From contig CAZTZA010000004.1 of the NCBI GenBank assembly GCA_964618015.1, positions 1,440-65,439 on the forward strand: a stretch of 64,000 nt of DNA, in the 5' to 3' direction. Positions within the stretch are counted from its first letter, which is position 1. Each line of letters starts with the position of its first letter. Shown piece by piece: positions 1 through 64,000 of the stretch. Below the pieces are notes generated by a model. It did not search any database. It had not been told where the DNA came from and was given only the letters and a program-made list of their open reading frames with translations. Position numbers and translations under genes: made by a program. Source of the stretch: an uncultured Spirochaetaceae bacterium (GTDB lineage: Bacteria > Spirochaetota > Spirochaetia > SZUA-6 > Bin103).

Positions 1-668
1 AGACAGCGGTAGCATCTCTTTGTGCTGCTGGAGTTAGCAATACCTTAATCCAGCAAGTGGCACCTGTTACTCACGAGCGCTTTCGCAATGCACTACAACG
101 GGAGGAGGCACGGAGACGACTAAGTCTTAGTCCTGTTGCACCGGTGGTGCTCTATGGTCTCGGTGGGGCCGGCATTGGTGAGGCGCAGGCGTTTATAGCA
201 GCTTGTAGGCGTGCCGTGCCCGAGGCAGTGATATTGGTCGCTACGGGCCACAACACTGCGCTGAGACAACGGTTGGCTACTCGTTTTACTGAATCTCAGG
301 TGGTTCCTCTATCTTTTCGAGATGATATGGAGGTTTTACTGGCAGCAGCTGACCTCGCCGCGGGAAAATGCGGGACGCTGTTTACTCTGGAAGTGATAGC
401 TTCTCGGCGCCCGTTTGTGATATCGCAGATCGGTGCGCCTTATGAGCGGTATAATCGAGTCTTCATCGTACGTAATGGTTATGGATGGTACGCTGCCTCG
501 CCGCGCGCATTTGCTACGACGGTGCGTCGTGCACTAGTTGGCCGAGAAATAGATGCGGTTCAGCGGACGTTGGAAGACGTGCCTGATCATGGAGGTGCGG
601 AAGAGGTGGCGGCGCGTGTGGCAGTGGCCGCTCGTCAGATGATATCCAAGTCATTGTCAGTAATATGA
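1..668 (+). CDS. Glycosyltransferase, MGDG/diglucosyl-diacylglycerol synthase-like (GT28 C-terminal domain); 5' partial, the reading frame is open to the window edge
   Basis: Frame 3 is open from nt 3 with no stop before the ATG at 57. The C-terminal GT-B Rossmann signature reads 'PVVLYGLGGAGIGE...DLAAGKCGTLFTLEVIASRRPFVI', typical of MurG/MGDG-synthase C-terminal domains. Confidence 0.55.
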   Translation, partial: TAVASLCAAGVSNTLIQQVAPVTHERFRNALQREEARRRLSLSPVAPVVLYGLGGAGIGEAQAFIAACRRAVPEAVILVATGHNTALRQRLATRFTESQVVPLSFRDDMEVLLAAADLAAGKCGTLFTLEVIASRRPFVISQIGAPYERYNRVFIVRNGYGWYAASPRAFATTVRRALVGREIDAVQRTLEDVPDHGGAEEVAARVAVAARQMISKSLSVI

Positions 669-1381
669 TTGGTCGTTCGCCGCGTCTTGATTCGCCGGCT
701 GTAGTCCTCACCGCTGCGATTGGACTGACTCTCTACGCCTTGATTCTTGCATCACCACAGGTTGTATCATTGGCTCAGCGAATCATAGGTGGAGCACAAG
801 AGTCTATTACCGCTTATGGTTTGCGTTTTGCTGCCTCTGCAGTACTACTCGGCTTAGCACCGGTCGTTGTACTACGGGCTAGTGGAGCTCGAAGTAGCGA
901 TATTGGATTACGCAAAGCCAGACGAATCCGCCCAACCTTGTTGTTGTTCGCCTGCGTGATTGCGGTGTCAGTAGGTGTGCTATCGAGTAGGAATACAGAA
1001 CTTGCCACTTTTTATCCATTTGGTCGTCCCGGCATTCTGGAAATTGCTCGGTCTCCTCTCTGGATTTTCGGACATAGTCTATCGTACTTGGTGTTCTACT
1101 ATCTTCCGTGGGAAATTACCTTTCGCGGCGTTTTGCTTTTCCCGCTGATACCGCGCCGCGGTGCTGGGGCAAGTGGCGTTTTGCTTGCGGTCACGCCCCA
1201 GGCAATCGCGTCAACGCTTCTACATATCGGCCATCCATCGATGGAAATAGCTGCGGCGTTGCCTTTCGGCTTGGCCCTGGGACTACTAGCGGTGCGAACT
1301 GGATCTATCCTGCCGGGACTGTTGATTCACGCTGGTGTTGGCATCGCTCTTGACGTGGCGATCATGGTTACGTCTTTCTGA
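665..1381 (+). CDS. CPBP family intramembrane glutamic metalloprotease (CAAX protease / Abi domain)
   Basis: Multi-TM protein with motif 1 'WEITFRG' (EExxxR), motif 2 'LHIGH' (FxxxH) and motif 3 'HAGVGIALD'. Overlaps the upstream gene by 4 nt (ATGA). Confidence 0.7.
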   Translation: MIGRSPRLDSPAVVLTAAIGLTLYALILASPQVVSLAQRIIGGAQESITAYGLRFAASAVLLGLAPVVVLRASGARSSDIGLRKARRIRPTLLLFACVIAVSVGVLSSRNTELATFYPFGRPGILEIARSPLWIFGHSLSYLVFYYLPWEITFRGVLLFPLIPRRGAGASGVLLAVTPQAIASTLLHIGHPSMEIAAALPFGLALGLLAVRTGSILPGLLIHAGVGIALDVAIMVTSF

Positions 1382-1520
1382 AGAAACTGTTGCCGAACTT
1401 TTTATGTATCTGTATCTCGTGATTTAATAATACTCGTCTGATCATCAATTACGAGGTCAACGATCAGATGATATTTCTCAGGGTAATAGTCGCTGTGTTC
1501 CGAGGGAAGCAAGTTGCTTC

Positions 1521-2588
1521 TTGCCGCACTGCCTGCAACCGAGACACTCTGTTCGCATCGGTAGTTTCAGTAGCACGTCAGCGGTCGACACGGCCGTGAC
1601 CGGTGCGTCTGGGTTTATAGGTTCCGCTCTTGCAGTACATCTTGCTGTTACCGGTCGGCGCGTACGGGGGATCTACCACCGTGGCGGCCCTGAAGCACGC
1701 ATGCGGGGTTTGGTGGATGCCGGAGTAAACCTTGAACGCCATGATTTGACTACGGAAAAGGGCGCTTGTGTGGCACTGCGCGGGTGTTCCACGGTCGTGC
1801 ATTGTGCTGCCGCAGTAGGTGACTGGGGTGTTCAATCTAAATTCCAACGCCAGAATGTGGAGATGTCTCGGATCGTAACCAGCGCTGCCGCTGTTGCCGG
1901 GTGCCACCGTTTTGTGCATGCAAGTTCGGCAGCAGTTCATGGCTTCGGTCCACATGTCTGCTCGACAGAAGACGGACCATTCTATGCCCCTGTCAGCCAT
2001 TATCAGAAAAGTAAGTTAGCGGCCGAGCGGATAGTGCGAAGGATCTCGCCAGATTCGGTGATTCTTCGACTTGGCAATGTATACGGTCCAGATGATACCA
2101 CTAGTTTCTATCGCATCCTTCAGGCTATTGATCGAGGGTTACCTGCCTTTATCGACGGTGGCCGACATTTGACCTGCCCGGTCTATATCGAAGATGTAGT
2201 TCACGCCTTTGAGCTGTCACTTCAGGTCGAGGCAGCAGAGGGAAAGGTATTTCTGATCACTAGTGGCGAGGAGGTTCGCTGGAGGGAGCTTTTATTCTAT
2301 GCCGCGCAGCAGCTGGATTGTAATCCGCCACGCAGGTCTCTGCCGGCGTGGCTGGCGTTACCAGCCGCACGTTTGGTTGAACAGATATACAACAGGCTAT
2401 CTCTGGTCAGTGAACCGCCTCTGACCGTGTATCGCGTAGCTCAGGTGGCGCACGACTATCACTTCTCTATCAACCAAGCACGAATATTATTGGGATTTGT
2501 GCCCTCGGTAGGTTTCCAGCAAGGGGTCGACCGGACAGTCAGATCCTATCGTGAAATTCATCGAAAAGGAGCTTGTTGTTCTCGGTAG
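1521..2588 (+). CDS. NAD-dependent epimerase/dehydratase (extended SDR family)
   Basis: Rossmann motif 'VTGASGFIGSALAVHL' and catalytic 'YQKSK' (YxxxK). The start is uncertain: the N-terminal 25 aa lie before the Rossmann fold, and a GTG at 1596 is an alternative. Confidence 0.7.
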   Translation: MPHCLQPRHSVRIGSFSSTSAVDTAVTGASGFIGSALAVHLAVTGRRVRGIYHRGGPEARMRGLVDAGVNLERHDLTTEKGACVALRGCSTVVHCAAAVGDWGVQSKFQRQNVEMSRIVTSAAAVAGCHRFVHASSAAVHGFGPHVCSTEDGPFYAPVSHYQKSKLAAERIVRRISPDSVILRLGNVYGPDDTTSFYRILQAIDRGLPAFIDGGRHLTCPVYIEDVVHAFELSLQVEAAEGKVFLITSGEEVRWRELLFYAAQQLDCNPPRRSLPAWLALPAARLVEQIYNRLSLVSEPPLTVYRVAQVAHDYHFSINQARILLGFVPSVGFQQGVDRTVRSYREIHRKGACCSR

Positions 2589-2929
2589 TTTTTTAAAGCA
2601 TCGTTCACTAGCTTGAATGCCCGCTCATCTACCACCGGTCCCAAGGGGCTCGAAACCTTGTTGAAGTAACCGCCACTTAGCTGCTTGCTTCGGAGTAATT
2701 TTGTGGATAGTCAGGCCAGAGCGTCGGATAAGTTTAATCGCTGCTTTGTCAGCTGCGCGTGTCGCTTTGAAAGCAACTTGTTCAGCTTCTCCTTGGCCAC
2801 CGCAAGAAGCTGTGGCCGAAGATCGGTCGGAATTTGGCGCTAGGAGCGGGTTGAGATTATCAAGGTTCTGTAGAACGGTGAGACTCGCGCTGTATATCAA
2901 TCTTGGTCAGACGGCTACCATACGTAGTC

Positions 2930-3697
2930 ATGAAGTCTGAAGCTTTTCGACTTGACGGCAAGGTAGCGCTGGTCACTGGATCGACCTCTGGGATAGGCGC
3001 AGCTCTAGCGCGGGGGCTTGGCGAGGCTGGAGCCCGCGTTCTCGTAAATGGTCGCCGCCTTGATCGCATAGATCAAGTCATTGATGCTCTACGTGCTGAT
3101 GGTATCGATGCTACCGGTTGTTCCTTTGACACTCGCGATGAACAAGCCGCAAACGTCGCAATTGGCGTTGCGGAGCAGTCGGTAGGACCGATCGACATTT
3201 TGGTTAACAACGCGGGCATGACGAAACGCGGAACAATTTTGGAACTAGACTCCGCTGATTGGAAGGAAGTTATAGATACTGATCTTACTGCACCTTTTTT
3301 AGTCGCACGGTGCGTTGCGCCCGGGATGGTCGAGCGTGGCAGCGGAAAAATCATCAACACCTGCTCGCTGATGAGCGAAAGAGCACGCTATGGAACCTCA
3401 GCTTATGCGGCGGCAAAAGGCGGCTTGCAATTACTAACGCGTGCAATGGCGGTGGAATGGGGCCGGCACGGCGTTCAGTGCAACGGTATCGGACCGGGGT
3501 ACTTCGCAACTGAAATGACTCAGTCGCTCAAGGATGATCCGGACTTCGATGCTTGGGTGAAGGAACGTACTCCGGCAGGCCGCTGGGGTGATACCGTGGA
3601 GCTAGTAGGGCCGACAGTGTTTCTTGCGTCCGATGCATCAAGCTTCGTCAACGGACACGTACTCTACGTCGATGGCGGTTTTCTAGCTTTGTTATGA
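2930..3697 (+). CDS. SDR family oxidoreductase, gluconate 5-dehydrogenase/KduD-like
   Basis: 'GKVALVTGSTSGIGAALA', 'NNAGM', catalytic 'YAAAKGG' (YxxxK) and 'IGPGYFAT'. ATG at 2930 chosen within the longer ORF that begins at 2903. Confidence 0.8.
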   Translation: MKSEAFRLDGKVALVTGSTSGIGAALARGLGEAGARVLVNGRRLDRIDQVIDALRADGIDATGCSFDTRDEQAANVAIGVAEQSVGPIDILVNNAGMTKRGTILELDSADWKEVIDTDLTAPFLVARCVAPGMVERGSGKIINTCSLMSERARYGTSAYAAAKGGLQLLTRAMAVEWGRHGVQCNGIGPGYFATEMTQSLKDDPDFDAWVKERTPAGRWGDTVELVGPTVFLASDASSFVNGHVLYVDGGFLALL

Positions 3698-3922
3698 ACC
3701 TAGTGTACATAACAAAGGCATCAATTTGGTTGGGTGCCCGTTCGAGCACTGAACAGATCTTTTCAATGCGCTACAAAGATTTCTGATTCATGCAAATATC
3801 TGCTTCGCCGGATAAGTTGGATAGTTCCTATGACGATCATCTAACCTCAGCTCGAATGGCTAAGCTTGAAGACGCGGCGGGGTCAGGGAATACTCTGATA
3901 ACTATCGTTGAGGAGGGAAGCA

Positions 3923-4513
3923 ATGGCTTTCACGTTGCAAATCGGCGCGCGCGCGCCAGACTTTTCGCTACCTGCTGTCGACGGCAAGCGCTACACACTG
4001 GGTGATTTTGCCCTAAGTCCAGCCATAGTTGTAGTATTCTCTTGTAATCACTGCCCTTATGTGATTGGAAGCCAGGATCGGATGAATGCGTTTGCTGAGG
4101 CCTATGCGGAAAAAGGTGTGAGCATGATTGCAATCAACTCCAATGAGACTGAAAACCATCCCGAAGATTCGTTTGAGCATATGGTCACATACGCTGCGGA
4201 AAAACAATTTCGGTTTGTATACGCCCGTGATGATGATCAAAGTGTTGCGCTCGCATATGGTGCGCTGAGAACTCCGCATTACTATCTGTTCGATGACAAC
4301 CTGCAACTGCGTTACACGGGACGTATGGATAACGATCCGCGTGACTCAGCCAACGCGAGGACGCACGAGCTGAGAGACGCAGTGGATGCAGTGCTCTCAG
4401 GGATTCCAGTACCGGTACAGATGACTAATCCAATAGGTTGCAACGTGAAATGGGCAGGGCAGGATGGACACTGGATGCCCGCGGAAGCCTGCGACTTGGT
4501 CCCGGTATCGTGA
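3923..4513 (+). CDS. Thioredoxin-fold redoxin (thiol-disulfide oxidoreductase, AhpC/TSA-like)
   Basis: CxxC active site 'SCNHCPYV' in a thioredoxin-like context 'FSLPAVDGKRYTLGDF...IVVVF'. A GGAGG RBS sits 7 nt upstream of the ATG at 3923. Confidence 0.65.
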   Translation: MAFTLQIGARAPDFSLPAVDGKRYTLGDFALSPAIVVVFSCNHCPYVIGSQDRMNAFAEAYAEKGVSMIAINSNETENHPEDSFEHMVTYAAEKQFRFVYARDDDQSVALAYGALRTPHYYLFDDNLQLRYTGRMDNDPRDSANARTHELRDAVDAVLSGIPVPVQMTNPIGCNVKWAGQDGHWMPAEACDLVPVS

Positions 4514-4543
4514 AGGACCGGTCTGTCGTGCCGCGGGTCTGGC

Positions 4544-5938
4544 GTGATTGACACCTATCTCGATCCATCTGGTACACCGCCGGAGCGGCCTCAACTTGCC
4601 TCAATGGATCCTTCGACTCGTGATTTACATGACGGCATAGACGCAGCCATTCGTCGCAGTGGTGTTCCCTACCTTCATCCGGAAGGGGAGACGGTCCAAA
4701 TCGATCTTCTAGGAAGTGAGCCGATGGTTCGTTGGCAGGAGCGCAAGGCAGAGTTGATGTTTCTCAGCTCGGAATGCTGGTCAGATATGCCTCAGATCTA
4801 TGCACGGTATGGAACTGTTTCGTCTCGCAAGCTCTTGTCTTGGGTGCGGGAGATAGAAGGAGCCGCCGCCGCAGTACTCACCGACTCCGGTATGCAGGCA
4901 TGTGCGCTGCTGTTCGACACTCTTTTGGAGCCCGGCGATCATGTTGTATGTGCAAGGGGAATATATAATAAGACTAAAGCGTATCTGGGAAGGCTCACGA
5001 TGCTCTTGGGTGGCGAGATGACTCTGGTAGACGACCTAACCTACGAAGCGCTTTCGGCTGCTCTCCGGCCGGAAACCCGACTGCTCTTTGTTGAGACTTT
5101 TACGAATCCAATGATGCGTGCCGTGGATCCCGAAGCGCTATTGCGGGCCGTTGGTGAAATACGTGCAGTGAACAATTCTCGATTGGTGGTAGCACTCGAC
5201 ACCACTATCGCTACACCCTGGGGCCTTGTTTCACCTGGGCTACGCTGGGAAGGCGTTGATGTAGTAGTGACTTCCGGCACGAAGGCCTTGGCTGGTCAAG
5301 ATCGGGATCTCTGGGGCTACCTGGTTTCGGACGATATCAGGTTGCTCAACAGCGTGATGGATCTACAGGCAATGCGTGGCGGTATACTCGATTGGCGTCG
5401 CGCGACAGCAATTCTGTCTGGCGTGGACAATGCGGAGTCTCTCTACCGGCGGCGTTGTGATGCAGCACAAACCGTCACCTCGTTTCTGGCTGCCCATCCG
5501 TTAGTGGAGGAGGTTTTTCATCCGTCGGCACCCGGTCATCCGGACGCGGCAATTATCGCCGCACACTACACTGCTTCAGGCTCGATGGTGAGCTTTCGGT
5601 TAGTTGATGCCGATGAGGGTGAGACTTGTCACTTCTGTGACGTCTTAGCAACGTGCGGCGTATTACGCTACGCACTTAGCTTTGACGGACTTGCTACCAA
5701 ACTGAACCACCATCGATCTGTCTCGGAGTATTTCACTTCTGAAGAAGACGTTAGGAGTATCGGAGTAGATAGGCTTGTGCGGCTGGGCATCGGCGTAGAA
5801 CACCCTGAAGATCTGATTGCATGTTTAAACTGGGCTCTCTGGCACCAGCGAGAGGTCACTAGGGATGAAGTAGAGGCATGGCAGGCATCACGCATTAAAA
5901 TGCTTGGCGTATCCTGCGATTCGGACCATTTAAATTAG
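4544..5938 (+). CDS. PLP-dependent enzyme of the Cys/Met metabolism family (cystathionine γ-synthase/γ-lyase-like), divergent and carrying an N-terminal extension
   Basis: 'VLTDSGMQACALLFDTLLEPGDHVV' matches the 'AFASGMAA...GDHVV' motif. The putative PLP-lysine context is 'VVTSGTKALAG'. The protein is about 464 aa against the typical ~390. Confidence 0.55.
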   Translation: MIDTYLDPSGTPPERPQLASMDPSTRDLHDGIDAAIRRSGVPYLHPEGETVQIDLLGSEPMVRWQERKAELMFLSSECWSDMPQIYARYGTVSSRKLLSWVREIEGAAAAVLTDSGMQACALLFDTLLEPGDHVVCARGIYNKTKAYLGRLTMLLGGEMTLVDDLTYEALSAALRPETRLLFVETFTNPMMRAVDPEALLRAVGEIRAVNNSRLVVALDTTIATPWGLVSPGLRWEGVDVVVTSGTKALAGQDRDLWGYLVSDDIRLLNSVMDLQAMRGGILDWRRATAILSGVDNAESLYRRRCDAAQTVTSFLAAHPLVEEVFHPSAPGHPDAAIIAAHYTASGSMVSFRLVDADEGETCHFCDVLATCGVLRYALSFDGLATKLNHHRSVSEYFTSEEDVRSIGVDRLVRLGIGVEHPEDLIACLNWALWHQREVTRDEVEAWQASRIKMLGVSCDSDHLN

Positions 5939-6032
5939 TGTAGATGAAGACAGCGCGCTCCTCCGGTAGGGTATTAATTCGCACGTTCCTATCGTACACT
6001 TCCCAGGAAGTATCTTTAGAGGAGTTAATAAG

Positions 6033-7991
6033 GTGCAAATTAGAAGAAGTATCTGTTTATCGGGTAGTATTTTACTAGCTATTGGTTTTTTGCTAGTAGC
6101 TTCGTTTGCTGCTGCAGACACAAACGCCTCAGTCTTCCAGCTTAGTGACTGGGAGCAGAGCCGTGGGCCAATCACGACTTTCAGTGAGGCGCCTATGTTG
6201 TCCAATATGGTCGATGCGGGTGTGTTACCCGCCCTATCGGAGAGGCTTCCTGCTAACCCGTTAGTTGTTCTACCTGTTGAAGCAATAGGTCATTACGGAG
6301 GTTCCTTGAGAAACCTTCGTCCCGAGAATGGTTCAATTAACAGTAACCATTGGGTTTGGGAATATGCAGCCGCCTATTCTCCAGACATGAGCTCGATTTT
6401 CCCCAACGTTTTAGCGGGCTGGGAGTGGAGTTCAGACAATAAGAGCATAACCCTCTTTCTACGTGAAGGGATGAAGTGGAGTGACGGAAAGCCGTTTCTA
6501 GCTGAAGATTTTATCTTCTACTGGAATGACATCGGCCTTAACGAGGAACTGAACCCTTCACCACCTTCGCAAATGCGGTTTGGTGGTAATGCCGGGACAA
6601 TGCTCAAGGCCTCAGATACTTCCGTAACCATCACTTGGGATGCGCCTGCTGGTATGTTCGTGGAGTTTATGGCTCGTTGGCGACCTGCAAACTACGCGCA
6701 TTCGGAGTTCTTGAAGGGCTTTCATGCCGACTATGCTTCGGCTGCCAGTCTCGAGGCTTCGATGAAGGAAAACGGCTTTGATTCCTGGACCGATCAGTTT
6801 CAATCAGTTTGGAACCCAGAAAGCAGCGCATTGGTTCCTGTTGTTGGACCCTGGAAGCTTAGAGAAGGGACCAAGAATACCGATCAAGTAATCGTTATGA
6901 ATCGGAATCCCTACTACTGGAAGATTGATACGGCTGGAAATCAGCTCCCTTATATTGATCACATCGAAACGACTGGTGTGCCGCCAGGGGAAGCTGAGCT
7001 GTTGAAAATCCTTGCCGGCGACGCTGACCTTGCTCCACCAGGTGCTTGGGGCGGTATCGCAAACTTGGCTGTGGTACGGCAGAATGCCCATCCGGGGAAT
7101 GGCAACTATCGTCAAATACAGTATTGGTGGCCAGGTGGCGAGCAGGGCCTAATCCTTTTCAACTTTGCTCACGAGGATCCTGTCCTGAATGAGCTACAAA
7201 ACGACAAGCGATTCCGTATCGCATTGTCTCATGCCATAGATCGGGATGAGATTAACCAAACTTTCTACAAGGGTCTCGGAGTGCCTTCGCAGCCGACAGT
7301 TCAGGCAGGTCCTCCCTACCACGGCGAGAATTTGTTTAAAGTCTATTTAGAGCACGATCCGGATCATGCCAATAGTATTCTCGATGAAATAGGGCTGTCC
7401 AAGCGTGACAAGGATGGGTTCCGACTGCGTTCTGATGGCGAACGCTTGCGCATACAGATCTATGTAATGCCGGGGGGACAAAGTAACGAAATTGCTGAAC
7501 TCTACAAGGATTACTGGGGCGAGGTCGGCATAGAGATCGTTAACCGGGCAGGGAGTTGGGATTCATTCGGTGGAATCTACAATTCGAATAACTTCGACTT
7601 GATCATGTTCCCGTTTGGTCTGGCTGGTCGTCCCATGAATCCTCTCGTCAGAGGAGAGGTAGTTCCGGTAGGTACCTGGTTCTCACCGGGTAGGACTTGG
7701 GCTGTATGGCTGAATTCGGGAGGAACCGAAGGTGACGAGCCCCCTGAAGCTCTGAAGAGGGTAGCAGCGCTGCGTGAGAGTGCGGTAACCATCGGAGATG
7801 AAGGAGAACGCAACCGCCTTACGATGGAGATCTTTTCTATTCTTGAGGAGGAGCTGTACATGATCGCCGCAGTGCGGCCTCCGACACAGGACTACTATGG
7901 TATTGCTAGCGTTGACCTCGGCAACATTCCTGATCCTATTATTGCCGAGCATGTTCACGAGGTGCCTGCACAGTTTTACTTTAAATCGTAG
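6033..7991 (+). CDS. ABC transporter substrate-binding protein, family 5 (oligopeptide/oligosaccharide-type), secreted
   Basis: N-terminal signal peptide 'LSGSILLAIGFLLVASFAAADT', size ~650 aa and family-5 SBP architecture. GTG start with a GGAGGAG RBS. Confidence 0.75.
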   Translation: MQIRRSICLSGSILLAIGFLLVASFAAADTNASVFQLSDWEQSRGPITTFSEAPMLSNMVDAGVLPALSERLPANPLVVLPVEAIGHYGGSLRNLRPENGSINSNHWVWEYAAAYSPDMSSIFPNVLAGWEWSSDNKSITLFLREGMKWSDGKPFLAEDFIFYWNDIGLNEELNPSPPSQMRFGGNAGTMLKASDTSVTITWDAPAGMFVEFMARWRPANYAHSEFLKGFHADYASAASLEASMKENGFDSWTDQFQSVWNPESSALVPVVGPWKLREGTKNTDQVIVMNRNPYYWKIDTAGNQLPYIDHIETTGVPPGEAELLKILAGDADLAPPGAWGGIANLAVVRQNAHPGNGNYRQIQYWWPGGEQGLILFNFAHEDPVLNELQNDKRFRIALSHAIDRDEINQTFYKGLGVPSQPTVQAGPPYHGENLFKVYLEHDPDHANSILDEIGLSKRDKDGFRLRSDGERLRIQIYVMPGGQSNEIAELYKDYWGEVGIEIVNRAGSWDSFGGIYNSNNFDLIMFPFGLAGRPMNPLVRGEVVPVGTWFSPGRTWAVWLNSGGTEGDEPPEALKRVAALRESAVTIGDEGERNRLTMEIFSILEEELYMIAAVRPPTQDYYGIASVDLGNIPDPIIAEHVHEVPAQFYFKS

Positions 7992-8052
7992 ATGTAGTCG
8001 GACGAGGATCTGCAAATAAAGCAGAACCAGAAAAAGAGCAGGCGAGGAGGGA

Positions 8053-8088
8053 TTATCCTTTCTCGCCTGTTTTTTTGTAGTACAGAAT
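8053..8088. terminator. Rho-independent terminator, bidirectional hairpin between the convergent binding-protein and permease genes
   Basis: 11-bp stem GGCGAGGAGGG / CCTTTCTCGCC with two G·U pairs, loop ATTAT, followed by TGTTTTTTT. The complementary strand also shows a C/T-rich run after the hairpin. Confidence 0.7.
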
Positions 8089-8104
8089 CGAGGAGATAGA
8101 AATT

Positions 8105-9235
8105 TTAAGTAGAGGTGTACGGGTCCGCGGCGTCGCGTAGGCCGTCTCCTAAAAAGTTGAAGGCTAAAACCGTCGCTGCGACGAACGCGCCAGGGATCAG
8201 TAACCATGGTGATCCTGCCAGCACGTGGATGCGTTGTGCTTCTTGCAGTAGTACTCCCCAGCTAATTGCGGGCGGCTGAAGGCCCAGCCCAATAAAGCTG
8301 AGTGCAGTTTCTCCTAGAATCATCCCTGGAACCGAAAGCGTAAGCGATGCGATCAGGTAGCTGCCGAATGATGGTAAGAGGTGCCGGATGAGAATACGTT
8401 TTGTGCTGGCACCACTAACCACGGCGGCGATGATGAATTCCTCTTCACGGACTGACATAAACTTTCCACGGACTACCCGCGCAATGGAGGTCCAGCCGAC
8501 TAGCGAAAGAATGATCACGATTCCGAAGTAGACTTGTTCAGCCGTCCAGAACCTCGGTAGCGCCACGCTAAGTGCCATCCACAGTGGCAAGTCAGGAATA
8601 GAGCGGAGAAACTCTACTAGTCGCTGGATAAGTACATCGACAGTCCCACCGAAGTAGCCAGAGATACCCCCTATGATAATTCCGAGGAGAAAGCTGATGG
8701 CTATGCCTACTAGTCCGATTGAAAGTGAAATGCGCCCCCCATAGACAATCCTCGAGAAAAGGTCGCGCCCCATATTGTCTGTGCCGAACAGATACGCTCG
8801 ATTTCCATTCGATACACCAAACAGGTGTACGTTCGAAGGAACCAAGCCCCAGAGCTCGTAGGGATCACCACGTACAAAAAGGGATAAATAGTGCTTGGTT
8901 TCGGTGTCAGTTTCGTATTTGTAACGGAAGGTTTCTAAATCGAGTTCTGCCTTAAGGGCGTATACGAACGGGAACGTCAGACGACCGTTGTCGAATAGAC
9001 GAATGCGTTGCGGAGGAGAGTATTGCTGTTCTGCATTGCGCTGTCGAGGATCATACGGGGAAACAAATTCGGAGAAGACTACCCCGAAGTAAAAGACCCC
9101 GAGCAGTGCGAACGAGGCAACTGCCATCTTGTGTCGGAAGAAACGGATGCGGATCAGTCTCCATTGGGAGGAGACCTGTTCTCGCTCTGCTTGCGCAGAC
9201 ACCACAGGTGAGCTGCCGAAGGCGTTGGTTGCCAC
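8105..9235 (-). CDS. ABC transporter permease, OppC/DppC-like
   Basis: N-terminal extension then the characteristic 'VSPYDP' region and an EAA-like loop; six TM segments. Confidence 0.8.
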   Translation of the reverse strand: MATNAFGSSPVVSAQAEREQVSSQWRLIRIRFFRHKMAVASFALLGVFYFGVVFSEFVSPYDPRQRNAEQQYSPPQRIRLFDNGRLTFPFVYALKAELDLETFRYKYETDTETKHYLSLFVRGDPYELWGLVPSNVHLFGVSNGNRAYLFGTDNMGRDLFSRIVYGGRISLSIGLVGIAISFLLGIIIGGISGYFGGTVDVLIQRLVEFLRSIPDLPLWMALSVALPRFWTAEQVYFGIVIILSLVGWTSIARVVRGKFMSVREEEFIIAAVVSGASTKRILIRHLLPSFGSYLIASLTLSVPGMILGETALSFIGLGLQPPAISWGVLLQEAQRIHVLAGSPWLLIPGAFVAATVLAFNFLGDGLRDAADPYTST

Positions 9236-10222
9236 TCAGACCGCCTCGCGAATGCGAGGGTCAGTCATTACAAGCAGGATGTCAGAGATCAGGGTACCGA
9301 GTACGGTTAGGCTGCTAAGCACCATCACAATGCTTCCGGCTAGAAACATGTCCTGGCTAAGCAGTGCTTCTACGAACAGCGGCGCCACCGTGGGCAGGCC
9401 CATGACTAGCGATACCAGAAGTTCGCCTGACACCAACGCTGGCAATGTCCAGCCGATTGTGCTGATTATCGGGTTGAGTGCGATCCGTACCGGATATCGA
9501 AACAGAAGGCGTTGTTCTGATACGCCTTTAGCTCTGGCAACAGTAACGTAGAGCTTACGCAGTTCATCAAGCAAACTGGCGCGTACTACCCTGATTAGCG
9601 CTGCTGTTCCAGCAGTGGCAACGATTAAAGCGGGCATCCAAAGGTGTTTTATTAGGTCAATTAGCTTAGCAAGGCTCCACGGTTCCATGGCGTACTCAGG
9701 GGAGAACAGGCCGATTGCTGCGTTACCGGTAGCCGCGAAAGTTAACCATAGGAGTATCAGTGCGAAGAGGAAATTGGGGATCGCTAATCCTAGGAAGCCG
9801 ATAAAGGTAAATAGATAGTCACCCGGCGAGTACTGGCGAGTAGCAGAATAAATGCCAATAGGCAGCCCTATCAGATAGACTAGAACAAGTGAACTGATCG
9901 AGATCGCAAGACTCAGTGGTAGTCTATCTCCGATCAGTTCGGTGACCCTCATATTGTGGGCCATGGATCGTCCGAAATCACCCTGTAGGACACCCCAGAT
10001 CCACTTAAGGTATTGCGCATACACTGGGCGTTGCAGGCCGTAACGGACTTCCAGCGCTTCTATTCTAGCGTCGTCAAGTGCATCACCCCGCTGGCGCAGT
10101 TGTTCGATATAGTTGTCCAGGTAGTCGCCGGGAGGGAGTTGGATTATCAAGAATGAGAGGATCGAGATACCAAAGAGCGTTATGATCATGAGCCTTACTC
10201 GGCGAAAGATAGCTCGAATCAT
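9236..10222 (-). CDS. ABC transporter permease, OppB/DppB-like
   Basis: 'MIRAIFRRVRLMIITLFGISILSFLIIQLPPGDY' is the classic OppB N-terminus. Its stop abuts the start of the downstream permease. Confidence 0.8.
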   Translation of the reverse strand: MIRAIFRRVRLMIITLFGISILSFLIIQLPPGDYLDNYIEQLRQRGDALDDARIEALEVRYGLQRPVYAQYLKWIWGVLQGDFGRSMAHNMRVTELIGDRLPLSLAISISSLVLVYLIGLPIGIYSATRQYSPGDYLFTFIGFLGLAIPNFLFALILLWLTFAATGNAAIGLFSPEYAMEPWSLAKLIDLIKHLWMPALIVATAGTAALIRVVRASLLDELRKLYVTVARAKGVSEQRLLFRYPVRIALNPIISTIGWTLPALVSGELLVSLVMGLPTVAPLFVEALLSQDMFLAGSIVMVLSSLTVLGTLISDILLVMTDPRIREAV

Positions 10223-10572
10223 TGTTCTATAAGCCCGATAGAACCGATCATGTCATAGTTCATAGCATGGCTGTTGACATCGCATCGACCCCGTTGCTGC
10301 CTTGATTGGAACCTTCAATTCTGGGAATCTGGACAATATACTTCAAACAAAGGTCATCGTCAGGGGCTATCTCAATTTTCCGATAAGGTACGGTTGGTGA
10401 CCGTAATTCATGATTATCTATGAGGCTCAGGATAGCTGAGCTCGTTATATAGGGTTGGCGTCTTCTCGTAAGTTTAGAGTTATCACCAAGATGAATCCGG
10501 TATGTTTCTATTCGATTGAAGTGTTCTACTCCCGGTGGTGCAAGAAGCTTCCACCAGCTAAAGTTGAATTCC

Positions 10573-12009
10573 ATGAACATTGGTAACCGTAAACAGCTGC
10601 TTGTAGATAATTATGTGGTCGAAGATACGTGGAATCTTAAAAGGGTTGTCACAAGGCCGGTTAAGCACCACAAAAACCCGGTACTGTTAGCAGATCAGCC
10701 GTGGGAGGATTACAGTCGCCCTGGTCATCGGAGCAATAACAAGAGTCTGCATGCTACCGCTGTGCTGTACGATCAAGACGAAGGGTTATTTAAGCTTTGG
10801 TATAATTCTTCTCATTTTGTGCACTGGAACAGTCCTGAGGACAACACTTTTACTTATTGGATTGGCTACGCGACCTCTCAAGATGGGCTGGTATGGGAGA
10901 AGCCTAACGTTGGCTTGTTTGATTTTAACGGATCTAAGGAAAACAATGTTGTCCTTACAGGTGAATGGTGGGCGACTGGCGGTACGGTGCTTAAGGAGAA
11001 TCATGAGACTGATCCATCACGACGCTATAAACTGCTTTACACTGATATTTTTGGGGTTCAATCCCCAGAACGACTAGTTGAAGACGCGAAGGCTCACAAG
11101 CTGCGTCCCGGGATTTGTATTGCTTACTCGCCTGATGGAGTCCATTGGACTCCTCATGGAACTAATCCTGTAATCGAGGGTGAGTCCGATACGATGAACA
11201 CCATGTTCTGGGATGAACAACTTGAACGCTATGTCCTCTTCATGCGCCCACCCGTTTATGCCGGGCGTTGGAAGCGTCGTGTGGCACGTGCAGAGAGCCC
11301 TGATCTCATCAGATGGAGCTTCCCCGAGACGGTGGTAACACCCGATGAGCTTGATCCAGTCGAGATGTATGGAATGCCAGTGTTTCCTTACGAAGGGATC
11401 TATTTCGGGTTGTTGCAGATGTACTATTCTGACACTTCGATGACCATCGATACGCAATTGACTTTCAGTCGTGACGGAATTCTGTGGGATCGTTTGCCGA
11501 CACGTGAGACCTTTATGGAGCGAGGGATCGAACACGGTCAAGCGCGAGAATTTGATCGTGGGATGTTGTTTCCATTGCCTCCGGTCACTGTTGGAGATGA
11601 GTTGTGGTTTTACTACACTGGCCATAATGTCCTCCACAATGAGAAATCCGGATCTAATGAAAGTTCTGTTGGTTTAGCCATACTCAAACGCGATCGCTTT
11701 ATTGCCCGGACGCCTGTTCGTCCAAATGATGGGGTCTTGGTGACCAAGTCGTTTCCGTGTGAAGGGGACGAACTTTCAATAAACGCGTCAGCGTCGAATG
11801 GGCAAATTCAGGTAGAAGTGCTTACTGAAGCTGGAGAGGTCGTTGAAGGATTCGGCCGTGACGAGTGTCAACCATTCAAGAGCGATTCGTTCTCTCACTC
11901 TGTGCAGTGGAAGCGGGGAGCTCTGTCCTCCATTCGTGGCACAAGGATTCGGTTTAAATTTTTTCTAAACGAGGCTAGCTTGTACGCGTTCCAAGTCATG
12001 GAGCGGTAG
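10573..12009 (+). CDS. Putative glycoside hydrolase, five-bladed β-propeller fold (GH43/GH32-clan-like) with a C-terminal β-sandwich
   Basis: Repeated 'W..dG..W' blade-like motifs, acidic residues in the 'LLVDNYVVED' N-terminal blade, and the overall ~480 aa architecture. Family not resolved from sequence alone. Confidence 0.4.
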   Translation: MNIGNRKQLLVDNYVVEDTWNLKRVVTRPVKHHKNPVLLADQPWEDYSRPGHRSNNKSLHATAVLYDQDEGLFKLWYNSSHFVHWNSPEDNTFTYWIGYATSQDGLVWEKPNVGLFDFNGSKENNVVLTGEWWATGGTVLKENHETDPSRRYKLLYTDIFGVQSPERLVEDAKAHKLRPGICIAYSPDGVHWTPHGTNPVIEGESDTMNTMFWDEQLERYVLFMRPPVYAGRWKRRVARAESPDLIRWSFPETVVTPDELDPVEMYGMPVFPYEGIYFGLLQMYYSDTSMTIDTQLTFSRDGILWDRLPTRETFMERGIEHGQAREFDRGMLFPLPPVTVGDELWFYYTGHNVLHNEKSGSNESSVGLAILKRDRFIARTPVRPNDGVLVTKSFPCEGDELSINASASNGQIQVEVLTEAGEVVEGFGRDECQPFKSDSFSHSVQWKRGALSSIRGTRIRFKFFLNEASLYAFQVMER

Positions 12010-12042
12010 TAGCGCTTTCTATCTGATCCCGGCTGGATTTGA

Positions 12043-13095
12043 TTAGATTCTCCTGCGTTCCATGAGCCGCGTGAAAGACGCGGTAGCTGGGATATTTGCT
12101 AACACGATTCGTAATGCGGCGGTCATCGGTATCGCTAGTAGGGCTCCAGTTACTCCCCATAGCCATCCCCAGAAGAAGAGGGAGATGAATACTACCAGTA
12201 GGGATAAGTTCAAGGCGTCGCCGAGTAGTTTTGGCTCAAGGATGGTGCCAGTTAGGATCTGGGCGGCTGTTACACAAGCAACTACAGCAAAGGGGGTTAT
12301 CCCGCCGCCGAATTGGGCAAAGGAGAACAACGACACAGCGGCAACAGCACCAATAGATCCGATACTAGGAATGAAGTTGAGCAGGAAGGTGAGCAATCCC
12401 CAGACCACTGCAAATTGGACACCAAAGGCGAGCAAGATCAGGGTAGTTGTCGTGCCGATCGCAAGGCTGATCAATGTCTTAACGCTGATAAATCGGCGTA
12501 GTGATCGATCAATATCATGTAGCATTGCTGGTACCAGGCTGTCTGGCTTCGGAAAGGCATCATTTATTCTGCGTGCCAGCCGGTGTTTCGCGGATAAAAA
12601 TAGCAGTGCGAATAGGAATACCAGGAGAAACGAGGTCAAGCCTCGGAAGACTGATCGCACAGCACCGAGTGCCAACGACGAAAGTGAAGAGTTGCGCAGC
12701 GCCTGGCGTAGCTCGTGTAGAGGATCAAAGGAGTGTTCGACACCAGTGATACTTGCCACAGTCGTGACTAGGCCGCCACTTAAATTGTCGATTATTTCTA
12801 TAATGCGTGGCTGATAGTCTGGAAAGCCACGACTGAACTCAACCAGGCTTGCGTAGATGATCACGCCGATACTTCCGATTATGGATAGTGACAATATTCC
12901 CGCGAGAGGTACTGCCGCCCATAAAGGCAGGCCTATATGGGTACGCATAACCATAAGAAGTGGGTCAATTAGATAAGCTAACAATAATGCCACGAGGAAG
13001 AGAGTGAGGACCGGCTGTAACAGGTCCAACGCCACCCCTAAAGTTATAACGACAACGATGAACAAGAGAATGTTTATAGTGCGGATTTGGCTCAC
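12043..13095 (-). CDS. AI-2E family transporter (PerM/UPF0118 permease)
   Basis: Eight-TM protein with the typical N-terminal 'ILLFIVVVITLGVAL' region and a C-terminal 'PLLVVFISLFFWGWLWGVTGALLAIPMTAAL'-type segment. Confidence 0.75.
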   Translation of the reverse strand: MSQIRTINILLFIVVVITLGVALDLLQPVLTLFLVALLLAYLIDPLLMVMRTHIGLPLWAAVPLAGILSLSIIGSIGVIIYASLVEFSRGFPDYQPRIIEIIDNLSGGLVTTVASITGVEHSFDPLHELRQALRNSSLSSLALGAVRSVFRGLTSFLLVFLFALLFLSAKHRLARRINDAFPKPDSLVPAMLHDIDRSLRRFISVKTLISLAIGTTTTLILLAFGVQFAVVWGLLTFLLNFIPSIGSIGAVAAVSLFSFAQFGGGITPFAVVACVTAAQILTGTILEPKLLGDALNLSLLVVFISLFFWGWLWGVTGALLAIPMTAALRIVLANIPATASFTRLMERRRI

Positions 13096-13142
13096 GGATA
13101 GGTAGCATATCCTGCTAATCGTTCGGGTTACACTCTATTCTT

Positions 13143-13541
13143 ATGGGTAGTGTCTTTAGTCGTATAATTTCTGGGGAATTTCCTGCACATTTTGTGTGGA
13201 AGGATGAACGGTGTGTGGCCTTCCTGTCGATTAACCCTCTTGGCCCAGGCCATACGTTGGTCGTACCTCGTACTGAGGTTGACCACTGGATCGACCTTGA
13301 CGGTCAGACGTTGAAAGTACTAATGCAGGTGTCACAGACTGTAGCCCGTGCTTTACAGGTTGCATTCAATCCCACCAAAGTCGGGTTAATGATTGCTGGG
13401 CTCGAGGTGCCGCACGTTCATGTTCATCTCTGCCCTATCGACGGGCCCCATGATCTTGATTTGGCAAAAGCAGGGTCGAATCCGGGAGATACTGTCTTGG
13501 CAGAAATAGCTGCGCGGATCTCTGCTGAACTTCCTCAGTAG
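13143..13541 (+). CDS. HIT family (histidine triad) nucleotide hydrolase
   Basis: Histidine triad 'VPHVHVHLCP' and upstream 'PLGPGHTLVVPR'. Confidence 0.85.
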   Translation: MGSVFSRIISGEFPAHFVWKDERCVAFLSINPLGPGHTLVVPRTEVDHWIDLDGQTLKVLMQVSQTVARALQVAFNPTKVGLMIAGLEVPHVHVHLCPIDGPHDLDLAKAGSNPGDTVLAEIAARISAELPQ

Positions 13542-13560
13542 TCAACTGGAGTTAGATTAG

Positions 13561-14259
13561 ATGAATTTTCTAGGAACTCTTTCTGATGGATCTTATCGAG
13601 GACGCGGATTAGCGTTGGGTTTGGCGCCAGACGGTGAGCAATTAGCAATTGTCTACTGGATAACGGGTCGGAGTGCACGTAGCCGCAATCGACGGTTGGT
13701 AGAATTGACCAATGGTACTTTGTGCACAGAATTCATTGATACTACTCGTCGTGACAATCCAGCGTTAGTAGTTTACCCGCTACTGATGAATCTTGGAGTC
13801 ACTTACGCGATCAGTAATGGAGAACATACCAAGCCAATTTTGGAGGCTGTGAATTCCGGAGACACTCTGGAGCGCGCGATCCAGGAGTGGACAGTCGAGC
13901 CTGATGAACTCAACACGCCGCGGATCGTAGGGACTGCATCTGACAAATCGCCCGATTCATGCCGTATCGGGTTGGTGCGCACGAGTGTTAGTACTGTGAG
14001 AACAGAGACGGAGCGCTGTGTGTTTTGCTACAGCTGTCTGTTGCCAGGATCTGGGCGCTGCATTTCTACCTATGCCGGTGGTTCTATGGAGCCTACACCT
14101 TTTGTGGGGGATCCTTTGAGTGTGACTTTCGAGGGCAACGTGGATGCGACCTGTGCGCGATTTCGGGACGCTTTGGCCGGTCCTCTATTGGTTAGCGTTG
14201 CTGCTCGTTTCGTTGGGCACGGCAAATGCTATACCGCTATAGCTAACCTGCAGGAGTGA
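13561..14259 (+). CDS. purO: IMP cyclohydrolase, archaeal PurO-type (IMP_cyclohyd family)
   Basis: 'AISNGEHT' corresponds to PurO 'VVSNGSHT', and 'EPDELNTPRIVGTA' to PurO 'EKDELNTPRIAAA'. Length ~230 aa. This rests on my recollection of archaeal PurO sequences. Confidence 0.55.
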   Translation: MNFLGTLSDGSYRGRGLALGLAPDGEQLAIVYWITGRSARSRNRRLVELTNGTLCTEFIDTTRRDNPALVVYPLLMNLGVTYAISNGEHTKPILEAVNSGDTLERAIQEWTVEPDELNTPRIVGTASDKSPDSCRIGLVRTSVSTVRTETERCVFCYSCLLPGSGRCISTYAGGSMEPTPFVGDPLSVTFEGNVDATCARFRDALAGPLLVSVAARFVGHGKCYTAIANLQE

Positions 14260-14265
14260 GTTCCG

Positions 14266-15243
14266 TTGATAGCAGTTATTGTTGACAACGATAAGAATAA
14301 AACGCTCCTTTGTAAGGAAATAGATGACCCTATTCAGCCCTCGGATGGCTACGTTCTAGTTGATGTAGCAGCCACTGCGGTAAATCGTGCTGATCTTTTA
14401 CAACGAGCTGGTCGGTATCCACCGCCTCTGGGGGCTCCTGAAACCTTAGGCTTAGAGATTGCTGGTCGAATCAGTCAGATTGGTGAGGCCGTAACTGGCT
14501 GGTCAGTTGGTGACCGAGTCTGCGCAATCGTTACTGGGGGCGGCTACGCAGAACGTTGTTGGGTCCATGCTGGTAGTCTGATGATGGTTCCGGAGCCTCT
14601 CTCACTATTAGAGGCTGCTGCAGTGCCGGAGGCATTTTTGACCGCGTTCGTGAACCTCTTCGAAGAGGCTCAGTTGAACCCGGGCGAGTCGGTCTTAATC
14701 CATGGAGGCGCTAGCGGAGTGGGTACGGCAGCGATCCAGCTTGCGGTAGCTTCTGGTTGCCGTGTAGCGGTAACGGCGCGGGATGAACGCAAGCTCGAAG
14801 CGTGCCGCAGTTTAGGTGCGGAGCTTACTATCGACCATACCAGACAGAATTTTGCCGCTGTAATTGAGGAGACTTGGGGAGGCGTTGATGTGATTCTCGA
14901 CATAGTCGGCGCTGACTACGTAGCACGTAATCTAAGTTCGCTCAGGACTCAAGGTCGGATGGTGCTAATAGCAACTTTGAGCGGCGGTGTAGCTACCGTT
15001 GACTTGACAAAAATGATGCAAAACCGATTGCGCTTGGTAGGCTCTGTTTTACGTGCACGATCGGATTCGGAAAAAGCAAAAATCACAGCCGGATTCACGA
15101 GTCATTTTCTTCCAATGTTCTGCAAAGGTCAGCTGAAGCCCGTTATTGATCGCACGTTTCCAATCCGCGCGGTGCAAGAAGCTCACACAGTTGTAGAGCA
15201 CTTCCAAAATGTGGGTAAAGTTGTTATGTCGGTCCTGGGGTAG
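14266..15243 (+). CDS. NAD(P)H:quinone oxidoreductase, MDR family (Qor/PIG3-like)
   Basis: 'GYVLVDVAATAVNRADLLQRAGRYPPP' and the NADPH-binding 'LIHGGASGVGTAAIQLA'. Confidence 0.8.
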   Translation: MIAVIVDNDKNKTLLCKEIDDPIQPSDGYVLVDVAATAVNRADLLQRAGRYPPPLGAPETLGLEIAGRISQIGEAVTGWSVGDRVCAIVTGGGYAERCWVHAGSLMMVPEPLSLLEAAAVPEAFLTAFVNLFEEAQLNPGESVLIHGGASGVGTAAIQLAVASGCRVAVTARDERKLEACRSLGAELTIDHTRQNFAAVIEETWGGVDVILDIVGADYVARNLSSLRTQGRMVLIATLSGGVATVDLTKMMQNRLRLVGSVLRARSDSEKAKITAGFTSHFLPMFCKGQLKPVIDRTFPIRAVQEAHTVVEHFQNVGKVVMSVLG

Positions 15244-15257
15244 AATCACGTCTGGTT

Positions 15258-15680
15258 ATGGCACTAGTGAAAGCAAGCGGTGCAGTTATCTTTCGGCAGA
15301 CTGACAGTAATTTGGAGTTTCTTATAGTGGAATCTCGGCTACGGGCTGGTTCCTGGGGATTGGTCAAGGGAAAAATAGAGGAGGGGGAGACTGAATATCA
15401 GGCGGCTCAGAGGGAGATCGTTGAGGAGGTCGGGCTGAGTTCTCTCATATTTTTAACTGGATTTCGAGAGGAAGTACGCTACACTTTACCTTCAGGCGAT
15501 GAGAAGGTAGTGGTCTATTTCCTTTCAGAAGCACATGAGCTGGAAATTACCCTCCAAGAAGAGGAGCTGTCTGACTATCGTTGGATCTCTTATCCTATTA
15601 TTTGTAAGGCATTAAGTTTTCCAGACACATGTCGCGTGGTCAAGAATGCAGTCTCCTACTTAGATAGGATATGCCCGTGA
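15258..15680 (+). CDS. NUDIX hydrolase
   Basis: Nudix box 'GKIEEGETEYQAAQREIVEEVGL' (GX5EX7REUXEEXGU). Confidence 0.8.
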   Translation: MALVKASGAVIFRQTDSNLEFLIVESRLRAGSWGLVKGKIEEGETEYQAAQREIVEEVGLSSLIFLTGFREEVRYTLPSGDEKVVVYFLSEAHELEITLQEEELSDYRWISYPIICKALSFPDTCRVVKNAVSYLDRICP

Positions 15681-16660
15681 GCAAGATATCTGATCACTCA
15701 CTTCAGCGCCCACAGGCCGAGGAGCTCGACAAGATTCTGGGCCATCGACTACAGGTGCTGGATGATGGATTTATCCGAGTTGTTGACTATCTCGGTAACG
15801 ACAGCGCGATCGTTCAAGCGGCTCGAGTCTCTTACGGTGAGGGGACTCGTCGCGTAAGTGATGACCGTGGTCTGTTTCGTTACCTGATGCGTCACCACCA
15901 CACTACGCCGTTTGAAATGTGCGAGGTGAAGCTACACGTTCGGGTTCCGATGGATGCGTGGAGACAGTGGATTCGCCACCGGACAGCGTCGGTCAACGAA
16001 ATTTCGACGCGCTATTCTATTGCAATCGATGCTGCTCAGATTACGCAGCCTACTGAGTGGCGCACACAAGCAGTTGGTAATCGGCAGGGATCAGGTGGTC
16101 CGGTGGACGAATCAATGGGGTTGCGACTTACTGCGACGGAAGCAGAGATACAACGGCAGGCACGTGCAGTTTATCAGGAGCGCTTGGAATTGGGCGTGGC
16201 ACGGGAGCAAGCGCGCAAAGATCTTCCACTTTCCACTTATACCGAGGCTTACTGGAAGATTGACTTGCACAATCTGGTCCATTTTTTAGCGCTTCGTATG
16301 CATGATCATGCTCAGTACGAAATTCGCAGCTATGCACATCTTATCGGCTTTCAGGTGGTTGCACGCTGGTGTCCGTTAGCGTGGGAGGCGTTCTGTGATT
16401 ACCGGCTTCATGCGACAGGATGGAGCCGCATAGAGACAGATATCCTCGCTCGCTTAGTTGTAGGCGACGTACAGGGTTCCCTTGCGATAGCACGCGAAGC
16501 GGGTTGGTTGAGGGCGCAACGTGGAGAGACGGGGACTAGTCGTCTGGCGCGTAATCGAGAACGGGCTGAAGCGGAAGTAAAGTTACGAGGGTTAGGTCTA
16601 CAAGTGCCGTGGGATCACCCTGCTTCGGGTCACGACATAGCTGATGAAGGTTCTGGCTAA
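15671..16660 (+). CDS. thyX: FAD-dependent thymidylate synthase ThyX
   Basis: ThyX signature 'RHRTASVNEISTRYS' (RHRxxSxxExSxRY) and 'HHTTPFEMCEVKLHV'. Confidence 0.9.
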   Translation: MPVSKISDHSLQRPQAEELDKILGHRLQVLDDGFIRVVDYLGNDSAIVQAARVSYGEGTRRVSDDRGLFRYLMRHHHTTPFEMCEVKLHVRVPMDAWRQWIRHRTASVNEISTRYSIAIDAAQITQPTEWRTQAVGNRQGSGGPVDESMGLRLTATEAEIQRQARAVYQERLELGVAREQARKDLPLSTYTEAYWKIDLHNLVHFLALRMHDHAQYEIRSYAHLIGFQVVARWCPLAWEAFCDYRLHATGWSRIETDILARLVVGDVQGSLAIAREAGWLRAQRGETGTSRLARNRERAEAEVKLRGLGLQVPWDHPASGHDIADEGSG

Positions 16661-16668
16661 GAGCAAAG

Positions 16669-17235
16669 ATGGACTGGCCACGATGGAATGCGGTTTGGAT
16701 GTTGGCGAGTGTGGCCATTTTGATTGCCGCTATGGGTTGTAGCAACAATAAAAACGACAAGAGCCTTATGCAAGACAACCTACCGATGGCTCCGGATTTT
16801 GTATTTGAGGCCTATCAGGGCGAAGACGAGCTTGGCGGCAAGGAACTTAGTCTAAGCGACGTTATCACTTTGGTTAAACCGATCATCCTTAATTTCTGGG
16901 CAGCTCGTTGCCCTCCCTGTCAGATAGAGATGCCCGAGTTTCAGGAATACTACAATAAGCACCTCAAGAAGGTGCTTATGATCGGGATTGACGTAGGATA
17001 CTTGACCGGCCTAGGTCTACAGGAGGAGGCGATGGCGTTGTTGCAAGTGCTTGAGATCTCCTACCCGAATGTAACTACCGCTGATACCGATATCGCAGAG
17101 GCATATGAGCTCTTGGGATTACCAGCTACCTTTTTCATTAATTCTTCTGGACGCATTGTAGAATCCTGGACCGGCTTACTCACCAAGGAAAAGCTATGGG
17201 AGCTAGCGGGTATGTTGATCGACTCAGAACGGTAG
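16669..17235 (+). CDS. TlpA/ResA-like thiol:disulfide oxidoreductase, probable lipoprotein
   Basis: Thioredoxin-fold 'NFWAARCPPCQIEMPEF' (CxxC) and a lipobox-like 'IAAMGC'. The start could instead be the internal ATG at 16699. Confidence 0.75.
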   Translation: MDWPRWNAVWMLASVAILIAAMGCSNNKNDKSLMQDNLPMAPDFVFEAYQGEDELGGKELSLSDVITLVKPIILNFWAARCPPCQIEMPEFQEYYNKHLKKVLMIGIDVGYLTGLGLQEEAMALLQVLEISYPNVTTADTDIAEAYELLGLPATFFINSSGRIVESWTGLLTKEKLWELAGMLIDSER

Positions 17236-17239
17236 GAAG

Positions 17240-18094
17240 GTGGAAAGTGTAACGAGCGGCGGGCAAGGTGGATCCGGTCAAATTACTTGGTGGTTGGTGA
17301 TCTGGTACTACGTAGTACCGGTGGCAGGAGTTATAGCCGTTGTGTATATACTCACTCTCCTGCAGGCACGAGCGGAAAATGCCGCCACGGAGTTTGCACG
17401 CTCAGTTCAGCTTGGGACAGCGTTCGGAGCGGGCATAGTTGCGAGCGTCAATCCATGCGGCTTCATTATGTTACCTACATACCTGTCGTTGCAGTTAGGC
17501 ACACAGGAGTCAGGGGGCACTAATGAACCTTGGCTTCACCGGGTGGTATCGGTGGTACGCATTTCTGTCGCTACTACGATGGGTTTTATTGGCGTAGTAG
17601 CCCCAGTGGGAGTATTGGTAGCGTTAGCAGGACAGGCGCTTTCGCCAATTTTGCCGTATGCAGCGGTGACGGTAGGATCCGGAATGGTCGGGCTGGCTTT
17701 ATGGCTCCTGGTCTCCGGCCGCAAGCTTGGCATTGCCGCCGCCAGCCGTGTTCATGTAACGCCTAGTCGCAACACAGTGAATGCATTACTGTTTCGCATG
17801 ACGTATTCCATCGCATCGTTGAGCTGCGCTTTGCCAATTTTCCTGTTGGTGGTATCGACCGCACTGACTTCCGGCGGTTTTCTGTCCACGATTGCGCAGT
17901 TCGTGAGCTACGCTCTTGGAATGGGAACGGTAATCACAGTGGTCACTGTCGCTGCTGCAGCACTCCGTAACTCACTATCCCAACATTTGCGCGTGTTAAT
18001 GCCGGTCGCCAACCATGTCGGCGTACTGTTCCTCCTTGGGGCAGGAGCTTATTTGATCTACTATTGGGTATTGATAGCTCCGAACGCCTTTTAG
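17240..18094 (+). CDS. ccdA: Cytochrome c-type biogenesis protein CcdA (DsbD-like transmembrane thiol transfer)
   Basis: Multi-TM protein with the first conserved Cys in 'VNPCGFIMLPTYL' and the second in 'LSCALPIFLL'. GTG start. Confidence 0.7.
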   Translation: MESVTSGGQGGSGQITWWLVIWYYVVPVAGVIAVVYILTLLQARAENAATEFARSVQLGTAFGAGIVASVNPCGFIMLPTYLSLQLGTQESGGTNEPWLHRVVSVVRISVATTMGFIGVVAPVGVLVALAGQALSPILPYAAVTVGSGMVGLALWLLVSGRKLGIAAASRVHVTPSRNTVNALLFRMTYSIASLSCALPIFLLVVSTALTSGGFLSTIAQFVSYALGMGTVITVVTVAAAALRNSLSQHLRVLMPVANHVGVLFLLGAGAYLIYYWVLIAPNAF

Positions 18095-18149
18095 AATCCA
18101 ATGGAGATTAACCGGGCATTTGGAATCTTCCAAAGGTAATCTATTCCTG

Positions 18150-19064
18150 ATGCTATTCCTGCCTGTATCTGAAATCGAAGTTTTGCTTCCTGGATTGGTC
18201 CTGTTGGGAGGAATTGTCGGCGTTCTTACTGGTCTGTTTGGCGTGGGTGGTGGTTTTCTGCTTACGCCATCTCTCAAGTCTCTCTTTGGGGTGCCGTACC
18301 CCATCGCTGTGGGCAGCGATTTGGTGCAGATCTTTTTAACTAGCACCGTGTCTACATATCAGCATCTGCGTGCTGGAAACGTCGATCTGCGTCTCGGTTT
18401 GATACTATCAATCGGGGCAGTCGCTGGGGTTGAGGTTGGCGTGAATAGTCTTGGTGCCCTTCGTTCAATCGGGCCGGTGGCGGTTAATGGCATCAGAACA
18501 TCCTTTTTGGACTTAGCGCTGAACGGATTGTTTCTGTTCTTGTTATTGTCGGTCGCAATTATTATATGGAGAGAAGTCAAATTCTCTGGTGGCGCTACTA
18601 CGGAAACGGACACACGTGCAGCTCAATTACTTCGCAGGATAAGGTTGGGGCCCCAGATTTCATTTTCGCATTCAGAATCGGATAGCATTTCCGTTTGGGC
18701 TCCTCTTATCATCGGCTTCGGGGTTGGCATTTTGACTGGCCTGATGGGCATAGGGGGTGGAATTTTAAATTTTCCGTTGTTGATCTATGTCATAGGCCTG
18801 CCAACACGCATCGCTATCGGGACTAGTTCGCTACAGGTCGTGATTGCTTCGGGTTATGGTGCGATCCGCCACTTCATGGCAGGAAACGTTGAGTTGGTTT
18901 TAGTTCTTATTCTTTTTGTGGGATCAGTTGTAGGTGTCCAAATAGGTGTAAAATTTTCTCAACGCTTCCAGAGTCTGCGTATTCGTCGCTTGGTTGCAAG
19001 CGTACTTATACTTGCTATTGGACTAATTATATGGGATGTGAGCAAGCAGGTTTTCTCAGGTTAA
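18150..19064 (+). CDS. TauE/SafE (TSUP, DUF81) family anion exporter
   Basis: Duplicated 4-TM halves each with the 'G(x)GGG' motif ('LFGVGGGFLLTPSL', 'LMGIGGGILNFPLLIYV'). A longer ORF begins at a TTG at 18120. Confidence 0.7.
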   Translation: MLFLPVSEIEVLLPGLVLLGGIVGVLTGLFGVGGGFLLTPSLKSLFGVPYPIAVGSDLVQIFLTSTVSTYQHLRAGNVDLRLGLILSIGAVAGVEVGVNSLGALRSIGPVAVNGIRTSFLDLALNGLFLFLLLSVAIIIWREVKFSGGATTETDTRAAQLLRRIRLGPQISFSHSESDSISVWAPLIIGFGVGILTGLMGIGGGILNFPLLIYVIGLPTRIAIGTSSLQVVIASGYGAIRHFMAGNVELVLVLILFVGSVVGVQIGVKFSQRFQSLRIRRLVASVLILAIGLIIWDVSKQVFSG

Positions 19065-19369
19065 GATATGTGTTGACTATACAAGTGTCGGCGATGAAGA
19101 TTCCTGAAAGTTTTTTATCTTTTGTGATCTCCGAATCGCACAGAAGATGGATGAGGGGTTCTGCTGCATCTATCTTATGAACTGTTCGCCCTGCTACTCT
19201 CTGAGTGGGAGGGATATAATGGAAGTTCTCACTGAACTTCTTTCCAGGATTCAATCAAATGTAATCAGTAGTAGTGCTGAGTAATCACGAAGAGCCGGTC
19301 GGGATATCTATATGGCTATCTAACTCGCACTAGTGGACAAGAATTTTGGCAAATTAACGAGGAGACACT

Positions 19370-20407
19370 ATGAGCACAGGGATTAGGGTCGGCGTGATAG
19401 GGGCCGGGGCCAACACACGGAGTATGCACATTCCGCGGCTGCAGGCGATCGACGGTGTTACGGTGATGAGTGTTTGTAATCGATCTCACGAGTCTGGCGC
19501 GAAAGTAGCCGCCCAGTTTGGAATTCCGGAAGTACTTCCTTCCTGGCGATCTGTGGTAGATGCGGACGACGTGGATGCGATCGTGATAGGGACCTGGCCT
19601 TATCTGCACAAAACGGTTTCGATCGCTGCACTGGAGTCTGGAAAGCATGTGCTGTGCGAGGCTCGTATGGCGTGCGATGCTGCGGATGCACAGCTGATGC
19701 TCAGAAGCTCGCGTGAACAACCAGAGTTGGTTGCGCAGCTTGTACCGTCACCGATGACTCTGCGAGTCGATCGCACTATTCAGCGACTGATTGGCGATGA
19801 ATTCCTGGGAGACCTGCTGGCCGTGGAAGCGCGGATTTATAGTGGATTTCTTGATCGCACGGCCCCCCTGCACTGGCGTCAGGACGCTGAGTTGTCCGGC
19901 CGCAATATCATGACCATGGGTATTTGGTATGAAGCAATGATGCGTTGGGTAGGTACAGCTAGTCACGTTTCTGCTATGGGAAAGACTTTCGTGTCGCGCC
20001 GTCTTGATGCGTCCGGAATATTACGGGATGCAATAGTACCAGAGCATATTGACGTCACTGGCGAACTGCACTGCGGTGCACAGCTCCATATGCAAATTTC
20101 AGCCGTGGCGGGGCTTTCAGGATCCTCAGAGGTATTCCTGTTTGGATCTGACGGCACAATTCGCTACGATGGTGGCACCGACACGGTCTGGGTCGGAAGC
20201 CGTGAGGAAAAGGCGCTCACGGAGGAGGAGGTGCGTCCTGGTGAAGCGCTTTCCTGGCGGGTAGAGGAAGAATTCGTTGCCGCCATCCGTGGTGAGGAAC
20301 AGGTTGTGCTGACACCATTTAGCGTTGGATTGCAGTATATGGAATTCACCGACGCCGTGGCGCGTAGTATCGCTCAACGGCAGGTAGTCCCGGTGGGACT
20401 TGCATAG
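19370..20407 (+). CDS. Gfo/Idh/MocA family NAD(P)-dependent sugar oxidoreductase
   Basis: 'IRVGVIGAGANTRSMHIPRL' Rossmann N-terminus and the 'EKP' -> 'ESGKHVLCE' motif. Confidence 0.8.
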   Translation: MSTGIRVGVIGAGANTRSMHIPRLQAIDGVTVMSVCNRSHESGAKVAAQFGIPEVLPSWRSVVDADDVDAIVIGTWPYLHKTVSIAALESGKHVLCEARMACDAADAQLMLRSSREQPELVAQLVPSPMTLRVDRTIQRLIGDEFLGDLLAVEARIYSGFLDRTAPLHWRQDAELSGRNIMTMGIWYEAMMRWVGTASHVSAMGKTFVSRRLDASGILRDAIVPEHIDVTGELHCGAQLHMQISAVAGLSGSSEVFLFGSDGTIRYDGGTDTVWVGSREEKALTEEEVRPGEALSWRVEEEFVAAIRGEEQVVLTPFSVGLQYMEFTDAVARSIAQRQVVPVGLA

Positions 20408-20432
20408 CACAGTATCCTAAGTTTAGACGGTC

Positions 20433-21212
20433 ATGGATTTTTTTGCGCTCGCTTTACTAATGATTGTTGGTGTTATGGGCGGCTTCTTGAATACGGTGGC
20501 TGGCGGTGGCAGTGCACTAACCATGCCGATGCTGATCTTCTTAGGATTGCCGTCCACCGTGGCCAATGGCACGGCACGGGTAGCGATTATGTTTCAGAAC
20601 ATAACTGCTGTTGCTAGTTTTAAAGGAAAGGGGCACTTCGAGCCGGTGCTTAGTCTTCAACTGGGAATACCGGCTCTATTGGGAGCTTTAGTTGGCTCAC
20701 GGATTGCAATTCAACTCCCCGATTCGGTATTTAACACCGTCCTATCCGGTGTAATGGTTCTGGTTCTGATTTCAATCTTTTTTAAGCCTAACCGGATCGT
20801 TGCAGAACCTGACACTTCGCACTCAGGTCTTACTCGAGAACGGCGCTTCGGGATCATGGCGATTTTCTTTGTCATTGGCGTATACGGAGGATTTATCCAG
20901 GCAGGGGTCGGTTTTTTGATCATGAGTTCGCTGATTTTTCTTAGTAGCTACAATCTAGTGCGTATCAATGCAATAAAAGTGTCTGTGATTTTAGTTTTTA
21001 CTGTAGCAGCGCTTATTGTTTTCCTGCTGAATGGAAAAGTGGCATGGGGCCCAGGACTAATACTAGCCTTAGGCAACGCCGCTGGCGCTTGGTTGGGAGC
21101 ACGCTTTTCAGTAGCGGGCGGCGAGTCATGGATCCGAGTGTTCCTTGTGGTTGCCGTTCTTGTGATGGCAGTAAGAGTTTCTGGGCTACTGGAGTTGCTG
21201 GGCATCGTATAG
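20433..21212 (+). CDS. TauE/SafE (TSUP) family anion exporter, second copy
   Basis: 'LLMIVGVMGGFLNTVAGGGSALTMPMLIFLGL', 8 TM. Sits 26 nt after the oxidoreductase. Confidence 0.7.
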   Translation: MDFFALALLMIVGVMGGFLNTVAGGGSALTMPMLIFLGLPSTVANGTARVAIMFQNITAVASFKGKGHFEPVLSLQLGIPALLGALVGSRIAIQLPDSVFNTVLSGVMVLVLISIFFKPNRIVAEPDTSHSGLTRERRFGIMAIFFVIGVYGGFIQAGVGFLIMSSLIFLSSYNLVRINAIKVSVILVFTVAALIVFLLNGKVAWGPGLILALGNAAGAWLGARFSVAGGESWIRVFLVVAVLVMAVRVSGLLELLGIV

Positions 21213-21228
21213 CTTGGTGCGTTGGGGT

Positions 21229-22023
21229 ATGGTCCATTTGATTATGCCTGTAAAAGAAAACGCGGTAGTGCGTAAGCTTGCGGCTGGTGAGGTTCCGATT
21301 GGGGTGCTCGGGACCGACGCGGTTCATGAGTCCCATATAGAGCTCTTGCAGGAAGCTGGTTATGACTTTCTTATGTTTGATGGCGAGCACGGCGATTTCC
21401 CATCTGATCGTATCTCTTCGATTTGTCGCATTGGACGTCTAACCGGGTTCCCGGTGATTCTGCGAACGTTTTGCACTTATGAGCACATTCGCCGTGCATT
21501 GGATCTTGGCTCGCTCGGTGTGATCTTGCCAATGGTTGATACCGCTGAGCAAGTTGACACAATACGTCGTGCAGCTTTTATGCCTCCAATTGGTGAGAGG
21601 GGCCCAGGGGGTCACGGTAATCATCATGTTAGCGACTATCGTCGCGAGACCTGGGCGGAGCTGGAGGAGCAGTTGGCTATCATTCCGATGATAGAGACGC
21701 CGGGTGCTCTCCAAAATTTATCGATATTTGATCAACCTTGGGTAACTGCTTGCTTGGTTGGGCCGTACGATTTTTTGATGTCTCATGGCATGGATTTGAC
21801 CAATTTCTATCAGCCCGGAGGTTCACATGAATCGATAGTGCGTCGCGCTATCGATGGATGTGTGGCAATAGGAAAACCGTGTGGCACAGTAGTCGCCAAC
21901 GCAAAGATGGCGGTACGCTGGATAGGTATGGGTGCGAAGCTTATCGTCTGTGGTGAGTTGAATAGGATGATAGTTGATGCAGCAGTTCATAACATTAAAG
22001 TCATCAAGCACGAGACCGGCTAA
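21229..22023 (+). CDS. HpcH/HpaI family aldolase (2-keto-3-deoxy-sugar-acid aldolase, class II pyruvate aldolase)
   Basis: 'GVLGTDAVHESHIELLQEAGYDFLMFDGEHGDF' and 'ILPMVDTAEQVDTIRRAA' match HpcH/HpaI/YfaU (KDR aldolase). A TTG at 21214 directly follows the TauE stop; the ATG is at 21229. Confidence 0.7.
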   Translation: MVHLIMPVKENAVVRKLAAGEVPIGVLGTDAVHESHIELLQEAGYDFLMFDGEHGDFPSDRISSICRIGRLTGFPVILRTFCTYEHIRRALDLGSLGVILPMVDTAEQVDTIRRAAFMPPIGERGPGGHGNHHVSDYRRETWAELEEQLAIIPMIETPGALQNLSIFDQPWVTACLVGPYDFLMSHGMDLTNFYQPGGSHESIVRRAIDGCVAIGKPCGTVVANAKMAVRWIGMGAKLIVCGELNRMIVDAAVHNIKVIKHETG

Positions 22024-22033
22024 CGTTTAGCCC

Positions 22034-23062
22034 ATGGCGGATCACCCCCTGTACCCAACCGAACTTATAGGCAGCTATGCTTTGCCTGGCTGGCTAATTG
22101 CCTTCGAAGAACGAGCTGCTGCAGAAGATCTCGGCGATTCAGATATCGGCGAGGCACTTGATGACGCAGTTAACGTGGCATTATTTGATCAGGAGCGCGC
22201 TGGCGTAGACGTAGTCACCGATGGTGAGATGCGACGTCGCGACTTTATTCAGGGATTTTACGGTCGCATTACCGGCCTAACATCTCTGCCACCCAAGCGT
22301 TTGTTAGGGGCTGCTGGTTACGACCAAAACCCGCGTTACCGGGTTGACGGACAGCTTTGCGCCACAGGCGGCCTTGGTATTTGCGCCGAGGTGGATTATC
22401 TGCGCCATCTTACTGATAAACCGATCAAGGTTTGTGTGCCAGGCCCGGTTACCATGTCATTACCACTTTTACTTCCGGATGGCGGACGAAGTCGCGATGC
22501 AGTGCTGGCTGATATGATTTCCATTATTAACGCCGAGATGCAATCTCTAGTAGCTGCCGGCGTTACCTATTTGCAGATCGATGAGCCGCGGTATGCTACC
22601 AGCCACGCTGCCGGAGAAGAGTTAGTAGAGGTATTGAATGCAACTTACGATGGAGTGAAGGCCCGGGTCGGCGTGCACTTGTGTTTCGGCAATTTCAAAG
22701 GTCGCTCACGAGATCGTCGAGACTACCGATACCTTTTCCCAGCACTTAAAAAGGTGCGCTGTAGTCAACTCAATTTCGAGTTTGCTAACCGCGAGCTATC
22801 ACAGATTGAATTGTTGGCAGAAGTACCAGCGTCGATCGATGTGGGCGTTGGGGTGATAGACGTGAAGTCCTACTACGTGGAGCGGGCTGAAGAAGTGGCC
22901 ACTGCCCTGGAGAAGGCCGCCCTCCATATTGACGCTACCCGAATAGTCGCTGTCCCAGACTGTGGACTTAATCACTGTCCACGTCATATTGCCCGTGCCA
23001 AACTACGGGCGCTGACTGCCGGTGCGCAGATAGCTCGGCAGCGAGAAGGAGTGGGCCCATGA
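22034..23062 (+). CDS. MetE C-terminal-domain-like Zn-dependent thiol methyltransferase (cobalamin-independent methionine synthase family, stand-alone ~340 aa)
   Basis: URO-D/CIMS-like C-terminal domain with the Zn-ligand motifs 'HLCFGNF' (HxC) and 'PDCGLNHCPRH' (Cys). The N-terminal region 'PTELIGSYALPGW' corresponds to MetE 'TTTIGSFPR'. Confidence 0.6.
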   Translation: MADHPLYPTELIGSYALPGWLIAFEERAAAEDLGDSDIGEALDDAVNVALFDQERAGVDVVTDGEMRRRDFIQGFYGRITGLTSLPPKRLLGAAGYDQNPRYRVDGQLCATGGLGICAEVDYLRHLTDKPIKVCVPGPVTMSLPLLLPDGGRSRDAVLADMISIINAEMQSLVAAGVTYLQIDEPRYATSHAAGEELVEVLNATYDGVKARVGVHLCFGNFKGRSRDRRDYRYLFPALKKVRCSQLNFEFANRELSQIELLAEVPASIDVGVGVIDVKSYYVERAEEVATALEKAALHIDATRIVAVPDCGLNHCPRHIARAKLRALTAGAQIARQREGVGP

Positions 23063-23397
23063 AACGATACGGATCAATCATAGGCGTGCGGCAAGAAAAG
23101 CTCGAGGAGTACGTACAGTTGCATAGTGCTGTATGGCCGGAAGTGTTGGATTGTATCCATCGGTGTAATCTCCGCAATTACTCAATTTTCCTGCGTAAAA
23201 TGCCCGACGGAAAGCATTATTTATTCTCCTACTTTGAATACGTCGGGACCGATTTCGCTGCTGATATGGCAGCAATGGGACGGGATCCTAAGACGAAGGA
23301 ATGGTGGAAACTAACCGACCCATGTCAGGAGGCGCTGCCAGACCGCGCAGAGGGTGAATGGTGGTCAATGGCTAAAGAAGTGTTCCACGTCGATTAG
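23059..23397 (+). CDS. rhaM: L-rhamnose mutarotase-like (RhaM family, ~110 aa)
   Basis: 'HSAVWPEVLDCIHRCNLRNYSIFL' matches RhaM '[24 protein letters not shown]', and 'WWKLTD' matches 'WWKYMTD'. Its start overlaps the upstream stop (ATGA). Confidence 0.75.
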   Translation: MKRYGSIIGVRQEKLEEYVQLHSAVWPEVLDCIHRCNLRNYSIFLRKMPDGKHYLFSYFEYVGTDFAADMAAMGRDPKTKEWWKLTDPCQEALPDRAEGEWWSMAKEVFHVD

Positions 23398-24121
23398 AAA
23401 GCCAACAAGCCCGGAGAAGAGAAATATCGTCGCTATAGGTGGTGGCGGATTTGCGGCAGATGGTGACCTGAAAATAGAGAACTACATTCTGAAGATGACT
23501 CGTGTTCATCGTCCCTCAATAGGTTTTATCCCGACTGCAACAGGTGATGCAACTGAATATATAATAAGATTCTACGACGTCTGTTCTCGTCTATCCTGCC
23601 GACCAACCCATCTTGGGATGTTTGCGCGGACGCCTGATCTGCGAGAGTGGGTGTTTGCGCAGCATGTAATCTTTGTCGGTGGTGGCAATACGAAGAGCAT
23701 GCTGGGGGTATGGCGAGAGTGGGCGCTTGACGAGGTTCTGCGAGATGCATGGGAGAGCGGTGTTATCCTGTCGGGCGTCAGTGCTGGGGCAATCTGTTGG
23801 TTTGAGCAGGGCAGTACGGACTCTTATGCTAACTGCCTTACGTCGCTCGACTGCCTTGGGTTTTTATCTGGGAGCTGCTGTCCTCACTATGATGCTGAGG
23901 AAGAGCGACGTCCGACGTTCCAACGGATGCTGAGGGAAAGAAAGATCAGTTCCGGTATTGCGTTGGACAACGACTCGGCTGCTCATTTTGTTGGTACGAA
24001 TCTGCATCAAGTTGTGTCTGCGCGGCCTGGATCCCAGGGGTATAGGGTCTATGTTCTCGATGGAGAAGTGCAGGAGGTGCCTCTGAAAACCGTTTATCTT
24101 ACCTCTTCTAAATGCACTTAA
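23354..24121 (+). CDS. Peptidase S51 (dipeptidase E/cyanophycinase-like, class-I glutamine-amidotransferase fold)
   Basis: 'IVAIGGGGF', 'VIFVGGGNT' and the nucleophile elbow 'GVSAGAICW'. The start is unresolved and overlaps the rhaM 3' end. Confidence 0.55.
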   Translation: MNGGQWLKKCSTSIRKPTSPEKRNIVAIGGGGFAADGDLKIENYILKMTRVHRPSIGFIPTATGDATEYIIRFYDVCSRLSCRPTHLGMFARTPDLREWVFAQHVIFVGGGNTKSMLGVWREWALDEVLRDAWESGVILSGVSAGAICWFEQGSTDSYANCLTSLDCLGFLSGSCCPHYDAEEERRPTFQRMLRERKISSGIALDNDSAAHFVGTNLHQVVSARPGSQGYRVYVLDGEVQEVPLKTVYLTSSKCT

Positions 24122-24161
24122 GTGATCAACTTTACGGTCCATTTGTTGTAGGAGTAATAAC

Positions 24162-25088
24162 GTGATTCATCGATTTCTCATTGGTATCTCATCTAGCAAC
24201 GGCACGCCGCGCGCTCAGGTTGACTTGGACGGCGCGGGTAAGCGTCACCTTGGCATTCAGCGGTTCGTGCTATCCGACGGTACTGATGCCGTCTTGCCCG
24301 ATCATCCTACTTGGGATTGTCGCGAGTGGCAGTGGTGGGCTGGTTATGACGGCTCGACGGAGATGAGGCCGCGCACAGAATCTGCAGTATGCGGAGGTTC
24401 TGAACGTGACGATGTAGCCGAGGTTTGGAGCGAGTATCTTTGTGACGGCGTACGGACGCGACACGTATGGACTGTTCCTACTGTTCAAGAGCCACCGAGT
24501 CTTGGTTACGATTGTTTCATCACTGTCACTAATGAAACGGGGACTGACCTTAGAGAGTATGGTCAGTTCTTCGCCTGCTACACTAGTCTCAACCGGACCA
24601 TGGGTAAAAGGCCTGCTCGGTCGGATGCAATAGGCTGCTGGTTCTGGGATGGATCAGGAAGTTTAGTCAATTTCCTCGCGATCGGTGGTTACCATATAGA
24701 TCGCCTAATCGTTGACCCAGAAAGTGTCTATTCGAAGATAGGCATGGTTCCCCATTGCCCGCGTGGAGATGGTCGCGTCGGCGGGGTTTGGACGCACCCA
24801 GTAATAGTTTCTCATCCAGCTCCAGGTGGTGAGCGTCATATTATCCTTCTCGAGCCAGGAACTACCGCAGCAGTGTGTATGGGTATGGGAGGACTAGCGA
24901 TGGACTACATTGTCTTTCCAGGGTCTCTCGTGTTCGCTGCTGGAAGCAGCAGTAGGACCAGGGTTAGGCACTATGTCATGCCCCTTCCAGAAGGCAAAGA
25001 GATCGAACGTTTAAGCGAGCTCTGGGCAGAATTCGAAATAGACCTCCATCAGCCATGGCCGACTATCGGTCCAACGCAGGCTAAATAG
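24162..25088 (+). CDS. Hypothetical protein, 308 aa, Trp/Cys/Gly-rich, no recognisable family
   Basis: Long ORF with a GTG start 40 nt after the upstream gene, co-oriented with the operon. I recognise no motif. Confidence 0.45.
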   Translation: MIHRFLIGISSSNGTPRAQVDLDGAGKRHLGIQRFVLSDGTDAVLPDHPTWDCREWQWWAGYDGSTEMRPRTESAVCGGSERDDVAEVWSEYLCDGVRTRHVWTVPTVQEPPSLGYDCFITVTNETGTDLREYGQFFACYTSLNRTMGKRPARSDAIGCWFWDGSGSLVNFLAIGGYHIDRLIVDPESVYSKIGMVPHCPRGDGRVGGVWTHPVIVSHPAPGGERHIILLEPGTTAAVCMGMGGLAMDYIVFPGSLVFAAGSSSRTRVRHYVMPLPEGKEIERLSELWAEFEIDLHQPWPTIGPTQAK

Positions 25089-25119
25089 TAGAGGTTTTAT
25101 AGGAGTTCCATCCCATTGA

Positions 25120-25137
25120 CACTGCTATTTAGCAGTG
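25120..25137. promoter_or_regulatory. Perfect 8-2-8 inverted repeat CACTGCTA-TT-TAGCAGTG overlapping a TTGACA -35-like hexamer (25116–25121), upstream of the sugar ABC transporter genes
   Basis: Palindrome read directly from the sequence, 107 nt upstream of the permease ATG at 25244. Confidence 0.5.
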
Positions 25138-25243
25138 AGATGCTGGGGGATCTGCCTAACTCTGGGGACGGATTTGATTACTAATCTTTGTTTTACGAAA
25201 ATTTTTTATAGTGGTTTAACTTTGAGTGAGTTGGGTTTAGCTG

Positions 25244-26248
25244 ATGTCTGACGGCTCTACTGCACCAGCTAGTCTTACTGGTGACGCCCAAGTGGGCGAT
25301 TCTCTGCAAAAGGGGAAAGCTGGTCGACGGTCGATTGGTTCTCGCTGGGCGGAAAATATTGACTTAATACGTCGATATCCTGCCCGTCACATCATGCTCG
25401 CTATCGCCCTAGTGTGGCTGATTATATTCCACTACATCCCAATTTGGGGCATTACATTTGCCTTTAAAAGATTCAGCCCAATCGAGGGGTTCTTCGGTGG
25501 TGATTGGGTGGGGCTCAAGTATTTCGGGCAATTTGTCACGGACCCCAACACACTCCGGCTGATACGTAACACAGCCATATTAGGATTCCAGCAGCTTTTA
25601 TTCGGATTCCCAGCGCCAATAATGTTCGCGATCTTGCTCAACGAGCTGGCGAATGGGCGTTTTAAAAATTGGATGCAGTCCTTTACCTACCTGCCACACT
25701 TCGTTTCTCAGGTAGTGATTGTCGGACTGATGTTCCAGCTCGTAAATTTTGAAGGATTTATCACGAGGATCATTGCAGATATAACCGGCTCAGCGCCCGT
25801 AATCCTTTCTGATCCAGGTGCCTTCCGGCCGATGTATATTATTTCTGGACTTTGGCAAAACCTAGGCTGGGGGTCGATTCTCTACCTGGCGGCGATGACT
25901 GGGATCAACCCAGAGCTATACGAGGCAGCGGATATCGATGGAGCTGGTCGATTCCAAAAGATATGGCGTGTGACGTTGCCTGCCATTCTACCGACAATTC
26001 TGGTGCTTCTTATTCTCAATACCCGGTCGCTAATTGATGTCGGGTTCGAGAAGGCTCTCCTAATTCAAAATCCTGCTACTTACGAGACATCAGACATAAT
26101 TCAGACGTACGTTTATCGTCGGGGTATCCAAAATGGTCAATATGGTTATGCGACTGCTGTCGGTTTGCTGAACTCTATTATCTCGTTCTCCATCGTTTAC
26201 GCGACCAATAGGATTGTGCGAAAAGTCCGGGGTCAAGGGCTCTGGTAA
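25244..26248 (+). CDS. Carbohydrate ABC transporter permease, LplB/YtcP-like (MalF-type)
   Basis: 6-TM protein with an EAA-like loop 'LYEAADIDGAGRFQKIWRVTLPAI'. The long N-terminal cytoplasmic region is typical of LplB. Confidence 0.8.
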   Translation: MSDGSTAPASLTGDAQVGDSLQKGKAGRRSIGSRWAENIDLIRRYPARHIMLAIALVWLIIFHYIPIWGITFAFKRFSPIEGFFGGDWVGLKYFGQFVTDPNTLRLIRNTAILGFQQLLFGFPAPIMFAILLNELANGRFKNWMQSFTYLPHFVSQVVIVGLMFQLVNFEGFITRIIADITGSAPVILSDPGAFRPMYIISGLWQNLGWGSILYLAAMTGINPELYEAADIDGAGRFQKIWRVTLPAILPTILVLLILNTRSLIDVGFEKALLIQNPATYETSDIIQTYVYRRGIQNGQYGYATAVGLLNSIISFSIVYATNRIVRKVRGQGLW

Positions 26249-26250
26249 CG

Positions 26251-27201
26251 ATGGTACACGCGCATCACAAGTCATTTGGATCTAGGCTTTTTGACATTGC
26301 CAATTCATTCTTTATTCTTACCATTGGTCTAACAGCGCTGTACCCATTTCTCCATATGGCAGCGATATCTACGAGCGATTTCTTTGCTGTCGGATTTGGT
26401 AAAGTAAGTATACTTCCTGTTGACTTCAGCCTAGATATCTATACTTACCTGTTTCAGTATAATCCATTTATCGGTCGTGCTTACTTTAATTCTATTCTAT
26501 ATACTGTTTTAAACACTTTCCTCACGGTCTTGCTGTGCGCTATGGCCGGCTTTGCCCTTGCGCAACGTAGATTAGCATTTCGCGGATTCTCGGGAACCCT
26601 ATTGTTGGTCTCAATGTTCTTTGGGGGTGGCCTGATCCCGACCTTTCTGTGGATTAGAGAGCTCGGTATGTTGAATTCAATATGGTCAATCGTGCTGCCG
26701 AACGCGGTGGCGGCCTACTATGTATTTCTATTTCGGGTTTATATCCACAGTAACGTTAGTGAGGAGATTCTGGAGTCCGTTTACATCGATGGTGGCGGGG
26801 ATTTTCGAGTTTTCTTCAAGATTGTAATGCCCCTTATCAAGCCGATGATAGCAACGATTGGGTTATTTGCGGCCGTAGCCATGTGGAATTCTTTTTTCAG
26901 TGCTCTAATATATTTAAGCGACCGTAACAAGTACCCGCTAACGCTTTTCTTGAGGGAAGTAGCCGTGATCGGTGGCTTTGGAGGATCCAGTGTAGGTGGC
27001 CCTGATGCGGGTGCGGAGCAGCTCACTGCCTATGAGATGGAGGGACAGTTCGACGCTTCTCTTGAAGTATGGCAGGGCGGTTATTTGAAGGCAACGCAGA
27101 TGGCATTCACGCTGATCACTGTAATTCCGGTTCTCTTTGTGTACCCATTTGCACAGCGATATTTTGTTAAAGGTATCACAATAGGGTCTGTAAAAGGATA
27201 A
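26251..27201 (+). CDS. Carbohydrate ABC transporter permease, LplC/YtcQ-like (MalG-type)
   Basis: 'ESVYIDGGGDFRVFFKIVMPLIKPMIATIG' EAA region. Starts 2 nt after the upstream permease. Confidence 0.8.
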   Translation: MVHAHHKSFGSRLFDIANSFFILTIGLTALYPFLHMAAISTSDFFAVGFGKVSILPVDFSLDIYTYLFQYNPFIGRAYFNSILYTVLNTFLTVLLCAMAGFALAQRRLAFRGFSGTLLLVSMFFGGGLIPTFLWIRELGMLNSIWSIVLPNAVAAYYVFLFRVYIHSNVSEEILESVYIDGGGDFRVFFKIVMPLIKPMIATIGLFAAVAMWNSFFSALIYLSDRNKYPLTLFLREVAVIGGFGGSSVGGPDAGAEQLTAYEMEGQFDASLEVWQGGYLKATQMAFTLITVIPVLFVYPFAQRYFVKGITIGSVKG

Positions 27202-27295
27202 CGTGCTTGAGTTGCATTTGCACTGTTTGCTAAACTGCGTTGTTACGATAAGCTGATTATTTGCAGTTTAATAGAAACGTAAGGAGGCATTCGTT

Positions 27296-29014
27296 ATGAA
27301 ACAACGGCTTTTCCGTTGGGTGGTACTCTTAGCAGGTCTGATGATCGTATCAGCCGGCGCGTGGTCTGAGGGAAGCTCTGACGCGGCGTCAGGTGAGCCA
27401 CCGGTGATTGTTTGGTCGGGGTTCTATGAGTTTAATAAAAACGCTACCCCAGAAACCTTGGTGATGCAGTGGATTGGAGAGGCTACTGGTTCCGTTCTCC
27501 AGCCGATGCATGTCGAACAAGGAGATAGGGCTACCTGGTGGAGCACCACCTTGGCATCCTTGGATTTCCCAGACGTGATGGAATACTGGGGTCAAATGGG
27601 CGATGATCCAAATATTTACGGCCCACAAGGTCTATTTGTTCCTCTATCTGAGGAGCGAGCAGAAGGGCGCATGCCCAACTTCGATCGGGTGATGACACAC
27701 TGGGATGCAGATAACTTTCAACGTTTTGCACCAGATGGGCACGTTTACATAGCCACTAAGATAGAAGGGCGGTTTATTCAGCCAAAGGTACCGGGATTCG
27801 TACTTCGCAGTGACCTAATGGATGCAGCAGGGTATGACACCAGTATCCCTAATCAGTTCACGACTATCGACCAGGTGCAGCATGCGCTTATCGCTATGAA
27901 GCCGCATTGGGACGCTATGTTTGGTGGACCGACTCCTGGTATGCATACCCGCGGTGACCGTGGTATTCGCAACAGTGGTCAGCTGCCTCGTGTTATCTAT
28001 AAGGACGAGTTCGCTGCTGATACCGCGATGCAGCTAGAGCCAGATAACGTCTGGCGGTTTGGTCCTCTTAGCCCTCGCTTCAAGCGTGCTACTGAGTTTC
28101 TCAGGGCGATGCACGAAGCTGGTATTCTGCACCCCGATTACCTGACGATGGCTGAAAAAGATCAGCGTCGACTTGACTGGGATGAAGGCAAGACCATGTA
28201 CTGGTGGGGTACTTGGGCTAGTAGTATCGAGCCTACTCAGGCTGAGAGATATTGTAGCCAAGGTACGGGCGGCGATGCATTCTGCGGTTTTTCTTCCTAT
28301 CCGGTTGTTGCTCCGACGGTAGATGGAGATGACCCCTGGATCCGGCAGCGCTCGATTGCAAGTTCGCGCGCGGTACTATCCGCTGACGGAGATAACGTTG
28401 CGAGCGCAGTAGCTATGCTCGACTTCCTTTACAGTGATGAGGGCGCTACGATTGCGTCATATGGTCCTGAGGGCTATGCCTGGGAATTCGATGATACTCC
28501 AGGAAACGACTGGAATCGCCGATGGACTTTGTGTTGGAGCGGTTCATATCCGGCACTAGAGTGCCAGGAGAACGATCCAGATCGCTCTAAGACTCGCGGT
28601 GAGATGATCGGCGAGGGCCCGCAGGTATTAATACAGGGCGGACCATCTGATACATGGGGGATGGACTGGACCAATTATTATTGGGATCCAGCTGACCTCG
28701 AAGGCAAGAAGGCTGATCGGGCCGTCACCCTACAGACTTGGAGCGATTGGCGCGCAGCCGGTAGTTGGGCTCTTGATCCCGTACCTGCCTTTGGCTTTGA
28801 GCCTGACGAGTTAGACGAGAAGGCTCAATTGGAGCAGCAGTTGCACACCTATGTTGATGAGCAGATCGCACGATTTATCAACGGTCAGAACAATATGCAC
28901 AGCGACTACAGAGCTTTTACGAGTCGTCTCAATGATCTAGGCGCAGCTCGGTTGGCAGAGATCTACAATACGGCGATGAATCGGTACCTGGACGCTGCGG
29001 GTATCTCACTTTAA
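27296..29014 (+). CDS. Extracellular solute-binding protein, family 1, large LplA-like (~570 aa), secreted
   Basis: Signal peptide 'VVLLAGLMIVSAGAWS', AGGAGG RBS, and the size and Trp-rich composition typical of LplA-type polysaccharide-fragment binding proteins. Confidence 0.7.
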   Translation: MKQRLFRWVVLLAGLMIVSAGAWSEGSSDAASGEPPVIVWSGFYEFNKNATPETLVMQWIGEATGSVLQPMHVEQGDRATWWSTTLASLDFPDVMEYWGQMGDDPNIYGPQGLFVPLSEERAEGRMPNFDRVMTHWDADNFQRFAPDGHVYIATKIEGRFIQPKVPGFVLRSDLMDAAGYDTSIPNQFTTIDQVQHALIAMKPHWDAMFGGPTPGMHTRGDRGIRNSGQLPRVIYKDEFAADTAMQLEPDNVWRFGPLSPRFKRATEFLRAMHEAGILHPDYLTMAEKDQRRLDWDEGKTMYWWGTWASSIEPTQAERYCSQGTGGDAFCGFSSYPVVAPTVDGDDPWIRQRSIASSRAVLSADGDNVASAVAMLDFLYSDEGATIASYGPEGYAWEFDDTPGNDWNRRWTLCWSGSYPALECQENDPDRSKTRGEMIGEGPQVLIQGGPSDTWGMDWTNYYWDPADLEGKKADRAVTLQTWSDWRAAGSWALDPVPAFGFEPDELDEKAQLEQQLHTYVDEQIARFINGQNNMHSDYRAFTSRLNDLGAARLAEIYNTAMNRYLDAAGISL

Positions 29015-29042
29015 GCGCCAGGTCTCTTGACGAGGCTGATGA

Positions 29043-29085
29043 CGGTCGGACTGGGGCGGATGCTTCAGTCTGACCGTTTTTTTTT
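29043..29085 (+). terminator. Rho-independent terminator after the binding-protein gene
   Basis: 11-bp stem CGGTCGGACTG / CAGTCTGACCG with one G·U pair, a 12-nt loop, then T9. Confidence 0.7.
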
Positions 29086-30732
29086 ATGTTCTCTTTAGTC
29101 TGCAAATGGCGACGTCAGTTCGCTATTACTGTGGTCGCCCTTTGGGGGGTTCTCATTGGTTCTGCTTATGCTGATGGGGTACCAGCCCAGGTTACTGTCC
29201 AGATAAGTGAGCTTGCCCCTCGTACAGGTTGTGAGACGGAATTTAGGGTTCATGAGTTAGACCACCGGACGCTGCCTTCTGGATACCCGATTCAACTATT
29301 CGACAGTCATGGCACCGGGATAGCTGCTGGCGATCTCGATAGCGATGGTGACCTTGACTTGGTGCTTACTAATCTCGAGGGGCCTGCTTCGATACTATGG
29401 AACGAGGGTAAACTGAAATTTCGGCACGAGATGCTCCCGATCAGACATTCTCGAGCTGTCACCATTATTGATGCTGACGGGGATGGCATCCTCGATATAG
29501 CTTTGACGAAAAGTACAGGTCCAATAGAGATTTGGAGCAGGGACACTCTAGAGGAAAATTTTAAACGGCTTCTACAGCCGATGCCTAGAGAAATAGCTTT
29601 TACGATGGCTTGGGGTGACCTGGATAGAGACGGTGATCTTGACCTTGTTACGGCTACTTACGACGCTGAGATTGTGAAGAATTTTGGCTTCGGGCATGAG
29701 TCGGGAGGTGTCTTTTACCATGAAAGATCCGGGGATCAGTTGCTAAGTAATCGACTATCTGATCGTGCTGAAGCCTTAGCGCTTTTATTAGTTGATCTTA
29801 ATGATGATGGTCAGCTAGACATTCATGTCGGAAACGACTTCGCTTTAATTGATGAGGTCTGGTTACGTGTCGAAGACGGCTGGTCGAAGGCTATGCCATT
29901 TGCGGCGATTAGCCGTAACACGATGAGCCTAGATGCGGGTGACGTGGATGGGGACGGTAGAGAAGAGTTATTTGTAGCCGACATGAGCCCGTATAGTTTG
30001 GAGCTAGCCCGGCACTATCTCACGGTGATGATGAGGATGGCAGAGTTTCCGGGCGAGCAGGCAGACCAACAAGTGATTGCTAACGTTCTCCTCTTCCGTG
30101 GTGCGGATGGAATCTATCAGAACAGGGCATTGAGTGCAGGGGTAGGTTCGAGTGGATGGAGCTGGTCTTCGAAATTTGGTGATCTAGATCACGATGGGAC
30201 TCTAGATCTCTATATTGTTAATGGCATGGTCGGGAGCGAACAGTTTCCGTATTTACCAGGGGGAGAACTAATTGAGGAGAATCAAGCATTCCGAAATATT
30301 GGTGACGGTAAATTTGAACCGGTTCCACAATGGGGACTTGGTTCCAAGAGAAGTGGTCGTGGTATGGGCATGATTGATCTCGACCTGGACGGCGACCTGG
30401 ATATCGTTGTCAATAATTTAGCGTCCCGGGCACAGTTGTTTGAGAATAGAACCTGTGAGGGTACATCCGTTCAGGTTGACCTGCATCAGTCGGGGGGAAA
30501 CACGCGTGCAATTGGAGCAGTCGTTCTACTACACACTAGCGATGGTATCCAGCGACGAGATATCCGTTCGGCGAGTGGATATCTATTTGGAGACCCTCAA
30601 CGCGTTCACTTCGGTTCGTCTCACGACACACTTCTTCAGGCTCTGGAAGTGCGATGGCCTGATGGTGCTGTTTCAACAATTCAAGATCCCCCAACCGATG
30701 CACTTGTTTCGGTATATCGCCTTCGCGGATAG
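29086..30732 (+). CDS. CRTAC1-family protein: FG-GAP/VCBS β-propeller repeats plus a C-terminal ASPIC/UnbV domain, secreted
   Basis: Signal peptide; repeated 'DLDSDGDLDLV', 'DADGDGILDIAL', 'DLDRDGDLDLVTA' and 'DLDHDGTLDLYIVNG'. The C-terminus 'RRDIRSASGYLFGDPQRVHFGSS...VRWPDG' is UnbV_ASPIC-like. Confidence 0.7.
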   Translation: MFSLVCKWRRQFAITVVALWGVLIGSAYADGVPAQVTVQISELAPRTGCETEFRVHELDHRTLPSGYPIQLFDSHGTGIAAGDLDSDGDLDLVLTNLEGPASILWNEGKLKFRHEMLPIRHSRAVTIIDADGDGILDIALTKSTGPIEIWSRDTLEENFKRLLQPMPREIAFTMAWGDLDRDGDLDLVTATYDAEIVKNFGFGHESGGVFYHERSGDQLLSNRLSDRAEALALLLVDLNDDGQLDIHVGNDFALIDEVWLRVEDGWSKAMPFAAISRNTMSLDAGDVDGDGREELFVADMSPYSLELARHYLTVMMRMAEFPGEQADQQVIANVLLFRGADGIYQNRALSAGVGSSGWSWSSKFGDLDHDGTLDLYIVNGMVGSEQFPYLPGGELIEENQAFRNIGDGKFEPVPQWGLGSKRSGRGMGMIDLDLDGDLDIVVNNLASRAQLFENRTCEGTSVQVDLHQSGGNTRAIGAVVLLHTSDGIQRRDIRSASGYLFGDPQRVHFGSSHDTLLQALEVRWPDGAVSTIQDPPTDALVSVYRLRG

Positions 30733-30789
30733 AAAGTTGTTTTCTCTGCTATCAATAAGATAGACAGAGCTACGGATATTCTAAGAGAA

Positions 30790-32328
30790 ATGGCTAATCG
30801 AGAGGGTTCTCCAGCTTTTCGGGGATGGGCAATTCTGATTGCAGCTGGAGTATTGACAGTAGTGATCGGATTCGTTGTTTTCTTTCGTGGGGCTGACGGA
30901 GTTGAACCTAACGCTTGGCGCTCACTTCCTGATGTCCCAGAGGTTGTAGTAGTGAGCTGTGCCGGCTGTCATGATCCCCCCAACCCGGACGAACTTGCAC
31001 GGGCTGATTGGTTCCGTTCGCTGGCACGAATGAGATCGATCATGGCGGAGCAGGCAGGGGTTCAGCTTACAGACTACGATTATTTTCAGGTTTGGAAGTA
31101 TTTTCGTAATCATTCGCCCGACACCCTACCTATATTGGCTCAAGATCCAGTTGATTCACCGATCTTATTCGTTGCGGATTCTATTGCTCCCCCTGAGGGG
31201 GTTCCTCCACTAATTACTTCTGTCCAAGCGGTTGATTTTGATGCTGACGGTACTATCGAAATCTTGGTCAGTGACGCTCGGCGTAATACAGTTTCAATGA
31301 TGTCTATGGCAGATGATCGGTGGAAGGAAAAGGTGATTGGTCATATAGCAGCGCCAGCACGTGCGGAAGTGCACGACCTTGACGGAGACGGAGATCAGGA
31401 CATTGTAGTTGCATCTCTTGGGATCTTGCCGCCTACCGATGAGTTGGTCGGCAGTGTTGTTTTGTTAAGGTCGATCTCTGATGGATACCGGACGGAAGTG
31501 TTATTAAGTGACGTTGGTCGCGTAGCTGACGTTCGTGTCGGTGATATAGACGCTGATGGTGACATGGATCTGGCGGTTGCTATATTCGGTCATATCTCCA
31601 CTGGAGCGATCGTATGGATGGAGCAGGTTGACGGCGGTACCTTCCGATATCATGAACTTGAAGCTGTATCCGGGGCTAGCCATGTGCCAATCGTTGACCT
31701 CGATGGCGATGGTCTATTGGATATAGTCGCTCTAATATCACAGGCGAGTGAAAAGATCGACGTGTTCATGAATCATGGGTTTGGCGTCTTTAAGAAGCGA
31801 ACGTTATTTCGAGCGCCACCGCCCCTATTTGGATCCTCCGGCATTTCGCCGGTCGACCTTGATCAAGATGGGGATATAGACTTCATCTATAGCAACGGTG
31901 ACGCCTTCGATGTACCTGCGGCTCAGTCAACATCCATGTTACGTCCGTACCATGGGGTCCAATGGTTGGAGAACCGAGGTCGACGAGGTTTTGTAAGCCA
32001 TGATTTGCTCCGCTATTACGGTGCATTCAGTCCAATTCCAGCCGACCTTGATGAAGACGGAGATACTGATATCGTTGTCACTAGCTTGGTGAATGATTGG
32101 GCTGATGAGTCTCGTCGCAGCTTGATCTGGCTGGAGAACGACGGATCCCAGCAATTTACCGCGCATGGCATCGCGAGTTCTCCGACGCATCTGGTTTCAG
32201 CTGATGTTGCTGATATAGACGGAAACGGTCGCTTGGACATAGTAGCTGGTGGTTTGCATATGTTCCCGCCGTACAATCGGCTGGGACGTGTGACGGTTTG
32301 GGCTAATCAAGGTTCACTAGGCCAATAA
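30790..32328 (+). CDS. FG-GAP repeat protein with an N-terminal membrane anchor and a CxxCH motif
   Basis: TM helix 'WAILIAAGVLTVVIGFVVFF'; 'SCAGCHD' at nt 30958–30972; at least seven 'D.D.DG..D(I/L)' repeats. Confidence 0.65.
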   Translation: MANREGSPAFRGWAILIAAGVLTVVIGFVVFFRGADGVEPNAWRSLPDVPEVVVVSCAGCHDPPNPDELARADWFRSLARMRSIMAEQAGVQLTDYDYFQVWKYFRNHSPDTLPILAQDPVDSPILFVADSIAPPEGVPPLITSVQAVDFDADGTIEILVSDARRNTVSMMSMADDRWKEKVIGHIAAPARAEVHDLDGDGDQDIVVASLGILPPTDELVGSVVLLRSISDGYRTEVLLSDVGRVADVRVGDIDADGDMDLAVAIFGHISTGAIVWMEQVDGGTFRYHELEAVSGASHVPIVDLDGDGLLDIVALISQASEKIDVFMNHGFGVFKKRTLFRAPPPLFGSSGISPVDLDQDGDIDFIYSNGDAFDVPAAQSTSMLRPYHGVQWLENRGRRGFVSHDLLRYYGAFSPIPADLDEDGDTDIVVTSLVNDWADESRRSLIWLENDGSQQFTAHGIASSPTHLVSADVADIDGNGRLDIVAGGLHMFPPYNRLGRVTVWANQGSLGQ

Positions 32329-32598
32329 TAGTTTTGATATAGTTTTTTCCTTGAGAAAATCCATGAACTGGACTGCGAGTAGCAGCTTACCTCTCTTAGG
32401 GATTGAGACTGGCGATGAGGCCAATTTTTTTAAATTGATTCAGCGTCAACAGGCATTTCTTGAGATGTTTGATCATACTCTTCAGACTCAGAGAATAATA
32501 TTTTGAGCTGATTCGTTTTAAGCGTCCTGAATAATTCTGGATTCTTGTGCAGACTAAGGGCCTGAGATTATGGTTGAATCACTGACGGAGACAGTCCT

Positions 32599-33171
32599 AT
32601 GAGTTGGCAGGAATTCAGAGCAGGTGCGATTCGATATTTCACAGTGCTAGGGGTAATCACCGCGATCATTGTAATAGTCGCCCTGTTTTCACTACGAACA
32701 AAAGTCGCAAGTAAGTTGTATGAGCATCGTGCAGGGCGTAGTGTTGTTGGAGTATGGGAGGGCGAGCGTGAGTCGGGAACGCTCAAAGACATTCCGTTGA
32801 TCCGAGCTCGATGGGTGTTCACAGAAAGTAGCTTTACGTTAAATACTGACTACTATTATGAGGATTCCGGTGCGTGGCAGCGTGTCCACGAGATGCAGGG
32901 TGATTATGAATATATTCGGAAAGGTGGTCTAAGACCTTCAAAGGTGTCGTTGAGCAGCGTAACTGTGCGGAGGGCCAGCAGCTCCAAAAGTACAGACCCA
33001 ATTAATCTACGGTATGCGTTACGGCTGGATCCAGTAGATGACACAATGGATAAGTGGAATTCTCCAAGGATTGAATACCCGGATTTAACCGTTCGTTATT
33101 CAAAGGACAGCAAAACCCTGAGCATTGGCACGAATTTGATTGGGGTGGCCAGTTATGAAAAGGTCGAATGA
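32599..33171 (+). CDS. Hypothetical single-pass membrane protein (190 aa)
   Basis: One TM ('FTVLGVITAIIVIVALF') followed by a Tyr-rich soluble domain; no known motif. Confidence 0.4.
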   Translation: MSWQEFRAGAIRYFTVLGVITAIIVIVALFSLRTKVASKLYEHRAGRSVVGVWEGERESGTLKDIPLIRARWVFTESSFTLNTDYYYEDSGAWQRVHEMQGDYEYIRKGGLRPSKVSLSSVTVRRASSSKSTDPINLRYALRLDPVDDTMDKWNSPRIEYPDLTVRYSKDSKTLSIGTNLIGVASYEKVE

Positions 33172-33240
33172 TCAGAAAATTCTACCTTAGATCGTTGGAT
33201 TATAGAGACCTTTGTAGCTTTCTATGGTTATTAAAGCTCG

Positions 33241-34227
33241 TCAACGGATCGTTGTTGGTCTGATCGGAGTTCCGAGCTCGGACGAACGAATGGCGGCTAG
33301 CGCGACCTGCAGTGATTCACGTCCTTCGGTAGCACCAATACTCGGTTGGCGGCCTGTAGTAATTCCTTGCAGGAAGTCGGTAATTTCTTCACCGATCGCG
33401 TGTCCAAAGCTAGACTTTTCGTAACGACCTTCGTTCACGCAAACTCCCAGTCCCTGATCGGATAGGTCTATTCGTGCAGTTCCTCCAGTGCCAATTATCT
33501 CTAATTTTATATCTGCACTAGGAATCTCTAATGGCAGTGACCAGCCACTTTCCACACAGGCTATCGTACCTTTTTCTAGTCGTGCCACCGTAAAGGCGAC
33601 ATCTTCGACATGGTAGCCCTTTGCGACGAGCATGCCACTTCGTGCTTCCGTGTGTACCCTCAGGAACTCTTGTCCCGTTAGCCAGCGAATAGTGTCGTAG
33701 TCGTGGATACCGAGAAAGAGCTGTGCAGAAACGCGGCCGCGCAGGTTTTCCTGTGATGCCCTACTGGTGATTCGGCGTGCATGTAGACTGATAGGATCAC
33801 CTAATTTACCGTCATCCAACAGTTGCTTGACGCGTACGTATCGTGGATCGAATCGGACAATATGAGCTACCATCAGTTGTCCAGGAGCGTTCTTTGCTGC
33901 CGTGACAATCCGGTCGGCATCCCGAATAGTAGTCGCAATCGGTTTCTCCAATAGCACGTGTTTCCCAGCATCAAGAGCGATCAAAGTTGGTTCGACATGG
34001 TTTGCATCAGGGGTGCAAACGCTTACCGCTTCCACTTCCGGACGGCTGAGTAAATCATCAATGCTATTGAACATAGCGGTGCCGACTTCCGATGCAATGG
34101 ACTGTGCTGAATCAGCGTTCGTGTCGAATACTCCGATCAGTCTTGCGCGAGGTTCTGCGGCGTAAGCACGGGCATGAATAGCGCCCATATAGCCAACACC
34201 GATGACACCGACTCCCACTTTAGACAT
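33241..34227 (-). CDS. Gfo/Idh/MocA family oxidoreductase
   Basis: 'VGVGVIGVGYMGAIHARAY' N-terminus and 'EKP' in 'VLLEKPIA'. Confidence 0.8.
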   Translation of the reverse strand: MSKVGVGVIGVGYMGAIHARAYAAEPRARLIGVFDTNADSAQSIASEVGTAMFNSIDDLLSRPEVEAVSVCTPDANHVEPTLIALDAGKHVLLEKPIATTIRDADRIVTAAKNAPGQLMVAHIVRFDPRYVRVKQLLDDGKLGDPISLHARRITSRASQENLRGRVSAQLFLGIHDYDTIRWLTGQEFLRVHTEARSGMLVAKGYHVEDVAFTVARLEKGTIACVESGWSLPLEIPSADIKLEIIGTGGTARIDLSDQGLGVCVNEGRYEKSSFGHAIGEEITDFLQGITTGRQPSIGATEGRESLQVALAAIRSSELGTPIRPTTIR

Positions 34228-34240
34228 CTATTTTTTACTC

Positions 34241-36097
34241 TTATCCGGGTGATACACCGTGCATATTCCAGTCACCAAGGGTCAAGAGCGGCTGGATTGC
34301 CCTATTTTCTTCTAATATTTCTGGTCTCACGTCACGCAGTCGGGCGCATTGTTCTTTAAGTTCACGCTCGGACAGAGGAGTACCCAACGAAGGTTTTCCG
34401 GCTGCGTGCCACCGTTCGATTTCGTCGCGATGGCCTAAGCGGCGTAGTGCGTTCCAGTAGCCTCGATGGTGGTCTCGCTGGTAACTATCCCAAAAGAATA
34501 GGCTTTCGCTACCAGCGTCATAGAGCATCTTAGCCATGCGACGAAACTCTTCTGGTGGCATAAACCGTGGCATAACGTTCATAGCCAACCGGCAATTGGT
34601 CCCAGATACGGCGTCTGTAAACGGTTGCACTTGCTCTGGTCCACTCCAGGTATCTGTTGGGACTGGCAGTGCGTACGGTGCATTACTATATGGCATCAGC
34701 GTATCTACCAAGCCTTCTCGGGCCCAAGTTTCTACGTCGATACCAAAAAACAGATTATCTTCAATCGAACCAAGAATGCAGGCTGAGATTTCAATTGGCT
34801 GTCCTCGCGTAATAGCGGCAGCGTTCATCGCTTCGCGAACGCGACGCATAAATATTGTGAGCATGCTGGCGCGGTAACGCAGCCATTCAGGGTCATCCGG
34901 AGGCACGTCGAATGGACTTTTGCCGGCTGATGTTTTGAACCCTTCTACCAATGGCTCCTCGTAATCCAGGTAAGGTGGTCGGCGATTGTATAATAGAGTA
35001 ATGCCGTCAACCGAGTAGGATAAGGCCACCTCCTGTAGTACGGATATACAGAAATCCTGAACTTCTGAGAACGCGTAAGAAAGCCGGGTTTGATCTCGAC
35101 CGTCTCGGTCTTTACAACGCCACTCTGGGTGGCGATCGTATAGTCCGTTTGCGAACGCGTAGTCGAGCAACGGCGGCGGATAGGTCCAGCCAGCCAGACG
35201 ATAAGCAGCGTGAAATCCAAGTCCCATACTGTGCGCATAGGCAACCGCCTCGCCAAACGGATCTATGCCGGCTGCAATCATACGGTTCCACCCTTCGTGC
35301 AAATAGCGGTCGTACTTGCGGCCGTAGTCTGGAGGAGTAATTTGGTCAAAGGTGCGGCCGATTTTACTAGGATAGTTGAGTAGATCTCCTGATCCGGCCT
35401 CCCAATGGATTCGCTCAAAATCACTATCGCGGTACGATTCGAGTTCTTCCCAGATCGACTCGATAGTGCCGGCCCTTAGTACGTTGCTGATATCCGTATG
35501 ACCCTGTAGTCGCTTGTTAGATTGATTCGCTCGGTCAGCCTCAAAGAGCAAGGCCTCTTGATCGGTGAGAGGTACGAGCTTGATGTAGGCAATCCGCGCC
35601 GGAGAATGGTCTCCAAGCTCCGGATGGTCGTTGGTACCTTCGCGCAAGCTGAATTGGGAGAACGTGATATGCTGCCCAGTTAGGTCTGCAACCTTCCAGA
35701 AAATCTCCTCAAGGCGTCGTCGTTTGAGGTGCCCGCCGGGATCCCATTCGAGGACCACAAACGAAGGATCGTCAGTCAATTTTGCTCTGAGCCAAACTAC
35801 GTCACCACTCGAATTGTGCCAGTCAATCTGACCAATGTCGCTCGGGTGGATACCGATCGAGATAGCGTGCAGACCATGTAAATCCAGTGGATAAGTCACA
35901 TCTGGGGCTCCGGTCTCCGGGTTGACCATAATCATAGTTCCGCAGAACTGGGGGGTCTCATATTCGAGAGTACGCCACGCTCCTCGTTGGGAACGTGAGG
36001 TTAGGGCTGTTGGTGGTTTGCAACGGTCCATATCTGAAACATAGATCGGGGACGAAGCAAACGCGCGATCGCCGAGCAGGTCAGGTTGAGGAAGCAT
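34241..36097 (-). CDS. Hypothetical protein, 618 aa; possibly a TIM-barrel glycoside-hydrolase-like domain (very tentative)
   Basis: Long ORF with consistent coding composition, 13 nt upstream of the oxidoreductase on the same strand. No motif identified with confidence. Confidence 0.45.
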   Translation of the reverse strand: MLPQPDLLGDRAFASSPIYVSDMDRCKPPTALTSRSQRGAWRTLEYETPQFCGTMIMVNPETGAPDVTYPLDLHGLHAISIGIHPSDIGQIDWHNSSGDVVWLRAKLTDDPSFVVLEWDPGGHLKRRRLEEIFWKVADLTGQHITFSQFSLREGTNDHPELGDHSPARIAYIKLVPLTDQEALLFEADRANQSNKRLQGHTDISNVLRAGTIESIWEELESYRDSDFERIHWEAGSGDLLNYPSKIGRTFDQITPPDYGRKYDRYLHEGWNRMIAAGIDPFGEAVAYAHSMGLGFHAAYRLAGWTYPPPLLDYAFANGLYDRHPEWRCKDRDGRDQTRLSYAFSEVQDFCISVLQEVALSYSVDGITLLYNRRPPYLDYEEPLVEGFKTSAGKSPFDVPPDDPEWLRYRASMLTIFMRRVREAMNAAAITRGQPIEISACILGSIEDNLFFGIDVETWAREGLVDTLMPYSNAPYALPVPTDTWSGPEQVQPFTDAVSGTNCRLAMNVMPRFMPPEEFRRMAKMLYDAGSESLFFWDSYQRDHHRGYWNALRRLGHRDEIERWHAAGKPSLGTPLSERELKEQCARLRDVRPEILEENRAIQPLLTLGDWNMHGVSPG

Positions 36098-36517
36098 AGC
36101 AATAGTCTATGTTCGATCACTGGGCGATAAAAGGGCAGGAATAACTCTTTCTTTACAAATTCTACACCTTGCTTATCCTGGCAATCCCACTTTCAGACTA
36201 CTATCGAGCAGAATCTGGTATGTAGTACCTGTCTATGAATTACTAGCATATGGCAAGTCGCTTTAGGTAGAGATTATCTCTACAAGTAAGTATCAAAAAT
36301 TAAAACGGCATAGTCCTATAAATTGAGCAGCACCAAGCCTACTCCTATCAAACATTTGGTACTGCAGGGACTTTTCTGAGGTTGGCTCTTATTGTTATAC
36401 ACCATCTGGTATCGAAGCGTTTATAGGATAAGAGTCAGGGAAAATGCCTACAGATTATTATAAATCGATCCAAGCTCTTTAAAAATCTTTCCTCGAGGGG
36501 AGAGAGAACGTCTAGTG

Positions 36518-37621
36518 TTACTCTCGATCATCACTTGCCAATCGTTCTATCAAAGGTTCGTTCCATTCAAGACCCAAGCCAGGCCGATCAGACATCTTTA
36601 TCATACCATCACGGAAGTCAGGCGGAGAGACCAGGTCATCCATCAACAATGCTGGACCCATCTCTACAGTCAAACCATTTATGACCGATGCCACTGCTAC
36701 TGCGCCTAGATGAGCATCACCATGCGGAGCCATCGGTAGGTGGTGGGCGCCGGCATATGCAGCAATCTTTAGCCATTCGGTGAATCCTCCGCAAACGTTT
36801 GGATCCGCCTGGATGAAATGCGCTCCTCGCATGTCGATTAGATCGCGGAATCCCCAGCGGGTAAACTCGTTCTCACCGGTCGCGATTGGGATTGGCTGTG
36901 CTTTCGACAGTGCGGCACTGCCTCGGATGTCGTCAGCCGGAACAGGTTCCTCAAACCAGAAGGGCTCGTACCGTTCTACCATCCGAGCGAAGCTCAGTGC
37001 GGTGGCAAAGTCCCAGCTGTTGTTAGCATCGAGCATGAGGTCGATCTCTGTCCCAACCGCCTCACGCACAGAACGGACTCGTGCGACATCTTGGCGGAGA
37101 GTTACTCCCGACCAGCCGACTTTCATTTTCACTGCTCTAAAACCCAGTTCTACAGCATGTAATGCCTCTGTAGCTAATTCGGGTAATCCTTTACCTTCCT
37201 GATAGTAACCACCAGCTGCGTATGCAGGAAGATCATGTTGCGCGCCCCCCAAGAGCTTCCATGTTGGCTGTCCGGCTACAATACCGCGTAGGTCCCAGAG
37301 GGCGTTATCAATGGCGCTCATGGCTCTTATATGATCGCCCTTGGCTACCGGCTTACGCCAATTTCCCTGGTACATTCGCTGCCAGATCTTTTCCGGAGCT
37401 AAAGGGTCCTGGCCAACAACAACTGAAGATAATTGCTGGATCAGTGCTGGATTAGTGCCGGGTGCTGGCGCCATCCCAACTGCTCCTTCATCTGTGGCAA
37501 CCGTAAGCCGAGCGAATCCTTTTCGTCTCGGCTTAGGCGGGTAACCGATAATCCCGTTCCAGATCCCTGGCTCCTGCTCGCCATAGGTAAAGGAAGTGAG
37601 AATGATGTCGGTGATCCGCAT
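36518..37621 (-). CDS. Enolase-superfamily enzyme, mandelate racemase/muconate-lactonizing (MR/MLE) subgroup, sugar-acid dehydratase-like
   Basis: N-terminal capping domain 'MRITDIILTSFTYGE', and barrel-domain metal ligands in 'IDLMLDANNSW', 'FWFEEP' and 'IATGENEF'. Confidence 0.8.
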   Translation of the reverse strand: MRITDIILTSFTYGEQEPGIWNGIIGYPPKPRRKGFARLTVATDEGAVGMAPAPGTNPALIQQLSSVVVGQDPLAPEKIWQRMYQGNWRKPVAKGDHIRAMSAIDNALWDLRGIVAGQPTWKLLGGAQHDLPAYAAGGYYQEGKGLPELATEALHAVELGFRAVKMKVGWSGVTLRQDVARVRSVREAVGTEIDLMLDANNSWDFATALSFARMVERYEPFWFEEPVPADDIRGSAALSKAQPIPIATGENEFTRWGFRDLIDMRGAHFIQADPNVCGGFTEWLKIAAYAGAHHLPMAPHGDAHLGAVAVASVINGLTVEMGPALLMDDLVSPPDFRDGMIKMSDRPGLGLEWNEPLIERLASDDRE

Positions 37622-37706
37622 ATGGACACTCTATCGTTTACCGCTGTCAGACTGAAACCCTCACACCGATGGTTTTCACCAATGAGTTGAGGTATCGAGG
37701 TCTATT

Positions 37707-40046
37707 TCAACGGACTAATCGCTTAAATCCTTCCTCCGGCAGCGGGCCGCGCATTCGATCCACGATGTCACCTTTGCGAATAGCATCGGCTAATTCGGCC
37801 ATTACTTGCTCCATCGCCACTGCGTGCTTATTTAATACCTCTTCGGTATGTGCCATCGAGCAGTAGATTGAAGGGGGTGCCAAGAAGCCGCGCTCAAGCA
37901 TGAGATGGGTATATAGGTTGCTGAGTTCACGTCCTTGCTCGTGATCGAAGCTGGCGCTGGCAAAACACGGATAGTTGTCAGAAACCACCATTGGTATTCC
38001 TGCCGCTTCGGAGTGCTTGCGCCAGTCCTCTTTGACGCGATTTCCGACCTTAGCCACGAAAGCGGGTACATCTAGTTGTTGCGTCATCTTCTTAACTGCT
38101 GCTACTGCTGCCGCGGGTCCCACTCCCTCAGTCCAATAGCTTGAGGAGATAAAGGAGCGTTCAGCTCCCTCCATTGCAGAGGCAGTTCCAATAACTGCGC
38201 CAATTGGGTGGCCATTACCGAGGCTTTTGCCAAATGCTGCTATATCAGGATTGACGCCGAAAAGTGCATGAGATCCAGCTGTTGCCAATCGGAAACCTAT
38301 GGAGGTCTCATCAAAGATGAGGAGTGCTCCAACGCGATGTGCTTCGTCTCTAATGTGCTCCAGATATCCTGGCTCCGGGTCCTTTCCTCGGCAAGGTTCC
38401 ATCACTACCGCCGCAAGCCTATCGCCGTATTCGGCAATTATGCGGTCAAATCCAGATGCATCTCCCTGCTCAAAGACATGGGCAGTGCCTCGCAATTCAC
38501 GCGGTACGCCCAGTGGTTCCAGACCGGGCATCAGATTCCCAGCGAGTGCTTCTTCTTCACCTAGATTGGCAGCTAGATACCAATCATGCCAGCCATGATA
38601 GCCACTGACAGCTACTACCGAGCGGTCCGTGGTAGCACGAGCGATGCGGACTGCTACAGTCATGGTTTCTCCCCCAGTACGCGCCAAACGAACACGCTCC
38701 GCCCAAGGGTGAAGTCCACACATCAATTCAGCTAGCTCAATCTCCTCGCGTGGGTTTAGTTGGCAACAACTCCCCAGGCTGACTCGTCTTACTACTGCAC
38801 GCGTTACGTCTGGGTCTCGGTAGCCCAAAATGGTGGCGCCGACAGCGTGTGAACTGCAATCAAAAAAGTGTCTGCCTGCCTCGTCCCACACTTCGCAGCC
38901 TCGAGCCTCACGAAAATAGGGAGGCCAAACATCGGGAGCGAAACGGTCAGGATTCTTACTAAGTAAATGATTTCCGCGTGGGATGATAGTGAGCGCATGC
39001 TCATAACTCTTTTGACCAAGCTGGGGATCTACTTCACGCAGGCCGAGTAGTCGCTCGGCGTTATCACAGAAGATATCCTGTAGGTCGAGGTCGTTCAGTC
39101 CAAATCGGTCGCCTGCTTGAAAAATAGCCCGTAGTTCTTCGAGGCCAACTTGGATAGGTTGACCGAAGAAAGCCTGCTCATTCCAATCCAACTGATCAGT
39201 GGTAATCCAGGCGAAGCCACTGCCCAAGGTCATGTGTCGGCCGCGTTGGTGCGAGACTGGAAAGTCTGATCCGTACATCAGTTGCCGTGGCCCAAACTCC
39301 TCCAGGATCGCAATCATCGGCTCTGCCTCGCAGATTGCGGAAGTGTCAAACCAGATATTCTGCAACCCACGTAAGGAGCCGATTGCCTTGGTAGTATTAG
39401 GTCCGTGAAACCCTCGTGCCGCGTGCGCCAGAATTAGCTGCGCATTTGGGAAGCGTTCACATTTCTCACGGATCTGACGTTGGTTCTCCGGATCGTCTAG
39501 TGCAGGGTCTCGGACGATGTGTAACATGATGAACCAGCCTCGGGCATCTGCAACCTTCCAGGTCCATTCCGGCAGGAATTCGTCAATGTATGACTGTTGC
39601 GTGTCAGAGCGGTCACTGTAGCAATGGTAGCATTTAAAACCGCCTATTCCCTCGCCTTCGAGATGTTCTTCAACGTCAGAAAGTTCCGTGTGCGCATCGA
39701 CCAAATAGGCTCTAATATTCCTTGGTTGGCCTGAAACCTCTGCTTCCACAAAATCGTTTTTTGGGCCGATTGGCAAATCAGCTGAAGGGAAAGGCAGTAC
39801 TAGTGAGCCGACCATGCGGTCCTGGCCACCAAGCTGTCTGCCTACCAGTTTACGCCAGTCATCTAGTCTTACTTGCTCCGGTCCCCAATTAATCATTGTT
39901 CCGACCTGCGGGAAATGTGCTCTATCGTATAAATGCATGTGAGCGTCAAAAATGCGTTCTGGAACGCGTTTGGATAACTCTTCCGTTGCCTCCTGATCAG
40001 CGTTGGTTGTTTTCCATCCGGTCGCGAACTGTTCGTTCATCTGCAT
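37707..40046 (-). CDS. Bifunctional fusion: N-terminal amidohydrolase_2 (metal-dependent TIM-barrel hydrolase) plus C-terminal class-III (ω-type) PLP aminotransferase
   Basis: N-terminal half has 'FDAHMHLYD' (HxH metal motif), 'LILAHAARG' and 'MYGSDFP'. C-terminal half has 'GNHLLSKNP...EVWDEAGRHFFD' and the PLP-lysine context 'LIFDETSIGFRL...NPDIAAFGKSLGNGHPIGAV'. Single 779-aa frame. Confidence 0.7.
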   Translation of the reverse strand: MQMNEQFATGWKTTNADQEATEELSKRVPERIFDAHMHLYDRAHFPQVGTMINWGPEQVRLDDWRKLVGRQLGGQDRMVGSLVLPFPSADLPIGPKNDFVEAEVSGQPRNIRAYLVDAHTELSDVEEHLEGEGIGGFKCYHCYSDRSDTQQSYIDEFLPEWTWKVADARGWFIMLHIVRDPALDDPENQRQIREKCERFPNAQLILAHAARGFHGPNTTKAIGSLRGLQNIWFDTSAICEAEPMIAILEEFGPRQLMYGSDFPVSHQRGRHMTLGSGFAWITTDQLDWNEQAFFGQPIQVGLEELRAIFQAGDRFGLNDLDLQDIFCDNAERLLGLREVDPQLGQKSYEHALTIIPRGNHLLSKNPDRFAPDVWPPYFREARGCEVWDEAGRHFFDCSSHAVGATILGYRDPDVTRAVVRRVSLGSCCQLNPREEIELAELMCGLHPWAERVRLARTGGETMTVAVRIARATTDRSVVAVSGYHGWHDWYLAANLGEEEALAGNLMPGLEPLGVPRELRGTAHVFEQGDASGFDRIIAEYGDRLAAVVMEPCRGKDPEPGYLEHIRDEAHRVGALLIFDETSIGFRLATAGSHALFGVNPDIAAFGKSLGNGHPIGAVIGTASAMEGAERSFISSSYWTEGVGPAAAVAAVKKMTQQLDVPAFVAKVGNRVKEDWRKHSEAAGIPMVVSDNYPCFASASFDHEQGRELSNLYTHLMLERGFLAPPSIYCSMAHTEEVLNKHAVAMEQVMAELADAIRKGDIVDRMRGPLPEEGFKRLVR

Positions 40047-40124
40047 AGCACCCTCCTGCCTTTGTCAGGCATGATATCACGGCGGGTTGCCCAAGATGGA
40101 GTAATCTGAGAGTGTTTATGGATC

Positions 40125-40838
40125 ATGAAATTCATGGCAGCTTTTCTGACTGTTGCGCTCGTCGGTACGGTTGCTTGGTCCAAGACCGGTAGCTTTGACT
40201 ACGACGATGGGTCGTCTTACGTAGGCGAGTTCGAATCCGGTAAGGTCCACGGCCTAGGTACTTATACATGGGCTGACGGGACAGTTTATTCTGGGGCGTT
40301 TGACACTGGCCGTCCACATGGGGAAGGCATTCTTACTTGGTCCACCGGTGCATCCTACGTTGGGCCATTTGCAGCTGGTACGATGAAAGGAACCGGCACA
40401 ATTATGTGGGCGAGCGGTGCAGAGTACGAGGGAAATTTTACGGCTGGTCATATCAACGGATATGGCACTTTGAAGTGGCCTGACGGCACTGTATATATAG
40501 GACAATTTGTTTCTGAACGGATTGAAGGTGCTGGTACGCTGACGTGGCCTAACGGTTCCCGTTATCAGGGAAACTTTGTCGGTGGAAAAATTCAAGGTCC
40601 TGGCATCATGTCCTGGCCCAACGGTGATCGTTACCAGGGTGAGTTCTCATCTGGAGCTGCGCATGGTGAAGGCACCTATACCTGGTCTAGCGGCTCCCGC
40701 TACGAGGGTACTTACAGTTTGGGTATGGCCTCAGGCGGAATTTTTTATGTTACCGATAGTGACGGAAGAGATTGGCACTTTATAGCTTTACAAGACTCGA
40801 ATGGGGACTGGAAGGTTGAGCATCCGGAAAGCCAATAG
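40125..40838 (+). CDS. MORN-repeat protein, secreted
   Basis: Signal peptide 'FMAAFLTVALVGTVAWS' followed by about eight tandem 23-aa 'YxGxFxxGxxHGxGTxTWxxG' MORN units. Confidence 0.7.
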   Translation: MKFMAAFLTVALVGTVAWSKTGSFDYDDGSSYVGEFESGKVHGLGTYTWADGTVYSGAFDTGRPHGEGILTWSTGASYVGPFAAGTMKGTGTIMWASGAEYEGNFTAGHINGYGTLKWPDGTVYIGQFVSERIEGAGTLTWPNGSRYQGNFVGGKIQGPGIMSWPNGDRYQGEFSSGAAHGEGTYTWSSGSRYEGTYSLGMASGGIFYVTDSDGRDWHFIALQDSNGDWKVEHPESQ

Positions 40839-41043
40839 CTGTGCTCTTTGCAGAGGTTTTTCTTCCGCTAAATGAGTTCGGGGGTCGCGGACAATAACGA
40901 GAGATGGGATCGATCTATGATTGAGGCCGGCTTTCGTCCAGCGTTGGTCAGTCGGGAGAGCGCATTTGGTGTGCTTGATCGCGGTAGCTGCCCTTTCTCG
41001 TGCTAACGTTGTGATCAAGCTTTTGTGGGAGGAGGCTGTTCTA

Positions 41044-42078
41044 TCAGTTTGACGTGCTGGGGCAAGGCGGGTCATGGGGGAGGCGTCTGTACTCTGACAG
41101 CGCCTGATCCATTACTAAGTTCGTCCGTGCAGCGCTCTCACCGGTACTAGGGCATGAGCCTTCATTGCGGAGTTGATTAACGATTGATTGGATCATTGGC
41201 TGCTGCACGTGCTCAGGATGCGGTATCTTCATGAACTTAGTGCCAGAGCTAGTGGAGATCTCGAAAGGGGCTTCACCGAAAGTCGAATAACGGATCAGGC
41301 CATTGCTGCCCGCAATTTCCACTTGATCGACGCTTTCTTGAGAGGTGAACGAAAAACGGGCAGCACCAATAACGCCATCACGAAAGCGCATAGCGAAAGT
41401 TACGGCATCCTCTGCCTCATAAGCGTTGAGCTGGTTAACGGCGAATCCTCGCACCTCAGCGATTGGTCCGAGCAGGTAGTCCAGCAGGTCAAGCACGTGC
41501 GATCCCATGTCAGCGAATAAGCCGCCGCCAGCGATCTCGGGATTATAACGCCATGGCAAATCTCCGGTACTGAGTTTTGGATCAGGTGGGTTTGCGTACG
41601 TCACGGTTACCGTTCGAGGCGTTCCGATAGCGCCTTCAAACAAGGCCTTACGAATGGCAATAAAACGAGGTAGTGTTCGCCGATAGTAGGCGACGAACAG
41701 AGGCACGCTCGCTAATGCGGCGGCGTCATTCATCGATACACAGTCAGCATAGCTGCAAGCCATTGGTTTCTCCACGTAGACTGGTTTTCCTGCAGCAAGT
41801 GCTTGCAATGTATGGTCATGATGCGATGAAGGAGGTGTGGCCACATACACCGCGTCGACTTCAGCGTCAGAGATCAAAGCATCAGCGTCGTCATAAGCTC
41901 TAGGTACTCCATGTCGATGTGCATAGTCGTGGGCGGCAGCACTATTACGTCGCATTACTGCCACCAGTTGAGATCCTTGTGCCTTGCGGAATCCTGGACC
42001 GCTCTTGACCTCGGTAACGTTACCACAACCGATAATCCCCCAACGGATTAGAGATGAATTACTTGTTAACATCTTCAT
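41044..42078 (-). CDS. Gfo/Idh/MocA family oxidoreductase
   Basis: 'IRWGIIGCGNVTEVK' and 'EKP' in 'VYVEKPMA'. Confidence 0.8.
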   Translation of the reverse strand: MKMLTSNSSLIRWGIIGCGNVTEVKSGPGFRKAQGSQLVAVMRRNSAAAHDYAHRHGVPRAYDDADALISDAEVDAVYVATPPSSHHDHTLQALAAGKPVYVEKPMACSYADCVSMNDAAALASVPLFVAYYRRTLPRFIAIRKALFEGAIGTPRTVTVTYANPPDPKLSTGDLPWRYNPEIAGGGLFADMGSHVLDLLDYLLGPIAEVRGFAVNQLNAYEAEDAVTFAMRFRDGVIGAARFSFTSQESVDQVEIAGSNGLIRYSTFGEAPFEISTSSGTKFMKIPHPEHVQQPMIQSIVNQLRNEGSCPSTGESAARTNLVMDQALSEYRRLPHDPPCPSTSN

Positions 42079-42611
42079 GGACCAAGTAATGCACGCAAAG
42101 CAGGGGATTGAATACGTGGCTCGGCTGCTCGGCGTAGTTCGCTAGCTGCAACAGTCCCGGCTTTCGAATAGATGTCTGCTAGTAACGCCATGTCGAGAAT
42201 GTCTATGTCCTTCACCAGTTGGCCCTCCGGGGTTCGCCGCTCGGTATAGTCTAACCACGCATCCATCAATGTCCCGTCTTGATCGATTTTTCCCAGGATT
42301 TTTCGTGCCGCCTGTTCCTCTTTTTGATGTTTTTCGTGGAGAGACACACCGTCAGCAGGGGTCAAGTCTCCGGTGAGCGCTTCGGCTATATCATGGATAA
42401 TAGCGATGAGCACCGCTCGTGCCGGGTCGACACCGATTACTGAGGCGGCAATTGCTGCCAGGGCAGCGACACCGAACGAATGCGCTGCTACTGACTCCGG
42501 ACAACGGACACCGCGTTCAACCCAACCTTTGCGTTTTAATTGCTTAAGTTCAGCAATATATGCGAAGAACTCGGTGAGATCTTCGGACGTTAAATTTCCC
42601 GCATTTTTCAC
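42075..42611 (-). CDS. HD-domain phosphohydrolase, YfbR-like 5'-deoxynucleotidase
   Basis: 'HSFGVAALA...IIHDIAEALTGDLTP' (H...HD...D metal motifs). 4-nt overlap with the downstream gene. Confidence 0.75.
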   Translation of the reverse strand: MKNAGNLTSEDLTEFFAYIAELKQLKRKGWVERGVRCPESVAAHSFGVAALAAIAASVIGVDPARAVLIAIIHDIAEALTGDLTPADGVSLHEKHQKEEQAARKILGKIDQDGTLMDAWLDYTERRTPEGQLVKDIDILDMALLADIYSKAGTVAASELRRAAEPRIQSPALRALLGP

Positions 42612-42666
42612 TACGAGAGGGTAGTCTGATAGGAACCTCCTCTACTACCGTAGAAGAAGTAACAAT

Positions 42667-43350
42667 ATGGCAGGTACTGTGGGCCCAGTTCAGTTATTTA
42701 TTCAGGAGGATGAGATAGAGCTTGCTGACTATGCCGAGTGCGCTAAGGTTGGCGACTTGATTGAGTCCTTGGGAAGGATGCGGCTGCGTCCTGGTCTAGC
42801 TACGGTCGGTTGTGCAGGTTGCGGGCTATGCTGCCGTGACCGCGTGCCAATACTCGGTTCCGACCTGAAGCTACTTGAAGGGGCTCTGGGGATCAGTCGT
42901 GCACAATTAATCAGGGATCATCTGGACTTGCCAGCGCAACCGGATCCTGAAGAACGAGCTGTCCAGATCGCCGACCTTGCTCGACAGATGAGCGTCTCAA
43001 TAACTGAAGCAACGTTTCTCTACGAATGGAATACCGGTGATCCGGTTGTTCCCAAACGGGCGCTCAACAGTTTTTGTCACTGGCTCCGAGATCGTCGTTG
43101 TTCGATCTATCCTAGCCGCCCGCTGATTTGCTCGTTCTATCTGTGCAACTTCGGTAATCGACTGTCTGGGCTGTTCGATTCGATCGTACGTCAGGGTATA
43201 TGGCACAGCTATGTCATTCTAGGATGGATCGACTGTCATGTTGTATCGCATAATCCATTCTTGGCCTCTGATGACCCGACACAAGCCCTACTTGCTGATT
43301 TTGATATCAAAGTTGGTCCGCTTCTGAGTAAGATTGCCGAGGTTTGGTAG
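42667..43350 (+). CDS. YkgJ/UPF0153 family Cys-cluster (putative Zn/Fe-chelating) protein
   Basis: 'CAGCGLCC' (CxxCxxCC) and a second Cys group 'CSIYPSRPLICSFYLCNFG'. Confidence 0.5.
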   Translation: MAGTVGPVQLFIQEDEIELADYAECAKVGDLIESLGRMRLRPGLATVGCAGCGLCCRDRVPILGSDLKLLEGALGISRAQLIRDHLDLPAQPDPEERAVQIADLARQMSVSITEATFLYEWNTGDPVVPKRALNSFCHWLRDRRCSIYPSRPLICSFYLCNFGNRLSGLFDSIVRQGIWHSYVILGWIDCHVVSHNPFLASDDPTQALLADFDIKVGPLLSKIAEVW

Positions 43351-43405
43351 TGCAAGATAGGTTAATCCATACGCGGACCGAGTTGTTAGATCGGTTCTTG
43401 GCATC

Positions 43406-45301
43406 ATGAATGACCATAAGTCGATGATTCAATCTCGAGATCCCTCTACGGTCTGGGCTGGCATGGGCCCTGTACTGCGTATCCTCCGTATGGGTTTTGG
43501 TTTTCCGGTACGTATGACGATTGCAATAGCCAGTACCATCATGGCTGCTGGGCTCCAACTTTTATTACCTCAGTATCTCGGTAAAGCAGTCGACACGGTA
43601 CACACGATTCTCTCCAAAGTTACTGATCAAGAGGCAGCCAAGCGTGAACTGCTGCAATTGGCAGGGCTAATTCTATTGGCCGGTATTTTGCGCGGCCTAG
43701 CGATGATGATACACAGCCAGCAGGCGGAAGTAGTTGGTCAGAGTGTTGGCTATCGGCTGCGCATGGATTTCTACGACAAAATCCAGCGGCTAAGCTATGG
43801 ATTCCATGACAGCGTACACACTGGGGAGTTGATCACCCGCGGTATGCTTGACGTGGAGTCAGTGGCTAGTTCGTTTAACCGAGGTTTTATTAAGTCTATA
43901 TGGATATTTATATTGATTAGCTGGGGCACTTTCCTGTTAATCCGTACAGATCCAGTTCTGACTATAGCGGCGCTGAGTTTTATTCCGCTGGTTATCTGGC
44001 GTGCTATTGTGGCTCGCCTTCGACTCCGCGTTGCATGGAACCGCCTGCAGCAATGTTTGGGTTGGCTAACCAAGGTTATGGAGGAAAACCTAGGAGGCAT
44101 TCGCGTAGTACGAGCATTTGCTGCTCGCAACCATGAACTCGCCAAGTTCGACTCCGTCTCCGATCAGGCTATGCGTCACACCGATCGCACGATCAAGATT
44201 CGCGTGCTCAATGTTAGTTTTATGACCCTATCATTTTACTCTGCGATGGCTTTGATGCTCTGGGTCGGAGGCACCCGCGTGTTGAATGGGTACATTACTA
44301 TCGGCGAGATCACCGAATTCCTAGTCTTCATGCTTATCCTACAGATGCCAATCCGGACTTTCGGTATGGTTGTGAGCTCACTCGCACGCGCCTCGACTTC
44401 AGGAGGCCGCCTGTTCGAGATTTTAGATTTAGAGCTTGATATCAAGAATCAGATAGGTGCGCGCGATCTCGAGGTTCACCGGGGTGTTCTGCGGTTCGAT
44501 TCAGTAACTTTTTCCTACGGTAGTGCTGGGGAACAGCGTACTAAGACCAACGTATTAGAAGATATAAGTTTTGAGGTTACCCCTGGGAAAACGCTCGGTA
44601 TCGTTGGACCACCGGGGTCAGGAAAATCCACAATCGCCCTGCTGGCAGCTCGTTATTATGACGTCGACGATGGTTGTATCACAATTGATAATAAGGATAT
44701 AAGAACGATAACTCTGCAATCTTTACGATCGGCAGTGGGAGTGATCCACCAAGACAATTTCATGTTTACTACCAGTTTGGAAAGTAATGTGGGATATGCT
44801 GATCCTTGGGCTAGTGACAAGAGAATCACTCAAGCTAGCTCCTTGGCACAGCTACATGACTGGGTGACCAGCTTACCAGATCAGTATCAAACGTTAGTAG
44901 GTGAGAGGGGCGTATCGCTATCCGGCGGACAGCGACAACGACTTTCGATTGCTCGTAGCATTCTATCCAACCCAGCGATCATCATCTTTGATGATGCCAC
45001 GGCTTCTATAGACGCCGGTACTGAGCAGCGCATTCGCACTGGTCTGGGCACTCTGATGGAAGATAAAGCTACTCTTATCGTTTCGCATCGGTTGAGCTCG
45101 TTGATAGGTGCTGATGAGATCATTTTTTTAGACCAAGGAAAAATCGTCGAACGAGGTTCTCATGCAGAATTGATAGAGTTGGGTGGTCGTTATCGCGCTT
45201 TGTACGAATTACAGACGGATCCATTAAAGTCGTTGGAACCGGACATTAGTAGCACTACCCCTGATACAACACAAACCTCGGAGGTGGCTGATGCCAAATA
45301 G
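43406..45301 (+). CDS. ABC exporter, fused transmembrane and ATP-binding domains (MsbA/type-I exporter), subunit 1
   Basis: Six TM segments, then Walker A 'GPPGSGKST', signature 'LSGGQRQR' and Walker B 'IIIFDDATAS'. Confidence 0.85.
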   Translation: MNDHKSMIQSRDPSTVWAGMGPVLRILRMGFGFPVRMTIAIASTIMAAGLQLLLPQYLGKAVDTVHTILSKVTDQEAAKRELLQLAGLILLAGILRGLAMMIHSQQAEVVGQSVGYRLRMDFYDKIQRLSYGFHDSVHTGELITRGMLDVESVASSFNRGFIKSIWIFILISWGTFLLIRTDPVLTIAALSFIPLVIWRAIVARLRLRVAWNRLQQCLGWLTKVMEENLGGIRVVRAFAARNHELAKFDSVSDQAMRHTDRTIKIRVLNVSFMTLSFYSAMALMLWVGGTRVLNGYITIGEITEFLVFMLILQMPIRTFGMVVSSLARASTSGGRLFEILDLELDIKNQIGARDLEVHRGVLRFDSVTFSYGSAGEQRTKTNVLEDISFEVTPGKTLGIVGPPGSGKSTIALLAARYYDVDDGCITIDNKDIRTITLQSLRSAVGVIHQDNFMFTTSLESNVGYADPWASDKRITQASSLAQLHDWVTSLPDQYQTLVGERGVSLSGGQRQRLSIARSILSNPAIIIFDDATASIDAGTEQRIRTGLGTLMEDKATLIVSHRLSSLIGADEIIFLDQGKIVERGSHAELIELGGRYRALYELQTDPLKSLEPDISSTTPDTTQTSEVADAK

Positions 45302-47198
45302 GCTTTGGAGCGACAGAAGAAAGGCCAAGGTTAACATCGCAAAAGCAGATATCCGGCCTCGCTTAGCCTCTATAGGATCTACGACTAATGAGGAAGAAGT
45401 TATATTCGGCGCTGCTTTTGACGGCAGGATAGTGCGTCGTTTTATGCAATTTGTAATTCCATATAGGAAAAGGTTATTTGTAGGCCTTGCATTTGTGATG
45501 CTCTTCACGGCTACACAACTCTCGATTCCTTTGATCGTGAGTAATACGTTCCAGTACTTGGCGGGCTTCGGAGAATCTGCTTTCGATCTGCTGAAAGTTG
45601 TTGTGCTCGTGTTCTTAGGCGTGATTGCCTTGAATTTTGTCGCTAACGTCATGCAGGAGGGAGTGGTTGCGCGCGCGGGCGAACGAGTATTGTTCGACCT
45701 GCGACGCTCTATGTATCGTCATCTACAGCGCGTGGCCTTATCCTTTATGGATCGCACCGAGTCGGGTCGGCTGATGTCGCGGTTGCAGGGTGACGTCTAT
45801 GCGCTTCAAGAATTTCTAGAATCATCAGTATTCGCAGTAGGAGATTTAGTTCTGCTACTTGGTATCATGACAGTGCTGGTAGTTATGGACTGGCAACTTG
45901 GTCTATTGGCGTTGGCAGTGGTACCAGCGCTAGTCATCCTTCGTTTGGTATGGCTGCCCTACGCGAAACGAGCGTTTTTAAAGGCGCGTCAAACTTCGTC
46001 CATCACCAATGGAGCAATAGCTGAGGCGATTAACGGTGTGCGCACCGTGCAGGAGACAAGCCGAGAGGAAATCAACTTAGAACTTTTTCGCGAAAAGGCT
46101 CGCGACAATCTCACCGCCCATGGTCGAGCAGTATTAATCGCACAGATGAGTGTGCCAATCGTTGATACTGTCACCGGGATAGCCACCGGGATCATCGTCT
46201 ATGTGGGAGGATCCATGGTATTTGGTAAAGGGCTTGATCTGGGCATACTGATTGCATTTTTGATCTACATCCAACAGTTTTTCCAACCGATCCGCTCGGT
46301 GACCCTGCAGCTTAGCGTGATGCAAAGGGCTATGGCGGCTGGGCAACGGATCTTCGAGGTATTGGACGTACCGATCGACATTCAGGATAAGCCTGGTGCG
46401 CTTGATCTAGGTGTCGGCGATGCATCAATCGAGTTCTGTGGCGTCACTTTTGGATACCGGTCCGATCAACCGGTACTTCGGGATATTAATTTTCTTGCTC
46501 GTCCAGGGGAGACGGTTGCGCTGGTCGGGCCAACTGGCTCAGGAAAAACTAGCATTACTGCACTAGCACATCGATTCTATGATGTGTGGGAGGGCAAGGT
46601 GTTGGTGGGGGGGCACGACGTCAGAAATGTGACCCAGGATTCGCTTGGTCGTCAAATTGGCATGGTCCTGCAGGATCCGTTCCTATTTTCTGGCACCATC
46701 GAAGAAAATATTCGCTACAATAAGTCTAACGTCACGCACGATCAGATCCGAGAGGCAGCGTGTAACGTTGGCGCGCACGGATTCATTATGCGCTTGCCTG
46801 CGGGTTACGAGACTGAGGTTGAAGAGCGAGGCGGGAACCTTTCGCTTGGGCAGCGGCAACTTATTAGCATTGCTCGTGCCTTGGTAGCTGACACCGAGAT
46901 ACTAGTACTCGACGAAGCGACAGCTAATATAGACAGCTACACTGAAATGATGATTCAGAAAGCTTTATCCCGACTGCTTTTGGGCCGGACTGGACTCGTA
47001 ATTGCTCATCGTTTAGCTACTATCCGTGGTGCCGACCGCATTTTGGTTTTACAGGAAGGTAAGATTGTCGAGCGAGGCACTCATCCCGAGTTAATGGAGC
47101 AAGGAGGGCTCTATGCCCGGCTTTATTCTTTCAACTATTCGTCGTTTGATGATATCCCTGATCATTTAGTCGACGCGGCTATCAAATCCACAACGTAA
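45291..47198 (+). CDS. ABC exporter, fused transmembrane and ATP-binding domains, subunit 2 (heterodimer partner)
   Basis: Walker A 'GPTGSGKTS', signature 'LSLGQRQL' and Walker B 'ILVLDEATAN'. 11-nt overlap with subunit 1. Confidence 0.85.
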   Translation: MPNRLWSDRRKAKVNIAKADIRPRLASIGSTTNEEEVIFGAAFDGRIVRRFMQFVIPYRKRLFVGLAFVMLFTATQLSIPLIVSNTFQYLAGFGESAFDLLKVVVLVFLGVIALNFVANVMQEGVVARAGERVLFDLRRSMYRHLQRVALSFMDRTESGRLMSRLQGDVYALQEFLESSVFAVGDLVLLLGIMTVLVVMDWQLGLLALAVVPALVILRLVWLPYAKRAFLKARQTSSITNGAIAEAINGVRTVQETSREEINLELFREKARDNLTAHGRAVLIAQMSVPIVDTVTGIATGIIVYVGGSMVFGKGLDLGILIAFLIYIQQFFQPIRSVTLQLSVMQRAMAAGQRIFEVLDVPIDIQDKPGALDLGVGDASIEFCGVTFGYRSDQPVLRDINFLARPGETVALVGPTGSGKTSITALAHRFYDVWEGKVLVGGHDVRNVTQDSLGRQIGMVLQDPFLFSGTIEENIRYNKSNVTHDQIREAACNVGAHGFIMRLPAGYETEVEERGGNLSLGQRQLISIARALVADTEILVLDEATANIDSYTEMMIQKALSRLLLGRTGLVIAHRLATIRGADRILVLQEGKIVERGTHPELMEQGGLYARLYSFNYSSFDDIPDHLVDAAIKSTT

Positions 47199-47309
47199 GC
47201 TGAATGTCTGCCGACTCGGGATGGTGGCTGAATTTAAATATACAGCACTATATCAATTTTCATCTTGGAGGCGGTAATTGGTAGAGCCATTGATAGTTAT
47301 CTTGGGCTA

Positions 47310-47897
47310 TTATCCGTTATCTCTTTTGATTATGTCCGCAATAACACGCCAGTAGAGGTCATGCTCGACGGCGGTAGCACGTCGTTGCAGTGACTCCGCA
47401 GTATCGTCTACCCGAACTTTTACCTTTCGAGAGGCTATAACCGGTCCCTGATCGTAGTCGGCAGTGACGTAGTGGACGCAGACCTTACTCGACTGAAGGC
47501 CCGCAGCAAGCACTGCTCGGTGAGGCTCAAGGCCGTACATCCCGCTTCCTCCAAATTTAGGCAACGGAGCTGGATGAATGTTGACGATAGAGCCGCGAAA
47601 ACGCTGGATGATCCGATCTGGGATTAACTTCAAGAATCCAGCTAATACAATCAGCTTTATTTCATGGTTTTCGAGATGGGTGAGCATTGTCTTGCAGTAG
47701 GCATCCGGATCGGGATGAGTTACTGATGACAGGTGTATCACTGGGATTCTGTGTTGGCTTGCGACATTAATTGCGCCGCTGTCACTATTATTGGTAAGGA
47801 CGAAGGCGATTCGAGCCGGCAGCTCGCCATCATCTATGCGTGAAGCGATAATATCTAAATTACTACCACGTCCCGAAGCGAACACTGCTAAGTTCAT
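47310..47897 (-). CDS. purN: Phosphoribosylglycinamide formyltransferase PurN
   Basis: 'LAVFASGRGSNLDIIA' matches PurN 'VVLISGNGSNLQAII', plus the formyl-transferase 'HPAPLP' region. Confidence 0.85.
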   Translation of the reverse strand: MNLAVFASGRGSNLDIIASRIDDGELPARIAFVLTNNSDSGAINVASQHRIPVIHLSSVTHPDPDAYCKTMLTHLENHEIKLIVLAGFLKLIPDRIIQRFRGSIVNIHPAPLPKFGGSGMYGLEPHRAVLAAGLQSSKVCVHYVTADYDQGPVIASRKVKVRVDDTAESLQRRATAVEHDLYWRVIADIIKRDNG

Positions 47898-48643
47898 GTA
47901 ATTTTATAAGATGACACGGACAGCTTCCAGGTTCATCTTACCGATGAGGAGCAGTCGGTATGCAGCGTTCAATAGATTTTGATGGCAGGTGGTTGAGCGA
48001 AAGGTGAACTTGTGATGCCCATTTGTGCCGGGCACTGAATGACGAAAGGGGCTCCACGCTGCGTGACGGAGCAGTTGATCAATGTAGTGCCCGAATTGTG
48101 CCGACTGCGAGTACTGTACTCTCAAAGTAGTGACCATAATGATACACTTTCTATGCATTATCCGGTGTTAGAACATATAGAGTAGGTTCGGCCACAAATA
48201 GTATCTTCTCCTAGACGACTGATACATATTTTGTTATTGACTGTATCAAGTATTAGAGAGATTGTGACTCGCTCTCCACATTACGGTTTCTAATTACCAT
48301 GCCACGCTAAACTATTTATCACATATAGCTTTTCAGATAGGAGTTAATTGTTCTAACAGTATTTAACTTTGATGAGAACATTTATTAAGCGACCGTTGCG
48401 ACCGTGTCGTGTGAGAAGAAATCTATTCCATGATCGAGGAGACCGTAGACTAGTCCAGATGGATAGGGTAAGGAGTTGTTTGGACATGAACTATAGGCCA
48501 GAGATAATTAGGGTGAGCCGTATTGGGAGCACGATTGACGACAAGAAAGGGCCTTGGTCGAAGAATCAGCTTTCTGCCGCTCATATCTCGACCGACCGGG
48601 ATATCTCTTGTCTCCCTTGCGTAGCCAGCTGTAGCTTGAGTTG

Positions 48644-49657
48644 ATGCCGCATTCGCTGACAACAATCCGACCGCGCCGTAATCGAAAAAATGACGGTATT
48701 AGACGACTAGTTCGACAGACTGTTGTCCAGCCTGATGATCTGGTCCTGCCGTTGTTCGTCGTCGAGGGCTCGGTAGTTCGCGATCCGATCGCAGCCATGC
48801 CAGGCCAGTATCGCTTTTCGATCGACATGCTGATTGTGGAAGCAGGTAAGGCATTCTCTGCTGGTATTCCTGCGGTAGCTTTATTCCCAGCCGTTTCACA
48901 TAAACAGAAGGACCCTCTTGCTCGTGAAGGCCTTAACCCGAACGGACTAGTGCCGCGAGCTATTCGTGCTTTAAAGCATGCTCATCCGGAACTTTTGGTA
49001 ATAACCGATGTAGCGATGGATCCCTACTCTAGCGATGGTCACGATGGGGTGTTGATTGATGGGCGTGTAGACAACGATCAGACGTTGCCGATCTTATCTG
49101 AGATGGCGCTCTGCCAGGCGGAATCTGGCGCTGATATAGTGGCGCCATCAGACATGATGGACGGGCGTGTTCATTATATCCGTGATGCCTTAGACCGTGC
49201 CGGCCATACGGAAGTTGGAATTCTCTCTTACTCGGCCAAATATGCTTCATGTTTCTATGGACCTTTTCGCTCAGCGCTGGACTCCGCTCCCCGTTCTGGT
49301 GACAAGAAGACTTATCAGGTTGATCCGGCCAACAGCCGGGACGCGTTGCGTGAAGTGATTCTAGACGTCGAGGAGGGCGCGGATATCGTCATGGTCAAGC
49401 CAGCGATGCCCTACCTTGATGTAGTTGCAGCAGTCCGAAGTACCGTTGAGGTACCAGTAGCTGCGTACCAGGTTTCGGGTGAATACGCAATGATTACAGC
49501 TGCCGCAGCTGCTGGTTGGATCGACGGTGAGAAGGCGATGGTTGAATCAATTACTTCGATCAAACGAGCTGGAGCGGATATCGTTCTGACTTACTTCGCA
49601 GTCAAGATGGCTCGTTATTGTCAGGATAATCCAGGGATGGGGCAGAACGATGGCTGA
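48644..49657 (+). CDS. hemB: Porphobilinogen synthase (δ-aminolevulinate dehydratase) HemB
   Basis: 'RPRRNRK' N-terminal motif, and active-site lysine regions 'VMVKPAMPYLD' and 'AYQVSGEY'. Confidence 0.9.
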   Translation: MPHSLTTIRPRRNRKNDGIRRLVRQTVVQPDDLVLPLFVVEGSVVRDPIAAMPGQYRFSIDMLIVEAGKAFSAGIPAVALFPAVSHKQKDPLAREGLNPNGLVPRAIRALKHAHPELLVITDVAMDPYSSDGHDGVLIDGRVDNDQTLPILSEMALCQAESGADIVAPSDMMDGRVHYIRDALDRAGHTEVGILSYSAKYASCFYGPFRSALDSAPRSGDKKTYQVDPANSRDALREVILDVEEGADIVMVKPAMPYLDVVAAVRSTVEVPVAAYQVSGEYAMITAAAAAGWIDGEKAMVESITSIKRAGADIVLTYFAVKMARYCQDNPGMGQNDG

Positions 49658-50273
49658 GCTTCTGCCACTATTCCCACTCAATACAGTGCTATTCCCGCAC
49701 GCGGCTCTACCTCTCCATATTTTCGAGGAGCGTTACAAGGAGATGATAGGAGAAGTAATCACGGGCAAAAGCGAGTTCGGCGTGCTTTGTGATGATGCCG
49801 ACACGGTCCCCAAAGTTGGGTGTACCGCCAAAGTGGTGAAGGAGATTCAACGTTACGATGATGGTCGAATGAACATCCTCACCGTCGGCCTCCGCCGCTT
49901 CCAGATTATCCGTCTTCAGCAAGATAAAACCTACCTGCAGGGTGAGGTTCATTTCTTCATGGACGAGCCTATTGACGAACGGCAAGAGCTCAAAGCTCGG
50001 TGTCTGCAACTATTTCAGGATTTGTATGAGTCGACGCCTGGACATATACCATTTGCAGATCTGGAGACAGTATCCACTGAGGAGGTATCTTTTTTTATCG
50101 CCTATTACAGTGATTTTCCTCTGGAAAAGAAACAGCGTTTACTTGAGCTTACCAATGCTGAGGAGCGCCTAGTTGTTGAGGAGGAAGCGCTGCATGAACG
50201 CTTGGATGGGCAGCGTGAGCAGCGCGGGAGACGTCAAATTCTTGAAAGCAACGGCCATTTCCCCCGAACGTAG
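49650..50273 (+). CDS. Lon N-terminal (LON substrate-binding, PUA-like) domain protein, stand-alone
   Basis: 'LPLFPLNTVLFPHAALPLHIFEERYKEMI' is the canonical Lon N-domain start. Overlaps the hemB stop by 8 nt. Confidence 0.7.
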   Translation: MAELLPLFPLNTVLFPHAALPLHIFEERYKEMIGEVITGKSEFGVLCDDADTVPKVGCTAKVVKEIQRYDDGRMNILTVGLRRFQIIRLQQDKTYLQGEVHFFMDEPIDERQELKARCLQLFQDLYESTPGHIPFADLETVSTEEVSFFIAYYSDFPLEKKQRLLELTNAEERLVVEEEALHERLDGQREQRGRRQILESNGHFPRT

Positions 50274-50384
50274 GTAGCAAAACTGACTTGGTCTTCAATC
50301 ATGTCGGAAGCATAACTTCTATCCCATAGAGATGAATTCTATTTACGTAATACTGATCAGAGTTTGCCGTGCTACCGTAGTGTC

Positions 50385-51404
50385 ATGACTGATAAACACA
50401 TTGCTAATCAGTACCGTAGTTCGATCATTATTGATGCCTTGAACGTCAGCAACTGGGATAGTGATTTGGTGTTCACTGATCTGTCTGCAGGTGGGCTAAC
50501 CGCCACCAGTGCTACAGTTGCAACTTGGGAAGGGTTCAAAGAGACTGTTGACGCCCTGACCATCTGGTACGATCGCTTTCGTCAGCGCTCAGAGCAGATT
50601 CGCCCTGTGCGGTCGGTCTCAGACATTCATTCCGCTAAAAACGAGGGTCGAGTTGGGATCATCCTGAGCTTTCAGAACGCCAGCCCGATCGAGAATGACT
50701 TGCGCCGGCTTGAATTATTCGCTGACTTAGGAGTTCGCATTATTCAAGTTACCTATCATGAACAGAATCTCCTTGGTGCCGGCTGTTACGAGGCCCATGA
50801 CGCCGGGCTGACTAACTTCGGTCGTGATGCGATACGCGAAATGAACCGACTCGGGATTCTAGCTGACTTGTCCCATGTCGGCCCACAAACTACCCTTGAT
50901 GTGATCGAGCACTCGGAACAGCCAGTGGCGATTACCCATGCTAACTGTCGCAGTTACTACGATGTACCGCGTAATAAGACCGACGAAGCTGTGCGTGCGT
51001 GTGCAGCACGAGGAGGAGTAATTGGTGCTACGGCTATAACCAGTTTTCTGTCTACAGGTGAGGACTCGACTGTCGACGACCTGGTAGACGCGATCGATGA
51101 TTTAGTGGAACGGGTTGGCATCGATCATGTTGGCTTTGGATCGGACTTTACTCAAGATCAGTCACAAGAGTTTTGGCATTACATTTCTTCTCAGCAGGGG
51201 ACAAAATTCCCTTCAACATTTGCAAATGCCGACATGAATTTCATGGAAATGCAGATGTATCCGCAAGGGCTTGAGACTCCGCGAGAGCTGGGTAATCTTG
51301 CCAGGTGCTTAGCTGGGCGAGGCTACGCTGATACGGATATATCCAAGGTGCTTGGCGGCAACTGGATGAATTTATTTGAGGAGGTGTGGAATGGAGACAC
51401 GTAA
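50385..51404 (+). CDS. Membrane dipeptidase, peptidase family M19
   Basis: 'IIDALN' N-terminal motif, and 'DHVGFGSDF' and 'ADLSHVG' metal-binding regions. ATG at 50385 within the longer TTG-initiated ORF from 50364. Confidence 0.75.
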   Translation: MTDKHIANQYRSSIIIDALNVSNWDSDLVFTDLSAGGLTATSATVATWEGFKETVDALTIWYDRFRQRSEQIRPVRSVSDIHSAKNEGRVGIILSFQNASPIENDLRRLELFADLGVRIIQVTYHEQNLLGAGCYEAHDAGLTNFGRDAIREMNRLGILADLSHVGPQTTLDVIEHSEQPVAITHANCRSYYDVPRNKTDEAVRACAARGGVIGATAITSFLSTGEDSTVDDLVDAIDDLVERVGIDHVGFGSDFTQDQSQEFWHYISSQQGTKFPSTFANADMNFMEMQMYPQGLETPRELGNLARCLAGRGYADTDISKVLGGNWMNLFEEVWNGDT

Positions 51405-52290
51405 ACTCGGGACCACTGATCTGACGGTAAGCCGCCTTGGTTTCGGATTGTTCGAGATTAGCACACTCGAATCTGATACAGATGCGGCTGTGTTGCTTCA
51501 TGCAGCGCTCGATTCTGGAATAAATTTTCTAGATACCGCTGCCTGCTATGGAGATAGCGAAGAGAAGATAGGAAAAGCGGTGTCAGAAAGGCGTAATGAA
51601 TTCGTGCTTGCTTCTAAGTGTGGCCACGAGGTGGGTGATGCAAAATATGGCACTTGGACGACCTCGACTATCACCGCAAGTATCGAGCAGAGTCTTCGTC
51701 GGCTAAAAACAGATCACTTGGACTTGCTTCAGCTACACTCCTGTTCGCTAGAGATACTGGAACAAGGAGATGCAATTCAGGCGATGGAGGCAGCGCAGCG
51801 GTCGGGGAAGACTCGTTATATCGGCTACTCCGGCGACAACGAGGCAGCGATGTGGGCAGTCGAAAGTGGTCGGTTCTGCACTCTGCAGACCAGCTTCAAC
51901 GTTGTCGAGCAGCGAGCCCGGACTAGCGGACTGTTAGCGGCTGCCAGGGCACGTGGCATGGGTGTTATAGCTAAACGACCGATCGCGAATGGCAGTTTCG
52001 GTACGGATATTAGCCCTCTCCCATATGCTGATACTTATTTCAAGCGTGGGCGTATGGTGCTACATGAGGGTGATCTGCCAGACGCTCCGCCGGATCGCAT
52101 CGAGTTGTGTTTAGCTTTTACCTTAGGGCAGCCGGAGATTGATGTTGCCATCGCTGGGACATGTAACGTGGACCACATGCGCTCTAATAGTGCCTTGGTA
52201 CGAAACGGACTTTCACTATCAGGCAACCTCAGATCTGAGCTCCAACGTCGTTTTGAGCTTCTGGATGACGACTGGTTTCAACAGCTGTAG
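51391..52290 (+). CDS. Aldo/keto reductase
   Basis: 'RKLGTTDLTVSRLGFG' AKR N-terminus and 'IGYSG' motifs. GAGGAGG RBS upstream of the ATG at 51391. Confidence 0.8.
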   Translation: METRKLGTTDLTVSRLGFGLFEISTLESDTDAAVLLHAALDSGINFLDTAACYGDSEEKIGKAVSERRNEFVLASKCGHEVGDAKYGTWTTSTITASIEQSLRRLKTDHLDLLQLHSCSLEILEQGDAIQAMEAAQRSGKTRYIGYSGDNEAAMWAVESGRFCTLQTSFNVVEQRARTSGLLAAARARGMGVIAKRPIANGSFGTDISPLPYADTYFKRGRMVLHEGDLPDAPPDRIELCLAFTLGQPEIDVAIAGTCNVDHMRSNSALVRNGLSLSGNLRSELQRRFELLDDDWFQQL

Positions 52291-52305
52291 GTTACGTTCG
52301 CTACG

Positions 52306-53472
52306 CTACAGTTCAGTCTCAAGGACCGTATATGTCTTAGACGGCAGTCCATTCATCATCTTAACCATATTCAGAACCGGGGTGTTGTTTTCCAGTACAT
52401 ATCCGATGTCGCAATATTCGTAACCCTGCTGTTGCGTGTAGAGCTTCTGCTTCCAGAGTAGTAGCCCTTCCAATCCACGGTTGCGAAACTTTTTCTTCAC
52501 GCCAAGGTAGCCGAGTCGAAGTCCTTTAATTCTATGCTTGGTCAGAAGCATTCGTGCTGCTCGGCATAGTTCAAAGCGCGGCCAAAGTCGTGATGGATGC
52601 ATCTGGTCAAGGATGTTTGGCACCCCTCCAAAGAAGGCAGCAGCTTCGCCTTCCCAATAGGCGATAGAGAATTGGCCCCGATCAACGATGAGCTTCTCGG
52701 CCTCCACTACTTTGTAGAATTCCTCAGCGCGATACGGCACGAAGCCCCAGTTGTCGTTCCAGGCATCGTTGTAAATTTCGAGCATCTCTCGCTTGCGTTC
52801 CTCAAGAGGGCGCTCGCTCCAGGTCTCAAAGACTACATTTCCACGTTTCTGCACGATTTCGGCTACTCGCTGGAGCTTAGCCTCCATCGGGACGTGCACC
52901 TGGACTTCCCAAGAAAGCATTTTTTTCACTGGATGCATCCCAGCGGCTATCAATAGATCATGATAATACGGCTTATTGTAATGATAGTAGATGACTGGAC
53001 GCGAATCGAATCCATCGGTCAGCACCCCTGGTGTAGCCTGGTTCACAGGCAAGTTTTGAGGTCCGCGCATAGTATTCATGCCGTGTTCGCGTAACCAGTC
53101 ACCTGCTGCGCGTAGCAGGCCGGCAGAGACTTCTTCGTTCTCGATTGACTCGAAACAGCCGAAGAAACCAGTTTGCTCTTTCCAGTGCTGGTTATGGTCC
53201 TCATTAATGAAGGCGATGCAGCGTCCAACTATCTGTTCTTGATCGTCATGCGCTAGAAAGAAGGCTATGGTGGCATGCTCTAGAAAAAGCGATCGGGCTT
53301 CAAAATAGCCGTCAATGCCCAACAATCGAAACCCCAAGTATTCGTAATCTAGTAGCGGAATATACTGTTGATCATCGCGGTAATGGCTCCAGTGGAAGCC
53401 GACGAAGGCGCGTAGTTTGGAGCGCACGTCCTTATCCTCGTGGGAGAACCGCGTAACTTTTATCCTGCTCAC
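52306..53472 (-). CDS. GNAT-fold acyltransferase-like protein (long, ~388 aa)
   Basis: C-terminal CoA-binding motif 'LGVKKKFRNRGLEGLLL' (Q/RxxGxG/A). Confidence 0.5.
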   Translation of the reverse strand: MSRIKVTRFSHEDKDVRSKLRAFVGFHWSHYRDDQQYIPLLDYEYLGFRLLGIDGYFEARSLFLEHATIAFFLAHDDQEQIVGRCIAFINEDHNQHWKEQTGFFGCFESIENEEVSAGLLRAAGDWLREHGMNTMRGPQNLPVNQATPGVLTDGFDSRPVIYYHYNKPYYHDLLIAAGMHPVKKMLSWEVQVHVPMEAKLQRVAEIVQKRGNVVFETWSERPLEERKREMLEIYNDAWNDNWGFVPYRAEEFYKVVEAEKLIVDRGQFSIAYWEGEAAAFFGGVPNILDQMHPSRLWPRFELCRAARMLLTKHRIKGLRLGYLGVKKKFRNRGLEGLLLWKQKLYTQQQGYEYCDIGYVLENNTPVLNMVKMMNGLPSKTYTVLETEL

Positions 53473-53530
53473 CCGTCGGATCGTTATAGGCGAATGGCTG
53501 GCACTAGTTCAAGTCGTTATCATCATTGAT

Positions 53531-54571
53531 ATGTTCCGAGTTGCCGTTGCAAAGGATCTTACTCTTTCAGATGGTAGTCGATTAAAGATCGATCTATTGT
53601 ACCGCCCGGTTGCGCCTCCTGACCGGCTACGGGTGACTGATTTGTTAGGTGCCGAATGGGAACGGACTGATGCTGACTGGATTGCATCGCTACGTGGAAT
53701 TTACGCAGACAGTCTTTCTTCGGTGACTGCCGTTGCTCGCTGTGGAGACTATGACGTGGGGACTGCTACAACCTCCTTTTCGGTGGATCATCCAGAGATT
53801 GCTGTTATTGAAAACGTCACTACCGTCACCAAGTATCGGAGGAGAGGGATAGCTGCAGCGCTTACGGAGACATTGGTGCATCTTGCTTTTGATGCTGGTT
53901 GTCGTTTGTGCTTCCTAGGTAACGCTAACCGTTTGGGCAGACAATCCGTATACGAACGAATTGGATTCTCGCGGCTACGATCAAGTTCAATTCTGCGTCG
54001 CGCAGCTCAAGGATTTGAGGATTATGAGAAGGACCTTTATGGCACAGGGCAGCAGACTTCGGTTCGGCTGGCACGCTGGGGTGACCTGCCTGGAGTGGCA
54101 GCACTGGTGGCCCAGCCACTCGACACTTTTATGGCCGACTATCAGCGTGGTATTGGGAGTATCACGTTTGTTGAGCCAACTCGGTGCGTTTCTGCTTTTA
54201 CTTCAATCTGGTATGACACGCAGGCTAGAGGCGGTATTATGCGCGTGCTAACTGGTGACACAACAAGCCGTGTACTCGGTTTTGGCACAGTCGCTCCGGG
54301 ACCGGCGCCGCTGAGGCACTCCGTCGTTGTCATCGACTTAGTCACTCACGATACCTACTCTGAAGATTCTGTCATGCTATTGGCTTCGTTAACTGATGAC
54401 GGCCATCGGTTGGGTGCTCAGCGAGCTGTGGCGTACTTGGCAGTGCGCGACAGGGTCAAACGAGAGCTGTTCCTATCTAACGGCTATCGGGTGATAGGAT
54501 CTTTGCCGCAGGAATTAACAATGGGTAGCAACCAAATAGACGTAGATATTTTGGAGTATTCCTATGGCTGA
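53531..54571 (+). CDS. GNAT family N-acetyltransferase, two-domain (MshD/Eis-like architecture)
   Basis: Motif A 'YRRRGIAAALTETLVHLAFDAGC' in the N-terminal half and a second GNAT-like half. ATG at 53531 chosen because the longer ORF overlaps the divergent gene. Confidence 0.55.
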   Translation: MFRVAVAKDLTLSDGSRLKIDLLYRPVAPPDRLRVTDLLGAEWERTDADWIASLRGIYADSLSSVTAVARCGDYDVGTATTSFSVDHPEIAVIENVTTVTKYRRRGIAAALTETLVHLAFDAGCRLCFLGNANRLGRQSVYERIGFSRLRSSSILRRAAQGFEDYEKDLYGTGQQTSVRLARWGDLPGVAALVAQPLDTFMADYQRGIGSITFVEPTRCVSAFTSIWYDTQARGGIMRVLTGDTTSRVLGFGTVAPGPAPLRHSVVVIDLVTHDTYSEDSVMLLASLTDDGHRLGAQRAVAYLAVRDRVKRELFLSNGYRVIGSLPQELTMGSNQIDVDILEYSYG

Positions 54572-55973
54572 ACCATTTATTGGTCCTGACTTTCTACTTC
54601 CGACACAAGCGGCACGTCGCCTCTACCACGAGTACGCTGCTGACCAGCCGATTTTTGATTACCACTGCCACCTGCCGGTTCAGGAGATTGCTTCCAATCG
54701 AGGATTTTCGACTATTACCGAAATGTGGCTCGGCGGAGATCATTATAAGTGGCGTGCAATGCGAACTCTAGGGATCGACGAGAATTTTATTACTGGCAGA
54801 GCTAGTAGTTATGAAAAATTTTTCGCATGGGCAGAGGCGGTGCCGTATACCATAAGGAATCCTCTCTATCACTGGACACATATGGAGTTACGAAATCCAT
54901 TTGGCGTGCATGATCTGTTGTCTCCTGCTACGGCAGAGTCGATTTATCATGCTTGTAATGAACGGTTGAACGAACCAGATCTTTGTACCCATGGCCTGCT
55001 GAAAATGATGAACGTTAAGGTTGTATGTACCACCGATGATCCGGCAGACAGTCTTGAGTACCATGAGATCATCCGGGAGGAAGGGGGACCGTGCACAGTG
55101 GTGCCTGGTTTTCGTGCTGACCATGCCCTCGCTGTCGACGATCCATTACGGCTGAACGGATGGTTAACCAAACTCGGGGAACGTGTTGGTCTTGAGATCA
55201 CCAGCTATAGTGAAATGCTGGCTGCATTAACTGAAAGGCATACAGCATTCCACGTTGCCGGTTGTCGTCTATCCGATCACGGGTTAGAGGATTTGGATGC
55301 GGAACCCTATACAGCGGTAGAGGTGGATCGGATTTTTCAAAAGGCGTTGAGTGGGCAGGCAGTGGATCTGCATGAAACGCGCATCTATCGATCGGCTGTG
55401 CTTTATGAGCTCGCATGCATGGATGCAGACGCTGGTTGGGTGCAGCAGTTCCATCTGGGAGCCCTGCGAAACACCAACCGACGTGGTTTCGAGGAGCTTG
55501 GGCGTGATGTTGGTTACGATTCGATTGGTGATCCGCCGTCAGCTCAGTCTATGGCACGTTTTTTTGACCGGCTGGAGCAATCTGATAAGTTGGCCAAGAC
55601 TATCATCTACATTCTTGATCCGGCCCAGAATGATTTATTTGCAGCAATGATTGGGAACTTCCAGGGTGATGGGGTCCGCGGTCGCATGCAGTTCGGTACA
55701 GCGTGGTGGTACAATGATCAACTCGATGGCATGCGAAGGCAGATGGACGCTTTGTCAAATAGCGGACTGCTTTCTTGTTTTGTTGGGATGGTGACTGATT
55801 CTCGCAGTTTTTTGTCTTACCCGAGGCATGACTACTTCCGTCGTCTATTATGCGGAATTATGGGTGATGAGATGGAGCGAGGGTTGTTACCTACTGACTT
55901 CAATCTTCTGGGCGGAATCGTCGCTGATATCTGCTACGGTAATGCCCAGCGATACTTTGCAATAGAGATCTGA
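54564..55973 (+). CDS. uxaC: Glucuronate (uronate) isomerase UxaC
   Basis: 'QPIFDYHCHLP' and 'GDHYKWRAMRT' are near-identical to the E. coli UxaC motifs. Confidence 0.85.
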   Translation: MAEPFIGPDFLLPTQAARRLYHEYAADQPIFDYHCHLPVQEIASNRGFSTITEMWLGGDHYKWRAMRTLGIDENFITGRASSYEKFFAWAEAVPYTIRNPLYHWTHMELRNPFGVHDLLSPATAESIYHACNERLNEPDLCTHGLLKMMNVKVVCTTDDPADSLEYHEIIREEGGPCTVVPGFRADHALAVDDPLRLNGWLTKLGERVGLEITSYSEMLAALTERHTAFHVAGCRLSDHGLEDLDAEPYTAVEVDRIFQKALSGQAVDLHETRIYRSAVLYELACMDADAGWVQQFHLGALRNTNRRGFEELGRDVGYDSIGDPPSAQSMARFFDRLEQSDKLAKTIIYILDPAQNDLFAAMIGNFQGDGVRGRMQFGTAWWYNDQLDGMRRQMDALSNSGLLSCFVGMVTDSRSFLSYPRHDYFRRLLCGIMGDEMERGLLPTDFNLLGGIVADICYGNAQRYFAIEI

Positions 55974-55974
55974 C

Positions 55975-56637
55975 GTGGCGTTAAGCAAGCGGCTGAGCTG
56001 TTATTCAGCAATACACGATACGGGTCTTGTTCCGCTGTACTATGAGCCGGACCCGGATTTGGCGACTCGGCTGGCTGTTGCCTGTATGGAAGGGGGTGCG
56101 CAGTTAGTAGAGATAACGGATCGTGGTCCGGGAGCACTCAGGGCCTTCAGCGTGGTCCATGAACAACTGCGCCACTCCCAAATATGGCTTGGGGCAGGTT
56201 CGATCATGGATGCTGCGACGGCCGCACAGTACATTGCCGCTGGTGCGAATTTTATTGTTAGCCCTTCACTAGATAAGGCTACTGCGAGACTTTGTAATCG
56301 GCGGAAGATTCCTTATCTGCCTGGCTGTATCACCCCGACGGAAATTAGCCAGGCTGAGGAGCTGGGAGTAGAAATCATTAAGGTCTTTCCCGGGACTGTT
56401 GGCGGGCCAGAGTTCGTCAGTGCGATCCGCGGGCCGATGCCATGGACAAGTATTTTGCCAACCGGTGGAGTATCGGTAAGTCAGGAAAGCATCGGCGCAT
56501 GGATCAGAGCGGGCGCCTGTGCGCTTGGTATAGGTAGTGCTCTCTTTCCCGAAACTGATCGACAGCAGAATAATTATGATCGCATTTCCGCTCGCGTTGC
56601 CGAAGCATTATCGTTTATCAGGACTGCGCGGGAATAA
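55975..56637 (+). CDS. eda: KDPG / 4-hydroxy-2-oxoglutarate aldolase (Eda family)
   Basis: 'GAQLVEIT', 'LGAGSIMDAATAAQYIAAGANFIVSP' and 'IKVFPG' contain the Schiff-base lysine. Confidence 0.8.
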   Translation: MALSKRLSCYSAIHDTGLVPLYYEPDPDLATRLAVACMEGGAQLVEITDRGPGALRAFSVVHEQLRHSQIWLGAGSIMDAATAAQYIAAGANFIVSPSLDKATARLCNRRKIPYLPGCITPTEISQAEELGVEIIKVFPGTVGGPEFVSAIRGPMPWTSILPTGGVSVSQESIGAWIRAGACALGIGSALFPETDRQQNNYDRISARVAEALSFIRTARE

Positions 56638-56673
56638 ATGAAATTACACAGAGACGTAACTTCTTCGGTCCAG

Positions 56674-57105
56674 TCAAGGGGGCAGAGGTTGTCGACCCGA
56701 ATAGCCATCCGTTACCCGGTGGAAGAAAGCAAGTGTAGGCTCGTCGCTTCTCCAGCAGAGGAATACTTGCTCACCGTCAATGATAGAAGGAAAATCGACC
56801 AGGCCTATCTCGAAGTTCCAGTCTTTGAAGAAGCATCCCATGGACTCTAATTCCTTCAAATACTCAAGCAGGGTGTCGCGGTACTGCATTGCTATAGGGT
56901 CGTCTTCGAATAAAGTATCGAAGTTAACTGGTTTAATGGAGGAAGATTTAGGGTTTGCGGGGGTTAATTGGCCTTTTTGCGGCGAGATCTTCTGTAGGTA
57001 GGACCGTAGATCTTGTCCAGTCTGAAGAATATCAGCAACGATGCGTCTGACCAGTGGTAGCGCATGCGACGCCTCATCTCGAGAAAAATATCGTTGGAAT
57101 TCCAT
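56674..57105 (-). CDS. DUF2203-like hypothetical protein
   Basis: 'YFSRDEASHALPLVRRIVADI' resembles the DUF2203 N-terminus. Start placed at the internal ATG. Confidence 0.4.
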   Translation of the reverse strand: MEFQRYFSRDEASHALPLVRRIVADILQTGQDLRSYLQKISPQKGQLTPANPKSSSIKPVNFDTLFEDDPIAMQYRDTLLEYLKELESMGCFFKDWNFEIGLVDFPSIIDGEQVFLCWRSDEPTLAFFHRVTDGYSGRQPLPP

Positions 57106-57186
57106 GTCGTTATGCTCCAGAGCGGTCGGAACCCTGCGGGAGCATCCCAGCGGGGTCAACTACGCTTCCCATGATATTCTAGAATC

Positions 57187-58515
57187 GTGACGAAAATACG
57201 GACGTTTATCTACTCAGAAGCTAAAGACCGCCGGGAGCTGGACGAGATGCTGCGTCGGCTTTCGGGTGCGATAGGAGGCAACGTTGCACTGAGTGCAGAG
57301 GTTGCGGGATTTATCGACGACGTTCGTCGAGACCGCGATACTGCCTTGGTAGCGCACATGAAAGCGTTCAGCGATCCAGATTTCGATGCATCAATGATCC
57401 GTGTATCGCCCCAGTTGATTCAATTGGCAGTTGACCGTGTTGATTCCGAGCTTCGTAATGCTCTTGAACGTGCGATTAACCATGTTCGGCGTTATCAGGA
57501 ACACATTGCTCCCCCGCTGTTGCCAGATACCAAGGTTGACGACGCCAGCCTGGGGTTGCGGTTTGAGCCGATTCAATCGGTCGGTTTGTTAGTGCCTGGA
57601 GGACGAGCTTCCTATCCGTCAACCCTTCTAATGTTGGCGGTTCCTGCGCAGGTAGCGGGTGTCGAGCGTATTTGCTTAGCAACCCCACCACCTGACCTCG
57701 ACCGGGGTCTGACTCCGCACGGTCCACAGATCGCTGACGAGGTATTGGCAACAGCATTTCTACTTGATATCGATGAGGTCTATTGCATAGGAGGAAGTCA
57801 TGCAGCAGCGGCGCTCGCTATGGGCACGCAGACCGTCCAGTCGGTTGACTTCATTGCTGGGCCAGGTAGCGTTTATGTGCAGGAAGCGAAGCGGCAGTTG
57901 TTCGGAATCGTAGGGGTAGATGGTCTTTACGGTCCGAGTGAAATAGCAATCCTGGCCGACGGAACAGCCAATCCATCCTGGGTCGCTGCTGATGTTCTGG
58001 CGCAGTTAGAGCATGATCCGGGTGCTGCTTTTGTCGTCTCGGAGCACATTGAGGTGTTAGAAGCGGTTCAGGCGCAACTTACCCAGCAACTGAGCGAACG
58101 AGGTCGGCAGGATGGGATTCAACGAGGCATAGAAAGGTCTGCAGCATTCGTGCTAGCTGCCAACCGAAACGAGGCTTGTACTATTATGAACCGTCTTGCA
58201 GCAGAGCATGCAGTACTAGCTGTCTCTGATCCGCACAAGCTACTTGAAAGCCTAAAGAGCTCCGGTGCATATTTTCTTGGGAGTGCACCAGTTGCCAGCG
58301 GCGATTACTATGCTGGGCCGAGCCACTGTTTGCCTACTGGATCAACTGGGCGGTTTTCTTCAGGTTGTAGTGTGTATACGTTCCTGCGCCGTGCTAGCGT
58401 AGAGGAGTATCCTCACGGGATGTCACACCAAACGATCCATGATATAGCAACAATTGCGCTGGCAGAGGGCCTAGACGCACACGCGGCTAGCGTTCGCATT
58501 AGGGAAGACTCTTAG
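57187..58515 (+). CDS. hisD: Histidinol dehydrogenase HisD
   Basis: 'LLVPGGRASYPSTLLMLAVPAQVAGV', 'AGPSHCLPT' and 'DFIAGPG' are HisD Zn/NAD motifs. Confidence 0.85.
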   Translation: MTKIRTFIYSEAKDRRELDEMLRRLSGAIGGNVALSAEVAGFIDDVRRDRDTALVAHMKAFSDPDFDASMIRVSPQLIQLAVDRVDSELRNALERAINHVRRYQEHIAPPLLPDTKVDDASLGLRFEPIQSVGLLVPGGRASYPSTLLMLAVPAQVAGVERICLATPPPDLDRGLTPHGPQIADEVLATAFLLDIDEVYCIGGSHAAAALAMGTQTVQSVDFIAGPGSVYVQEAKRQLFGIVGVDGLYGPSEIAILADGTANPSWVAADVLAQLEHDPGAAFVVSEHIEVLEAVQAQLTQQLSERGRQDGIQRGIERSAAFVLAANRNEACTIMNRLAAEHAVLAVSDPHKLLESLKSSGAYFLGSAPVASGDYYAGPSHCLPTGSTGRFSSGCSVYTFLRRASVEEYPHGMSHQTIHDIATIALAEGLDAHAASVRIREDS

Positions 58516-58523
58516 CTATACGG

Positions 58524-59204
58524 CTAAAATTTCTTCTGGTCCATAGGCTTGGCCAGTATTTTTGATGCTGCTTGAGTTCCAATAGTCACGGCCCCAAGTT
58601 CAGTTTGCAAGGTAATCGCGTCGGCGGCTCGATCCAGCAGTTCAACCGTGACGCTCTTACCGGGATGCAATTTGCTACGGTGTACGAATTGTAGAAACTC
58701 TGGATCTTGATCTGTGACACGCTTTATCTGAAGCTCGACCTGTGGCGGTTGCTCTATGAGACTATCAAAGACTGTTTGGTCAACCTGACCTCGGTGGGTC
58801 GGTATAGGGTCGCCGTGTGGATCTACTGACGGAAAGTCCAAGAGGGCGTCAATCCGCGATAGAACGAGGTCAGAGATGGCGTGTTCCAGGCTGTCAGCCT
58901 CGCCGTGTACCTCAGACCAGTCAAGTCCTACAACCTCAACCAGGAACAGCTCGACGAGTCTGTGGCGCCGAAGTACGTCCAGTGCCAGAGATTCTCCGGA
59001 ATCAGTTAAGCGACTACCGTTTCGTGGCTCGTAATTGATTAGGCCGAGTCCTGCTAATGTTTTCATCATAGAGGTGGCAGTCCCGGGGGATACGTCCATC
59101 GCGTCGGCGATCTGGCCCATCGGCAGGAACTTCTCTGGACGGTCACGGTGGCCCAAGTAGATCGCCTTGACATAGTTCTCGACCGTGCTTGAGTAGACGC
59201 TCAT
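58524..59204 (-). CDS. DtxR/MntR family metal-dependent transcriptional regulator with a C-terminal FeoA/SH3-like domain
   Basis: 'ENYVKAIY', the HTH 'LAGLGLINYEPRNGSRLTDSG' and the metal-site 'HRLVELFLVEVVG...EVHGEADSLEH'. Confidence 0.8.
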   Translation of the reverse strand: MSVYSSTVENYVKAIYLGHRDRPEKFLPMGQIADAMDVSPGTATSMMKTLAGLGLINYEPRNGSRLTDSGESLALDVLRRHRLVELFLVEVVGLDWSEVHGEADSLEHAISDLVLSRIDALLDFPSVDPHGDPIPTHRGQVDQTVFDSLIEQPPQVELQIKRVTDQDPEFLQFVHRSKLHPGKSVTVELLDRAADAITLQTELGAVTIGTQAASKILAKPMDQKKF

Positions 59205-59986
59205 GGCTTTGGGTCTGAGGCTCGTGCTGCGCCAGTACTCATTCCGCCATCTACTAGTAGTATCTGGCCAGTGACGTACGCGGATTCATCCGAGGCGAGA
59301 AATACTACAGCACCGTCCAAGTCAGACGGCATTCCGAGTCGTTTCAGCGGTATCCGGTCGATAATGTAGTCACGCCATTCAGCGTCTTCGAATAGTACCT
59401 CTGTTTGTGCGGTCCGGAACCAGCCGGGAGCTAGGCAGTTAACTGTGATTCCGTGAGAACCTAAAGTGTCGGATAGCGCACGTGACATTTGTAGCACACC
59501 GCCACGGCTCGCAACGTAAGGGACGATGGCGCCAAAGCCGAACACGCTGGTGACTGAGCCGATGTTAATTATCCGACCGTAACCATTTTTAATCATTGAA
59601 GGAGCAAGTACCTGCGTGACAAAAAAAGCTCCACGTAAATTGGTGTCTAGAACCTTGTTCCAGTCGTCCCATGTGGTTTCTTGGAATGGCTTGCGCACAT
59701 TGCAGCCGGCATTATTGACTAGAATGTTTACTGCTCCAATTTCTTCCGTTACTGCATGTCCAAAAGCGCGAATACTGGACTCTGATCGAATGTCTAGTGA
59801 GTATGCACGTGCCGTGCCACCCGACGAATCGATTTGATCAATAGTCTCGGCGCAGTCACGGGCATCACGTGCGGTAAGCACGAGCGAAGCCCCGGCGCGG
59901 GCTAACGCCCTACTCATGAAGTTACCAAGACCACGACTGGCCCCCGTTACTACTGCAGTGCGTCCGCTAAGGTCAAAGGAACTCAC
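59201..59986 (-). CDS. SDR family oxidoreductase
   Basis: 'RTAVVTGASRGLG', 'NNAG' and 'YVASRGG' (YxxxK-like; K replaced by R). Confidence 0.75.
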   Translation of the reverse strand: MSSFDLSGRTAVVTGASRGLGNFMSRALARAGASLVLTARDARDCAETIDQIDSSGGTARAYSLDIRSESSIRAFGHAVTEEIGAVNILVNNAGCNVRKPFQETTWDDWNKVLDTNLRGAFFVTQVLAPSMIKNGYGRIINIGSVTSVFGFGAIVPYVASRGGVLQMSRALSDTLGSHGITVNCLAPGWFRTAQTEVLFEDAEWRDYIIDRIPLKRLGMPSDLDGAVVFLASDESAYVTGQILLVDGGMSTGAARASDPKP

Positions 59987-60453
59987 GGGAAGTCTCTGAT
60001 CGTTGCCATCTCAAGGGCTGCTAGTGCAGCCTCGCACCCGCGATTCACCGTTCCTCCTGAACGAGCAATAGCCTGATGTCGGTCGTTGGCACTGACCACA
60101 CCCAGCAGGATTGGTACGTCAGTGCTAAGTCCGACCTGGGTAATACCCGTCGCTACTGCAGTTCCCACCAGTTCATCGTGGTTTGTTTCTCCCTTCATTA
60201 TGCATCCTACGCAGATAACGGCACTCACCTTTTCATACCGAGCTAGGTACTTGGCAGCAAATGGCAACTCGAATGAGCCTGGGACCCATAAGATGCGTAC
60301 ATCTCCTGCTTTGACGCCATGCTTGATGAGGGTCGTCAGTGCTCCGTCGACTAGGCGCTGGGTAATATCATAGTTGAATCTGCTAGCCGCAATAGCAAAT
60401 CGCTGACCTGTGCCTTCTAAAACCACTGGCGGAGGGGGTGTTGCTATTTTCAT
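59983..60453 (-). CDS. ribH: 6,7-dimethyl-8-ribityllumazine synthase RibH
   Basis: 'RFAIAASRFN', 'VPGSFELP' and 'VGCIMKGETNHDELV' lumazine-synthase motifs. Confidence 0.9.
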   Translation of the reverse strand: MKIATPPPPVVLEGTGQRFAIAASRFNYDITQRLVDGALTTLIKHGVKAGDVRILWVPGSFELPFAAKYLARYEKVSAVICVGCIMKGETNHDELVGTAVATGITQVGLSTDVPILLGVVSANDRHQAIARSGGTVNRGCEAALAALEMATIRDFP

Positions 60454-61682
60454 GAATATAGTTGCGCGACGTGCAACATTGGCAGGGCCATCCGGCGCGC
60501 TAGTATCCGAAGTTCTGCTCGTCGCGCCATATAACCGTCGTCATCAAGGACTGGGCAGATAGCGGCGGCTGGAGGTACTCCTGCACGAGAAGCTAGCTCG
60601 ACTGCTGCCTCAGTGTGTCCCTGGCGCGTGGATAGGCCTCCTGGATGGGCTGCAATGGGAAAGATATGCCCGGGTCTGGCGAAATCTCCAGGTGAGGCAT
60701 CTGGATCAGCCAAAGCACGTAATGTAATAGCTCGGTCATGCGCGGATTCTCCGCTGGTCGTTCCCTTAGTAGCGTCAATTGAAACGGTAAAGCGTGTACC
60801 ATGTAGAGCAGTGTTCAACGCTGTCATTGGAGCGAGTTGCAGTTGCTCCGCTCTATCCGGGGTGATTGCTGCACATAACACGCCGCTTGCTTGTCGTAGC
60901 ATGCGAGTTACTGTTTTTGATGTAATCAGGGCTGCGGCAGCTACAAGGTCACCTTCGTTTTCTCGATCCACGTCGTCAACTAGCAACACCATTTTCCCTC
61001 TAGCCATTGCGTCAGTTGCATCTTCAACAGTTGCCATCGTTGGAACTGCTGTGCTGGTCTCAGTGGAGACTGGGTTGTAGGTTGATGTGTCGCGGTTGCC
61101 GGCCAATCGTTCAACATACTTGGCGATCATGTCTACTTCTACATTGACTTGATCGCCGACGTGTCGGTCAGTGAGTGCGGTGGCATGGGCAGTGTGAGGA
61201 ATGATTGAAAATCCAAGCAGATCGTTTTCAAGACTCGCGACCGTGAGGCTTACACCGTCGATTGCGATTGAACCTTCCAGCACAACGTATGGGAGCAAGG
61301 TCTTCGGTAGTTGAATTGTGAGCCAGCGTGCAGTTCCAAGATCTTGCCAATGACAGATTGTGGCAGTGTCATTCACGTGGCCTTGCACTAGGTGTCCATC
61401 AACCCGGTTTCCGTAGGCTATAGGTCGCTCTAAATTAACACGTCGACCTGCGGAGAAGGATCCGAGGGTGGTCTTTTGTAGAGTCGCGCCAACGCTGTCG
61501 ATAAGCAGCGAATCGTCTTCAAGAGAAACGACGGTTTGACATACTCCGTCAACCGCGATCGAGGATCCGACTTCGGTGCCGTCGAGTACGGTGCTGGCCC
61601 TAATAGATATACGGGCCGCATCAGCATTGGAGTGATGAACCCCGGTGACAACACCGACTTCCTCTATGATACCGCTGAACAT
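60450..61682 (-). CDS. Fusion of riboflavin synthase (RibE, N-terminal) and 3,4-dihydroxy-2-butanone-4-phosphate synthase (RibB, C-terminal); no GTP cyclohydrolase II domain
   Basis: N-terminal 'MFSGIIEEVG', the internal repeat 'VDGHLVQGHVND' and 'KYVERL' mark RibE. After a Ser/Thr linker, 'ARGKMVLLVDDVDRENEGDLV' through '...HIFPIAAHPGG' is RibB. The protein ends without a RibA domain. Confidence 0.8.
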   Translation of the reverse strand: MFSGIIEEVGVVTGVHHSNADAARISIRASTVLDGTEVGSSIAVDGVCQTVVSLEDDSLLIDSVGATLQKTTLGSFSAGRRVNLERPIAYGNRVDGHLVQGHVNDTATICHWQDLGTARWLTIQLPKTLLPYVVLEGSIAIDGVSLTVASLENDLLGFSIIPHTAHATALTDRHVGDQVNVEVDMIAKYVERLAGNRDTSTYNPVSTETSTAVPTMATVEDATDAMARGKMVLLVDDVDRENEGDLVAAAALITSKTVTRMLRQASGVLCAAITPDRAEQLQLAPMTALNTALHGTRFTVSIDATKGTTSGESAHDRAITLRALADPDASPGDFARPGHIFPIAAHPGGLSTRQGHTEAAVELASRAGVPPAAAICPVLDDDGYMARRAELRILARRMALPMLHVAQLYS

Positions 61683-62833
61683 CCAGATTCCTGAGGCTGC
61701 ATTTTATTAGTCTGCCCGACCGTTGAGGCGATCGATCGGTAGCCAGAGATGACTGCCTGATCGTTAATCTGTTGATGGCTGACCCTTTCCAGACGCAGTG
61801 CATCGATCAGTTGAGAGATTCTCAGATCACCAACGGACTCAGTTCCGGTGCCGATGATTATCGGCGCCACGACTGCCACTAGCTTGTCAAACAGTCTTAG
61901 TCGGATGAATTCCGTATGGAGTGCTGCCCCGCCTTCTACCAGCAGTGAGGTCACGCCAGTTTCCGCTAGGGTAGTTAGTACCTGATCTAGGGAAACCTTG
62001 CCGTCTTTCGTGCTACCGACGACAGTGACCCGCGCGCCGGCATGCTCTAGGGCAGTACGCGCGTTTAGATCGTGTCGTTCGGTGGTAAACACTTGCGGCG
62101 GCCGCTCACCTGATAGCATACGAGAATTTTTTGGAAGTCGTAGGGTAGAGTCGATCACTATTGGCAACGGCGGACGGTCACGCAGAGGGGTAGCTAATCG
62201 CACCGTTAGCTCCGGATCATCGGTCAGAGCCGTCTCGATGCCAACCATAATTGCATCGTGGCATGCCCGGAGCTCATGAACCATCACTCGAGCTTCGTGG
62301 TCAGAGATCCAGCGAGAATCGCCCTCGTCGGTGGCGATCCGTCCATCAATGGATTGAGCGACCTTTAAAGTTACAAACGGTGTGCCAGCACGATGGAACT
62401 TGAAATGCACGGCATTTAATAGAACGGCCTCGGCTTCTAACACGCCTTCGATTACCTTGATACCGGCATCACGCAACATGCGCACGCCAGCTCCATCAAC
62501 CTTTGGATGGGGGTCAGAGGTGGCGATTACCACGCACCGCACCCGTTCGTGAATAATTTGTTGTGCGCATGGCGGTGTGTGCTTTTCGACACCAGTCCAG
62601 CAGCACGGCTCAAGATTGGTGTACAGGGTTGCACCCTCGGCACCACCGGAAGCCTTAGCTCGGGAAAGAGCTACTGATTCGGCGTGTTCCCCACGGTCGG
62701 AAAGGTAGCCTTCTCCGACGACGCTGCCGTCTCTGAGTACGAGGGCAGCAGTCAATGGGTTGGGCGACGTACGCCACTGCCCGTGGCTTGCCAAATCTAG
62801 CACCCTGCGCATCATCTGTTCGTGATCAGCCAT
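61664..62833 (-). CDS. ribD: Bifunctional diaminohydroxyphosphoribosylaminopyrimidine deaminase / 5-amino-6-(5-phosphoribosylamino)uracil reductase RibD
   Basis: Deaminase Zn motifs 'HAE' and 'LEPCC...PCA', and the reductase domain 'VTLKVAQSIDGRIA'. Start placed at the internal ATG ('MADHEQMMRRVLDLA'). Confidence 0.85.
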   Translation of the reverse strand: MADHEQMMRRVLDLASHGQWRTSPNPLTAALVLRDGSVVGEGYLSDRGEHAESVALSRAKASGGAEGATLYTNLEPCCWTGVEKHTPPCAQQIIHERVRCVVIATSDPHPKVDGAGVRMLRDAGIKVIEGVLEAEAVLLNAVHFKFHRAGTPFVTLKVAQSIDGRIATDEGDSRWISDHEARVMVHELRACHDAIMVGIETALTDDPELTVRLATPLRDRPPLPIVIDSTLRLPKNSRMLSGERPPQVFTTERHDLNARTALEHAGARVTVVGSTKDGKVSLDQVLTTLAETGVTSLLVEGGAALHTEFIRLRLFDKLVAVVAPIIIGTGTESVGDLRISQLIDALRLERVSHQQINDQAVISGYRSIASTVGQTNKMQPQESGCSAVS

Positions 62834-62921
62834 CGCCTTTGTTTCATCGCGGGGCTCTGGATCAGCGCAGAAGCAGCCGGCGCCCAACTCTCACATGGGA
62901 CGCACATGGGCCTACGCCCAA

Positions 62922-63080
62922 CCGAACTTCTCCTATCCGGACTTTACCGTCGGCACCGGAATTTCACCGGTTCCTACCCAATACTTACGAATCAGGCTCA
63001 CGGGCTATCACCGTCGGTCTGGAATAGGCGCCAGTCATGACGCCGCACCATGCCCCGAAGTTCTCTTCTAATGAACAGGC
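62922..63080 (-). promoter_or_regulatory. FMN riboswitch (RFN element) in the ribD leader
   Basis: The minus strand reads 'AGAAGAGAACTTCGGGGCATGGTGCGGCG...GACCGACGGTGATAGCCCGTGAGCC...CCGGTGAAATTCCGGTGCCGACGGTAAAGTCCGGATAGGAGAAG'. This matches the conserved RFN blocks (UCUUCGGGGCAGGGUGAAAUUCCC / GCCGACAGUAUAGUCUGGAUGGGAGAAG), including the P1 5'/3' complementarity. Confidence 0.8.
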
Positions 63081-63246
63081 TACCGGCTGGCTACCAACTC
63101 TGTCAAACGGACGGGTATCCTCTGCCAAGAGCAACGGTTCATTGAATCACCGGCTGGCAGGTTGGTTACATCGCATCAGATGTAGTTTCTCAAGATCAGC
63201 GCAGTGTTCTGCCGTCGGGTGCGGTACCGTAATGGAGAAGTAGTGA

Positions 63247-63969
63247 CTACAATACTGCTCGGCGACCAAATGTGAGAGTCATCGGATCTTCAACGGGCAC
63301 CGGTCCGCGCATCAAGTAAGGTTCTCCATATTCGACACCGATCAGCGATCCGTAATAACGGTTCCGGCCTTCCCAGGCATCTAGGAAGCTATCCGCTGAG
63401 ATGGCTGTCTCAGGCTCACCACGCGTTGGGTCATAAAGTTGGGAGCGGTAACATGCGACTGCCTTTCGCTTACGTTGCCAGTGGTCGCTAATGTCTACCA
63501 CTAGCGAAGGGCGGAATTGGTAACGTGCCATATAGTGAAGGATTGACTCGGGTCGATGTGGGGAACCAATACCAGCGTGCTTCCCAACACCCGCTAACCA
63601 CCATGCTTCCTGAGATTGAAGACTTGTGTTGGTGTGGTCGGGATGGTGATCTTCCCAGTAAGGTGCGATTATCAGTCGTGGCCGGTGAGCTCGGATTACC
63701 TCGATGAGTTTAATTCTATTCTCAATCGTACAGGTCACCGCACCGTCTGGGAGATCGAGGTTTATACGCTCATCCAATCCCAACACGAGCGCGGCTTCAG
63801 TAGCCTCCTGGTCTCTCTCAGCTGCAGTGCCCCTTGTACCTGCTTCGCCGTGGGTGAGATCGCATACCCCGATCGATGCGCCAGATGACTTGGCTCGCAA
63901 CAGCAATCCCGCACAATTCAGCTCGGCATCATCAGGGTGGGCGCAGAACGCCAGAACATCCAATGCCAT
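63247..63969 (-). CDS. PIG-L/LmbE family N-acetylglucosaminyl deacetylase (BshB1/MshB-like)
   Basis: 'LAFCAHPDDAEL', 'GVCDLTHGEAGTRG' and 'HPDH' metal-site motifs align with BshB1. Confidence 0.7.
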   Translation of the reverse strand: MALDVLAFCAHPDDAELNCAGLLLRAKSSGASIGVCDLTHGEAGTRGTAAERDQEATEAALVLGLDERINLDLPDGAVTCTIENRIKLIEVIRAHRPRLIIAPYWEDHHPDHTNTSLQSQEAWWLAGVGKHAGIGSPHRPESILHYMARYQFRPSLVVDISDHWQRKRKAVACYRSQLYDPTRGEPETAISADSFLDAWEGRNRYYGSLIGVEYGEPYLMRGPVPVEDPMTLTFGRRAVL

Positions 63970-64000
63970 GACATTGGATCATTCGTGGACGGACGGGGGA

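What the first reader, a model, noticed from the sequence alone, without database searches (positions are those of the whole stretch)
13561..14259. Archaeal-type IMP cyclohydrolase (PurO-like) in a bacterium that also encodes the bacterial PurN
PurO is characteristic of Archaea. Here a PurO-like gene sits in a nucleotide-metabolism block (HIT – PurO – Qor – NUDIX – ThyX). A folate-dependent PurN lies 33 kb away. This suggests a mosaic purine pathway and possible horizontal acquisition. It also parallels the missing RibA in the riboflavin operon, which is another GTP/purine-linked step.
Basis: partly seen in the sequence, partly recalled or inferred. Interest (0 to 1): 0.5.

Follow-up and report, generated by a model that had tools for sequence, protein, structure and literature searches.

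The report
Bacterial-type PurO-like IMP cyclohydrolase gene
The gene is real and encodes a PurO-family enzyme that most likely performs the last step of purine synthesis, but it belongs to an already described bacterial branch of that family and was inherited vertically, so it is ordinary rather than evidence of a recent transfer from archaea.

Summary

It is not archaeal-type in the strict sense:
- It fails both archaeal PurO equivalog models (38 and 43 bits against cut-offs of 158 and 150), as every bacterial PurO-like protein tested does.
- It scores 206 bits on an HMM of bacterial PurO-like proteins and 31 bits on an archaeal one.
- It has the bacterial residue at all eight conserved positions where the two branches differ and that can be compared.
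- Its GC and GC3 match the window.
- It sits in a block (HIT, PurO-like, Qor, NUDIX, ThyX, redoxin) that is collinear in 13 loci from "Spirochaetia" MAGs.

Bacterial PurO homologues were described in 2019 (PMC6486802). In other bacteria they sit in pur operons beside a stand-alone AICAR formyltransferase, or are fused to PurN.

All 28 residues conserved across the bacterial branch are kept, including the candidate catalytic Arg, Glu and Tyr. The best reading is a working FAICAR-to-IMP cyclohydrolase (about 0.6).

I could not test whether the genome has a full PurH or only the formyltransferase half.

Verdict: new member of a known kind, low interest.

The parts
13561..14259 (+). PurO-like (PF07826) gene of the bacterial branch, 232 aa. 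Putative IMP cyclohydrolase.
13547..13550 (+). GGAG, a Shine-Dalgarno-like sequence about 10 nt upstream of the ATG.
   Evidence: Read directly from the sequence. Function is inferred only.
13143..13541 (+). HIT-family (HinT-like) gene, 19 nt upstream. First gene of the conserved block.
   Evidence: PF01230, 73.4 bits. Collinear in all related loci.
14266..15243 (+). PIG3-family NAD(P)H quinone oxidoreductase, 6 nt downstream.
   Evidence: TIGR02824, 391 bits against a cut-off of 296.8. Collinear in related loci.
15258..15680 (+). NUDIX hydrolase. Overlaps the ThyX start by 10 nt. Fused to ThyX in more distant relatives.
   Evidence: PF00293, 64.4 bits. Fusion seen. Separate genes in the close relative.
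15671..16660 (+). ThyX, the flavin-dependent thymidylate synthase.
   Evidence: TIGR02170, 172.6 bits against a cut-off of 87.9.
16669..17235 (+). Redoxin / AhpC-TSA thiol-disulfide oxidoreductase, 8 nt downstream of ThyX.
   Evidence: PF00578 and PF08534. Collinear in related loci.
17240..18094 (+). 284-aa conserved protein with no Pfam match. A membrane protein judging from its hydrophobic sequence (inference). Last tightly spaced gene of the block.
   Evidence: No Pfam hit. 71-81% identical and collinear in related loci.
47310..47897 (-). PurN (folate-dependent GAR formyltransferase). The only other purine-pathway gene in the window, and not linked to the block.
   Evidence: PF00551, 125 bits. 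TIGR00639, 150.4 bits against a cut-off of 150.1.

Best explanation
The gene encodes a bacterial-branch member of the PurO family, a non-proteolytic enzyme with the Ntn-hydrolase fold. [quoted passage not shown] It would use the Arg/Glu/Tyr-centred pocket described for archaeal PurO; my mapping puts these at R37 or R42, E113 and Y72. The preceding step, AICAR to FAICAR, would be done by a folate-dependent AICAR formyltransferase encoded outside the window. By analogy with other bacteria that carry purO, that enzyme is probably a stand-alone PurV lacking the PurH cyclohydrolase domain. The gene was inherited vertically within a marine and host-associated lineage deposited as 'Spirochaetia' MAGs. 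There it is probably co-transcribed with HIT, Qor, NUDIX, ThyX and redoxin genes.

Shown: family membership, fold, residue conservation, branch assignment and conserved synteny.

Inferred: the enzymatic activity, the partner enzyme and co-transcription.
For: - Residues. All 28 positions that are at least 90% conserved in 148 bacterial PurO-like representatives are identical here. Nineteen of them are also identical in archaeal PurO: Y12, G14, R15, G20, Y32, R37, S38, Y72, N86, G87, T90, E113, D115, T119, R121, I122, G163, T170, Y171. R42, aligned to MTH1020 R30, is also kept.
- Catalytic mechanism. PMC6797443 reports an Arg/Glu/Tyr catalytic proposal for PurO.
- Long-term constraint. The clade alignment has 83% mean column identity and 93 invariant columns across 24 orthologues.
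- Context in homologues of the same branch. Thermobacillus has purS-Q-L-F-M-N, a 392-aa AICARFT-only gene, purO, then purD. Sphaerochaeta pleomorpha has purE-C-F-M, a purN::purO fusion, a 392-aa AICARFT-only gene, then purD-purL. At least 120 clusters of PurN::PurO fusions exist.
- Literature. 19 of 22 bacterial genomes with purO carry purV and lack purH (PMC6486802).
- A PurN gene in the window shows that at least part of the de novo purine pathway is present.
Against: - No bacterial PurO has been characterised experimentally in the papers found.
- This clade is only 26-38% identical to other bacterial PurO-like proteins. It forms its own single cluster at 50% identity, with a drop from 479 to 167 bits to the next representative.
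- The gene is not in a pur operon. There is no AICARFT or MGS-type gene in the window or within 10 kb in any related locus.
- No purine or ZTP riboswitch lies upstream.
- Whether the genome also has a full-length PurH is unknown.
- Against a 97%-identical relative, 6 of 7 codon differences in this gene are non-synonymous. They lie next to an apparent recombination breakpoint.
Confidence: 0.6

Rival explanations
1. It is a diverged paralogue with another substrate. The PurO fold has been recruited into a conserved nucleotide-housekeeping operon (HIT, NUDIX, ThyX, Qor, redoxin) and acts on a different formamido or ring-opened nucleotide. The de novo step would then be done by an ordinary PurH elsewhere in the genome.
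For: - The gene is never next to pur genes in this lineage. It is always in the HIT-PurO-Qor-NUDIX-ThyX-redoxin block, in all 13 genome loci.
- The clade is a long, isolated branch.
- There are clade-specific replacements next to conserved motifs. At residue 112, just before E113, the clade has A and the window V, where most other bacterial members (Y or F in 123 of 148) and MTH1020 have Y or F. At residue 13 the clade has R where bacteria have P.
- The literature records 3 bacterial genomes with both purH and purO, and 7 bacterial purO genes outside a pur context.
Against: - Every residue conserved across the bacterial branch is retained, including all those shared with characterised archaeal PurO. 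A change of substrate usually alters some of them.
- Other bacterial PurO-like genes also stand alone outside pur operons, so lack of pur context is not unusual.
- No alternative substrate has any direct evidence.
Confidence: 0.27
2. It is an archaeal-type PurO acquired by horizontal transfer from Archaea, giving a mosaic purine pathway.
For: - The only solved structures and curated equivalog models for the family are archaeal.
- The 'EPDELNTPRI' motif is nearly identical to MTH1020's 'EKDELNTPRI', where most bacterial members have D-A-P-N-T-P-R-I.
Against: - It scores 38 and 43 bits on TIGR01922 and NF003167, against cut-offs of 158 and 150. Other bacterial members score the same.
- It scores 206 bits on the bacterial HMM and 31 bits on the archaeal HMM.
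- Archaea separate from this clade plus bacteria in 100% of NJ bootstraps, and the clade nests among bacterial sequences in 94%.
- It has the bacterial state at G36, S41, N43, R44, T56, L69 and G165. It lacks the archaeal 4-residue insertion and has the longer bacterial C-terminus.
- GC is 0.516 and GC3 0.481, against a window GC of 0.511.
- Synteny is conserved at about 60% identity across the lineage.
- Published phylogeny places bacterial PurOs outside the archaeal clade.
Confidence: 0.04
3. It is a decaying or non-functional gene copy in this particular strain.
For: Six of 7 codon differences from the 97%-identical relative are non-synonymous. At those sites the relative keeps the clade consensus, for example T169 to S and G159 to C.
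Against: - The reading frame is intact and full length.
- All 28 family-conserved residues are kept.
- The changes sit at variable or nearly-invariant-but-conservative positions.
- They begin exactly where nucleotide identity of the whole region drops from about 100% to 93-97%. Neighbouring genes in that segment also show syn:nonsyn ratios near 1:1. This indicates a recombination mosaic rather than decay of this gene.
Confidence: 0.03

Closest known systems
Bacterial PurO-like proteins. Described by Cruz et al. 2019 (PMC6486802) and named 'IMP cyclohydrolase' or 'inosine monophosphate cyclohydrolase' by NCBI. Examples: Thermobacillus WP_296978296.1 and the Sphaerochaeta PurN::PurO fusions.
   Same: - Same Pfam family.
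- The same 28 conserved residues.
- The same bacterial signature residues and indels.
- Similar length (about 230-255 aa, against about 200 aa in archaea).
- 206 bits on their HMM.
   Different: - Only 26-38% identical to them, and the clade forms its own cluster.
- Not in a pur operon and not fused to PurN.
- Embedded instead in a conserved HIT-Qor-NUDIX-ThyX-redoxin block.
Archaeal PurO: MTH1020 (PDB 2NTK, 2NTL, 2NTM, 1KUU), MJ0626 and TK0430. Curated models TIGR01922 and NF003167.
   Same: - 19 shared conserved residues, including the candidate catalytic Arg, Glu and Tyr and the DxxNTPRI motif.
- Presumably the same reaction.
   Different: - Fails both equivalog cut-offs.
- S24 to G, N29 to S and Y56 to L in MTH1020 numbering.
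- A 4-residue deletion.
- An 11-residue N-terminal extension and about 30 extra C-terminal residues.
- Bacterial host with folate-type PurN.
[quoted passage not shown]
   Same: The same reaction is expected (FAICAR to IMP). In other bacteria the PurO-like gene occupies the operon position that this domain would otherwise fill.
   Different: Unrelated fold and sequence, so it is a functional analogue only (PMC6797443). It is not present in the window.
Classical Ntn hydrolases: proteasome beta subunits, penicillin V acylase / bile-salt hydrolase, acid ceramidase / NAAA.
   Different: No conserved N-terminal Thr, Ser or Cys nucleophile. The residue before Y12 is T, S or G across the clade. Sequence identity is 4-11%.

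Membership tests
Pfam PF07826 IMP_cyclohyd (IMP cyclohydrolase-like) | Whole-protein score at or above the Pfam gathering threshold. | tested here: met
   88.9 bits against 28.1, E = 4.3e-25, profile positions 1-183 of 192.
Archaeal PurO equivalog (TIGR01922 purO_arch, NF003167) | Score at or above the curated equivalog cut-off. | tested here: not met
   38.4 bits against 158.35, and 43.4 bits against 150. Six other bacterial PurO-like proteins score 31-56 bits.
PurO family (any branch) | PurO-type Ntn-hydrolase fold (alpha-beta-beta-alpha). | tested here: met
   [not shown]
PurO family (any branch) | Substrate-contacting and catalytic residues (Arg, Glu and Tyr proposed as catalytic; 13-14 contact residues per Kang et al. 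2007, as cited in PMC3261824 and PMC6486802). | tested here: met
   R37, R42, Y72, N86, E113, D115, T119 and R121 align to MTH1020 R25, R30, Y59, N73, E104, D106, T110 and R112 and are invariant in the clade. Positions 24, 54 and 56 vary, as the literature reports for bacterial PurOs. Caveat: the primary paper was not held, so the exact 14-residue list was not checked item by item.
PurO family (any branch) | No Ntn nucleophile and no autoprocessing. | tested here: inconclusive
   No invariant Thr, Ser or Cys precedes the first strand. Residue 11 is T, S or G. Processing itself cannot be tested in silico.
Bacterial PurO-like branch (Cruz et al. 2019) | Groups with bacterial rather than archaeal PurO sequences. 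| tested here: met
   206 bits on the bacterial HMM against 31 bits on the archaeal HMM. The split of archaea from the rest has 100% NJ bootstrap support. Bacterial state at the branch-discriminating positions. Archaeal sampling was limited to Methanobacteriales.
Bacterial PurO-like branch (Cruz et al. 2019) | Co-occurrence with a stand-alone AICARFT (PurV) and absence of full-length PurH. | not testable with these tools
   No AICARFT or MGS domain in any window ORF or in 22 related loci.
Bacterial PurO-like branch (Cruz et al. 2019) | Genomic context with other pur genes (true for 15 of 22 published cases). | tested here: not met
   The neighbours are HIT, Qor, NUDIX, ThyX and redoxin in the window and in all relatives. 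PurN is 33 kb away.
IMP cyclohydrolase (EC 3.5.4.10) | Converts FAICAR to IMP. | not testable with these tools
   Needs an enzyme assay or complementation.
PurN (TIGR00639), for the gene at 47310-47897 | Score at or above the equivalog cut-off. | tested here: met
   150.4 bits against 150.1, which is marginal.

The most novel reading that the evidence does not exclude
In this lineage the PurO fold may have been co-opted into a nucleotide-pool maintenance operon (HIT phosphoramidase, NUDIX, ThyX, quinone oxidoreductase, redoxin). It would act on a formamido or ring-opened purine nucleotide other than FAICAR. One example is re-closing or processing oxidatively ring-opened (Fapy-type) nucleotides. 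Another is supplying a purine ring-opening step linked to the apparently missing GTP cyclohydrolase II of the riboflavin operon. Nothing measured here excludes this. The only support is the unusual, strictly conserved context and the long branch.
Probability: 0.06. Interest if true: 0.65.

Novelty: new member of a known kind. Interest (0 to 1): 0.2.

Why it matters
It matters little beyond annotation. The result corrects the idea that a PF07826 hit in a bacterium signals archaeal ancestry. It adds a divergent marine and host-associated clade to the known bacterial PurO-like branch. It also shows that current NCBIfam equivalog models cover only the archaeal branch, so bacterial members can be named only from the Pfam domain. 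If the lineage proves to lack the PurH cyclohydrolase domain, this gene is the essential last enzyme of its purine pathway. Because no bacterial PurO has been characterised biochemically, any member would be a useful test case.

Tried and rejected
- Kang et al. 2007 (PMC2631436) and the Zhang/Ealick review (PMC2596281), needed for the exact active-site list, are not held. The Cruz et al. supplements are not held either. I used the residues named in PMC6486802, PMC3261824 and PMC6797443 plus my own alignment.
- PurH/PurV in the window: every ORF of 100 aa or more that I selected was scanned against Pfam, except the permease at 9236-10222. None has PF01808 or PF02142. tblastn with the S. pleomorpha purE/C/F/M/NO/V/D/L products against the window and 21 loci hit only the PurO-like gene and PurN.
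- PurH/PurV in the relatives' genomes could not be checked. 
- A regulatory link was looked for and not found. The Rfam gathering scan found only the FMN riboswitch, with no purine or ZTP riboswitch. Promoter and terminator consensus scans were at or below shuffle expectation.
- The AFDB fold library was unavailable.
- An exact-sequence look-up of the window protein found nothing on record.
- A first L-INS-i alignment timed out and was redone with mafft --auto.
- I considered a NUDIX/ThyX frameshift artefact and rejected it. The 97%-identical relative has the same two overlapping genes.
- I considered relaxed selection on the gene and set it aside. The non-synonymous changes start at a recombination breakpoint that affects the whole downstream region.

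Full report
**Observation**

A GGAG sequence sits about 10 nt upstream of the start. The ORF matches Pfam PF07826 (IMP_cyclohyd) at 88.9 bits, against a gathering score of 28.1 (E = 4.3e-25).

- HIT at 13143-13541.
- A PIG3-family quinone oxidoreductase at 14266-15243 (TIGR02824, 391 bits).
- NUDIX at 15258-15680.
- ThyX at 15671-16660 (TIGR02170, 172.6 bits).
- A redoxin at 16669-17235.

Spacing between these genes ranges from a 10-nt overlap to 19 nt, so the block looks like one operon. That is an inference. The consensus promoter and terminator scans were uninformative.

The formyltransferase at 47310-47897 (-) passes the PurN equivalog model narrowly, at 150.4 bits against 150.1.

**What the protein is**

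An AlphaFold2 model built on 24 orthologues is confident (pLDDT 88.7, pTM 0.89). Its best structural matches are the PurO structures from Methanothermobacter:
- Foldseek: E = 1e-11, TM 0.63-0.72.

**Which branch of the family**

The two curated NCBIfam equivalog models for PurO are both archaeal. They score the protein at 38.4 and 43.4 bits, against cut-offs of 158 and 150. That failure is not specific to this protein. Six other bacterial PF07826 proteins, including ones that NCBI names "IMP cyclohydrolase", score 31-56 bits.

An exhaustive profile search of 1.84 billion cluster representatives found at least 2000 relatives. The window's own clade collapsed into a single 50% cluster. The next hits scored 167 bits and below. 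The nearest hits that carry names are bacterial: Lambdaproteobacteria, Thermobacillus, KSB1 and Sphaerochaeta.

I built two HMMs. One used 148 bacterial representatives and excluded the window's clade. The other used 16 Methanobacteriales PurOs. The window protein scores 206 bits on the bacterial model and 31 bits on the archaeal one.

In an NJ analysis with 100 bootstraps, archaeal sequences separate from this clade plus bacteria in 100% of replicates. The clade nests among bacterial sequences in 94%.

All 28 positions that are at least 90% conserved in the bacterial representatives are identical in the window protein. Nineteen of them are shared with archaeal PurO. At the positions where the two branches differ (G36/S24, S41/N29, N43, R44, T56, L69/Y56, G165) the window protein has the bacterial state. 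It also lacks the archaeal four-residue insertion and has the longer bacterial C-terminus.

GC (0.516) and GC3 (0.481) match the window (0.511) and the neighbouring genes.

**Relatives and inheritance**

A scan of one genome per species found 13 loci in chromosome-scale MAGs deposited as "Spirochaetia bacterium", at 58-64% protein identity. In all of them the order is collinear: AI-2E transporter (-), then HIT, PurO-like, Qor, NUDIX, ThyX, redoxin and a 284-aa membrane protein.

A 97%-identical copy occurs in Tara Oceans, JGI and Logan marine metagenome contigs, with the same arrangement.

The gene is therefore an old, vertically inherited resident of this lineage. The "archaeal-type, possibly horizontally acquired" reading is not supported.

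The premise is also out of date. Cruz et al. 2019 (PMC6486802) reported purO homologues in 22 of 1266 complete bacterial genomes, including Spirochaetes. Those homologues form a separate bacterial clade with conserved active-site residues. [quoted passage not shown] PMC6797443 repeats the point.

**How it most likely works**

For archaeal PurO, an arginine, a glutamate and a tyrosine are proposed to stabilise the iminol tautomer of FAICAR and activate ring closure (PMC6797443). About 13-14 residues contact the substrate (PMC3261824, PMC6486802).

In my alignments, MTH1020 residues R25, R30, Y59, N73, E104, D106, T110 and R112 correspond to R37, R42, Y72, N86, E113, D115, T119 and R121 here. 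All are invariant across 24 orthologues.

The positions that differ (24, 54, 56) are the same ones the literature reports as variable in bacterial PurOs.

There is no conserved N-terminal nucleophile; residue 11 is T, S or G. This fits PurO's non-proteolytic use of the Ntn fold.

**Context evidence from the same bacterial branch**

- In Thermobacillus, the PurO-like gene lies in purS-purQ-purL-purF-purM-purN, a 392-aa AICARFT-only gene, purO, then purD.
- In Sphaerochaeta pleomorpha, a PurN::PurO fusion lies in purE-purC-purF-purM, purN::purO, a 392-aa AICARFT-only gene, then purD-purL.
- The fusion's PurN half passes TIGR00639 at 178 bits.
- At least 120 clusters of such fusions exist in Sphaerochaeta and Clostridia.
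- A PurS-like::PurO fusion also exists.

In these genomes the PurO-like module occupies the place of the missing PurH cyclohydrolase domain. The window protein is 31% identical over its full length to the PurO half of the S. pleomorpha fusion (E = 7e-27).

My best explanation is a functional FAICAR-to-IMP cyclohydrolase that works with a folate-dependent AICAR formyltransferase encoded elsewhere. I put this at about 0.6.

**What weakens it**

- No bacterial PurO has been assayed in the papers I could find.
- This clade is a long branch, 26-38% identical to other bacterial members.
- It is never next to pur genes. Two of its nearest representatives also stand alone, and 7 of the 22 published bacterial purO genes are out of pur context.
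- The window has no AICARFT or MGS-like domain in any scanned ORF, and the related loci have none either.
- There is no purine or ZTP riboswitch.

The main rival, at about 0.27, is a paralogue with a different substrate operating in a nucleotide-housekeeping operon, alongside a normal PurH. The complete retention of family-conserved residues argues against it but does not exclude it.

**Side observations**

- NUDIX and ThyX are separate, overlapping genes in the window and in its 97% relative. They are one fused ORF of 462-466 aa in the ~60% relatives.
- Against the 97% relative, nucleotide identity is 99.9-100% from 10.5 to 13.5 kb. It drops to 93-97% from the middle of the PurO-like gene onward. 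Six of the 7 differing codons in the gene are non-synonymous and lie at residues 128-169. I read this as a recombination breakpoint rather than decay.
- The riboflavin operon has an FMN riboswitch, RibD, a RibE::RibB fusion and RibH. No scanned ORF in the window has a GTP cyclohydrolase II domain. I found nothing that ties this to the PurO-like gene.

**Verdict**

This is a new, divergent member of an already described kind, the bacterial PurO-like IMP cyclohydrolases. Interest is low, about 0.2. There is a small residual chance, about 0.06, that the unusual conserved context reflects a new substrate.

Noticed in passing
window 15258-16660; L001 11691-13088; L019 8158-9560: NUDIX and ThyX are two ORFs overlapping by 10 nt in the window, and are separate in the 97%-identical relative too. 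In the ~60%-identical 'Spirochaetia' MAGs they form a single fused NUDIX::ThyX ORF of 462-466 aa. This fusion/fission event links a Nudix pyrophosphatase functionally to thymidylate synthesis.
   Followed up: partly
window 59983-63066 (-): The riboflavin operon has an FMN riboswitch (62921-63066, 93.4 bits), RibD (61664-62887), a Lum_binding x2 + DHBP_synthase fusion, i.e. RibE::RibB (60450-61682), and RibH (59983-60453). No GTP cyclohydrolase II domain was found in any scanned ORF of the window.
   Followed up: partly
window 10516-23062 compared with L019: The pattern is a mosaic. Nucleotide identity is 99.9-100% over 10516-13541, then 93-97% from about codon 128 of the PurO-like gene onward. 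Several downstream genes have syn:nonsyn ratios near 1:1. In the PurO-like gene 6 of 7 differing codons are non-synonymous, at residues 128, 146, 149, 156, 159 and 169. This looks like a recombination breakpoint inside the gene.
   Followed up: partly
L018 10001-11290 (S. pleomorpha CP003155.1); P0084; P0092: PurN::PurO fusion proteins (about 430 aa) are widespread in Sphaerochaeta and Clostridia, with at least 120 clusters. NCBI names them only 'phosphoribosylglycinamide formyltransferase', so the cyclohydrolase half is not annotated. A PurS-like::PurO fusion (333 aa) also exists.
   Followed up: partly
L005 (OZ219914.1, chromosome 2) and L017 (OZ219913.1, chromosome 1): One deposited MAG isolate carries the whole HIT-PurO-Qor-NUDIX-ThyX block on two different 'chromosomes'. 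This could be a duplication, or two co-binned strains.
   Followed up: no
window 37707-40046 (-): A 779-aa ORF combines an Amidohydro_2 domain with a class-III aminotransferase domain.
   Followed up: no
window 17240-18094 (+): A 284-aa protein has no Pfam match and looks like a membrane protein from its hydrophobic sequence. It is 71-81% conserved and always sits directly after the redoxin gene in relatives. It may be a CcdA/DsbD-like thiol-disulfide transfer partner.
   Followed up: no
window 27296-32328 (+): A 572-aa ORF with no Pfam match is followed by two FG-GAP/ASPIC-UnbV repeat proteins. Several other ORFs of 190-388 aa have no Pfam match either (57-668, 24162-25088, 26251-27201, 32599-33171, 52306-53472).
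   Followed up: no
window 1-34000: GC skew is steadily positive and nearly all genes are on the + strand, consistent with a leading-strand segment. Skew flattens or reverses around 34-40 kb, where the genes switch strand.
   Followed up: no

What the first reader, a model, noticed from the sequence alone, without database searches (positions are those of the whole stretch)
18120..25088. Tightly coupled operon: TauE – Gfo/Idh/MocA – TauE – HpcH aldolase – MetE-like Zn methyltransferase – RhaM mutarotase – S51 peptidase-like – unknown
Seven to eight co-oriented genes are separated by ≤40 nt (305 nt between the first TauE and the oxidoreductase), with stop/start overlaps at 21212/21214 (TTG) and at 23059 (ATGA). 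The set combines the tools of a non-phosphorylative 6-deoxy-sugar acid route (mutarotase, sugar 1-dehydrogenase, KDR-type HpcH aldolase) with two TauE/SafE anion exporters. In described sulfoglycolytic pathways, TauE homologues export sulfolactate or sulfite. The operon also carries a stand-alone MetE-C-terminal-like Zn/thiol methyltransferase and an S51 peptidase-fold protein. I know of no characterised sugar or sulfonate pathway that contains those last two. The operon reads straight into an LplABC-like sugar ABC importer and two secreted FG-GAP/ASPIC proteins. My working hypothesis is an undescribed catabolic route for a sulfonated or thio/methylthio-substituted deoxy-hexose such as a sulfoquinovose-like compound. 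The organic product would be cleaved by the aldolase and an anionic sulfur fragment exported.
Basis: partly seen in the sequence, partly recalled or inferred. Interest (0 to 1): 0.78.

Follow-up and report, generated by a model that had tools for sequence, protein, structure and literature searches.

The report
Aldolase, short MetE, fucose mutarotase operon
An uncultured marine spirochaete keeps a tight five-gene block that places an uncharacterised short methionine-synthase-like enzyme between a pyruvate aldolase and an L-fucose-type mutarotase; the gene calls are right, but nothing found here specifically supports the proposed sulfosugar pathway, and the open question is what this enzyme uses as methyl donor.

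Summary
It is composite, however. In ten related "Spirochaetia" MAG loci only TauE2–HpcH aldolase–short MetE-like–mutarotase–S51 peptidase (20433-24121) stays contiguous. Its junctions measure -65 to +52 nt, whereas all flanking junctions vary from 20 to 5104 nt.

The "RhaM" is 51% identical to a solved L-fucose mutarotase. The aldolase keeps its catalytic residues but has no close relatives outside this clade. The unknown ORF has a galactose-mutarotase-like fold. The Gfo/Idh/MocA protein lacks the family's EKP lysine. The lactonase and dehydratase steps are missing from the operon.

The MetE-like protein keeps all zinc and homocysteine ligands and has no folate domain. It falls below every curated methionine-synthase model. 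It belongs to a rare clade (57-65% identity across about seven phyla) that sits next to HpcH aldolases, methylaspartate ammonia-lyase, peptidases, or a second RhaM/FG-GAP sugar cluster.

The sulfosugar reading has only family-level support. Best reading: a fucose-type sugar module joined to a folate-independent homocysteine methyltransferase whose methyl donor is unknown.

The parts
16669..18094 (+). Upstream thioredoxin-like (16669-17235) and CcdA/DsbD-like membrane protein (17240-18094). Context only, not part of the module.
   Evidence: Pfam AhpC-TSA/Redoxin 7e-15; DsbD_TM weak at 0.005. The gene order is kept in relatives.
18120..19064 (+). TauE1, a TSUP/TauE-family membrane transporter (314 aa).
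   Evidence: Pfam TauE 3.6e-44. It lies 26 nt after the CcdA-like gene here. In relatives it is 20-2656 nt from CcdA and 24-3238 nt from GFO. It is only 27% identical to TauE2 over a partial alignment.
19370..20407 (+). Atypical Gfo/Idh/MocA oxidoreductase (345 aa).
   Evidence: Pfam 6e-20. All NCBIfam equivalogs are far below cut-off; the best is levoglucosan dehydrogenase at 66 against 650 bits. The clade conserves 'CEARMA' where two paralogues in the window have EKP, and 'GIWYEA' where they have GxHxxD.
20433..21212 (+). TauE2, a TSUP/TauE-family transporter and first gene of the invariant five-gene block.
   Evidence: Pfam TauE 3.9e-40. The junction to HpcH is -4 to +41 nt in all 10 relatives.
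21244..22023 (+). Divergent HpcH/HpaI class II (metal-dependent) pyruvate aldolase. The ORF opens at TTG 21214, the public call starts at ATG 21229, and the conserved start is ATG 21244.
   Evidence: Pfam 5.5e-12. NCBIfam HpaI 82 bits and KDR aldolase 77 bits, both far below cut-off. Best PDB hit is YfaU, 1.9e-21. H49, R74, E151 and D176 are invariant. Only 8 protein clusters share at least 70% identity, all within the clade; the next hit is 28%.
22034..23062 (+). Short ('core') MetE-type Zn/homocysteine methyltransferase-like protein (342 aa) without a folate-binding N-terminal domain.
   Evidence: Pfam Meth_synt_2 5.9e-29. PDB 3rpd (MesD) 4e-40 at 31% identity. H215, C217, E249, C310 and S14, E65, D183 are invariant in 32 sequences, mapped using PMC7857596. 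All NCBIfam methionine-synthase models score below cut-off.
23059..23397 (+). FucM-type (RhaM-family) L-fucose mutarotase-like protein, overlapping the MetE-like stop codon (ATGA).
   Evidence: Pfam rhaM 3.9e-30. PDB 7byu/7byw 'L-fucose mutarotase' 5e-35 at 51% identity. The YiiL rhamnose mutarotase equivalog scores 41.6 against a 99.6 cut-off. The -4 overlap is kept in 8 of 11 related loci.
23354..24121 (+). S51 'peptidase E'-like serine peptidase, last gene of the invariant block.
   Evidence: Pfam 9e-46. The GxSAG and PH motifs align with Lmo0363. It belongs to a very large, widespread family (7897 hits, about 55% identity) that stands alone in unrelated contexts elsewhere.
24162..25088 (+). 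Protein of a rare family with a galactose-mutarotase-like beta-supersandwich fold (308 aa). It is adjacent to S51 only in this genome.
25244..29014 (+). CUT1-type sugar ABC importer: two permeases (25244-26248, 26251-27201) and a large binding-protein-like ORF (27296-29014).
   Evidence: BPD_transp_1. Weak NCBIfam hits to GlcT/GlcU, UgpA/E and MalF/G. The binding protein resembles family-1 solute-binding proteins 5gub/5gx6/5xs8 at 5e-8. The order is conserved in relatives.
29041..29078 (+). Terminator-like hairpin (17-bp stem followed by a T run) after the binding-protein gene.
29086..32328 (+). Two FG-GAP beta-propeller proteins with N-terminal hydrophobic segments. The first carries an ASPIC/UnbV domain. 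The second carries an N-terminal CAGCH motif.
   Evidence: Pfam FG-GAP_3 about 7e-36, UnbV_ASPIC 1.5e-14. PDB 9etn CRTAC1 4e-14. An FG-GAP/ASPIC gene directly follows the MetE-like gene in an unrelated lineage.
36518..40046 (-). Candidate missing steps on the opposite strand: an acid-sugar dehydratase-type enolase (36518-37621) and an Amidohydro_2::class-III aminotransferase fusion (37707-40046).
   Evidence: MR_MLE_C 2e-61. NCBIfam arabinonate dehydratase 193 bits and L-rhamnonate dehydratase 136 bits, all below cut-off. The Amidohydro_2 half has no NCBIfam hit.

Best explanation
The region is a composite carbohydrate-utilisation island of an uncultured, probably marine host-associated 'Spirochaetia' lineage.

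Its selected unit is a five-gene operon: TauE2 transporter, class II pyruvate aldolase, short MetE-type enzyme, FucM-type mutarotase and S51 peptidase. This operon is flanked by loosely attached neighbours. Upstream are TauE1 and an atypical Gfo/Idh/MocA protein. Downstream are a mutarotase-fold protein, a sugar ABC importer and FG-GAP/ASPIC proteins.

Shown here: the families; intact catalytic or ligand residues in the aldolase and the MetE-like protein, plus the serine and histidine motifs of the S51 protein; and the clade-wide contiguity of the block.

Inferred pathway: an L-fucose-configured 6-deoxy (or 6-substituted) sugar is imported and anomerised by the mutarotase. It is oxidised and dehydrated by enzymes that lie partly outside the operon. 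The resulting 2-keto-3-deoxy acid is split by the aldolase into pyruvate and an aldehyde.

Inferred role of the MetE-like protein: it binds zinc and L-homocysteine as MetE and MesD do. It therefore most likely makes methionine from a methyl donor that is not a folate. The donor is probably a small carboxylated methyl compound that arises in, or is imported with, this catabolic route. The roles of TauE2 and S51 are not resolved.
For: - Families and spacing.
- Block contiguity: junctions are -65 to +52 nt in all 10 related MAG loci, while every flanking junction varies from 20 to 5104 nt. The ATGA coupling of the MetE-like and mutarotase genes is kept in 8 of 11 loci.
- Mutarotase: 51% identical to solved L-fucose mutarotase 7byu.
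- Aldolase: H49/R74/E151/D176 are invariant, and YfaU is the best solved relative.
- MetE-like protein: zinc ligands H215/C217/E249/C310 and homocysteine ligands S14/E65/D183 are invariant in 32 sequences, mapped through 3rpd (PMC7857596). There is no N-terminal folate domain.
- Independent recurrences of the association. A RhaM domain, FG-GAP/ASPIC and GFO genes surround the orthologue in a Latescibacterota/Handelsmanbacteria-type lineage. HpcH aldolases of a different subfamily (24-27% identity) lie beside it in L044 and L027.
- Carbohydrate character of the island: the unknown ORF has a galactose-mutarotase-like fold; a sugar-type ABC importer follows; an acid-sugar dehydratase-type enolase, further GFO genes and a GHL10 gene lie on the other strand.
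Against: - No lactonase or dehydratase lies in the operon. The candidates are 12-15 kb away on the other strand, score below curated cut-offs, and were not checked for conservation in relatives.
- The GFO protein lacks the EKP lysine and the GxH histidine of its family. In relatives it is often separated from the block by 0.25-2 kb of inserted DNA, a MazE/PIN toxin-antitoxin pair in L001.
- The aldolase fails the KDR-aldolase equivalog cut-off by a wide margin, 77 against 441 bits.
- The most frequent partner of the MetE-like subfamily elsewhere is methylaspartate ammonia-lyase together with C45, M20 and amidohydrolase peptidases, not sugar enzymes. In Poribacteria the gene has no sugar-related neighbours.
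- No methyl donor or donor-supplying partner is identified.
- S51 orthologues elsewhere stand alone, so S51 may be a passenger.
- Operon status is inferred from spacing and synteny only.
Confidence: 0.42

Rival explanations
1. The cluster is a sulfo-Entner-Doudoroff-like route for a sulfonated 6-deoxy sugar such as sulfoquinovose or sulfofucose. HpcH would act as the KDSG or KDSGal aldolase, an enolase-type enzyme as the dehydratase, and the TauE proteins would export sulfite or sulfolactate.
For: The published KDSG and KDSGal aldolases are PF03328 (HpcH). The sulfogalactonate dehydratase SfcF is PF13378/PF02746. Those clusters carry an ABC importer and use a TauE homologue for sulfite export (PMC12421959). 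The window has an HpcH aldolase, two TauE genes, an ABC importer and a PF13378 enolase at 36518-37621.
Against: All matches are at family level only. No PF13561 dehydrogenase lies in the operon. No PF08450 lactonase, sulfoquinovosidase, sulfolactaldehyde dehydrogenase or reductase, or SuyAB was found among the scanned ORFs of the window. The mutarotase is FucM-type rather than aldose-1-epimerase type. TauE is a broad family. The model does not explain the MetE-like or S51 genes. The MetE-like subfamily elsewhere has no sulfonate-related neighbours.
Confidence: 0.12
2. The block is centred on homocysteine and methionine, not on a sugar. A homocysteine-containing or methyl-bearing small peptide or amino-acid derivative would be cleaved by the S51 peptidase. 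The homocysteine would be methylated by the MetE-like enzyme, and the carbon skeleton would be funnelled to pyruvate by the aldolase. The mutarotase-family protein would have a non-sugar role.
For: Across lineages the MetE-like subfamily lies beside peptidases or amidases of six different families: S51, C45, M20, M19, a Xaa-Pro-dipeptidase-like amidohydrolase and GGT. It also lies beside a bona fide methylaspartate ammonia-lyase, TIGR01502 414 bits against a 286 cut-off. The homocysteine ligands are conserved. A Cys/Met-metabolism PLP enzyme and an Opp-type peptide importer lie in the same window at 4544-10222.
Against: The mutarotase is 51% identical to a solved L-fucose mutarotase. The block sits among sugar genes. 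S51 is generic and stands alone elsewhere. No SAM or B12 riboswitch lies in 18900-25400. No methylaspartate ammonia-lyase is present in the window or in the related spirochaete loci.
Confidence: 0.2
3. There is no common pathway. The genes are neighbours through shared ancestry and compaction, and the MetE-like gene is simply the organism's B12-independent methionine synthase.
For: Synteny was shown only among genomes at 60-88% protein identity. The tight join to the unknown ORF and the ABC genes is unique to this genome. S51 and TauE are generic families. In Poribacteria the MetE-like gene has no related neighbours.
Against: Every flanking junction has accumulated insertions, but none of the four internal junctions has in 10 loci. 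The ATGA coupling is conserved. RhaM, FG-GAP and HpcH neighbours recur in unrelated lineages with non-orthologous copies. The subfamily was found at only 28 loci among 185,579 species genomes. That count is a lower bound because the search was pattern-based, but it fits an accessory gene better than a housekeeping one.
Confidence: 0.2

Closest known systems
Folate-independent 'core' methionine synthases MesA-MesD (Price et al. 2021, PMC7857596); nearest solved structure is MesD, PDB 3rpd
   Same: A single Meth_synt_2 barrel of about 340 aa with no folate-binding N-terminal domain. The zinc ligands are His-Cys-Glu-Cys. [quoted passage not shown]
   Different: Only 31% identical to MesD. It scores below the curated cut-offs of all short methionine-synthase models: 202/406, 167/392 and 101/258 bits. 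No DUF1852 (MesX) gene was seen in the annotated loci. No adjacent Meth_synt_1 subunit or corrinoid protein gene was seen there either. The genomic partners are aldolases, a mutarotase, methylaspartate ammonia-lyase and peptidases.
Non-phosphorylating L-fucose and L-rhamnose pathways (FucM/FucA/FucB/FucC/FucH; LRA1-4), as summarised in PMC11199699
   Same: A RhaM-family mutarotase close to the solved L-fucose mutarotase. A pyruvate-releasing aldolase of the same family as L-KDR aldolase YfaU. An enolase-type acid-sugar dehydratase and an Amidohydro_2 domain lie in the same island.
   Different: The dehydrogenase candidate belongs to the GFO family and has an altered active-site motif. The lactonase and dehydratase candidates lie outside the operon on the other strand and score below threshold. 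From my own knowledge, not checked here: the described L-KDF aldolases (FucH) belong to the DHDPS/NAL family, not to HpcH. The known pathways contain no MetE-like, S51 or TauE genes.
Sulfoglycolytic and sulfofucolytic Entner-Doudoroff pathways (PMC12421959)
   Same: An HpcH-family aldolase, an enolase-family dehydratase (as in the sulfofucose route), an ABC importer and TauE-type exporters (one search compared).
   Different: No SDR dehydrogenase in the operon, no PF08450 lactonase, no sulfolactaldehyde- or sulfolactate-processing enzymes and no sulfoquinovosidase were found. The mutarotase belongs to a different family.
MetE-like/FG-GAP-ASPIC/cupin::RhaM cluster of a Latescibacterota/Handelsmanbacteria-type lineage (loci L003, L036, L037; uncharacterised)
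   Same: It contains the orthologous MetE-like gene (63-64% identity), a RhaM-family domain, an FG-GAP/ASPIC protein and GFO dehydrogenases.
   Different: It has no HpcH, TauE or S51 genes. It adds Amidohydro_2, AP_endonuc_2 (IolE-like), a 2-hydroxyacid dehydrogenase and DUF6785. The shared families are not close orthologues: FG-GAP is about 28% identical, and the GFO genes were not detected at E<1e-8.

Membership tests
Core (folate-independent) methionine synthase / MetE catalytic domain | Zinc ligands equivalent to E. coli MetE H641, C643, E665 and C726 | tested here: met
   H215, C217, E249 and C310 are invariant in 32 subfamily sequences. They align to the HxC, E and C positions of 3rpd.
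Core (folate-independent) methionine synthase / MetE catalytic domain | Homocysteine-binding Ser, Glu and Asp (3rpd S22, E73, D188) | tested here: met
   S14, E65 and D183 are invariant. They were mapped through the 3rpd alignment using the residue list in PMC7857596.
Core (folate-independent) methionine synthase / MetE catalytic domain | Absence of the N-terminal folate-binding barrel | tested here: met
   The protein is 342 aa, and Meth_synt_2 covers residues 8-331.
MesA, MesB, MesC or MesD specifically | Sequence membership, meaning a score above the curated model cut-off or more than about 30-33% identity within the family | tested here: not met
   PRK04326 202/406, PRK09121 167/392 and PRK00957 101/258 bits. 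Identity to MesD 3rpd is 31%. Which NCBIfam model corresponds to which Mes family is my assumption.
MesD system | Adjacent MesX (DUF1852) partner | tested here: not met
   No DUF1852 was found in the Pfam-scanned ORFs of the window or in the annotated related loci.
Split MetE | Adjacent Meth_synt_1-only subunit | tested here: not met
   No such gene lies next to any orthologue examined.
YxjG/YxjH-type short MetE homologues | Match to PRK06520 or PRK06233 | tested here: not met
   47 and 43 bits against cut-offs of 313 and 576.
Methionine synthase activity | Methyl transfer to homocysteine, and the identity of the methyl donor | not testable with these tools
   Needs an enzyme assay or complementation of a metE metH mutant.
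HpcH/HpaI class II pyruvate aldolases | Catalytic His and Arg plus the two metal-binding carboxylates (YfaU H49, R74, E153, D179) | tested here: met
   H49, R74, E151 and D176 are invariant in A2, which includes canonical HpcH proteins.
2-keto-3-deoxy-L-rhamnonate aldolase (YfaU/RhmA) equivalog | Score above the NF007521 cut-off | tested here: not met
   76.7 against 441 bits.
RhaM-family mutarotases, FucM subtype | Full-length similarity to the solved L-fucose mutarotase | tested here: met
   7byu 5.4e-35 at 51% identity over 111 columns. The L-rhamnose mutarotase equivalog TIGR02625 is not met, 41.6 against 99.6 bits.
Non-phosphorylating L-fucose/L-rhamnose pathway | Sugar 1-dehydrogenase, lactonase and dehydratase encoded together with the mutarotase and aldolase | tested here: inconclusive
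   The GFO gene is present but has EAR instead of EKP. An enolase-type dehydratase and an Amidohydro_2 domain lie only 12-15 kb away on the minus strand and score below threshold.
Sulfoglycolytic/sulfofucolytic ED pathway | SDR SQ/SFuc dehydrogenase (PF13561), PF08450 lactonase, PF00920 or PF13378 dehydratase and PF03328 aldolase in one cluster, plus sulfolactaldehyde or sulfolactate processing | tested here: not met
   Only PF03328 lies in the operon. PF13378 is 12 kb away. No PF08450, PF00920, aldehyde dehydrogenase or SuyAB was found among the scanned ORFs. The family list comes from PMC12421959.
TauE/SafE (TSUP) transporters | Pfam PF01925 membership; substrate is sulfite or a sulfonate | tested here: inconclusive
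   Family membership is met for both copies. The substrate cannot be inferred from sequence.
Peptidase S51 (PepE / cyanophycinase) | S51 domain with the nucleophile Ser (GxSAG) and the catalytic His | tested here: met
   Pfam 9e-46. GVSAG and PH align with the Lmo0363 motifs. The PepE and cyanophycinase equivalog cut-offs are not met. The third triad residue was not checked.
Gfo/Idh/MocA sugar dehydrogenases | EKP motif lysine and the downstream Asp/His catalytic pair | tested here: not met
   'CEARMA' and 'GIWYEA' are conserved in six clade orthologues. The two paralogues in the window have 'EKP' and 'GxHxxD'. The Rossmann GxGxxG motif is present.
Aldose 1-epimerase (for ORF 24162-25088) | Sequence membership and catalytic His/Glu | tested here: not met

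The most novel reading that the evidence does not exclude
The MetE-like protein represents a fifth, uncharacterised family of folate-independent methionine synthases. It would take its methyl group directly from a small catabolic intermediate or nutrient. Candidates are a carboxyl methyl ester, an O-methyl deoxy sugar or sugar acid, or a methylated aspartate-type compound. The donor would not be a pterin or a corrinoid protein. Catabolic demethylation would thereby be coupled to methionine synthesis. The different partner sets (HpcH aldolase with FucM; methylaspartate ammonia-lyase with peptidases; GFO, RhaM and FG-GAP) would be alternative routes that deliver the donor or dispose of its demethylated carbon skeleton.
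Probability: 0.2. Interest if true: 0.75.

Novelty: new variant of a known kind. Interest (0 to 1): 0.5.

Why it matters
The methyl donors of several short methionine synthases are still unknown; Price et al. 2021 left the donors of MesC and MesD open. This clade keeps the complete zinc and homocysteine site. It is embedded and translationally coupled in catabolic operons in several uncultured phyla, which narrows the search for a non-folate, non-corrinoid donor to a testable set of compounds. For sponge-type and other marine symbionts it would link polysaccharide or osmolyte breakdown to methionine supply. For annotation, the labels 'methionine synthase', 'rhamnose mutarotase' and 'sulfite exporter' on these genes should not be read as a sulfosugar pathway.

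Tried and rejected
- **Riboswitch control.** An Rfam scan of 18900-25400 at E<=1 found nothing. The only hit in the window is an FMN riboswitch at 62921-63066. No SAM or B12 control is evident.
- **Conserved leader upstream of GFO.** Only the ribosome-binding site aligns among relatives.
- **Possible pseudogene.** One public scaffold shows the MetE-like gene split in two. This is a 10-N scaffold gap, not a frameshift.
- **Fold of the unknown ORF.** The single-sequence model was useless, pLDDT 35. It was solved only with an alignment of remote homologues.
- **Cultured carriers.** The best PLSDB plasmid hit to the MetE-like protein is 35% identical and is annotated generically, as a methionine synthase or a uroporphyrinogen decarboxylase family protein.
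- **Literature.** Searches for the gene combination and for MetE-like plus methylaspartate ammonia-lyase found nothing relevant.
- **HpcH context in other phyla.** This could not be done because the protein has no close relatives outside the clade.
- **TauE1 as part of the upstream Trx/CcdA unit only.** Rejected as a firm claim. In three relatives TauE1 lies 24-37 nt from GFO and more than 1 kb from CcdA.
- **Simple ORF calling in relatives.** Greedy longest-ORF calling failed because of long spurious antisense ORFs. tblastn anchors were used instead.
- **AFDB fold search.** Unavailable.

Full report
**1. Observation**

ORF listing and profile searches confirm the + strand string.

| Coordinates | Gene | Key evidence |
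|---|---|---|
| 18120-19064 | TauE1 | Pfam TauE 3.6e-44 |
| 19370-20407 | Gfo/Idh/MocA | Pfam 6e-20 |
| 20433-21212 | TauE2 | Pfam TauE 3.9e-40 |
| ORF from 21214 to 22023 | HpcH/HpaI aldolase | Pfam 5.5e-12 |
| 22034-23062 | Meth_synt_2-only protein | Pfam 5.9e-29 |
| 23059-23397 | rhaM family | Pfam 3.9e-30 |
| 23354-24121 | Peptidase_S51 | Pfam 9e-46 |
| 24162-25088 | Unknown ORF | no Pfam or NCBIfam hit |

Downstream follow two ABC permeases, a binding-protein-like ORF and two FG-GAP proteins, one with an ASPIC domain.

The ATGA overlap at 23059-23062 is real. The claimed overlap at 21212/21214 is not. The TAG ends at 21212 and the TTG follows after one base. The conserved N-terminus of the aldolase corresponds to ATG 21244, and the public gene call uses ATG 21229. 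S51 has no canonical start codon after the rhaM stop. GTG 23354, which overlaps rhaM by 44 nt, is the only candidate.

A strong terminator-like hairpin lies at 29041-29078, between the binding-protein gene and the FG-GAP genes.

**2. Source and relatives**

An identical aldolase is on record from a 65.5-kb NCBI/ENA contig and from a metagenome scaffold. A 1.6-kb contig labelled 'marine metagenome' is 99% identical. A pattern scan of one genome per GTDB species found nine loci from eight MAGs labelled 'Spirochaetia bacterium', with 0.8-7.4-Mb contigs and 79-82% identity for the MetE-like protein. The other hits (57-64% identity) come from Poribacteria, Latescibacterota, Handelsmanbacteria, Planctomycetota, Alphaproteobacteria, Gemmatimonadota and Acidobacteriota. 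A sponge association is my inference, based on the accompanying Poribacteria MAGs. It agrees with reports that sponge Spirochaetota, Poribacteria and Latescibacterota are polysaccharide degraders enriched in fucosidases (PMC8163846).

**3. What is conserved**

tblastn anchors in ten related loci give a clear picture. The junctions TauE2|HpcH, HpcH|MetE-like, MetE-like|RhaM and RhaM|S51 are always -65 to +52 nt. The ATGA overlap is kept in 8 of 11 loci.

| Flanking junction | Range in relatives | This window |
|---|---|---|
| CcdA\|TauE1 | 20-2656 nt | 25 nt |
| TauE1\|GFO | 24-3238 nt | 305 nt |
| GFO\|TauE2 | 29-1975 nt | 25 nt |
| S51\|unknown ORF | 2984-5104 nt | 40 nt |
| unknown ORF\|ABC | 821-2152 nt | 155 nt |

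In L001 the GFO|TauE2 junction holds a MazE/PIN pair. The S51|unknown ORF junction in L001 holds a convergent M16 peptidase, a toxin-antitoxin pair and an AAA ATPase. The selected unit is therefore the five-gene block 20433-24121. The compact eight-gene appearance is peculiar to this genome.

**4. The individual proteins**

*Mutarotase.* It matches PDB 7byu/7byw 'L-fucose mutarotase' at 5e-35 and 51% identity. It is below the cut-off for the L-rhamnose mutarotase equivalog. [quoted passage not shown] The link between the PDB entry and that paper is my inference.

*Aldolase.* It is a divergent HpcH member. YfaU is the best solved relative at 1.9e-21. The catalytic H49, R74, E151 and D176 are invariant. 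Close homologues (at least 70%) exist only in this clade, and the next hit is 28% identical.

*GFO protein.* It carries 'CEARMA' and 'GIWYEA' where two paralogues in the same window have the canonical EKP and GxHxxD motifs. This is conserved in the clade. A conventional sugar 1-dehydrogenase role is therefore doubtful.

*S51.* It has the GxSAG and PH motifs. It belongs to a very large, widespread 'peptidase E' family, whose members elsewhere stand alone in unrelated contexts.

*TauE1 and TauE2.* They are only 27% identical over a partial alignment.

*Elsewhere in the island.* An enolase of the acid-sugar dehydratase type lies at 36518-37621 on the minus strand; its best model is arabinonate dehydratase at 193 bits, below cut-off. 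Next to it is an Amidohydro_2::aminotransferase fusion. Two more GFO genes and a GHL10 gene also lie on that strand.

**5. The MetE-like protein**

It has no N-terminal folate domain. Through the alignment to MesD (3rpd, 4e-40, 31% identity) it keeps two sets of residues. These are the zinc ligands H215/C217/E249/C310 and the three residues S14/E65/D183 that Price et al. identify as holding homocysteine. All seven are invariant in 32 subfamily members. It scores below the cut-off of every curated methionine-synthase model and is not YxjG-type. No MesX, Meth_synt_1 subunit or corrinoid protein gene is adjacent in any annotated locus. No SAM or B12 riboswitch precedes the operon. No plasmid in PLSDB carries a member.

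**6. Contexts of the subfamily elsewhere**

- *(i) A Latescibacterota/Handelsmanbacteria-type lineage.* The order is Amidohydro_2, AP_endonuc_2, GFO, 2-hydroxyacid dehydrogenase, MetE-like, FG-GAP/ASPIC, (AKR), cupin::RhaM, DUF6785, GFO. The FG-GAP/ASPIC gene follows within 1-2 nt.
- *(ii) Planctomycetota, Alphaproteobacteria and many metagenome contigs (at least 16 loci).* A bona fide methylaspartate ammonia-lyase (414 bits against a 286 cut-off) lies nearby in varied order and orientation. It is often accompanied by C45, M20 and Xaa-Pro-dipeptidase-like amidohydrolases, or by a TRAP transporter plus an M19 dipeptidase.
- *(iii) L044 and L027.* HpcH aldolases of another subfamily (24-27% identical to the window's) lie beside the gene.
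- *(iv) Five loci.* A convergent FAD_binding_2/Succ_DH_flav_C flavoprotein is the neighbour.
- *(v) Poribacteria.* No related neighbours.

The MetE-like/RhaM/FG-GAP/GFO association and the MetE-like/HpcH association each recur with non-orthologous partners. That argues for functional coupling. The dominant ammonia-lyase and peptidase context argues against a role restricted to sugars.

**7. Interpretation**

The best-supported reading is a fucose-type carbohydrate module. It combines import, anomerisation and aldol cleavage to pyruvate with a folate-independent homocysteine methyltransferase of a new subfamily, whose methyl donor is unknown.

The steps that are shown are the families, the intact catalytic or ligand residues of the aldolase and the MetE-like protein, and the contiguity of the block. 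The steps that are inferred are the substrate, the order of reactions, the methyl transfer itself, and the roles of TauE2 and S51.

The sulfosugar hypothesis keeps family-level plausibility. The KDSG and KDSGal aldolases are HpcH-family, the sulfogalactonate dehydratase is enolase-type, and TauE exports sulfite (PMC12421959). It has no specific support, however, and it leaves the MetE-like gene unexplained.

A homocysteine- or peptide-centred reading and a no-common-pathway reading remain open.

**8. Verdict**

The finding is moderately interesting: an uncharacterised variant within a known enzyme kind, embedded in a conserved but lineage-restricted operon.

Noticed in passing
window 19370-20407 (and orthologues in L001, L007, L008, L011, L013): This Gfo/Idh/MocA protein has 'CEARMA' in place of the canonical EKP motif and 'GIWYEA' in place of GxHxxD. 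Two paralogues in the same window (33241-34227 minus strand, 41044-42078 minus strand) are canonical. The change is conserved across the clade, so it is not a sequencing error.
   Followed up: partly
L017, L021, L028, L031, L034, L038, L042-L044, L046-L048, L050, L053, L054, L058: The orthologous MetE-like gene forms a recurrent gene pair with a bona fide methylaspartate ammonia-lyase (TIGR01502 414 bits against a 286 cut-off). Order and orientation vary. C45, M20 and amidohydrolase peptidases often accompany the pair. I know of no pathway that joins these two enzymes.
   Followed up: partly
window 30790-32328: This FG-GAP propeller protein has an N-terminal hydrophobic segment followed by a CAGCH (CxxCH haem-c type) motif. 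A thioredoxin-like/CcdA-like pair, the kind used in cytochrome c maturation, lies upstream at 16669-18094.
   Followed up: no
window 37707-40046 (minus strand): A 779-aa fusion of an Amidohydro_2 domain with a class-III aminotransferase that resembles glutamate-1-semialdehyde aminomutase. It lies next to an acid-sugar dehydratase-type enolase at 36518-37621. The Amidohydro_2 half matches no NCBIfam model.
   Followed up: partly
window 24162-25088: A rare protein family (53 representatives in 1.84 billion) with no Pfam model. It folds confidently (pLDDT 92.9) as a galactose-mutarotase-like supersandwich but has no invariant His or Glu.
   Followed up: yes
window 62921-63066 (minus strand): An FMN riboswitch (93 bits, above the gathering score) lies upstream of RibD-like and lumazine-binding/DHBP-synthase genes at 60450-62887.
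   Followed up: no
window 63247-63969 (minus strand): The bacillithiol biosynthesis deacetylase BshB1 passes its equivalog cut-off (254 against 182.5 bits). This suggests a bacillithiol-type low-molecular-weight thiol in this 'Spirochaetia' lineage.
   Followed up: no
L035 3552-3561 (window 22242-22253): A public scaffold of the same population shows the MetE-like gene as two ORFs. The cause is a 10-N scaffold gap replacing 12 bases, not a frameshift.
   Followed up: yes
L001 7688-8372 and 12088-20021; equivalent gaps in L007-L015: The junctions around the five-gene block are insertion hot spots in relatives. In the annotated relative L001 they hold MazE/PIN and DUF6364/PIN toxin-antitoxin pairs, AAA_14/DUF4143 ATPases and a convergent M16 peptidase. 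These genes are absent from the corresponding junctions in this window.
   Followed up: partly
window 4544-10222: A Cys/Met-metabolism PLP enzyme (resembling methionine gamma-lyase or O-succinylhomoserine sulfhydrylase, below cut-off) lies next to an Opp-type peptide ABC importer, 12-17 kb upstream of the MetE-like gene.
   Followed up: no

What the first reader, a model, noticed from the sequence alone, without database searches (positions are those of the whole stretch)
33241..40046. Minus-strand catabolic cluster: hydrolase::aminotransferase fusion – MR/MLE enolase – 618-aa unknown – Gfo/Idh/MocA
Four co-oriented genes, broken only by the 420-nt AT-rich gap. They combine a dehydrogenase, an enolase-superfamily dehydratase/epimerase, a lactonase-type hydrolase, an aminotransferase and a large unknown protein. 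This looks like a pathway for an amino-sugar or aminated sugar acid, but it does not match a canonical pathway I can name.
Basis: inference. Interest (0 to 1): 0.55.

Follow-up and report, generated by a model that had tools for sequence, protein, structure and literature searches.

The report
Lineage-specific sugar-processing gene cluster, substrate unknown
Four neighbouring genes for cytoplasmic sugar-modifying enzymes, including a hydrolase fused to an aminotransferase and a distant relative of an unusual sialidase family, sit together only in one narrow bacterial lineage, so they are a plausible but unproven pathway rather than a conserved system.

Summary

The four-gene arrangement is not co-conserved. 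It occurs only in relatives at about 70-83% identity. There it is repeatedly split by ankyrin, Fic, defence, intron or IS insertions. The gap is a variable slot that holds a kinase and a phosphorylase gene in some relatives. Elsewhere, none of about 78 fusion loci carries the 618-aa protein or an orthologue of the enolase or the dehydrogenase. None of 80 enolase-orthologue loci carries the fusion or the 618-aa protein.

Best reading, at moderate confidence: glycoside cleavage, then dehydrogenase, lactonase and dehydratase steps plus transamination of an unidentified amino or deoxy sugar, in two transcription units. Interest is moderate.

The parts
37707..40046 (-). 779-aa fusion protein. The N-terminal Amidohydro_2 domain spans about residues 1-340 (window 39027-40046). 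The C-terminal class-III, PLP-dependent aminotransferase-like domain spans about residues 345-779 (window 37707-39012). A GGAGG motif lies 6 nt upstream of the ATG.
36518..37621 (-). 367-aa enolase-superfamily protein of the mandelate-racemase subgroup. It looks like an acid-sugar dehydratase, but its specificity is unassigned.
   Evidence: MR_MLE_C 208 bits and MR_MLE_N 37.4 bits. K165-x-K167, D198, E224, E250, D273, H300 and E320 are invariant in 28 orthologues. The best PDB hits are function-unknown structural-genomics entries 3ssz, 3stp and 3sqs (E 3e-49 to 2e-44). All NCBIfam equivalogs are far below cut-off.
36098..36517 (.). 420-nt AT-rich intergenic gap. This is the slot where relatives carry an APH-family kinase gene and/or a PNP_UDP_1 phosphorylase gene. 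It probably holds the promoter of the downstream gene pair.
   Evidence: GC 39.5%. No Rfam match at E<=1. No remnant of the APH or PNP genes by tblastn or blastn. One promoter-like match on the minus strand at 36483-36454, within chance expectation, and no terminator-like site in the gap.
34241..36097 (-). 618-aa cytoplasmic protein. It has an N-terminal beta-sandwich (about residues 1-195) followed by a (β/α)8 barrel related to GH156 exosialidase and GHL10/Cwp19. It is a probable glycoside hydrolase of unknown specificity.
33241..34227 (-). 328-aa Gfo/Idh/MocA NAD(P)-dependent sugar dehydrogenase. It starts 13 nt after the stop of the 618-aa gene.
   Evidence: Pfam PF01408 109.6 bits plus C-terminal domains. 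The nearest NCBIfam models are UDP-GlcNAc 3-dehydrogenase (192.8 bits, cut-off 450) and iolG (170.2 bits, cut-off 355), so it is below both. PDB neighbours are inositol dehydrogenases, RgNanOx/YjhC-type enzymes and others.
40125..42611 (.). Conserved flank in the same clade: a MORN-repeat gene (40125-40838, + strand), a second Gfo/Idh/MocA gene (41044-42078, - strand) and an HD_3/YfbR-like phosphohydrolase gene (42075-42611, - strand, overlapping the Gfo gene by 4 nt). This flank is syntenic with the fusion in the close relatives (L031 keeps only HD and MORN). It is not shown to belong to the same pathway.
   Evidence: Pfam hits. Synteny in L001, L002, L004, L005 and L086, and partly in L031 (HD and MORN only).

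Best explanation
The region encodes four intact cytoplasmic sugar-processing enzymes, probably in two transcription units: fusion + enolase, and GH156-like protein + Gfo dehydrogenase.

The most likely chemistry, all of it inferred, runs as follows:
1. The GH156/GHL10-like barrel cleaves an imported glycoside.
2. The Gfo/Idh/MocA enzyme oxidises the released sugar to a lactone.
3. The lactonase-like N-domain of the fusion opens the lactone to a sugar acid.
4. The mandelate-racemase-type enolase dehydrates the acid to a 2-keto-3-deoxy acid.
5. The class-III PLP domain, fused to the lactonase, removes or moves an amino group on the same skeleton.

This is the logic of the known non-phosphorylating fucose, rhamnose and pentose routes, with an added transamination. 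That would fit an amino- or deoxy-sugar substrate. The substrate is unknown.

Shown: the gene order, the domain families, the folds and the intact catalytic residues. Also shown: the grouping is specific to one clade. The cluster lacks an aldolase, a transporter and a regulator, so it is at best part of a pathway.
For: Domains and intact catalytic sets:
- The enolase has the full mandelate-racemase-subgroup acid/base and Mg set.

Pathway logic:
- The dehydrogenase, lactonase, dehydratase order is an established design for non-phosphorylating sugar catabolism (PMC11199699).

Linkage within the clade:
- In the closest relative, L001, the genes form one tight co-directional block: fusion, enolase, APH kinase, PNP_UDP_1, GHL10-like, Gfo. 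Spacers are 8-68 nt.
- Gene order is kept in L004, L086 and L169.

Independent hints that the parts act on sugars and sugar acids:
- Fusion homologues elsewhere sit beside carbohydrate and sugar-acid genes: BNR_2 propellers, HpcH aldolase, SDR, aldo-keto reductase, SSF symporter and Gfo-like dehydrogenase.
- A split version exists, with a separate Amidohydro_2 gene and a 60%-identical stand-alone aminotransferase in one co-directional cluster (L073).
- Homologues of the 618-aa protein lie near DHDPS-family genes and peptide/nickel-type (SBP_bac_5/Opp) ABC importers.
Against: Co-conservation fails outside one clade:
- Among about 78 other fusion loci, only two weak enolase paralogues (28-30% identity) and no GHL10-like partner were found.
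- None of 80 enolase-orthologue loci has a fusion or GHL10-like gene.

Contiguity is broken even inside the clade. Between fusion and enolase, relatives carry:
- an ankyrin/LRR gene (L004);
- Schlafen, HTH, Fic and group II intron genes (L005);
- a defence island with no enolase within 10 kb (L031);
- an unknown gene and Fic, plus an IS between the enolase and the phosphorylase remnant (L169).

Other weaknesses:
- No aldolase, transporter or regulator lies in the cluster.
- The N-domain resembles lactonases by fold only. Sequence-profile E-values are 1e-3 to 1e-4, and the same fold houses decarboxylases and hydratases.
- The GH156-like protein lacks the His at the GH156 general-acid position (T305) and has Asp where GH156 has the carboxylate-binding Asn.
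- There are no expression data.
Confidence: 0.4

Rival explanations
1. This is a chance, lineage-specific juxtaposition. Fusion + enolase and GH156-like + Gfo, or even all four genes, serve unrelated pathways. They are neighbours only because this stretch of the ancestral chromosome collects accessory metabolic genes and insertions.
For: - None of the four families keeps any of the others as a partner outside the clade.
- The fusion-enolase junction and the enolase-GHL10 junction are both indel hot spots in relatives.
- The usual partners of the fusion or its N-domain (PhyH, BNR_2, SSF, HpcH, weak Gfo, MTTB, URO-D) are absent from the window.
Against: - L001 has all the genes in one tight co-directional block with 8-68 nt spacers.
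- Gene order is preserved through several independent insertions.
- The enzyme classes fit one known pathway design.
Confidence: 0.3
2. The region is an eroding remnant of a six-gene operon (fusion, enolase, APH-family kinase, PNP_UDP_1 phosphorylase/nucleosidase, GH156-like, Gfo). In that operon a nucleoside-like or glycosyl compound is cleaved and the released sugar is phosphorylated. The window's lineage has lost the kinase and phosphorylase steps, so the pathway here is incomplete or rewired.
For: There is a graded series at the gap position:
- APH + PNP in L001;
- PNP only in L004;
- a 157-aa PNP fragment next to an IS in L169;
- nothing in L086, which has a 536-nt gap, or in the window, which has a 420-nt gap.

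An APH-like gene also sits among tandem GHL10-like paralogues in an unrelated contig, L084. An HD_3 (YfbR-like nucleotidase family) gene is syntenic upstream.
Against: - No remnant of either gene is detectable in the window's gap.
- The direction of change, loss or gain, was not resolved with a phylogeny.
- All four remaining genes keep every family-invariant residue, so they are not decaying.
Confidence: 0.15
3. The cluster acts on a sialic-acid-like (nonulosonic or 2-keto-3-deoxy) sugar. The GH156-like protein would be an intracellular sialidase-type hydrolase. The Gfo enzyme would be a NanOx/YjhC-type oxidoreductase. The fusion would de-acylate and then transaminate the 5-amino group.
For: - GH156 exosialidase is the closest solved relative of the 618-aa protein.
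- Two of the three GH156 carboxylate-binding positions are invariant Arg (R300, R372).
- RgNanOx and YjhC are among the PDB hits of the Gfo protein.
- One fusion homologue lies among NanE, GlcNAc 2-epimerase, a BadF-type kinase, BNR_2 and a DHDPS/NanA-like gene (L003).
- BNR_2 is the commonest immediate neighbour of fusions (9 of 98).
- DHDPS-family genes flank homologues of the 618-aa protein.
Against: - The GH156 general-acid His is Thr in the window protein, and the carboxylate-binding Asn is Asp.
- The base Asp could not be aligned.
- The N-domain's structural neighbours are lactonases and decarboxylases, not N-deacetylases.
- No lyase, epimerase or kinase of sialic-acid catabolism is in the cluster.
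- Inositol dehydrogenases score better than NanOx for the Gfo protein.
Confidence: 0.1

Closest known systems
Non-phosphorylating (oxidative) L-fucose / L-rhamnose / pentose pathways: sugar 1-dehydrogenase, cog3618 Amidohydro_2 lactonase, enolase-superfamily or other dehydratase, then aldolase or KDS-dehydrogenase plus hydrolase
   Same: The cluster has a sugar dehydrogenase family member, an Amidohydro_2 domain whose nearest fold is the L-fucono-1,5-lactonase 4dlf, and a mandelate-racemase-subgroup dehydratase-like enolase, all in one co-oriented cluster.
   Different: - The dehydrogenase is Gfo/Idh/MocA rather than SDR.
- The lactonase-like domain is fused to a class-III aminotransferase.
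- There is no aldolase, KDS dehydrogenase or hydrolase in the cluster.
- None of the proteins reaches the curated cut-off of a characterised family.
- An extra GH156-like protein is present.
CAZy family GH156 inverting exosialidases (EnvSia156, PDB 6rzd)
   Different: - Identity is only 19%.
- There is an extra N-terminal beta-sandwich of about 195 aa.
- There is no signal peptide.
- The H134 equivalent is Thr in the window protein, though it is His in 17 of 37 family members.
- The N346 equivalent is Asp in 36 of 37 members.
- The R246 equivalent is not conserved.
- The D14 equivalent is unresolved.
Pfam GHL10 (PF02638) proteins such as Clostridioides difficile Cwp19
   Different: Cwp19 is a surface protein that acts on the cell wall. 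The window protein is cytoplasmic, is about 220 aa longer than the solved Cwp19 construct, and sits with sugar-acid enzymes.
Glutamate-1-semialdehyde 2,1-aminomutase (HemL) and sugar/amine class-III transaminases (GenB, NeoN, PctV, FumI)
   Same: The C-domain has the class-III PLP fold. The best PDB hits are HemL 5i92 (E 1.5e-38), PctV 4zm3/4zm4, GenB 7lld and FumI 6hbs. The Lys (K607) and Asp (D579) are invariant.
   Different: The score is 201.6 bits against a HemL-like cut-off of 486. The domain is fused to an amidohydrolase, and it lies in no tetrapyrrole or aminoglycoside context.
Mandelate racemase subgroup acid-sugar dehydratases (L-fuconate, L-talarate/galactarate, D-arabinonate and L-rhamnonate dehydratases)
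   Same: The positions K165-x-K167, D198, E224, E250, D273, H300 and E320 parallel mandelate racemase K164/K166, D195, E221, E247, D270, H297 and E317. The mandelate racemase numbering is from my own knowledge.
   Different: The best equivalog scores are 193 bits against 650 (AraD_Arch), 171 against 500 (TalGalacDh), 162 against 311 (galactonate) and 136 against 393 (rhamnonate). The nearest structures have no assigned function.

Membership tests
GH156 sialidase | (β/α)8 catalytic barrel homologous to EnvSia156 | tested here: met
GH156 sialidase | General-acid His134 | tested here: not met
   The aligned position is T305 in the window protein. Across the family it is His in 17 of 37 and Thr in 13 of 37, and the whole window subclade has Thr. 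The residue role is from PMC6811678.
GH156 sialidase | General-base Asp14 | tested here: inconclusive
   The N-terminal barrel region did not align to 6rzd. Invariant D202 at the end of predicted strand β1 is a positional candidate only.
GH156 sialidase | Carboxylate triad Arg129 / Arg202 / Asn346 | tested here: inconclusive
   R300 and R372 are invariant at the two Arg positions. The Asn position is Asp (D537) in 36 of 37 sequences. The triad is defined.
Pfam GHL10 (PF02638) | Score above the gathering threshold | tested here: met
   42.7 bits against 27.9, over residues 276-469.
Enolase superfamily, mandelate racemase subgroup | KxK on strand 2, three carboxylate Mg ligands, an Asp-His dyad on strands 6 and 7, and a Glu on strand 8 | tested here: met
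   K165, K167, D198, E224, E250, D273, H300 and E320 are all invariant in 28 orthologues.
Enolase superfamily, MLE subgroup (N-succinyl-amino-acid racemase / OSBS / dipeptide epimerase) | A second catalytic Lys at the end of strand 6, and a score above the family cut-offs | tested here: not met
   The strand-6 position is D273, not Lys. MenC, dipeptide-epimerase and DgcA models score 22-51 bits against cut-offs of 130-500.
Characterised acid-sugar dehydratase equivalogs (AraD_Arch, TalGalacDh, galactonate, rhamnonate, ManD) | NCBIfam curated cut-off | tested here: not met
   193/650, 171/500, 162/311, 136/393 and 136/550 bits.
cog3618 / LigI-type lactonases of the amidohydrolase superfamily | Amidohydro_2 barrel with the strand-1 HxH, later His residues and the strand-8 Asp | tested here: met
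cog3618 / LigI-type lactonases of the amidohydrolase superfamily | Lactone-hydrolysing activity or close sequence kinship to a characterised lactonase | tested here: inconclusive
Class-III aminotransferase / HemL | Aminotran_3 fold with the Schiff-base Lys, and for HemL the equivalog cut-off | tested here: inconclusive
   The fold is met: PF00202 scores 104.3 bits against 30.5, with K607 and D579 invariant. The HemL equivalogs are not met: 201.6/486, 177/398 and 168/527 bits.
   The arrangement occurs only in L001, L004, L086 and L169, and partly in L005. It is absent in about 78 other fusion loci and 80 enolase-orthologue loci.
Non-phosphorylating sugar oxidation pathway | A downstream 2-keto-3-deoxy-acid aldolase, or a dehydrogenase plus hydrolase, encoded with the dehydrogenase, lactonase and dehydratase | tested here: not met
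   None lies in 33241-40046. The nearest HpcH/HpaI gene is at 21214-22023 on the other strand, and it is not orthologous to the HpcH genes that accompany fusions elsewhere.

The most novel reading that the evidence does not exclude
The Amidohydro_2::class-III aminotransferase fusion is present in at least 598 species across many phyla and has no characterised member. It could be a true bifunctional enzyme of an undescribed oxidative amino-sugar or amino-sugar-acid route. In this lineage it would work with a new, cytoplasmic, His-less subfamily of GH156-like glycosidases. That would define two new enzyme activities and possibly a new glycoside hydrolase family or subfamily.
Probability: 0.2. 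Interest if true: 0.65.

Novelty: new variant of a known kind. Interest (0 to 1): 0.4.

Why it matters
If the pathway reading is right, the cluster would assign a first physiological context to three uncharacterised protein families:
- a lactonase-like::transaminase fusion found in hundreds of environmental genomes (Planctomycetota, Verrucomicrobiota, Chloroflexota, Bacteroidota, Paenibacillus and others);
- an orphan mandelate-racemase-subgroup enolase family;
- an intracellular relative of the rare GH156 sialidase family, with an altered catalytic position.

It would extend the non-phosphorylating sugar-oxidation design to amino sugars. If the reading is wrong, the result still has value. 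Gene adjacency in a single genome is a weak guide here, because the arrangement does not survive comparison beyond one clade.

Tried and rejected
- Remnants of the APH and PNP genes in the 420-nt gap: none found by tblastn or blastn.
- A structured RNA or riboswitch in the gap or the cluster: no Rfam match at E<=1.
- Promoter and terminator scans: the counts are no higher than in shuffles, so they are uninformative.
- N-succinyl-amino-acid racemase or OSBS identity for the enolase: rejected.
- HemL identity for the PLP domain: rejected on cut-offs.
- Aligning GH156 Asp14 with a sub-profile of the barrel N-terminus: no hit to 6rzd.
- Literature searches for the domain pair, for PF02638, and for an amidohydrolase-aminotransferase fusion in sialic-acid catabolism: nothing relevant. 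The cog3618 lactonase paper (PMC3542637) is not held.
- Looking up the window's own record by exact protein: the look-up of encoding contigs found no record for the 618-aa protein. The listing of cluster members shows only that the window proteins come from an unnamed NCBI contig of 65,475 nt.
- The unknown family of about 520 aa that often neighbours fusions, which has a homologue in the window at 10516-12009: no Pfam family, and only an insignificant GH130 hit.
- My first greedy ORF caller mis-called genes in the 66-69% GC relatives, where long antisense ORFs occur. Targeted tblastn was used instead.
Full report
**1. Observation**

- 37707-40046 (779 aa)
- 36518-37621 (367 aa)
- 34241-36097 (618 aa)
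- 33241-34227 (328 aa)

The spacers are 85 nt, 420 nt and 13 nt. The 420-nt spacer (36098-36517) has 39.5% GC against 51.1% for the window.

Pfam confirms Amidohydro_2 plus Aminotran_3 in one ORF. It also confirms MR_MLE_N and MR_MLE_C, and the Gfo/Idh/MocA domains. It gives the "unknown" 618-aa protein a GHL10 hit above threshold. No NCBIfam model reaches its curated cut-off for any of the four proteins. None of the four shows an N-terminal signal peptide in the three translations read.

**2. The fusion**

The fusion is real and widespread. All 120 listed hits carry both Pfam domains, and nearly all are full-length proteins of about 770 aa at 50-57% identity. They come from Planctomycetota, Verrucomicrobiota, Chloroflexota, Kiritimatiellota, Omnitrophota and others, and carry only generic names. 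These include cultured Paenibacillus, Cyclobacterium, Pleomorphovibrio, Maioricimonas and Dyadobacter.

In a 28-sequence alignment the following are invariant:
- H36, H38, K138, Y140, H141, H176, H208 and D261 in the N-domain;
- D579 and K607 in the PLP domain. I take these to be the pyridine-N Asp and the Schiff-base Lys.

The PLP domain is nearest to HemL, PctV, GenB, FumI and NeoN-type enzymes. It scores less than half of the HemL cut-offs.

The N-domain family also exists on its own. Of 311 representative clusters at E<=1e-30, most are proteins of about 325-345 aa. A split arrangement occurs in L073: a separate Amidohydro_2 gene, then Ldh_2, an SSF symporter, and a 60%-identical stand-alone aminotransferase.

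**3. The enolase**

K165-x-K167, D198, E224, E250, D273, H300 and E320 are invariant in 28 orthologues. This is the mandelate-racemase-subgroup set (my knowledge of mandelate racemase numbering), not the Lys-Lys set of the MLE/NSAR subgroup.

The nearest structures are function-unknown structural-genomics entries: 3ssz, 3stp and 3sqs. The best equivalogs (arabinonate, talarate/galactarate, galactonate and rhamnonate dehydratases) score far below cut-off. So the enolase is an orphan dehydratase-type family, widespread at 52-63% identity.

**4. The 618-aa protein**

Its family has members of about 580-635 aa, with 231 hits. The family profile matches the GH156 exosialidase EnvSia156 at E 3.9e-15 and Cwp19 at E 1e-5.

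I mapped the GH156 residues defined in PMC6811678 and the 2022 bioRxiv survey, using the alignments:

| GH156 residue | Role | Window protein | Family (37 sequences) |
|---|---|---|---|
| R129 | carboxylate binding | R300 | invariant |
| R202 | carboxylate binding | R372 | invariant |
| N346 | carboxylate binding | D537 | Asp in 36 of 37 |
| H134 | general acid | T305 | His in 17, Thr in 13 |
| D14 | general base | not aligned | D202 is a positional candidate only |

All close relatives of the window protein have Thr at the H134 position, while the more distant half of the family has His. D14 could not be aligned. The protein is therefore a distant GH156/GHL10 relative with an altered catalytic position, not a demonstrable sialidase.

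**5. Synteny**

The arrangement exists only in relatives at 69-83% identity, and their records are titled "Spirochaetia bacterium" MAGs.

| Locus | Layout |
|---|---|
| L001 | One tight block: fusion, enolase, APH kinase, PNP_UDP_1, GHL10-like, Gfo (8-68 nt spacers) |
| L004 | A 1132-aa ankyrin/LRR gene between fusion and enolase; keeps PNP only |
| L005 | About 9.3 kb between fusion and enolase: Schlafen, HTH, Fic and a group II intron reverse transcriptase |
| L031 | A STAND / AbiEii-like / methylase island after the fusion; no enolase within 10 kb |
| L086 | An ankyrin gene, and a 536-nt gap where the window has 420 nt |
| L169 | An unknown gene and Fic, then the enolase, an IS, a 157-aa PNP fragment, the GHL10-like gene, a small ORF and Gfo |

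So the gene order is kept but contiguity is not. The window's gap is a variable slot, and it holds no detectable remnant of the APH or PNP genes.

Outside the clade the picture is different:
- Neighbours of the fusion are BNR_2 propellers, SDR, HpcH aldolase, aldo-keto reductase, SSF symporter, PhyH, a weak Gfo-like protein, URO-D and MTTB. MR_MLE appears once and GHL10 never among 98 immediate neighbours.
- None of 80 loci with enolase orthologues contains a fusion or a GHL10-like gene, and their neighbours are heterogeneous.
- Homologues of the 618-aa protein sit with DHDPS-family genes, SBP_bac_5/Opp-type (peptide/nickel-type) ABC transporter genes, SDRs and their own paralogues.

**6. Interpretation**

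The enzyme classes fit the non-phosphorylating sugar route of dehydrogenase, lactonase and dehydratase (PMC11199699), with an added glycosidase and transaminase. That is my best explanation, at confidence 0.4.

Counting against it are the failure of co-conservation, the absence of an aldolase, transporter or regulator, and the fold-only support for lactonase activity.

The rivals are:
- mere juxtaposition (0.3);
- an eroding six-gene operon that once included a kinase and a phosphorylase (0.15);
- a sialic-acid-like substrate (0.1).

**7. Verdict**

On novelty, this is a new variant of known kinds, built from uncharacterised subfamilies of known superfamilies in a clade-specific arrangement. 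Interest is 0.4.

Noticed in passing
L170 1-10910 and L171 1-4758; also L003, L025, L034, L042, L076, L078, L080: A stand-alone homologue of the fusion's N-domain (339 aa, 45% identity) sits in a recurring module. One arm is SDR, HpcH aldolase, weak Gfo, SSF symporter and GntR. The divergent arm is PhyH, Amidohydro_2, MTTB, BNR_2 and URO-D. The same markers surround fusion genes in other phyla: at least 3 of 8 markers in 8 of 42 well-flanked loci. MTTB plus URO-D-type proteins suggest a methylated-amine step (my knowledge). This module, not the window's cluster, looks like the family's usual home.
   Followed up: partly
window 34241-36097, residue T305; alignment A2: At the position that aligns with the GH156 general-acid His134, the family splits. 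It is His in 17 of 37 sequences (the more distant half) and Thr in 13 of 37 (the window protein and all its closer relatives). This is a possible mechanistic switch within one family.
   Followed up: partly
L004 12279-15677; L005 12371-21528; L031 12022-21544; L169 959-8774: In sister genomes, the junctions between the fusion and the enolase and between the enolase and the GHL10-like gene are insertion hot spots. The insertions include an ankyrin/LRR gene, Schlafen/AlbA_2, Fic/DUF4172, a group II intron reverse transcriptase, a STAND NTPase, an AbiEii-like ATPase, a DNA methylase and a DDE transposase.
   Followed up: partly
whole window against L001, L004, L005, L031: The window has 51% GC. 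Its closest relatives, at about 80% protein identity with the same gene order, have 66-69% GC. That is a large compositional shift between related genomes.
   Followed up: no
L084 10001-16816: Three paralogues of the 618-aa family lie in tandem within 7 kb, with an APH-like kinase gene between them. Six family members list the same 45,435-nt contig. This is a local expansion of the family and a second, independent link to an APH-type kinase.
   Followed up: no
L073 65-7103: This is a split form of the fusion: a separate Amidohydro_2 gene (285 aa), then Ldh_2, an SSF symporter, a stand-alone aminotransferase (449 aa, 60% identical to the fusion's C-domain) and an unknown 533-aa gene, all co-directional.
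   Followed up: partly
window 19370-23062 (+): A tightly spaced co-directional group: a third Gfo/Idh/MocA gene, a TauE/SafE exporter-family gene, an HpcH/HpaI aldolase and a Meth_synt_2 protein. It is followed by peptidase S51, an unknown gene, two ABC permease genes and a 572-aa protein with no Pfam family (23354-29014). It may be another sugar-acid or sulfonate unit. The aldolase is not orthologous to those that accompany fusions elsewhere.
   Followed up: partly
window 10516-12009 (+): A 497-aa protein with no Pfam family. It is 32% identical to a family of about 520 aa that neighbours the fusion gene in 13 other genomes. Here it lies 26 kb from the fusion. The only PDB hit is an insignificant GH130 match.
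   Followed up: partly
window 29086-32328 (+) and 40125-40838 (+): Two adjacent FG-GAP/ASPIC-UnbV repeat proteins (548 and 512 aa) lie downstream of the cluster, and a MORN-repeat protein lies divergent from the fusion gene. Both features are syntenic in the close relatives.
   Followed up: no
window 41044-42611 (-): An HD_3/YfbR-like phosphohydrolase gene overlaps a second Gfo/Idh/MocA gene by 4 nt. The HD-Gfo2 pair is kept upstream of the fusion in most close relatives (L031 keeps only the HD gene).
   Followed up: no
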